A program made the translations under genes and the position numbers. The notes under the pieces are model-generated. The model was not told where the DNA came from. It did not search any database and saw nothing but the letters and a program-made list of their open reading frames with translations. Source: an uncultured virus (IMG/VR IMGVR_UViG_3300010158_000053) (lineage: Duplodnaviria > Heunggongvirae > Uroviricota > Caudoviricetes). From it: a stretch of 20,000 nt of DNA. The stretch's first letter is position 1; each line of letters starts with the position of its first letter. The stretch spans positions 56,711-76,710 of the IMG/VR virus record IMGVR_UViG_3300010158_000053; one strand, given 5' to 3'. Shown one piece after another: positions 1-20,000 of this stretch.

Positions 1-30
1 CTTAGGCATTTTCTAAATCCTTAATTTGTT

Positions 31-192
31 TCATTCTTCAACTCCAAAATGTTCTTTAATTCTACGGTTAATCTCTGTTAATACTTCTTCAGTAACATCT
101 TTAACCTCGCCTGTTAGAACACAATGTTCGTGTTCCCAAGTGCAGATTGTTTTACTTTTTCCATCTTGCTCAACCACAACCGATAGTTTCAT
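31..192 (-). CDS. Small hypothetical protein (53 aa, MKLSVVVEQDGK...IKEHFGVEE), not in the ORF track
   Basis: Translated by hand. Its ATG overlaps the stop of the upstream gene (TAATG). The C-terminus IKEHFGVEE resembles the neighbour's VKQHFGVQ. Confidence 0.7.
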   Translation of the reverse strand: MKLSVVVEQDGKSKTICTWEHEHCVLTGEVKDVTEEVLTEINRRIKEHFGVEE

Positions 193-431
193 TACTGTAC
201 TCCAAAATGTTGTTTCACTGCTTCTGCGAATCGTTCACTGGGTTTGTAGTTAAGATTGGCAGGATCACGCTGAGATAAACATACACGGGCACATTCCCTG
301 ACAATCAACTCGGCGAACTTTGCCAACTTATCTTTTTCTGTTACAACACCCGGACCATTTTGACCTTCAACTAAATTATTAGGCGGGTTGAATCCAGCCT
401 GTAGAGCAAGTTGTCGAATTCGTTCGTTCAT
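192..431 (-). CDS. Phage hypothetical protein (MNERIRQLA...KFAELIVRECA type)
   Basis: Overlap-coupled in the minus-strand operon; this N-terminal/KFAELIVREC pattern is common in aquatic phages. Confidence 0.8.
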   Translation of the reverse strand: MNERIRQLALQAGFNPPNNLVEGQNGPGVVTEKDKLAKFAELIVRECARVCLSQRDPANLNYKPSERFAEAVKQHFGVQ

Positions 432-688
432 AGTTCAATCTCACCAGATGCAACTAATTCATTTACGGCATCATTGAATTCACTTTCAATATCCCAATAT
501 GCTTCTGCACGTTCGATATCCTTCTTGCGTTTACGAACAGCAGTACCTTGTTGATAAACAAGCCAAACGTGTTCTTCACAATAACTACGACCTTCAACTG
601 TTGGCTTGCAACAGGCCGAGGCCATTTTAGTACTATTGCCAAGCCAAGTGCATTGGGTAATTTCAGTATCATTCATTTTCGGTATCAT
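428..688 (-). CDS. Hypothetical protein with a Cys/His metal-binding motif resembling the GcrA C-terminal domain
   Basis: CTWLG...C...GRSYCEEH pattern; operon packing. The GcrA similarity is by eye only. Confidence 0.6.
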   Translation of the reverse strand: MIPKMNDTEITQCTWLGNSTKMASACCKPTVEGRSYCEEHVWLVYQQGTAVRKRKKDIERAEAYWDIESEFNDAVNELVASGEIEL

Positions 689-977
689 CTTTCTTTAAAA
701 TTTTATTAAGTTCATCGATAGAATGAACATTGCCTGCACCCACGGAATCCATAAAGTCTTTAAGACTTATCAATTTATCACGTGACATACTGAGCATATT
801 GTTAGTACCACGCATTTCGCCTTCCACACCTGAAATGTATTCAAATACTAACAGTAGTACAAATACTGCCCACCAGCGAGTATCGTCCCAATGCAAATCT
901 AAGGTAGTCAATATCCAAAAGATAGTGGAAAGTACCACCAGTCTTTGCATTGTTCGACCAGTTAGTAAGTCCCACAT
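669..977 (-). CDS. Small membrane protein (two predicted hydrophobic segments)
   Basis: Hydrophobic stretches LVVLSTIFWILTTL and WWAVFVLLLVF; abuts the AAA gene. Confidence 0.75.
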   Translation of the reverse strand: MWDLLTGRTMQRLVVLSTIFWILTTLDLHWDDTRWWAVFVLLLVFEYISGVEGEMRGTNNMLSMSRDKLISLKDFMDSVGAGNVHSIDELNKILKKDDTENE

Positions 978-978
978 A

Positions 979-1851
979 TTAGCCTCGTTTCATACAAGTT
1001 GTACGGGCCATTGCCTGCCAATTGCTGGGAAAGCTCTTACGCAAATCTGCCAACTTAAGAACCATACGCAAACTAAGTTCACGCAATTTAGTTTGGTTAG
1101 TTACAATGAAATCAACCAGTTCATCACGCACAATGTCGATGTTATCAAAATCATATTTTTCCAACATACCATCGGAGATAATTTGTTTGATACGCAGGAT
1201 CTTTTCACGGGTAGTATCCATCTGCAAATCAATGTAGTGGCAACGTGACTCAAGTGCGTCCAAGTGGTCACGTAGTTTCTTGGAGCGAACGTGTTCAAAC
1301 TTAATGTTGGTAATGAAAATTGCCGCACCTTTAAACTCAAAGCGATCTGGAATACCTTCGCTACGCAAAATACGGCTGTCAGTATTCCAACTAATAAAGC
1401 GACGTGAACTAGAGTCCAATGCACCTTTCAAAATATTCAAACTAAGGTCTTCTTGCAAAATGCTGTCACAGTCATCAAACACGACCACGTTACCGTGTGC
1501 GCTGAATTCGTACAGTTTAGCATACAGACCAATTGCACTCATTGCACCTTTAACAACTTCGTACTTGGGTTTCTTTTCAGCCAACTTATTAAACAAGTCT
1601 GCTTTTTCCAGCACAGTTTCAACACCAAACGACTTACCAACGCCTGGAGGGCCACTAACAATCATAGCACGAACATTGCCTTCTTTCACGGCACGTGTCA
1701 TACTGTCCAAGATCTCAAACCGTTCACGCAGACGATCCATAATTTGTTCATCTGTTTCCTGTGCAACTTCTGCTTCACGAGCTTTGATAGCTTCTGTATC
1801 AAACTCGAGAATGTTAGAAACTGCTGACGGTTTAGTGTTTGCTTTTGCCAT
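979..1851 (-). CDS. AAA+/P-loop ATPase
   Basis: Walker A GPPGVGKS, Walker B VVVFDD, sensor-like FITN, ALESRC arginine-finger region; SD AGGAG upstream. Confidence 0.9.
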   Translation of the reverse strand: MAKANTKPSAVSNILEFDTEAIKAREAEVAQETDEQIMDRLRERFEILDSMTRAVKEGNVRAMIVSGPPGVGKSFGVETVLEKADLFNKLAEKKPKYEVVKGAMSAIGLYAKLYEFSAHGNVVVFDDCDSILQEDLSLNILKGALDSSSRRFISWNTDSRILRSEGIPDRFEFKGAAIFITNIKFEHVRSKKLRDHLDALESRCHYIDLQMDTTREKILRIKQIISDGMLEKYDFDNIDIVRDELVDFIVTNQTKLRELSLRMVLKLADLRKSFPSNWQAMARTTCMKRG

Positions 1852-1883
1852 TTAAAAACTCCTAAGTTGTTTAGTATGTGTGT

Positions 1884-1912
1884 ATTATAACAAGAAATAA
1901 AACTGTTGTCAA
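1884..1912 (-). promoter_or_regulatory. sigma70-type promoter TTGACA-N17-TATAAT
   Basis: Perfect consensus upstream of the 979..1851 ATPase. Confidence 0.9.
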
Positions 1913-2190
1913 CGGTTGACCTTATAATTTCCGCTCAAAAGAATCATTGAAATATCCGCTTCATTCTTGAGGTTGATCCAATATGGTCGTACAGTTTCAC
2001 CACGTGGTGGAGATCCAAAATTTGAACTCCACTGGCCTCGCTCTCGTTGCCATGAATATTGATGCCCGTAACGTTTTGTTAAAAACTGTTCAATTTCACC
2101 AGCACTTTTGCCCCAGGTAGTGAAACGTAAGGCGTGGGTAAAACCACTCTTGTATGCTGTGTATCTGCGATTAAGTTTAACAATTTTCAT
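1909..2190 (-). CDS. Hypothetical protein (93 aa), probably a leaderless transcript
   Basis: ATG lies 7 nt after a TATAAT box, with no SD. Confidence 0.75.
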   Translation of the reverse strand: MKIVKLNRRYTAYKSGFTHALRFTTWGKSAGEIEQFLTKRYGHQYSWQRERGQWSSNFGSPPRGETVRPYWINLKNEADISMILLSGNYKVNR

Positions 2191-2196
2191 AAGTGT

Positions 2197-2225
2197 ATTA
2201 TAACAAAAATTGCCTCTCCAGTCAA
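2197..2225 (-). promoter_or_regulatory. sigma70-type promoter TTGACT-N17-TATAAT
   Basis: Near consensus with 17-nt spacer. Confidence 0.85.
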
Positions 2226-2353
2226 GAGATATTTTAATCTACGCTCCGTCTGTTCCGGAGTGTCACCACTAAGAGTTGTACTATTACTTGCCCAAGGATT
2301 TACCGCGGTACCTTGCGACTCATACTGAGATTTGTGGGTTGCTCGCTGTTCTA

Positions 2354-3433
2354 TTAAAAAGCATCCATATAGTAGTGATGTTTTTCTTGCACCTTAACCA
2401 ATGTCAACGCTTCACCATCTTTGTTCATAAAGATGAATGTACCTTTTTGTGGATCAATCTTTTGCAGATCACTGGGCTTGAACTCAGCCTGTTCCCACTC
2501 GTAGTAATCATCCTCATCTGGGCTCACTGCTGGAGTGATCACTTTGAAAGTGATATCAACATCGGCCTGTAGTGGATTGCCTTTCCATTGTTTGTTATCA
2601 ATGTTGTCGTTCTCTACCAGCACACCTTTGACAGTCAGCGAAACATCGTACTTGTTACCACTGTCAAACTCTGGCTTGACGTTAAGCATACGCAGGGCCG
2701 CTTCTGGAGGCTCATTGTAGCGATTCATTTCTTCAACCAAGGCCTTCAACATATCAAAGTTGAATTGACTGAACAGACTTGTGATAGAACAGATGCGCTG
2801 AATGTGGCTCTTGTCATTCAAGTTATCTTCGCAGTATTCAATGATAAAGTCCTGTGTCAGACCTTTGTAGTCCAACATATAGAAGATGCGACCTGGACGA
2901 TTACGCATATGGCTATCAACACGCCATTTGTCGTTACAGGTAATAACAAACAATTTCTTGCTGGGGAATACGCCATCCAGCAGGGTCAGCATTGCTTCTT
3001 GATCATTGGTGTCATAGACTTTTTCAAACTCATCAAACAATACCATACAAGGTTGTTCGATGTTTTGAATAAGTTGATTGAACTTGTCACCAGTCCAAGG
3101 CTGATTGATAACAATGGTTGGAATACCTTGTGTAGCAGTTTGAATACTCAATGCCTTGGCCAGTAGGCTCTTACCAGAACCTTTCTCGCCAGTAAGCATC
3201 ACGCCAGTACTTGCACTACGGCTCATAAAAGTATTGATGATGCGGTCACAGTTACTATTCAAGTCGCCGTAACGCTTGCCTTTGATTTCAAAAGAATCAA
3301 TAGTTTCAAGGAACAAATTTCCCTGCATATCTGCTTTGATGGTATAGTTACCAGCAGGTAGTTGATCATGAAGATCCAACGCTTCTTTCGAAGATACTCG
3401 GAATGTATTACCGCTTTTTAGAAAATATGGCAT
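2354..3433 (-). CDS. AAA+ ATPase
   Basis: Walker A GEKGSGKS, Walker B VLFDEFEK, NRPGR arginine finger. Confidence 0.9.
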   Translation of the reverse strand: MPYFLKSGNTFRVSSKEALDLHDQLPAGNYTIKADMQGNLFLETIDSFEIKGKRYGDLNSNCDRIINTFMSRSASTGVMLTGEKGSGKSLLAKALSIQTATQGIPTIVINQPWTGDKFNQLIQNIEQPCMVLFDEFEKVYDTNDQEAMLTLLDGVFPSKKLFVITCNDKWRVDSHMRNRPGRIFYMLDYKGLTQDFIIEYCEDNLNDKSHIQRICSITSLFSQFNFDMLKALVEEMNRYNEPPEAALRMLNVKPEFDSGNKYDVSLTVKGVLVENDNIDNKQWKGNPLQADVDITFKVITPAVSPDEDDYYEWEQAEFKPSDLQKIDPQKGTFIFMNKDGEALTLVKVQEKHHYYMDAF

Positions 3434-3467
3434 CTGTGACTTTCTATGTGTGTTGTTGATATATAAA

Positions 3468-3496
3468 ATTATACGTTAAAAACAAGGGACTGTCTA
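3468..3496 (-). promoter_or_regulatory. sigma70-type promoter TAGACA-N17-TATAAT
   Basis: The -35 box lies in the loop region of the upstream terminator hairpin. Confidence 0.7.
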
Positions 3497-3505
3497 GTCC
3501 CTTGT
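3478..3505 (-). terminator. Rho-independent terminator after NAMPT
   Basis: ACAAGGGACT-AGAC-AGTCCCTTGT 10-bp stem followed by a T run. Confidence 0.85.
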
Positions 3506-3510
3506 ATAGT

Positions 3511-4905
3511 TTACTTCATACTATTTGCTCGAACTTCGTCAAAGGTAATTTCTTTGATCAGTCGACCATCACGGTAAACTTCTCCCAATGCTTCAGTCCA
3601 TACAGTGCCCCGATCTGTCCAACCTTTTGGTTGTTCAACACTGGTTTGGAATTCACCACCGCTGGTCCACAAAGTTACACGACCTTTCTTGGACGCTTTG
3701 ACCTTGTCAGTAACGGGGTCTTTGAACACATCAACCCATTCACCTTTAATCAGTGCCGCGCTACATTTCATCGCAAACTTTTGTGTATCACGATCCAATT
3801 GCTGTAGCAATGCACCACCCATACCAAAAGCAATGTTGTCTGCACTCCAGCCACCAAAGTCAACAATCTTTGTAAGAATACTGCGAATGCTCAACTGGTT
3901 GATACCGTCACCCCAAAGTACACGAACATTGTTCAGTACTTTGTAGCCTTTGGCGTTTGTGGTATATCCAAATGTTTCGCCTAGGATTTGAAACATCTTT
4001 GGCAGTACTTCAACAGGATCGCCACTGTCAGGACGAATAACGACAGTAGCACCGCTGTCAATTACCTGTTGTTTCAACTCAGTGCCCCACAAGCGGCAGG
4101 CTTGGTAAATGTCGTAACTGTCCGACACCACTGCCAACAATGCACCAGGCTTGCCAAATTGTTGAACCATATTGCTATAGGCTTTTACTTCGTCTGGACG
4201 ACCCCAACTTGTGACAGTGCTGTGCTCTGCGGCAGGGATACTAAATCCAGCGATTTCAGCGCCGTAATACTCACGAGCATACAAAATGCCAGTGATAGTA
4301 TCAGTGCCCATGAAGTTGACAAGGTGGGCGGCTCCGCCGATGCCAGCGGATTCCATGCTGCTAACGCCACGAGCACCAAAATCATGGAGCTTAAAACTAA
4401 TAGATGTAGGATCACCAGATTTCTCCAAATAGTCTGTAATAATGTTTTTGATGTACTTACTTTGCGTTGACACAGTAGTACCGTACCAAATAGCACGAAG
4501 CAAAGCAGTTTCCAACCAAGTAGTCAACCAGAAACATTTAGGATCGGTGTTTTCAATTGTCGCAAGTACGTTTGAGACTGGAACAACAGTGCCTTCGGGT
4601 ACCGCTCTGATAACAACTGGCAAATATCCGTTGTGAGCGGTAAGAATGTACTCCCATCCTTCCCTGTTAAAGGGCTCGCCGTGAGCGGTGAGGATTTCGT
4701 CAGCGATGTCGATGTCAGCCTGGGTAATTGGGCTGAGTAGGTATTCCTTGATAAAAGCCTGTAGTCCGAAGAATACAGTTCTATCATAACGGCCGCCTCG
4801 TGACTCAATGTACGAATATACATTGGTGGTTCCTAGTGGGTATTGTTTGAACATTGACACTTTATAACTGTCTGTGTTCAGGATAAGATTTTTAGATAAT
4901 TTCAT
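3511..4905 (-). CDS. nadV: Nicotinamide phosphoribosyltransferase (NAMPT)
   Basis: Motifs TDSYK, FFGLQ, LHDFGARG, SIPAAEHS, VSDSYD, IRPDSGDP, FGMGGALLQ, RDTQKFAMK, KASKKGR. Confidence 0.97.
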   Translation of the reverse strand: MKLSKNLILNTDSYKVSMFKQYPLGTTNVYSYIESRGGRYDRTVFFGLQAFIKEYLLSPITQADIDIADEILTAHGEPFNREGWEYILTAHNGYLPVVIRAVPEGTVVPVSNVLATIENTDPKCFWLTTWLETALLRAIWYGTTVSTQSKYIKNIITDYLEKSGDPTSISFKLHDFGARGVSSMESAGIGGAAHLVNFMGTDTITGILYAREYYGAEIAGFSIPAAEHSTVTSWGRPDEVKAYSNMVQQFGKPGALLAVVSDSYDIYQACRLWGTELKQQVIDSGATVVIRPDSGDPVEVLPKMFQILGETFGYTTNAKGYKVLNNVRVLWGDGINQLSIRSILTKIVDFGGWSADNIAFGMGGALLQQLDRDTQKFAMKCSAALIKGEWVDVFKDPVTDKVKASKKGRVTLWTSGGEFQTSVEQPKGWTDRGTVWTEALGEVYRDGRLIKEITFDEVRANSMK

Positions 4906-4946
4906 TTTAAAGTTCCTTTAAAGTTAAAAGCATTCGCGTCTATCGC

Positions 4947-5966
4947 TTATGCACCTACAAAATGCTGTAGGATTTCGTAATGGTCTTCAAAGCATTGATC
5001 CGACCGGACCTCTGCAATAGGCACCCATCTAGCCTTTTCTGCATCATCACTACCTTTGACTTTTGGAAGTTCGCCATCAGGTAGAACAATGTGGAAAGCG
5101 TGTGTAATTATACGACCTCGTGGACTACGGTCAATTGCATCAAATACTCTGCTACGAACAATACTACCTTTAAGTACTGGAGCAGGAACCTTGATCTGTG
5201 TTTCTTCACGTAGTTCACGCAACATAGCGGCCTCAACACTTTTGTCTGTATTAGCATTGACATAACCGCCAGGCAGTGCCCAAAGGCCGCGACCTGGTTC
5301 AGCACGGCGTTTGATCATTAGTACGTGACCACTGCAAATGACCACAGCGTCGGCAGTACTAAAGATTGGAGGATACTTCAATCCAGCATATTGCTTTTTG
5401 TGTTCAATAATGAATTCACGTTCACGGATCACTTGTTCGTACTCTGCGGTAAGTGAAAACGCCATTAAGAAATCAAAAGTACTCGGCGGTACAACATTCT
5501 TAATAAAGTTCATATTGACATCACGTTTGAAATACAACTCGCGAATGTCAGTAGCATCAAGTGGTTCAAGCAGTTCTACTTCTTCAAAACCCCATTGCGG
5601 GAACATATCTAAGTAAAACGAACTTGGATCTTTCTTGTGCCCAATAATACCAATGTTATCACCCGGTTTGGTATGTTTAGCAACCAATGCTTGAACACGA
5701 ACTGCCCACGCTTGGTCATTGTAAATTGTATCTGGATTGGGTTCAACTTGAACCTGCAAGTCAAGTCCACTAGTTGCGTACTTGATCATTACGCTACGTT
5801 CGTGAAAGGTAAAGGGATTCTTGTAAGTGCGTGGCTGATTAGCGCTGCCGCAAATAAAGATCAATTGTTTACATTTAGCAGTGGCTCTATGTGCCAGCAT
5901 CAAATGTGCTGTGTGAAACGGTTGAAAACGTCCGATTAGGACAAGGGTATCATATTGTTTAGACAT
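4947..5966 (-). CDS. nadM: Bifunctional NMN adenylyltransferase / Nudix ADP-ribose pyrophosphatase (NadM-Nudix)
   Basis: IGRFQPFHTAH (HxGH-like), KNPFT, and a Nudix box PGGYV...AMLRELREETQI; GSDDAEKARW. Confidence 0.95.
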   Translation of the reverse strand: MSKQYDTLVLIGRFQPFHTAHLMLAHRATAKCKQLIFICGSANQPRTYKNPFTFHERSVMIKYATSGLDLQVQVEPNPDTIYNDQAWAVRVQALVAKHTKPGDNIGIIGHKKDPSSFYLDMFPQWGFEEVELLEPLDATDIRELYFKRDVNMNFIKNVVPPSTFDFLMAFSLTAEYEQVIREREFIIEHKKQYAGLKYPPIFSTADAVVICSGHVLMIKRRAEPGRGLWALPGGYVNANTDKSVEAAMLRELREETQIKVPAPVLKGSIVRSRVFDAIDRSPRGRIITHAFHIVLPDGELPKVKGSDDAEKARWVPIAEVRSDQCFEDHYEILQHFVGA

Positions 5967-6021
5967 TCAAAAATCCTTTGAATAATGTCGCTCGGAGTCT
6001 ATCTCTTTGCTGTATGTATTT

Positions 6022-6050
6022 ATTATACAGGAGAAATTATCTCCTGTAAA
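6022..6050 (-). promoter_or_regulatory. sigma70-type promoter TTTACA-N17-TATAAT for the NAD operon, with palindromic spacer
   Basis: The spacer is part of the inverted repeat TACAGGAGA...TCTCCTGTA (operator or terminator-like). Confidence 0.8.
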
Positions 6051-6065
6051 GTGATTTGGTTATTT

Positions 6066-6200
6066 TTATACTACTATATCTTCGTAGTCTTCTTTACCTA
6101 CACCACACTCTGGGCAGGTAAAATCATCTGGAAGTGTATCCCAAACGCCTTCAGTTTCCTCATCGTGAATGTGACCACAGACAATGCAAACGTGTTCCAT
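6066..6200 (-). CDS. Rubredoxin (44 aa; MEHVCIVCGH...LPDDFTCPECGVGKEDY), not in the ORF track
   Basis: Two CxxC knuckles with the rubredoxin LPDDxxCPxCGxxK signature; TAATG coupling to rubrerythrin. Confidence 0.93.
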   Translation of the reverse strand: MEHVCIVCGHIHDEETEGVWDTLPDDFTCPECGVGKEDYEDIVV

Positions 6201-6649
6201 TATAGTTTCTCCAATACAGATTGATATGCGGCGGCGTGACGTTGCTCAACTTTTTGCAATGCTGCAAAGCGTTTTTCAGCTTTGGCCAATACAGCAGCAA
6301 ATTGTTCAGCGTGTTCTTTACTTTCTTCAATTTGGTGATTGGCTTCAAAAGCGGCTTTGGTATTGCCTTCAAGTTCTGCTGCACGTTTGAAGTCTGGATA
6401 CATTGTAGTAAACTCATATGTTTCACCTTCAATGGCTTTTTCCAAACATTCTCGAGTATTTGGTTTACCAATTAGTAATTCCAAATGACCCCAAGCGTGT
6501 AGCAACTCTTGGTCAGCAGTATGCTCAAAATGTCGTGCAACATCTTCGTAACCTTCTTCCCTTGCAATCTTTGCAAAGTAACGATACTTGATGTGTGCTT
6601 GACTCTCACCCGCCAATGCGCTTTCAAGATTTTTAATTGTAATAGACAT
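6200..6649 (-). CDS. Rubrerythrin (ferritin-like diiron domain only)
   Basis: NLESALAGESQA, QELLHA, AIEGETYEFTTMYP and ESKEHA (ExxH) motifs. Confidence 0.93.
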   Translation of the reverse strand: MSITIKNLESALAGESQAHIKYRYFAKIAREEGYEDVARHFEHTADQELLHAWGHLELLIGKPNTRECLEKAIEGETYEFTTMYPDFKRAAELEGNTKAAFEANHQIEESKEHAEQFAAVLAKAEKRFAALQKVEQRHAAAYQSVLEKL

Positions 6650-6670
6650 ACAGTCTCCTTGTAAAATAAT

Positions 6671-6734
6671 ATTGTACTTTTATTTACTATAGGAATCAAC
6701 CTAAAAATAGCATTTTTCAATTGAAAATTCCTAT
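6671..6734 (-). promoter_or_regulatory. Promoter TTGATT-N17-TACAAT with upstream OxyR/LysR-like ATAG-N7-CTAT/CAAT boxes
   Basis: ATAG-N7-CAAT at 6707-6721 and ATTG-N7-CTAT at 6720-6734, next to the -35 of a peroxide-defence gene. Confidence 0.5.
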
Positions 6735-6748
6735 GACTTCTATAGTCA

Positions 6749-6773
6749 TAAAAATAGGCTCCGGAGAGCCTAC
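6749..6773 (-). terminator. Terminator at the 3' end of the tmRNA coding piece
   Basis: TAGGCTC-TCCG-GAGCCTA hairpin followed by TTTTT. Confidence 0.85.
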
Positions 6774-6774
6774 T

Positions 6775-6956
6775 TTGAGTTTCTGTTGCGAGGTATGTCT
6801 TACCCCAGGCTGCGTTTAGGCGGCCAATGCGTAAACTGAATCGTTTGCATTTATAGGTTTTGTGTCTTCGGCCGGGAAACCCCAACCCTAACGGCTTCTA
6901 CATTGCCGGACTGTCCATTTCATTACTCTTGACCCTGTCGAAACCATGGCAGGCCC
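6775..6956 (-). ncRNA. ssrA: Two-piece (permuted) tmRNA, coding piece; tag peptide ANDSVYALAA* at 6848..6816
   Basis: Starts GGGCCTG-CCATGGTTTCGACAGGG (tmRNA 5' end); resume context ATAAAT-GCA-AAC-GAT; tag ends in YALAA. Confidence 0.93.
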
Positions 6957-6969
6957 ATCATAAGAAAAC

Positions 6970-7167
6970 TTACTTTATAAAACGAGGAATACGAATTTCT
7001 GTACCAGCATATTGAAATGAATCTAACATTGGAACTAATGATTCAATATCACTAGCATTGTGTCGTTCCATCATCGTATGCTCACCATCTATCAACATAA
7101 AGTACAACTTGGTTGTACCTTCGTCAACTTGCGGCTTGAAAATATATTCTAAATCTTGTAAAATCAT
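6970..7167 (-). CDS. Hypothetical protein (65 aa) encoded in the tmRNA intervening segment
   Basis: SD TAAGGAAG immediately follows the acceptor-piece CCA; the ORF fills almost all of the 223-nt spacer. Confidence 0.7.
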   Translation of the reverse strand: MILQDLEYIFKPQVDEGTTKLYFMLIDGEHTMMERHNASDIESLVPMLDSFQYAGTEIRIPRFIK

Positions 7168-7179
7168 CAAACTTCCTTA

Positions 7180-7244
7180 TGGTGGACCTGGCGGGAGTCG
7201 AACCCGCGTCCAGAATCCTTTTCAATCGACTTCATACAGTCTTA
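7180..7244 (-). ncRNA. ssrA: Two-piece (permuted) tmRNA, acceptor piece
   Basis: Ends ...GGAC-GCGGG-TTCGACT-CCCGC-CAGGTCC-ACCA. CAGGTCC pairs with GGGCCTG of the coding piece and gives G3.U70; GACTGT/ACAGTC and GATTCTG/CAGGGTC give further inter-piece pairing. Confidence 0.92.
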
Positions 7245-7250
7245 ACTTAC

Positions 7251-7279
7251 AGTATATATTTATTTAATATCTATGTCAA
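7251..7279 (-). promoter_or_regulatory. sigma70-type promoter TTGACA-N17-TATACT for the tmRNA precursor
   Basis: Near consensus, immediately 5' of the acceptor piece. Confidence 0.88.
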
Positions 7280-7297
7280 TCAAATTGGTATCAAAAA

Positions 7298-8053
7298 TTA
7301 TGATACATTCTTTATTGCGTGTATGGTACAAGCATACCGACAATCTTTGTGATTACTGGTATAGTCATCTAAATTTTTCATGGTTTGATAATGAATGCAT
7401 AAATTTTGAACGGTGTTCATTAACATAGGCAATCTAGATAGATTAAGTTTTTTTAAACCTTCAATCCAATGATCCATCGTATCTTGATAATAGTTTTCAA
7501 TCAGTGGATTTTTAAATTCTTTTACTGTAAAACCTGCTGATTCAATTTCTGAAAAAAATTGATCCTTACTTCTACATTTCCCGTACCAAGCTGGCAATGC
7601 CCTACTCCCATCAACATCTACAGTAAAATCTTTGATTATAATTTGATCAACATTATTTTGTAAGTTTTTCAAAACTTGATCACCGTGTTCCAAGTGAAAA
7701 TAGCTTTCGAAAAATATAGCCACGTCGTAATGCTGATCAGATTTAAAATTGTGTAGATCAGCGTGATATGTAGGAAAAAATTGATTAGAGTAGTCTGCTT
7801 GGACTTTGGAAATAGTTACTCCAGTTACATCACAATTTAATTGTTCCTGGAACATTCTTCCCGGACCTCCCCACCCACAACCACAATCTAATACCTTTGA
7901 TCCTTTTTTAATATAAGGAAATATATCAATTACTGCTTGATCAAAAGGATTAGCCGACTGACTTTGAGCTCCCCAATGAAAGTGGGCTTTTTCGCCAAAC
8001 ACAGTTTTGGCCATTTCAGGAGTGATTGAAGAATAAAAATCATCTAAAAACAT
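7298..8053 (-). CDS. Class I SAM-dependent methyltransferase
   Basis: VLDCGCGWGG motif I, VTGVTIS-x2-Q and HFHWG; resembles CMAS/tocopherol-MT-like enzymes. AT-rich. Confidence 0.88.
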   Translation of the reverse strand: MFLDDFYSSITPEMAKTVFGEKAHFHWGAQSQSANPFDQAVIDIFPYIKKGSKVLDCGCGWGGPGRMFQEQLNCDVTGVTISKVQADYSNQFFPTYHADLHNFKSDQHYDVAIFFESYFHLEHGDQVLKNLQNNVDQIIIKDFTVDVDGSRALPAWYGKCRSKDQFFSEIESAGFTVKEFKNPLIENYYQDTMDHWIEGLKKLNLSRLPMLMNTVQNLCIHYQTMKNLDDYTSNHKDCRYACTIHAIKNVS

Positions 8054-8072
8054 AGCATCTGGTAGATGTTAA

Positions 8073-8146
8073 TGGATGCGGGTGACAGATTCGAACTGCC
8101 GATGCACCTGGCTTATGAGACCGGTGTGGTGACCACCCTACCCGCT
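8073..8146 (-). tRNA. tRNA with CAU anticodon (initiator-like Met)
   Basis: Loop CTCATAA; A1xA72 mismatch; very short D arm; encoded CCA. Confidence 0.8.
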
Positions 8147-8152
8147 GTATAT

Positions 8153-8719
8153 TTATACCAACTGTTCTGCTTGTAGCAGTGCAACAGTTTCAGCACTCAA
8201 TTCAATTTCAGTGCGAACATTAAGTTCCAACACCTTGTCGTTGATTGTTTGCTTTTGTTTCTTCAAGTCACGCATTGCTGCCTTGTAACCTTCAATTTGT
8301 TCTGCTGTTAGAACACCAGTATCAACAGTGTCAGCATAGCCATACATACGGCTAGTCTTTTCTTGTGTGCGGATCTTTTCCAACTTGCCGTCGATAACTG
8401 CATCAGTCTCAACTACCTTGCTGTCAGTCAACACCTTCAATTGTACCAAACGCTTGTCAACGTATGCGGCATCTGCCAGCAAATCGCTAACACCAGACTC
8501 AACATTGGCACGACCAACTTGAGCACGAATGCCATACAGGGTCTTGGTCAAGGCAGCACGTTTACCATCATTAGTAACTAATGTGTTACGGGCGGTTACC
8601 AACTCAACAGAAGGAGTTTGAAACTCGTTCAATGAAACTGTGGCAGTGACTTCGATAGTCTTGATGTGTTCTTGGATTGTGTTTTGTAGAGCGTTTGCTT
8701 TGCGAAGTGTTAATTTCAT
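8153..8719 (-). CDS. Hypothetical coiled-coil protein (188 aa)
   Basis: Long helical ORF with SD GAAAGGAA. Confidence 0.85.
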   Translation of the reverse strand: MKLTLRKANALQNTIQEHIKTIEVTATVSLNEFQTPSVELVTARNTLVTNDGKRAALTKTLYGIRAQVGRANVESGVSDLLADAAYVDKRLVQLKVLTDSKVVETDAVIDGKLEKIRTQEKTSRMYGYADTVDTGVLTAEQIEGYKAAMRDLKKQKQTINDKVLELNVRTEIELSAETVALLQAEQLV

Positions 8720-8748
8720 AATCGAGTTCCTTTCATTTGATTTAAAAT

Positions 8749-8987
8749 ACAGTGAGCGTATGGCAAGTTAATTGCAGGACAATGTGCAATTGACATTAGA
8801 CCAAGTTGGTTTTAAGGCAACCTTTACTAAAGCAAAAAACAATAAACAGTGGATCTAATATTTCCGAGCATCAATAAACAAAGCAATTAAGCCAATTCAT
8901 CTCGGTACACTAAATCGCGGAGTTGTTTCCAATATACTTTTTAAGAGTAGATTGATAGGCAATCTCTCATCTCCACACACTCACAGT
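8749..8987 (-). ncRNA. Structured leader/ncRNA closed by a long stem, with U-rich repeats
   Basis: GTGAGTGTGTGG pairs with CCATACGCTCAC; internal repeats of TGTTTATTG and TTGCTTT; no ORF. Confidence 0.5.
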
Positions 8988-9109
8988 CAAGTTTTGAGAA
9001 AACTTGCAAAACGAATTTATATTGAAGCACACTTATGACGTTTCTAATCACAGCGGTGTCACTGCCTTAATATCTACACTATGTATAAATTAAATGTACT
9101 TTAATATAA

Positions 9110-10003
9110 TGGAGGACTGAGAATACATCCTTACCGAACAACACCTCGGACATTATTGTAAACCTTGCGAGTCTACTTTCTTCCGACTTCCACTAAGCCC
9201 TATTGCTAGGTATCCTAGTCTGTTGTCAACATCGCCGTTTTTAGTGACAGGCAGTAGTCACGTCGCCGTATGCTATTCTACACTTTCCATTCCGTTGACC
9301 TTGCGAGCCATTCAAGTGCGCTAACACCTTACGAAACATCCTGTATAAACTAATCTCACCTTGCGAGTTTAATTAGACTTAGTTCTCTTACGAGCCAAGT
9401 ATTAGATGTCTTTCACATACGACCGAGTCAGTCTTTGCATTTTATATAAGGTTGGATTTGAACCAACAGCCTATTCCTTAAAAGGGAATTGCACTACCAT
9501 TGTGCTACTGTAAACCTACTGCGATGTGCTGACTCAGTTGCTACATAATCTTTTGGACTACATAATACAACACACCACGTACCTTTTGTCTTGCGAACTA
9601 CTCAGTCGTCTTTTGCGATCTGTGTCGACCCCGCCATTGCTGACAGCCTCCACTAACCACTCAAACTGCATACAAGCCCTTAGGTGCAACCCTTCGGACA
9701 AATACACTACCCTTTCTCATACTAATTAACTGGACTGGTTTAGTTGTGAAGTCAGCACCACCTGTTACTTTCCATCTACTCAAGTTCCCCTTGCGGGCTT
9801 GTAAGCAAAGGTTCTTTCCACAACATCCAGCGTCATTGTTACAACCACCGGTCTTATCAGTGATCGCTGTCTCGCGACAGTGAGCAGGCTTGTCTAAACG
9901 AACTATTACTAGCGGAGTTATGTAGGCATACCTCCTTTGGCTGTGTCACCACAGTTATTCTTCGTCGACGGCGAACCGCCTACAGGATATTAAACTACCC
10001 TTA
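9110..10003 (-). ncRNA. Giant structured RNA, probably GOLLD-like (boundaries approximate)
   Basis: About 900 nt without a credible ORF; many GCAA/GNRA-capped hairpins (repeated CTCGCAAGG); embedded tRNA-like domain; phage tRNA-cluster context; ends ...TTCTCAGTCCTCCA. Confidence 0.65.
9443..9516 (-). other. tRNA-Lys(UUU)-like domain without a proper acceptor stem, embedded in the giant RNA
   Basis: D arm GCAC-AATGGTA-GTGC, anticodon arm ATTCC-CTTTTAA-GGAAT, T arm GTTGG-TTCAAAT-CCAAC; no CCA. Confidence 0.75.
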
Positions 10004-10005
10004 AA

Positions 10006-10119
10006 TTCTTATACAACTGCACACCTACAGGATTTGAACCTGTGGACATTGCCAATAGACAATGCTATGCTCTAACCATATCAGCGTGGCCTACGCCTTA
10101 GTGGGCAGTTGTATAAGAA
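10006..10119 (-). repeat. 15-bp inverted-repeat cassette enclosing a degenerate tRNA-like element
   Basis: TTCTTATACAACTGC/GCAGTTGTATAAGAA; contains T arm ACAGG-TTCAAAT-CCTGT and TGGTTAGAGCA. Confidence 0.7.
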
Positions 10120-10176
10120 CTTCTTATACTCGATTTTTTAAAGAACGTATACGCTAATTGCTTAGTGTATGTATAT

Positions 10177-10205
10177 ATTGTAGCAAACTTCTTACTGTTT
10201 GTCAA
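10177..10205 (-). promoter_or_regulatory. sigma70-type promoter TTGACA-N17-TACAAT upstream of the giant RNA
   Basis: Near consensus. Confidence 0.85.
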
Positions 10206-10426
10206 CACTTTTTTAAAAATATTTTAAAATAAATGCTCTGCATCCCCCGGCGGTAATTATAGTACATCAGACCTTTGGAGTCATCACACGTACCTTCCAC
10301 CCGCTCCCCGACAGGGACCGTTCTCGCATTGCTAGCGGCCTTTTGGTAAGAAGACTACCACCCTTGCTTATCACAGCACTTCTCATCGTACGGGTCATAC
10401 TATCTGCTGATTAGACAGAACGTTCT

Positions 10427-10503
10427 TGGTCGGAGTACAAGGATTCGAACCTTGGGCCCCTGCGTCCCAAACGCAGTGCTCTACCAGACTGAGCTACACT
10501 CCG
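10427..10503 (-). tRNA. tRNA-Pro(UGG)
   Basis: Canonical cloverleaf, loop TTTGGGA, CCA. Confidence 0.95.
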
Positions 10504-10510
10504 AATAAAC

Positions 10511-10585
10511 TGGTACGTCGTGACGGGATCGAACCGCCGACAGCCACCGTGTAAGGATGGAGTTCTACCGCTGAACTAACGACGC
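10511..10585 (-). tRNA. tRNA-Val(UAC)
   Basis: Cloverleaf, loop CTTACAC, CCA. Confidence 0.95.
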
Positions 10586-10592
10586 AAAAATC

Positions 10593-11105
10593 TTACTTAA
10601 CTTGTTCTACTATTATACCTGACTTCTCAAGGAATGTCAAGCCTGAATCATCTCTATAATTTTCATTATAATAAACGTTACTAATGCCAGACTGTAAAAT
10701 AAGTTTAGCACACTGAATACAAGGACTGTGAGTAACGAATAAGGTTGCCCCCAATCCGGACTCACCACACTTAGCCAATTTCGCAATCGCGTTTGATTCA
10801 GCATGTAATACCTCTGGTTTAGTTTTTAATCCGTAACGTACATCACGTTGAGCACCTTCGTGCCAACCTTCATATGGATACTTGGCATCAAACTCTTCTG
10901 GATCTAACCAGCCACCTGCACCACTATCCCATACTTGGTCTTCACAGTTGTTATCCCAACCTGCGGGCATACCATTGTAACCAATGCTAATGATGCGATC
11001 ATCTTTGACTACAATAGCACCAACTTTTAGTCTACGAGCGTGGCTAAGTTCTGCGAACCGCCGGGCTGTATCCATGAATGCTTGCTTAAACTTTTCTTTC
11101 ATCAT
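10593..11105 (-). CDS. dCMP deaminase
   Basis: KVGAIVV, IISIGYNG, HAE and SPCxxC zinc-deaminase motifs. Confidence 0.93.
   Translation of the reverse strand: MMKEKFKQAFMDTARRFAELSHARRLKVGAIVVKDDRIISIGYNGMPAGWDNNCEDQVWDSGAGGWLDPEEFDAKYPYEGWHEGAQRDVRYGLKTKPEVLHAESNAIAKLAKCGESGLGATLFVTHSPCIQCAKLILQSGISNVYYNENYRDDSGLTFLEKSGIIVEQVK
10612..10640 (-). promoter_or_regulatory. sigma70 promoter TTGACA-N17-TATAAT inside the 3' end of dCMP deaminase, driving tRNA-Val/Pro
   Basis: Perfect consensus. Confidence 0.85.
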
Positions 11106-11120
11106 TACCTATCTTAATCT

Positions 11121-11194
11121 TGGAGCGGGATAAGAGAATCGAACTCTTGACCGAAGATTGGAAATCTGCTGTTTTACCATTAAACTAATCCCGC
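11121..11194 (-). tRNA. tRNA-Gly(UCC)
   Basis: Cloverleaf, loop TTTCCAA, ends TCCA. Confidence 0.93.
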
Positions 11195-11540
11195 ATACTT
11201 TATTATAACACACTAACGACAAATGTTCACCTGCTTTGACTAAGTCGACCCACAGGCACCTTTAAAGACGATTTGGGCAGTATTGCTACTACTGGGATGA
11301 AGTCCGCATAGTCAATGCATTATAATAAAGTGTCCAGCTACTCTCACCACAAGAGCCCTGAACTGGGTGGTTGCCCCGTCCATAACATTTCTTCTTCTGG
11401 AAAGGCGTTAGTCCTCACCCAATGCGTTCTAGTATCCCTTAAATGGGGAACTAATGGTCAATGCACTGCACACCCGGCGCTCTCTATGGTGACTGCCCCA
11501 CCCACTTTTATAACGGTAAAAGTGTAAACCGGGTTTCCCT

Positions 11541-11614
11541 TGGTGCCCCACGACAGAATCGAACTGCCATCACAGGATTACAAAACCAGTGTACTACCAT
11601 TGTACTAGTAGGGC
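11541..11614 (-). tRNA. tRNA-Thr(UGU)
   Basis: Cloverleaf, loop TTTGTAA, weak anticodon stem, CCA. Confidence 0.88.
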
Positions 11615-11619
11615 CGTGT

Positions 11620-11790
11620 TTAAATCAAATCATTCTTAGGAATAACATTAGATTCATATACAGCAAGTGCTTGACGGAATTCGTCTTCACCTAGTGCGTG
11701 CCAACCAATGCATACGCCCAATGGGCTACGACCGCAACCACACTTTTTAGCAGTGGGTTCTACCTGTTCTACTTGAATTTCTTCTGACAT
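11620..11790 (-). CDS. Small CDGSH-like Fe-S/zinc-binding protein
   Basis: CGCGRSPLGVCIGWH resembles the CxCxxSxxxPxCDGSH motif; start reassigned to ATG 11790 after SD AAGGAA. Confidence 0.65.
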   Translation of the reverse strand: MSEEIQVEQVEPTAKKCGCGRSPLGVCIGWHALGEDEFRQALAVYESNVIPKNDLI

Positions 11791-11791
11791 A

Positions 11792-11977
11792 TTATTCCTT
11801 ATTGCTATCATTAGTTGATGTTACCCAACTAATTTTACTTTCTTGTTTTTCAATTTCTGGCAATGGGGGAGGAACATATTGTGGTTTCTTAAGTTTCTCT
11901 CCAAAAATTGCATCAAACTTATTACCAAGTTCTTCTTGGCTAACACTAAATGGTCGTGGTCGACTGCCCTTACTCAT
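11792..11977 (-). CDS. Small phage hypothetical protein (MSKGSRPRP type)
   Basis: ATGA overlap with the rpoZ-like gene; upstream GAGGAAAG. Confidence 0.75.
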   Translation of the reverse strand: MSKGSRPRPFSVSQEELGNKFDAIFGEKLKKPQYVPPPLPEIEKQESKISWVTSTNDSNKE

Positions 11978-12201
11978 CGTACTTTCCTCAAATATTCAAT
12001 ACCAACTTTGCCATTTTCAATTTCCTTAAGAGCAGTAACAATAGCGGAACTGTTGTTGTTATTGTCCACTAGAGGACGACTGCCACGTTTCAATTCACGA
12101 GTGCGAATTGCCGCAACAAGAACAAGATCAAAACGATTACCAATCATCTCAACACATTTTTCAGTGTCGTTCATTGTGCGGACCAATTTAGGTTGAATCA
12201 T
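11974..12201 (-). CDS. rpoZ: RNA polymerase omega subunit homolog
   Basis: IGNRFDLVLVAAIRTREL..G..PLV and VTALKEIENGKV match the conserved omega regions. Confidence 0.88.
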   Translation of the reverse strand: MIQPKLVRTMNDTEKCVEMIGNRFDLVLVAAIRTRELKRGSRPLVDNNNNSSAIVTALKEIENGKVGIEYLRKVR

Positions 12202-12232
12202 AAGTACTTTCTATAAATGTTAAACAAAATTG

Positions 12233-12315
12233 TGGTGCGCCGGGAGAGACTCGAACTCTCACGCACTAGGCACTGGCTTCTAAGACCAGCGTGTCTACCA
12301 TTCCACCACCAGCGC
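12233..12315 (-). tRNA. tRNA-Leu(UAG)
   Basis: Type II cloverleaf, loop CTTAGAA, CCA. Confidence 0.95.
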
Positions 12316-12334
12316 AAATACTAACTAAAAAACT

Positions 12335-12363
12335 ATTATAACACAATATTTATTGTGCGTCAA
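12335..12363 (-). promoter_or_regulatory. sigma70-type promoter TTGACG-N17-TATAAT
   Basis: Near consensus; palindromic spacer containing TAAATA. Confidence 0.82.
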
Positions 12364-12619
12364 TAGCAAGAACGAAATAATGAATTTGTAGTCTAGTGTC
12401 CTCAGGTTTATCACTAGTGTTTAGACGTACAGAGCCGGACTTCCTTACGTCGAGTTCTTCCAGGACTTGTTACTTGGGATACCGGTCCAGCGTGGATTCC
12501 ATCTATCGCCGGTCCCACTCAAGCGACCAGCCGGGCATCGAACCCGCTTGCCTTCTACTATACAGTACCTTCGAAGAATACCGTATAGCGTGACATTCTC
12601 TTGCTAACACTACAAAACT

Positions 12620-12711
12620 TGGTACCAGCGGTGGGAATCGGACCCACTCAAGAACGCTAATCTGGCGCTAAAAGGCTTATAAGACCTCTCTGACTTCCAA
12701 GTCTCGCTGGC
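12620..12711 (-). tRNA. Atypical tRNA-Ile(UAU) with long variable arm
   Basis: Acceptor GCCAGCG/CGCTGGT-ACCA, loop CTTATAA, short D arm, T loop TCCGATT. Confidence 0.75.
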
Positions 12712-12724
12712 AATAAAAACTATA

Positions 12725-12801
12725 TGGCGTCCCGTAGAGGAGTCGAACCTCTGTGAATATCCCGAAAAGGATACTATCCTTGGCCACTAGATGAACGGGA
12801 C
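12725..12801 (-). tRNA. tRNA-Glu-like with irregular (8-nt) anticodon loop
   Basis: Glu-type body GTCCCGTTCATCTAGTGGCC...ACGGGACGCCA; anticodon arm GTATC-CTTTTCGG-GATAT. Confidence 0.75.
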
Positions 12802-12939
12802 AAATAAAATGTTAGGTGTGCTTTTACGCTAAAAGGGATGTCGGCCTTACCAGTTACGGGGTACCTAATACTTCCTGTATTACATACAGGCCCTACTCCT
12901 TAGAGGATGGACACCTTTAATCCCACCTTCCTAACTAAA

Positions 12940-13020
12940 ACCATATATAAACACACTCAACCTTCCACCCTTGATTCGCTACTGCTACTAGGGGCGTGTT
13001 TTAATGTGTTTATATATGGT
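12940..13020 (-). repeat. 16-bp perfect inverted-repeat cassette (ACCATATATAAACACA/TGTGTTTATATATGGT)
   Basis: Read directly; the same arms recur at 19514-19609 and 19759-19839. Confidence 0.9.
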
Positions 13021-13100
13021 GCGAGAGACGGGACTCGAACCCGTATGCCTTTCAGCGGCAGATTTTAAGTCTGCTGTGTATACCATTCCACCACTCTCGC
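13017..13100 (-). tRNA. tRNA-Leu(UAA)
   Basis: Type II cloverleaf, loop CTTAAAA, CCA. Confidence 0.95.
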
Positions 13101-13166
13101 AAAATTTACTATATCTTTTTAAAGAACTTGTTAGCAGCCAACTCCATCATTTGCTGCTATGTATTA

Positions 13167-13195
13167 ATTATAGCATCATTTAGTTGCTATGTCAA
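13167..13195 (-). promoter_or_regulatory. sigma70 promoter TTGACA-N17-TATAAT overlapping the radical SAM stop codon
   Basis: Perfect consensus. Confidence 0.88.
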
Positions 13196-14720
13196 GAGCC
13201 AAAGACTCGCGATATATGGAATCTGGTAATCCCTGTCCCATACTATGCTCAAACTTTACTGCTACACCACCTGGATTAAAAGGAATGTTTAATGCTGCTC
13301 GAACGTCTTTTTCTACTAGGTCGCGAAGTTCCACAATCTTTTTGGCACTCAAATTGTCAGTAAACACATAGGCAGTGTAACCACCATTAGGGTCGCCTTT
13401 GTAGTAATCGGCCGTTACAGTATGATCTAATTCATAAGAGTGTAACTTGTCGCCTGTTTTACGATGCGTGTATGTCCAAACACCTTTTTCTACTGGATCA
13501 GGTACTGCTAGGTCATAGTATGGGGTGCCTGGATATGTAGTGATCACTGTACAATCAAAGTCATCAATTTTCATTTTGATCAGCCAGTCACGAATACACA
13601 TAATACTTTCTTCGCTTTCACCAGGATGACCAACACTCATCAATGCTTTGACTTTTAGTCCATACTTGTGAGCAATTTCAACAACACGAGTATTGTCTTC
13701 CAGTGTGGCCATCTTGTCAATGTTGATCAGCATACGAGGGTCAGCGGATTCAAATCCGCTCAGTATCCATCGGAAACCAGCTCTGTACATTGCTTCCGCT
13801 TGTTCTTCAGTAAACAATTCTGCTTTAATAAATCCACGTAGTCTAAACTCGACACCTAATTCCTGTTGCAAGTCATAAATGTCGTTCATCAATTTGACAA
13901 AACTTTTATTGACGTTTAGTTCATCATCATAAAACATAAAACCAGTATAACCATATGTTTCATATAACCAACGCACTTCGTCAACAATGCTCCATTCACT
14001 GCGGGTGCGAATAATACGTAGGCTTCTACTATTTCGTCCTCCACAAAAACCGCAGTTAAATGGACATCCCAACTGTGCAATCAAACTTGTTGCGGGGAAC
14101 CCTTCAATGCTGTAATGATACGTATTCAAATCAACCAAATGTCTTGCAGGGCGGGGAAGTTCTTCATACTGTTCATTAGACATAAAGAAATCACCACGCA
14201 TATCGTCACCGTCTACCATTTTAGGACAATCAGATTTGAAACATTCGAATACTGCTAGTTCTCCATCTCCTGATACCAATACATCAAAATAACTTTCAAG
14301 TAATCTCGCTGCTTTACGAGCACGACCATCAATTACTCCGGCTTTTTCTTCTACCTTAACTGCGCTGTAAGTTAGTGTAACGTGCGGGCCTCCAAGCACA
14401 ATACGTAGATTAGGCCGTATTTTTCTAATACGGGTAGCTACCCTTACTGCTGCTGGCAATTGTGGAGTAGTGCAGGTAATACCAATCCACTCGATGTCTG
14501 CTGTTTCAACGTAACTATCAAGTGCTTCCAAATAGTTACTTACACCACTGAGATCTACAACACCAACATCAACTCCTTGTTGTTCAAGGCTAGCAGCAAC
14601 TCGCAAAATTCCTAGACTTACAAAGACACGTTCGTCAAGCAGAAAGGGACTAGGCGGGATGATTAGTCCCACCCGACGGCCACCAAAATTAAGTTTCTTC
14701 TTTAATTGAATAGTTGTCAT
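13176..14720 (-). CDS. Cobalamin (B12)-binding radical SAM enzyme
   Basis: N-terminal B12 domain (SLGILRVAASL, IGIT, VLGGPHVT, GDGE); CPFNCGFC CxxxCxxC motif; FYDDELN, GFES, YPGTPYY. Confidence 0.92.
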   Translation of the reverse strand: MTTIQLKKKLNFGGRRVGLIIPPSPFLLDERVFVSLGILRVAASLEQQGVDVGVVDLSGVSNYLEALDSYVETADIEWIGITCTTPQLPAAVRVATRIRKIRPNLRIVLGGPHVTLTYSAVKVEEKAGVIDGRARKAARLLESYFDVLVSGDGELAVFECFKSDCPKMVDGDDMRGDFFMSNEQYEELPRPARHLVDLNTYHYSIEGFPATSLIAQLGCPFNCGFCGGRNSRSLRIIRTRSEWSIVDEVRWLYETYGYTGFMFYDDELNVNKSFVKLMNDIYDLQQELGVEFRLRGFIKAELFTEEQAEAMYRAGFRWILSGFESADPRMLINIDKMATLEDNTRVVEIAHKYGLKVKALMSVGHPGESEESIMCIRDWLIKMKIDDFDCTVITTYPGTPYYDLAVPDPVEKGVWTYTHRKTGDKLHSYELDHTVTADYYKGDPNGGYTAYVFTDNLSAKKIVELRDLVEKDVRAALNIPFNPGGVAVKFEHSMGQGLPDSIYRESLALDIATK

Positions 14721-16123
14721 ACTTTTTTCTCAACCCACCAACAACTGCCAGTAACTCTTACATAACCAAACAGTTCGTTTGATGCGTTCATAACACCTGG
14801 CGCACCCATATGATAGTCGTGGCCACTAATGATGCCGCCATTTTTTACCTTTGGCCACCAAGCTATGATATCTGCTCTAACTGCTTCGTAACTGTGATCT
14901 GCATCAATGAATACAAAGTCTAAACTTTTATCCAAATAAGTAGTAGCAGCTTCCAAACTGGACATACGTTTGGCTTTATAATAACTTTTTACAGGCTCCA
15001 TATTCTGTTTGAAGATGTCAAACATTTTGTCGTTAACAACATCTGGATCTTCTAGATTGCCACCAGCTTGATGTTCAGGACTGCCTGCCCAAGTATCAAC
15101 ACAGTCAAAATTAATATTCTTGCCACTGTTGGCAATTTCCACAGCCATGAAGCTAGAACTTTTTCCCTTGTAACTTCCAATCTCAACAAAGTGAGCAGGA
15201 CCACTGAACTTGTCAATTATCTCTTTATAGAACGCAATGTCTCCAGGATTAAACCACCCTTCTACATTTTCATAGTAATGAGGAATATAATTCAGGTTAG
15301 GTTCAAACTTAGCAAATACTGAAAGCAAATCAGGATTCAAACTACTTCTATCTACAGGAATAAATTCAGTGTATGATGTTGTAGACGTTTCTCTACCAAA
15401 TAAATCTTTGCCAGTTCTGATGCGTTCTGCAATATTTCCAAGATTAATAATATCAGGAATATTATATTCTTGATGAGCAAAGTTCATAATCTTATGTTGT
15501 ATTTGCTCAGGAGTCATCCAATAACTTAGATGCCATCCAGCATCCATTATTTTAGGCAACTCCCATCGTTTTCTTCTAAACCATTGCGGGCTTTTTTCAG
15601 CAACTGATTTATTAGTAGTCAGTATTGTTCCTGCCCAAGGATTAGTTTGCTTCTGTTTAAGATTGTAATAAAACATATCTTGCACAAATGCAACCGCTTC
15701 CACGCCACTGTTAATATGTTGTATTGCTTGTTTAATGGCTTTCTTGGTTGGGATTTCGTCCAAGTCACTGATCATAATAATATCAGTGGGTTTAAACTGT
15801 TTTAAACCTTGTGCAATATAATTACGTTGATCAACATCCATTGCCATAGATGCATAATACGATGTTACATCCAAACTACCAACCGGCGGCACTCTTTTCC
15901 AGTCATACTTACTATGATCAGTACTCAATGGAAGATATATAATCTTCTTTTGAAATTTTCGATAACGCTCTGTATTATTTGCATAATTCATTGGCTTTTT
16001 ATTTCCGCTATGAGTGAGATCGTTTTCTACAATAACAAAATAGTCAACAGTGTCAAACAGATATTCAAGTCGACCTTCTAGCATATCAAACTCGTTGAAA
16101 AACATAAAGCAATCAATAATCAT
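14717..16123 (-). CDS. GT17-like glycosyltransferase fused to a C-terminal class I SAM methyltransferase
   Basis: IIDCFMFFNEFDML..RL, ISDLDEIP, GWHLSY, K..NFAHQE; C-terminal VEIGSYKGKS, FVFIDADHSYE, GGIISGHDY. Confidence 0.88.
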   Translation of the reverse strand: MIIDCFMFFNEFDMLEGRLEYLFDTVDYFVIVENDLTHSGNKKPMNYANNTERYRKFQKKIIYLPLSTDHSKYDWKRVPPVGSLDVTSYYASMAMDVDQRNYIAQGLKQFKPTDIIMISDLDEIPTKKAIKQAIQHINSGVEAVAFVQDMFYYNLKQKQTNPWAGTILTTNKSVAEKSPQWFRRKRWELPKIMDAGWHLSYWMTPEQIQHKIMNFAHQEYNIPDIINLGNIAERIRTGKDLFGRETSTTSYTEFIPVDRSSLNPDLLSVFAKFEPNLNYIPHYYENVEGWFNPGDIAFYKEIIDKFSGPAHFVEIGSYKGKSSSFMAVEIANSGKNINFDCVDTWAGSPEHQAGGNLEDPDVVNDKMFDIFKQNMEPVKSYYKAKRMSSLEAATTYLDKSLDFVFIDADHSYEAVRADIIAWWPKVKNGGIISGHDYHMGAPGVMNASNELFGYVRVTGSCWWVEKKV

Positions 16124-16536
16124 TTTAAGCTACTCGCAATAAATCCTGCAAAATGTACTACATTACAATTTACAAGATTGGCATAATCATTATCATAAAT
16201 TAATTTACGCATTGCTTCAACAATTGCCGGATCACTTTCAATGTACAATGTGTAACCTTGTTCTACACAGATACGATATTTAAAATCTGCGGCTGTTTCA
16301 GCATCGTCAGTTTTCATTATAACAGTTTGTGGTCGTGTGGCCAACTGTTCAATCCACTTTTCAGTAATGGGCCTATATTCTGCTGAACGTGCAGTTACAA
16401 TATCAAACTCGCCAACTGGACTAAACAGGGGTTTGGCATACAAAGTCTGTAGATAAAACTCTTGCATTGTTAAGTTGGGAATATGGTGATAGTCTGGAAC
16501 TAATACGCCATCCAAATCAAAAGCAATTTTACTCAT
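16120..16536 (-). CDS. HAD-superfamily phosphatase/nucleotidase-like protein
   Basis: IAFDLDGVL (DxD), IVTAR, K and YIESD motifs. Confidence 0.8.
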   Translation of the reverse strand: MSKIAFDLDGVLVPDYHHIPNLTMQEFYLQTLYAKPLFSPVGEFDIVTARSAEYRPITEKWIEQLATRPQTVIMKTDDAETAADFKYRICVEQGYTLYIESDPAIVEAMRKLIYDNDYANLVNCNVVHFAGFIASSLK

Positions 16537-17005
16537 CTCGGAATCTTACTCCGTAATCAACACTTACTTTCTTACTGCCCCACATGGGTTCTTCAGCAAA
16601 GTAAGGTAAACGAACACCTTGAATAATTTCATTGCGAACAAGTTCAGGTGTAAGCCAATCACTAAACAGTACTGCCCAACGCCATTCAGTATTGGGATAG
16701 TAACGACTCATAAACAGTTTAGTGTCCTTGTATGTTGTACCTGACAAAATGTTGTCATCAACAAACACAATACGTTCTGGATCAGAGCCAGTAATCAATT
16801 CACCACGTTCTGACCAATATGCACCTAGTGGTAATTTAAGAATTTGCGCTGTCCACATAGCATAACTAAATCCGCTACGTGCCACAGCAATAATTTCATT
16901 AGGTTTGAAATCATTAATTTGACTGACCATATTGTTAAAGTATTTTTCACCTTCATCATTGGTCATAATGCGAGGTTGTTCTGGAAAGTCTGTAAATTTG
17001 TTCAT
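16529..17005 (-). CDS. Type I phosphoribosyltransferase
   Basis: IIAVARSG and PRPP-binding loop IVFVDDNILSGTT. Confidence 0.88.
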   Translation of the reverse strand: MNKFTDFPEQPRIMTNDEGEKYFNNMVSQINDFKPNEIIAVARSGFSYAMWTAQILKLPLGAYWSERGELITGSDPERIVFVDDNILSGTTYKDTKLFMSRYYPNTEWRWAVLFSDWLTPELVRNEIIQGVRLPYFAEEPMWGSKKVSVDYGVRFRDE

Positions 17006-17016
17006 ATGTTTAAGTA

Positions 17017-17090
17017 TGGTGCTCTAATGCAGAATCGAACTGCAATTCCTGTCATACCAAGACAGTGTTCTTCCATTAAACTATAAGAGC
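17017..17090 (-). tRNA. tRNA-Thr(GGU)
   Basis: Cloverleaf, loop TTGGTAT, CCA. Confidence 0.9.
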
Positions 17091-17099
17091 GATGTAGGG

Positions 17100-17172
17100 C
17101 TGGCAAACCTGGGCTCGAACCAGGGACCCACGGATTAACAGTCCGTTGCTCTACCAACTGAGCTATATGCCA
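17100..17172 (-). tRNA. tRNA-Asn(GUU)
   Basis: Cloverleaf, loop CTGTTAA, G73; full CCA not encoded. Confidence 0.93.
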
Positions 17173-17179
17173 ATATTCT

Positions 17180-17404
17180 TTATTCTTCTGATGAAGTACT
17201 GGCAGTGCCAGTATCATTTGTTACATAACCTGCATTACCACGAGGTTTGTTATCATTACGTGGTTCACGTTTAACAACAACTTCACTTGCCAATTGTGCT
17301 TGGATCATCATATTCTTGAATTGATTACGTTGCACTGGATCAACGATTGAACCCATTAATGTCTTTGTTGTACTACGCATTTTGAAAGTCTTATTAGGTT
17401 TCAT
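17180..17404 (-). CDS. Small hypothetical protein (74 aa)
   Basis: Fills the gap between tRNA-Ser and tRNA-Asn; purine-rich RBS. Confidence 0.75.
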   Translation of the reverse strand: MKPNKTFKMRSTTKTLMGSIVDPVQRNQFKNMMIQAQLASEVVVKREPRNDNKPRGNAGYVTNDTGTASTSSEE

Positions 17405-17425
17405 TTTTTCTCTTTATAAATTTTA

Positions 17426-17515
17426 TGGCGGAACGACTGAGACTCGAACTCAGAAAGCGACTTTCATCACTCGACGGATTAGCAATCCGCTCCAATACCA
17501 TTATGGGACCGTTCC
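17426..17515 (-). tRNA. tRNA-Ser(GCU)
   Basis: Type II cloverleaf, loop TTGCTAA, ends GCCA. Confidence 0.93.
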
Positions 17516-17524
17516 TTAATACTT

Positions 17525-17553
17525 ACTATACACTACTTATTGCACCTTGTCAA
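17525..17553 (-). promoter_or_regulatory. sigma70-type promoter TTGACA-N17-TATAGT
   Basis: Near consensus, immediately upstream of tRNA-Ser. Confidence 0.82.
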
Positions 17554-17568
17554 CAAGTATTTAAAATC

Positions 17569-17681
17569 TGGTACGGCTGGCAGGTCTTGCACCCGCAAAA
17601 GCAAATGACTATGTCCTTGCCCCGTCCCCATTCTTGACTATGGGTCAAGCGGGAGGTCTGCTATATTCCACTCACAGCCGC
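17569..17681 (-). ncRNA. 113-nt tRNA-like RNA with an expanded anticodon region
   Basis: Acceptor GCGGCTG/CAGCCGT-ACCA; T arm GCGGG-TGCAAGA-CCTGC; no 7-nt anticodon loop. Confidence 0.7.
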
Positions 17682-17688
17682 ATATATT

Positions 17689-17716
17689 ATTATACGTATT
17701 TAACTATGAATGTCAA
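17689..17716 (-). promoter_or_regulatory. sigma70-type promoter TTGACA-N16-TATAAT for the tRNA-like RNA
   Basis: Consensus hexamers; predicted start falls near the RNA 5' end. Confidence 0.75.
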
Positions 17717-17738
17717 TGTCTTTTTGTATCATTAATTT

Positions 17739-17823
17739 TGGTGCCCTGGGGGAGACTCGAACTCCCAAGCCTTTCGGCACAGCGACCTCAACGCTGCGTG
17801 TCTACCAATTCCACCACCAGGGC
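17739..17823 (-). tRNA. tRNA-Leu(GAG)
   Basis: Type II cloverleaf, loop TTGAGGT, CCA. Confidence 0.95.
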
Positions 17824-17833
17824 TAAGGTTATA

Positions 17834-17908
17834 TGGTCTGGCGTAACGGAATCGAACCGCTGTTTAGAAGGTAGAAGCTTCCTGTATTTTCCACTATACG
17901 AACGCCAG
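17834..17908 (-). tRNA. tRNA-Arg(UCU)
   Basis: Cloverleaf, loop CTTCTAC, CCA. Confidence 0.9.
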
Positions 17909-17909
17909 A

Positions 17910-18413
17910 TTAGAAATATTGATATCTAGATGTGAGATTAGTTTTATCTTTGACCATACGATCAAACTGTCCGCTCTTGCCATCTTTGTAGAAACCGCTG
18001 GGATCTAGTATACGTCCACGTATTTCTACCCAACTATGTGGAATCCAACAAAACTCTTCAGTTAGGTTGTTGTTAGTTATATAGGCAACTCGATCTTGAG
18101 ATTTACGTGGATCTAAACCTTGACTACGTAGTTTGGCAACATCATCTCGTGTAAATGCATCTAGGCTTGTATCTGCTACATCGGCCCTAAACCAGCCCAT
18201 AGACTTTTTACCATTTACTATTCTACCAATAGGAACAATCTCTGCATTACGAATACCTTTTTGTTTATCTAAAAACTGCATTAGGTCCTGGCTAGCACCA
18301 TAGCAGTTGTCCTGTACAAAATAATATTGTAATTGCACAGGTGTACATTGTGCCCAAAATTCTTCTAATAGGGAATCTATATTGGATTCGAGTAATAAGT
18401 CTAGCAGTTTCAT
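17910..18413 (-). CDS. Transglutaminase/papain-like fold protein (putative Cys-His-Asp triad)
   Basis: DNCYGAS...PHSWVE...ILDPS; start moved to MKLLDLLLE at 18413, downstream of the tRNA. Confidence 0.6.
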   Translation of the reverse strand: MKLLDLLLESNIDSLLEEFWAQCTPVQLQYYFVQDNCYGASQDLMQFLDKQKGIRNAEIVPIGRIVNGKKSMGWFRADVADTSLDAFTRDDVAKLRSQGLDPRKSQDRVAYITNNNLTEEFCWIPHSWVEIRGRILDPSGFYKDGKSGQFDRMVKDKTNLTSRYQYF

Positions 18414-18417
18414 TGTG

Positions 18418-18425
18418 TATTTATA
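18418..18425 (-). promoter_or_regulatory. T4-type late promoter motif TATAAATA
   Basis: Exact motif ending 4 nt before ATG 18413. Confidence 0.55.
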
Positions 18426-18502
18426 TGGTACCCCGTGTCTGATTCGAACAGACATCCAACTCCTTTTGAGAGAATCCGCACTACCAATTAGCGTAACGGG
18501 GC
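18426..18502 (-). tRNA. tRNA-Leu(CAA) lacking the long variable arm
   Basis: Loop CTCAAAA, 77 nt, A73, CCA. Confidence 0.8.
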
Positions 18503-18516
18503 ATAAACTTTTTAGG

Positions 18517-18587
18517 GGTGACTAACGGGATTCGAACCCGTACTACCAGAGTCACAGTCTAGGTTGCTACCATTACAACATAGTCAC
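18517..18587 (-). tRNA. tRNA-His(GUG)
   Basis: Cloverleaf, loop CTGTGAC, C73; neither G-1 nor a full CCA is encoded. Confidence 0.9.
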
Positions 18588-18609
18588 ACCTAAAAAGTCT
18601 AATTTGATT

Positions 18610-18684
18610 TGGTCTCGCCGAAGGGAATCGAACCCCTATTAACTCGTTAGGAGTGAGTGGTACTATCCATTGTACTACAGCGAG
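18610..18684 (-). tRNA. tRNA-Arg(CCU)
   Basis: Cloverleaf, loop CTCCTAA, CCA. Confidence 0.9.
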
Positions 18685-18696
18685 ATAAATATTTTT

Positions 18697-18861
18697 ATGA
18701 GAACATATGACAACGTTACTCCAAGTGGTCTACAATTTCATCTATGCTTGTTAGACGGGGTATGTTGCATCGTTGTTAAGGACACATATGATTCTACATA
18801 TTTCGAAATGAAATACTTTACCAACGTAAATTCTGCACTACGTTGGATCAACAATCTTTAA
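18697..18861 (+). CDS. Small hypothetical protein (54 aa), the only credible plus-strand gene
   Basis: Fits exactly between two tRNAs; preceded by TAAATA 5 nt before the ATG. Confidence 0.6.
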   Translation: MRTYDNVTPSGLQFHLCLLDGVCCIVVKDTYDSTYFEMKYFTNVNSALRWINNL

Positions 18862-18864
18862 TTG

Positions 18865-18939
18865 TGGCGGGCCTTGAGAGGATCGAACTCCCACCAACGG
18901 TTTCGAAGACCGCTATGATATCCATTTCACCAAAAGCCC
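18865..18939 (-). tRNA. tRNA-Arg(UCG)
   Basis: Cloverleaf, loop CTTCGAA, ends GCCA. Confidence 0.92.
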
Positions 18940-18940
18940 A

Positions 18941-19381
18941 TTAAACAGTAATGTATTCGTAGTTAACAGTTTCTTCATTACTACGGAAAACATTTGCACC
19001 ATTTTTAATATGAAACTTACGTGCCATATCAGTTGGTGGACTCAATGTAACAAACCTTTTTATTGATGGCTTGTTTTCCTTAATGTGTTCAACTGCTTTA
19101 AAAATCAACGAACGGCCAGCACCAGGAGCATAACTCCAAATGGTGTAAAACACTGCAACACTGGGTTCAGTATTTACTGTAAACAATTCTTGTTCCGTTG
19201 TTGGAACAAAGTCTTGATAACTTACACAAGTGATTGCCTTAACACTACCTTCTTCGTCACGATATACAAAGATATCTCGATTAGCACCAATTCTACTCAT
19301 TGTAGGAATAGAAGGTCGAACAGGATCTTCATTTAAGAAGTTGAAAAAATTATCTGTGTCAGAAGTAATTAGGTGCAGCAT
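18941..19381 (-). CDS. Hypothetical protein, GNAT-like fold
   Basis: FYTIWSYAPGAGRSLI resembles the acetyl-CoA-binding motif A; ARKFHIKNG resembles motif B. Confidence 0.6.
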   Translation of the reverse strand: MLHLITSDTDNFFNFLNEDPVRPSIPTMSRIGANRDIFVYRDEEGSVKAITCVSYQDFVPTTEQELFTVNTEPSVAVFYTIWSYAPGAGRSLIFKAVEHIKENKPSIKRFVTLSPPTDMARKFHIKNGANVFRSNEETVNYEYITV

Positions 19382-19439
19382 ATTAGCCTTGGAGTTATAA
19401 CTGTACTTATCTATTTAGAGTTCAAACCATTATGAAACT

Positions 19440-19515
19440 TGGTGGTGATGGTGAGACTCGAACTCACGATCTTTTCCGTATGAAGGAGCTGCATTGGCCG
19501 CTATGCTACATCACC
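19440..19515 (-). tRNA. tRNA with CAU anticodon (elongator Met or Ile2)
   Basis: Loop TTCATAC, acceptor GGTGATG/CATCACC-ACCA. Confidence 0.88.
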
Positions 19516-19609
19516 ATATATAAACATACTACTATCACTCAACTGTCCGCTTGGTTGGCACTACGCACCAACTGTGATATAACGGTATTTTTAGTATGTT
19601 TATATATGG
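19514..19609 (-). repeat. 18-bp perfect inverted-repeat cassette (CCATATATAAACATACTA/TAGTATGTTTATATATGG)
   Basis: Read directly; arms overlap the upstream CCA and the downstream tRNA 5' end. Confidence 0.9.
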
Positions 19610-19709
19610 CGAACTCATTGTAGGCAGGATTTCGAAACCTGCAAGTGGGCATTTAACTCCACCGGCCCTATAAGAGGCCTATGTTTGACCATTCCATCAC
19701 TACGAGTTC
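19607..19709 (-). ncRNA. Atypical tRNA-like RNA (extended bulged acceptor stem, 9-nt T loop, long variable arm)
   Basis: GAACTC-GTAG/CTAC-AAT-GAGTTC-GCCA; GCAGG-TTTCGAAAT-CCTGC; anticodon arm GGCCT-CTTATA-GGGCC. Confidence 0.7.
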
Positions 19710-19758
19710 ATCGGGTCATGACTCCCGATTATGGATCAGGGTAATTACTCCTGTTAAG

Positions 19759-19839
19759 ACCATATAGAAACACACTAAAACACAACCTTAGTTTCCCAGT
19801 TACGGTATTGTCAGTTGGTATAATGTGTTTTTATATGGT
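19759..19839 (-). repeat. 16-bp inverted-repeat cassette (one mismatch) of the same family
   Basis: ACCATATAAAAACACA/TGTGTTTCTATATGGT. Confidence 0.88.
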
Positions 19840-19910
19840 CGGGGCACAGGGACTCGAACCCTGATAGACCGGGTAAAAGCCGGTTATTCTAGCCATTGAA
19901 TTATACCCCG
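19836..19910 (-). tRNA. tRNA-Lys(UUU)
   Basis: Cloverleaf, loop CTTTTAC, CCA. Confidence 0.92.
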
Positions 19911-19914
19911 TATA

Positions 19915-19989
19915 TGGTCCACTCTCTGAGACTCGAACTCAGTTCTCTCTGCTTAAGAGGCAGGACTTCACCTTCAAAGTTTAGAGTGG
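19915..19989 (-). tRNA. tRNA-Lys(CUU)
   Basis: Cloverleaf, loop CTCTTAA, CCA. Confidence 0.88.
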
Positions 19990-20000
19990 GTTGTGCATAT

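Follow-up and report, generated by a model that had tools for sequence, protein, structure and literature searches.

Stem-framed RNA cassettes docked on tRNA and GOLLD ends in uncultured freshwater jumbo phages

The tRNA operon of an uncultured virus (IMG/VR record IMGVR_UViG_3300010158_000053) carries long AU-rich hairpins around unrelated inserts, which raises the question of whether these hairpins belong to one family and what the RNAs framed by them might do. The preliminary description of the window (the whole 20,000-nucleotide stretch analysed here) saw at least five and probably six related cassettes, each with inverted-repeat arms around an insert of its own. Six hairpin cassettes, c1 to c6, are indeed present on the minus strand, which also carries all tRNA genes of the window called by ARAGORN (Table 1).

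Six cassettes among the tRNA genes

A long closing helix is found in all six folds, with energy z-scores of -3.1 to -6.6 against shuffles; an inverted-repeat search recovers five of the stems, and the sixth (c5, 9017-9112) comes from the RNA fold. All six stems are thus real, and their proposed kinship holds for part of the set: an arm sequence is common to four of the six, namely c1-c3, where the arms are canonical and near-identical as first described, and c5, where they are variant. The outer arms of c4 are variant and only the inner arm is family-like (..CAUU / AGUGUGUU..), while the arms of c6, which form an 18-bp stem, are unrelated in sequence to those of the other cassettes. The arm word CCATATAWAAACAYA occurs 10 times in the window with up to two mismatches, against 0.38 +/- 0.61 in shuffles (0 of 200 reach 10); with up to one mismatch it is matched seven times in the whole 76.7-kb record, every time within the window; the reversed pattern, taken as control, has no match.

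The observation that three left arms begin with the CCA of the upstream RNA is borne out for c1, c2 and c3, and the giant RNA whose CCA precedes c5 proves to be GOLLD. Cassette c1 has the arms CCAUAUAAAAACACAUUA / UAGUGUGUUUCUAUAUGG, which are mismatched (A.C) at stem position 8; its 45-nt insert recurs in contig L473, after a CCA-ended sequence resembling the 3' end of the window's tRNA-Lys, and in contig L485, there after a GOLLD-like end. The 60-nt insert of c2, for which a search with one exact 17-mer found no homologue, lies between a CCA-ended tRNA-like RNA and tRNA-Met (19440-19515), whose G1G2 is the terminal GG of the right arm. The tRNA-like RNA comprises a T arm and a long bulged acceptor-like stem, with no ARAGORN call and no Rfam match at E up to 5. 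Cassette c3 frames a 45-nt insert with an invariant loop; c4, which directly adjoins tRNA-Gly (11121-11194), frames a 93-nt multi-hairpin insert that recurs in contig L503 with a compensatory arm change. The arms of c5, UUAUAUUAAAGUACAUU / AAGUGUGCUUCAAUAUAA, have a 1x1 internal loop at position 8, as in c1. The insert of c6 is a tRNA-like cloverleaf with a T arm and without an anticodon loop, called tRNA-Leu at 10018-10106 by ARAGORN and not called by the Rfam tRNA model.

GOLLD, whose 3' domain contains an embedded tRNA-Lys (9443-9515), is flanked by c6 on its 5' side and by c5 on its 3' side. Cassette c6 is the first element behind a sigma-70-like promoter, a region that aligns in part in contigs L412 and L312. 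Terminator-like sites are not enriched (11 against 7.2 +/- 2.4 in shuffles).

Table 1. Cassettes and associated features of the window, in 5' to 3' order of the minus strand
Feature	Position	Strand	Basis and remarks
tRNA-Lys(UUU)	19836..19910	-	ARAGORN, Rfam; CCA forms the first base pairs of c1
Cassette c1	19759..19839	-	Inverted repeat 19758-19782/19816-19840, 25 nt, 84% complementary; fold z=-5.6
tRNA-like RNA ending in CCA	19612..19700	-	Read from sequence; c2 docked on CCA
Cassette c2	19511..19612	-	Inverted repeat 19511-19531/19592-19612, 21 nt, 95%; fold z=-6.2
Left-arm-like half-site after tRNA-Leu(CAA)	18414..18428	-	Without right arm; runs straight into ORF start
Left-arm-like half-site after tRNA-Thr(GGU)	17005..17019	-	Without right arm; runs into ORF start
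Sigma-70-like promoter	13167..13195	-	Consensus 12/12; ahead of tRNA-Leu(UAA) and c3
tRNA-Leu(UAA)	13017..13100	-	ARAGORN, Rfam; upstream of c3, whose left arm starts on CCA
Cassette c3	12940..13020	-	Inverted repeat 12940-12960/13000-13020, 21 nt, 90%; fold z=-6.6
Cassette c4	11197..11331	-	Inverted repeat 11197-11217/11311-11331, 21 nt, 81%; fold z=-3.1
Sigma-70-like promoter	10177..10205	-	11/12 with TG; ahead of c6 and GOLLD
Cassette c6	10003..10122	-	Inverted repeat 10003-10024/10101-10122, 22 nt, 91%; fold z=-6.5
GOLLD RNA, conserved 3' domain	9114..9578	-	Rfam RF02032, 201.8 bits; c5 arm starts on terminal CCA
Cassette c5	9017..9112	-	Stem seen in RNA fold; fold z=-3.9

Docking and stem across related phages

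Two IMG/VR scans and other loci yielded at least 318 unique cassettes, and the modular design first described (conserved arms, unrelated structured inserts, docking on tRNAs) holds across hundreds of related viral contigs. The cassettes reside in the tRNA/GOLLD operon spacers of a clade of uncultured freshwater (lake) jumbo phages, whose complete relatives measure 342-364 kb. Each unit is an AU-rich helix of 18-19 bp around a structured insert of about 35-110 nt; neither cassettes nor inserts match an Rfam family or are reported in the literature searched, and the RNA family seems to be undescribed. Of the 318 listed cassettes, 216 have a left arm whose first bases are exactly the CCA of an ARAGORN-called tRNA, and Lys(UUU) is the commonest docking tRNA (114); in 91 the right arm's terminal GG is where the next tRNA begins, at offset -1 or 0. 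Called tRNAs lie on both sides in 81 of the 318, upstream only in 137 and on neither side in 72. A U follows the arm in 255 of the 318 listed, and in 174 of the 218 docked an A precedes the CCA, which makes the helix longer by one pair.

The stem is under selection: it covaries and is conserved in sequence too. Positions 14-18, which lie outside the search pattern, are paired in 174-209 of the 209 listed exact-arm cassettes through the pair types CG/UG/UA and AU/UA, with all four types at position 18, and from position 19 onward pairing in these 209 collapses. Outer arms that are not canonical have at most one mismatch in the outer 7 bp in 56 of 70 cases, against 0 of 70 in the slid control. 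The arm sequence is conserved beyond the needs of pairing, which suggests either recombination or a factor that recognizes the sequence.

Such a helix might be a substrate of host RNase III, as the preliminary description suggested; the enzyme would cut twice, in staggered fashion, within the 18-19 bp of the stem and thereby separate the upstream tRNA, the hairpin RNA and the downstream tRNA. Neither the window's record nor any of four complete relatives (five phage records in all) was found to encode RNase III or a dsRBD, so a host enzyme would be needed for the cutting. The helix is long and AU-rich, its outer part has no G-C pairs, and a 1x1 internal loop (A.C) at position 8, which is similar to internal loops in the RNase III sites of T7, is common, being present in 149 of the 209 listed exact-arm cassettes and also in variant arms (c5, the post-GOLLD arms of L412). 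However, this mismatch is not obligatory: 50 of the 209 have a pair at position 8, as do 28 of 57 variant arms, in which it is G-C or A-U. The stem is rather short for an RNase III substrate, and the sequence preference of RNase III is weak and does not explain 15 conserved arm positions. Excision by RNase III is possible but somewhat doubtful in our judgement. It differs from the explanation preferred below in the enzyme only, and the two could operate jointly.

The distribution of the cassettes is patchy, from 0 to 3 or more copies per record, and no canonical cassette of the sizes searched is present in the complete relatives G002 and G004, indicating that the system is dispensable. Near-empty hairpins, with a GUGA loop in L391 and a 5-nt loop behind GOLLD in L305, indicate that the stem can persist without cargo. 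Persistence of these hairpins at CCA sites would suit a hairpin that serves chiefly as a spacer or 3'-end element for the tRNA or GOLLD before it, its inserts being loop expansions tolerated in the manner of rRNA expansion segments and intervening sequences, with no function in trans. The hairpin always lies directly behind a mature CCA end of a tRNA or GOLLD, and partnerless left-arm-like trailers behind other tRNAs (Table 1) fit the same idea. However, of the 45 cassettes in the protein-anchored sample a single one has a short loop, and the inserts themselves bear on the matter.

Diversity, conservation and exchange of the inserts

The inserts of the 318 listed cassettes fall into about 157-196 sequence clusters. 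Of 192 clusters, 139 have cores that fold more stably on the tRNA strand and 52 have cores that fold less stably there (Wilcoxon p = 1e-12), which places the structure at the RNA level, on the tRNA strand. Random variation of the inserts, named in the preliminary description as speaking against a set of distinct RNAs, is not seen; they form conserved families with compensatory changes, which are double-sided and affect 1-5 inner pairs in 12 of the 14 largest clusters (none in the other two). The c3 family (15 sequences) has 96.2% of its cells paired, against 29-46% with the partners slid, and both sides change in 11 of 28 pairs, a value reached by 0 of 500 shuffles; its 28-nt loop region is invariant in 14 of the 15 sequences while the arms covary. 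This conservation, which extends across contigs with different arms and neighbours, together with the covariation and the strand-specific folding, is unlike neutral filler, and we consider it unlikely that the inserts are tolerated expansions of a spacer.

The expected outcome of a comparison of related phages, arms kept and inserts exchanged, is what is observed at orthologous sites. At 29 unique tRNA-Lys(UUU)-cassette-tRNA-Met junctions there are 25 insert clusters, and 15 of the 24 insert clusters with at least three members occur behind more than one tRNA species. The post-GOLLD site holds inserts other than that of c5 in L412, L147, L414, L144, L254, L403, L159/L250 and L145. At the pre-GOLLD (c6) site the arms and the downstream sequence are conserved, and the insert is homologous in L412 and unrelated, of 45 nt, in L312.

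This mobility could also be read at the DNA level, as a palindromic MITE-like or PeSL-like element that spreads by recombination among tRNA spacers and whose RNA structure is incidental. Terminal inverted repeats of conserved sequence, the patchy distribution and the same insert behind different tRNAs and within different arm variants would all agree with it. A precedent is provided by the PeSLs of T4-like phages, which PMC4122927 presents as promoter/stem-loop motifs serving as short intergenic exchange points for the shuffling of modules; like the cassette arms, these are conserved intergenic motifs that allow the exchange of unrelated modules between related phages, but PeSLs, in which a terminator is joined to a promoter, lie beside protein genes, whereas the cassette arms are inverted, pair with each other and flank RNA modules in tRNA operons. 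Against a purely DNA-level element, the interior is not common to the copies, given the number of insert clusters; folding is asymmetric between the strands, the pairs at arm positions 14 and 16 include U.G on the tRNA strand, the hairpins within the inserts covary, and no transposase or integrase was noticed beside the cassettes of the window. An incidental RNA structure thus appears very improbable.

The inserts are RNA modules that fold independently and are under selection; a subset of them is tRNA-like. Of the roles suggested for them earlier, antisense regulation finds no backing in matches to the phage's own contig, which do not exceed those of shuffles; decoy function was not supported by an anticodon-loop mimicry test, which was negative, as was that for rRNA mimicry; and no insert matched a CRISPR or other Rfam family, including ribozymes. 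These inserts without target or mimicry match would also be expected of tolerated loop expansions. Most likely the modules act in trans through protein or RNA binding, in accessory functions.

Proposed release and known parallels

We propose, with little more than even confidence, that the cassettes are stem-framed small RNAs, transcribed together with the tRNAs and set free when the tRNA ends are processed, the stem serving as clamp and recombination handle. The cassette would be transcribed as part of the tRNA operon; RNase P cleavage at the 5' end of the next tRNA would generate the 3' end of the cassette RNA, and its 5' end would come from a tRNA 3'-end endonuclease of the RNase Z/BN type, from RNase E, or from RNase III acting in the stem. 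The helix would then hold the ends of the RNA together and protect it from exonucleases, and in the DNA the conserved arms may be a handle for the exchange of modules between sites and between phages. Since the cassettes abut tRNA ends exactly, RNase P and a tRNA 3'-end nuclease could suffice without RNase III. However, with 72 of the 318 listed cassettes lacking a called tRNA and 137 having one upstream only, the tRNA-end enzymes alone cannot free all of them; these 209 need a nuclease besides RNase P, which favours RNase III, and a helix starting at the CCA offers RNase E no single-stranded site.

Long helices joining the ends of a structured RNA within a transcript of stable RNAs and tRNAs are known from the processing stalks of rRNA operons and from 23S rRNA intervening sequences, which like the T7 early sites are RNase III substrates; the intervening sequences also share with the cassettes variable inserts within a conserved helix. 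In contrast to the rRNA stalks, the phage cassettes frame RNAs of 35-110 nt of more than 150 kinds, their helix starts on the CCA of a tRNA, its sequence and not its pairing alone is conserved across phages, and the role of RNase III is putative. Species 1 and 2 of phage T4 (rnaC/rnaD) are small stable RNAs of a tRNA gene cluster that share the transcript of the tRNAs and are excised by the enzymes of tRNA processing; to our knowledge their function is still unknown. By description alone they resemble the cassettes as small non-tRNA RNAs encoded among phage tRNA genes, but T4 has two fixed RNAs and is not known to have a common frame for interchangeable inserts. Release punctuated by tRNAs operates in mitochondrial transcripts, the E. 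coli 3'ETS-leuZ sponge RNA, the tRNA-miRNA units of gammaherpesvirus 68 and synthetic tRNA-gRNA arrays. There, as proposed here, RNase P and a tRNA 3'-end nuclease liberate an RNA that borders directly on tRNAs, but these systems are not known to have a conserved double-stranded clamp or hypervariable structured payloads. Theta (HDV-like) ribozymes adjoining tRNA genes are reported from uncultured phages (PMC10879173) and are likewise structured RNAs next to phage tRNAs; they share one conserved catalytic fold, whereas in the cassettes only the stem is common and the inserts are mutually unrelated.

Cassettes of the window and their relatives

The six cassettes proposed in the preliminary description (c1-c6, see the table) have real stems: five of the six were recovered as inverted repeats with 21-25-nt arms that are 81-95% complementary, the stem of the sixth (c5) was seen on folding, and for all six a long closing helix with a branched interior is predicted (z-scores -3.1 to -6.6). 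The window contains 10 copies of the arm word versus 0.38 expected, a number reached in none of 200 shuffles, and within the whole 76.7-kb record it is confined to the window. The proposed docking on tRNA ends was borne out as well; c1 starts from the CCA of tRNA-Lys(UUU) and c3 from that of tRNA-Leu(UAA), c2 sits on the CCA of a tRNA-like RNA and c5 on the CCA ending the giant RNA GOLLD, and on the 3' side c2 leads directly into tRNA-Met and c4 directly into tRNA-Gly. Two members had been listed as divergent forms of the same design: c6 is indeed a cassette, with a tRNA-like cloverleaf as its insert, but its arms differ in sequence from those of the family, and c4 keeps the inner part of the family arm but not the outer part.

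Features of the window treated in this part (window positions)
Feature	Position	Strand	Remarks
c1	19759-19839	-	canonical arms
tRNA-like RNA	within 19612-19758	-	CCA end
c2	19511-19612	-	canonical arms
146-aa ORF	18941-19381		relatives on viral contigs
Start of 167-aa ORF	18411-18428	-	past tRNA CCA
Start of 158-aa ORF	17003-17019	-	past tRNA CCA
c3	12940-13020	-	canonical arms
tRNA, no identity given	12725-12801	-	2-base anticodon (ARAGORN)
tRNA-Ile	12620-12711	-	92 nt, anticodon UAU (ARAGORN)
Unannotated stretch	12384-12601	-	about 220 nt
NAD-salvage and omega ORFs	3511-5966 and 11974-12201	-	NAMPT-like, NMNAT-Nudix, Rpb6-like
c4	11197-11331	-	inner arm only
GOLLD promoter	10205-10177	-
c6	10003-10122	-	other arms
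Complementary segments	9979-10007 with 9087-9115		29 nt, 76% complementary
Region with identical RNA contigs	9145-9938		GOLLD
GOLLD RNA	9114-9578	-	Rfam 201.8 bits; tRNA-Lys inside, 9443-9515
c5	9017-9112	-	variant arms
Permuted tmRNA	6725-7272	-	two-piece

Pattern scans of IMG/VR that required both arms, separated by 35-65 or by 66-96 nt, returned at least 122 and at least 120 stretches, respectively. The resulting 243 sources (242 loci and the window; handles of the type L001 denote related viral loci fetched for comparison) hold at least 209 unique exact-arm cassettes, and 238 of the 243 carry tRNA genes; with up to two mismatches per arm, at least 318 unique cassettes are found in L001-L441 and the window. 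In the size ranges searched the complete relatives carry none to three canonical cassettes each, indicating that the cassette is accessory. Five exact matches turned up among 185,579 bacterial species genomes, two of which lie within tRNA arrays of MAG contigs of probable phage origin. No GenBank phage record has both arms, a cassette query giving only single-arm chance matches in 13 records, and GenBank phages have tRNA and GOLLD pieces in common with the window region and nothing else.

The window is the final 20 kb of a record with 19% completeness (CheckV); it has 24 tRNA or tmRNA calls, all its features of interest lie on the minus strand, and the protein genes between its tRNA blocks encode a dCMP deaminase, a B12-radical-SAM enzyme, a glycosyl/methyltransferase, an RNA polymerase omega-like ORF and NAD-salvage enzymes, the last two in or beside the tRNA island. 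The adjoining 146-aa ORF has relatives on at least 594 viral contigs, and since four of the records with such relatives are 342-364 kb long and 95-100% complete, the window comes from a clade of uncultured jumbo phages. Pelagibacter phage Mosig is the only cultured phage found with a homologue of the neighbouring ORF; the 12.4-kb stretch around that homologue has a tmRNA and no tRNA genes in the record's annotation. The window also has a permuted tmRNA with the tag ANDSVYALAA, and the tmRNA of the relative L264 (4926-5298) matches the betaproteobacterial tmRNA model at 109 bits, a likeness that gives a weak hint of the host group.

The frame: stem and docking

The stem is 18-19 bp long, often with a 1x1 loop at position 8. 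In the exact-arm cassettes positions 14-18, which lie outside the search pattern, are paired in 174-209 of the 209, with pair types CG/UG/UA, AU/UA and UG/CG/UA and, at position 18, all four, and pairing collapses from position 19. When relatives were sought by the inner arm, the outer 7 bp contained no more than one mismatch in 56 of 70 cassettes with non-canonical outer arms (slid control 0 of 70). At position 8, 149 of the 209 exact-arm cassettes have an A.C mismatch and 50 have a pair, as do 30 of 57 variant arms; the same 1x1 loop occurs in arms of other sequence (c5 and the post-GOLLD arms of L412), and it is not obligatory. About 15 arm positions are nearly invariant in phages whose neighbouring protein is only 56-72% identical, so the conservation of the arm exceeds what pairing demands. 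Selection acts on both the pairing and the sequence of the stem, and the sequence conservation points to either a sequence-specific reader or arms that serve as recombination handles; the latter idea is supported by inserts that recur with the same inner arm and different outer arms. The terminal inverted repeats recall MITE-like or other palindromic mobile DNA, a candidate made less likely by the copies having no common interior, the 318 listed cassettes falling into 157-196 insert clusters.

Docking is precise across the family. The upstream tRNA (ARAGORN) ends on the A of the arm's CCA in 216 of the 318 listed cassettes (offset 0) and lies within 10 nt at another offset in six more, the 5' boundary being the CCA of the upstream tRNA, as in a tRNA-punctuated small RNA. 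On the other side the arm's terminal GG supplies the start of the next tRNA, with its first G in 76 and its second in 15 (91 of 318, offsets -1 or 0), and the next tRNA is 3-10 nt away in 50 further cassettes, the remainder having other RNA downstream. Both sides are flanked by tRNAs in 81 of these cassettes, only the upstream side in 137, only the downstream side in 28 and neither in 72; the commonest tRNA upstream is Lys(UUU), with 114, and the commonest downstream is Met. The base preceding the CCA is mostly A and that following the arm mostly U, which adds one pair.

The inserts and their exchange

BLAST clustering of the 318 listed cassettes gave 196 clusters, and looser settings 157-163, of which 97-101 are singletons; inserts are joined by 1178 links versus 5 to a shuffled database. 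Random variation among phages had been named as part of an outcome that would speak against the modular system, and it is not what the inserts show: 12 of the 14 largest clusters combine insert conservation with double-sided compensatory changes at 1-5 inner pairs (the other two have none), and within those clusters the sequence of loops and junctions is constant. Insert cores are more stable on the tRNA strand in 139 of 192 clusters and on the opposite strand in 52 (p = 1e-12), which argues for RNA-level structure in the tRNA sense as opposed to a purely DNA-level palindrome. The comparative evidence argues that the inserts are real modules and not filler.

Four window inserts have relatives. 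The c3 family comprises 14 other contigs and at least five arm variants, with the GCCCCUAGUAGCAGUAGCGAAUCAAGGG region invariant in 14 of 15 sequences; 10 of the 21 pairs of its closing helix are changed on both sides, and overall 96.2% of cells are paired versus 29-46% in slid controls, none of 500 shuffles being as high. This family was retrieved by an exact 16-mer, a bias that affects only part of its conservation. The c1 insert recurs in L473 behind a CCA-ended sequence like the 3' end of the window's tRNA-Lys and in L485 behind a GOLLD-like end, the c4 insert in L503 with a compensatory arm change, and the c6 insert in L412; for c2 one exact 17-mer retrieved no cassette homologue. The most enriched motif is the T-loop word GGUUCRA, found in 17 of 138 cluster representatives, whose inserts are cloverleaf-like without an anticodon loop; c6 has the T arm, and an 8-bp stem with a tetraloop in place of the anticodon arm. 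That the inserts are tRNAs was rejected, ARAGORN calling none within any of the 318 listed cassettes. Insert clusters 0 and 1 (e.g. L266 3001-3097 and L280 3001-3110), otherwise different, both have an invariant AACUGGACGCAGG, a predicted 3-bp hairpin with a GACG loop that may be a common recognition element of the two.

The expectation that related phages would keep the arms and exchange the inserts at fixed sites proved correct. The junction tRNA-Lys(UUU)-cassette-tRNA-Met is represented by 29 unique examples with 25 insert clusters, and 15 of the 24 clusters with at least three members are found downstream of two or more tRNA species. The tRNA-Gln/tRNA-Ser junction lacks a hairpin in L416, where it reads CCAAATGG, consists of a bare hairpin closed by a GUGA loop in L391 and contains a 119-nt cassette in L388, and no direct duplication is seen in the three; bare hairpins are rare (1 of 45 in a protein-anchored sample). 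In the interval from the GOLLD promoter to GOLLD, a homologous tRNA-like insert is shared by the window and L412, and L312 has an unrelated 45-nt insert in the same arms. A cassette follows the CCA of GOLLD in the window and ten loci (L412, L147, L414, L144, L254, L403, L159/L250, L145 and L305), with at least seven different inserts at this site, that of L305 being a loop of only 5 nt; the insert of L144 and L254 also occurs behind tRNA-Ser in L421, there with canonical arms. In the window the GOLLD unit appears to extend, on the minus strand, from its promoter through c6, some 400 nt of variable 5' domain and the Rfam-matched 3' domain to c5. The complementary segments listed in the table, which overlap the left arm of c5, could enclose this whole unit; a counterpart of the pairing was not found in L412 at up to 8 errors.

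Proposed release, function and place among known systems

Six near-consensus sigma-70-type promoters lie along the tRNA strand of the window, and terminator-like sites are not enriched (11 versus 7.2 +/- 2.4 in shuffles); from the orientation, the upstream promoters and the lack of terminators we infer that the cassettes are transcribed. Six lake RNA runs contain 7-13% of the sequence words. Four lake metatranscriptome runs include contigs identical to part of the GOLLD region, at contig depths reaching about 300; contigs cannot rank expression. Among the contigs of four of the six runs that were placed on the window, none listed spans a cassette; contigs do not reveal small RNAs or where these end.

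Because the cassette is so often the exact spacer between two tRNAs, tRNA-end enzymes would release it as a unit. The 5' end would be made by a 3'-end nuclease at the CCA and the 3' end by RNase P at the next tRNA; U at -1 is a leader base favoured by RNase P, and the -1 base here is U. The helix would then clamp both ends and block exonucleases. Cassettes without flanking tRNAs would need another cut, for which RNase III acting in the stem is the obvious, if hypothetical, candidate, 18-19 bp being at the lower end of its substrate length. No RNase III or dsRBD domain (PF14622, PF00636, PF00035) was found in five phage records, the one containing the window and those of four complete relatives, so the RNase III would be that of the host.

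As to function, the preliminary description had suggested antisense regulators and a comparison of the inserts with CRISPR repeats and Rfam families, and the tests run supported neither kind of match. The six window inserts, compared with both strands of the phage's own 76.7-kb record, gave at best exact matches of 10-12 nt, or matches of up to 16 nt if one mismatch is allowed (20-24 bits), as did shuffled inserts, and antisense targets in this record were rejected. For the six window cassettes no covariance model of CRISPR repeats or other Rfam families matched above chance level, at the gathering score or at E up to 5. The four cassettes of L363 and cluster 0 in L266 likewise had no Rfam 15 match, and the best 150 of 316 gathering-level Rfam matches in 20 related loci are tRNA, GOLLD and tmRNA only. 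Mimicry of the anticodon stem-loop was also rejected, eight such hairpins occurring in 196 cluster representatives versus 4.9 +/- 2.1 in shuffles. The inserts of c1 and c3, which we had at first taken to resemble 23S helix 69-71, share only 8-10 nt with E. coli 16S, 23S and 5S rRNA in BLAST, and 321 inserts gave 12 matches of at least 24 bits versus 5.0 per shuffle, no clear excess given that the members are non-independent; rRNA mimicry was rejected.

Tentatively, and with rather less than even expectation, we consider that the cassettes could form an arsenal of RNA modules that act in trans and can be exchanged, for example aptamer-like binders, tRNA-like mimics or sponges against host or rival-phage factors, carried on one double-stranded handle that a putative sequence-specific factor would read for processing, loading or recombination, and possibly cooperating with the GOLLD nanocage that they flank. 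If so, they would be the RNA counterpart of integron and anti-defence gene cassettes in the tRNA/GOLLD islands of jumbo phages.

Comparable kinds of element include rRNA processing stalks, 23S intervening sequences and the tRNA-punctuated release of other RNAs, and the tRNA cluster of T4 reportedly contains two small stable RNAs. Phage tRNA islands are now viewed as counter-defence and translation-support loci. The GOLLD and ROOL RNAs of these islands form RNA-only nanocages (PMC12286853). Theta ribozymes are reportedly docked on phage tRNAs (PMC10879173), and PeSLs are exchange motifs of T4-like phages (PMC4122927), to which the cassette arms can be likened as recombination handles. None of these systems is known to join a CCA-docked, conserved double-stranded frame to a large exchangeable payload set, and such cassettes are not described in the literature searched, the available portion of the GOLLD/ROOL cryo-EM paper or Rfam 15. 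We place them among the spacer-encoded small RNAs released from stable-RNA operons, with a real chance that they are categorically new. They add to tRNA islands a large unannotated layer of small folded RNAs in at least about 160 sequence clusters, sampled far from saturation, with one conserved frame, precise joins to tRNA and GOLLD ends and swapping among related phages; thanks to the shared frame, all members can readily be located and tested together. Should the RNAs accumulate, they would represent a natural counterpart of the tRNA-flanked release arrays of synthetic biology, a supply of many new structured RNA motifs backed by covariation and a way into the role of non-tRNA RNAs in phage tRNA islands.

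Several other elements of the island were observed. The tRNA-like RNA between c1 and c2 has a T arm and a bulged acceptor-like stem of about 10 bp without an ARAGORN or Rfam call; the element AACAGGAGUAAUUACCCUG... precedes it and recurs after cassettes in L159 and L473. The best Rfam score of the 92-nt tRNA-Ile is to tRNA-Sec, at 30 bits and below threshold; this RNA recurs in L071 (1518-1609), with Ile(tat) calls in L376, L380 and L405, and may be an unusual long-arm or 8/9-bp-acceptor tRNA. The tRNA of no given identity lies directly upstream of it, and the unannotated stretch between the 92-nt tRNA-Ile and the next promoter has a T-arm-like hairpin, no Rfam match and contigs without differences in four metatranscriptome runs. 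Finally, the 167-aa and 158-aa ORFs begin 12-13 nt past a tRNA CCA, on a left-arm-like trailer without a Shine-Dalgarno sequence, and once the tRNA has been processed hardly any leader would remain on their mRNAs.
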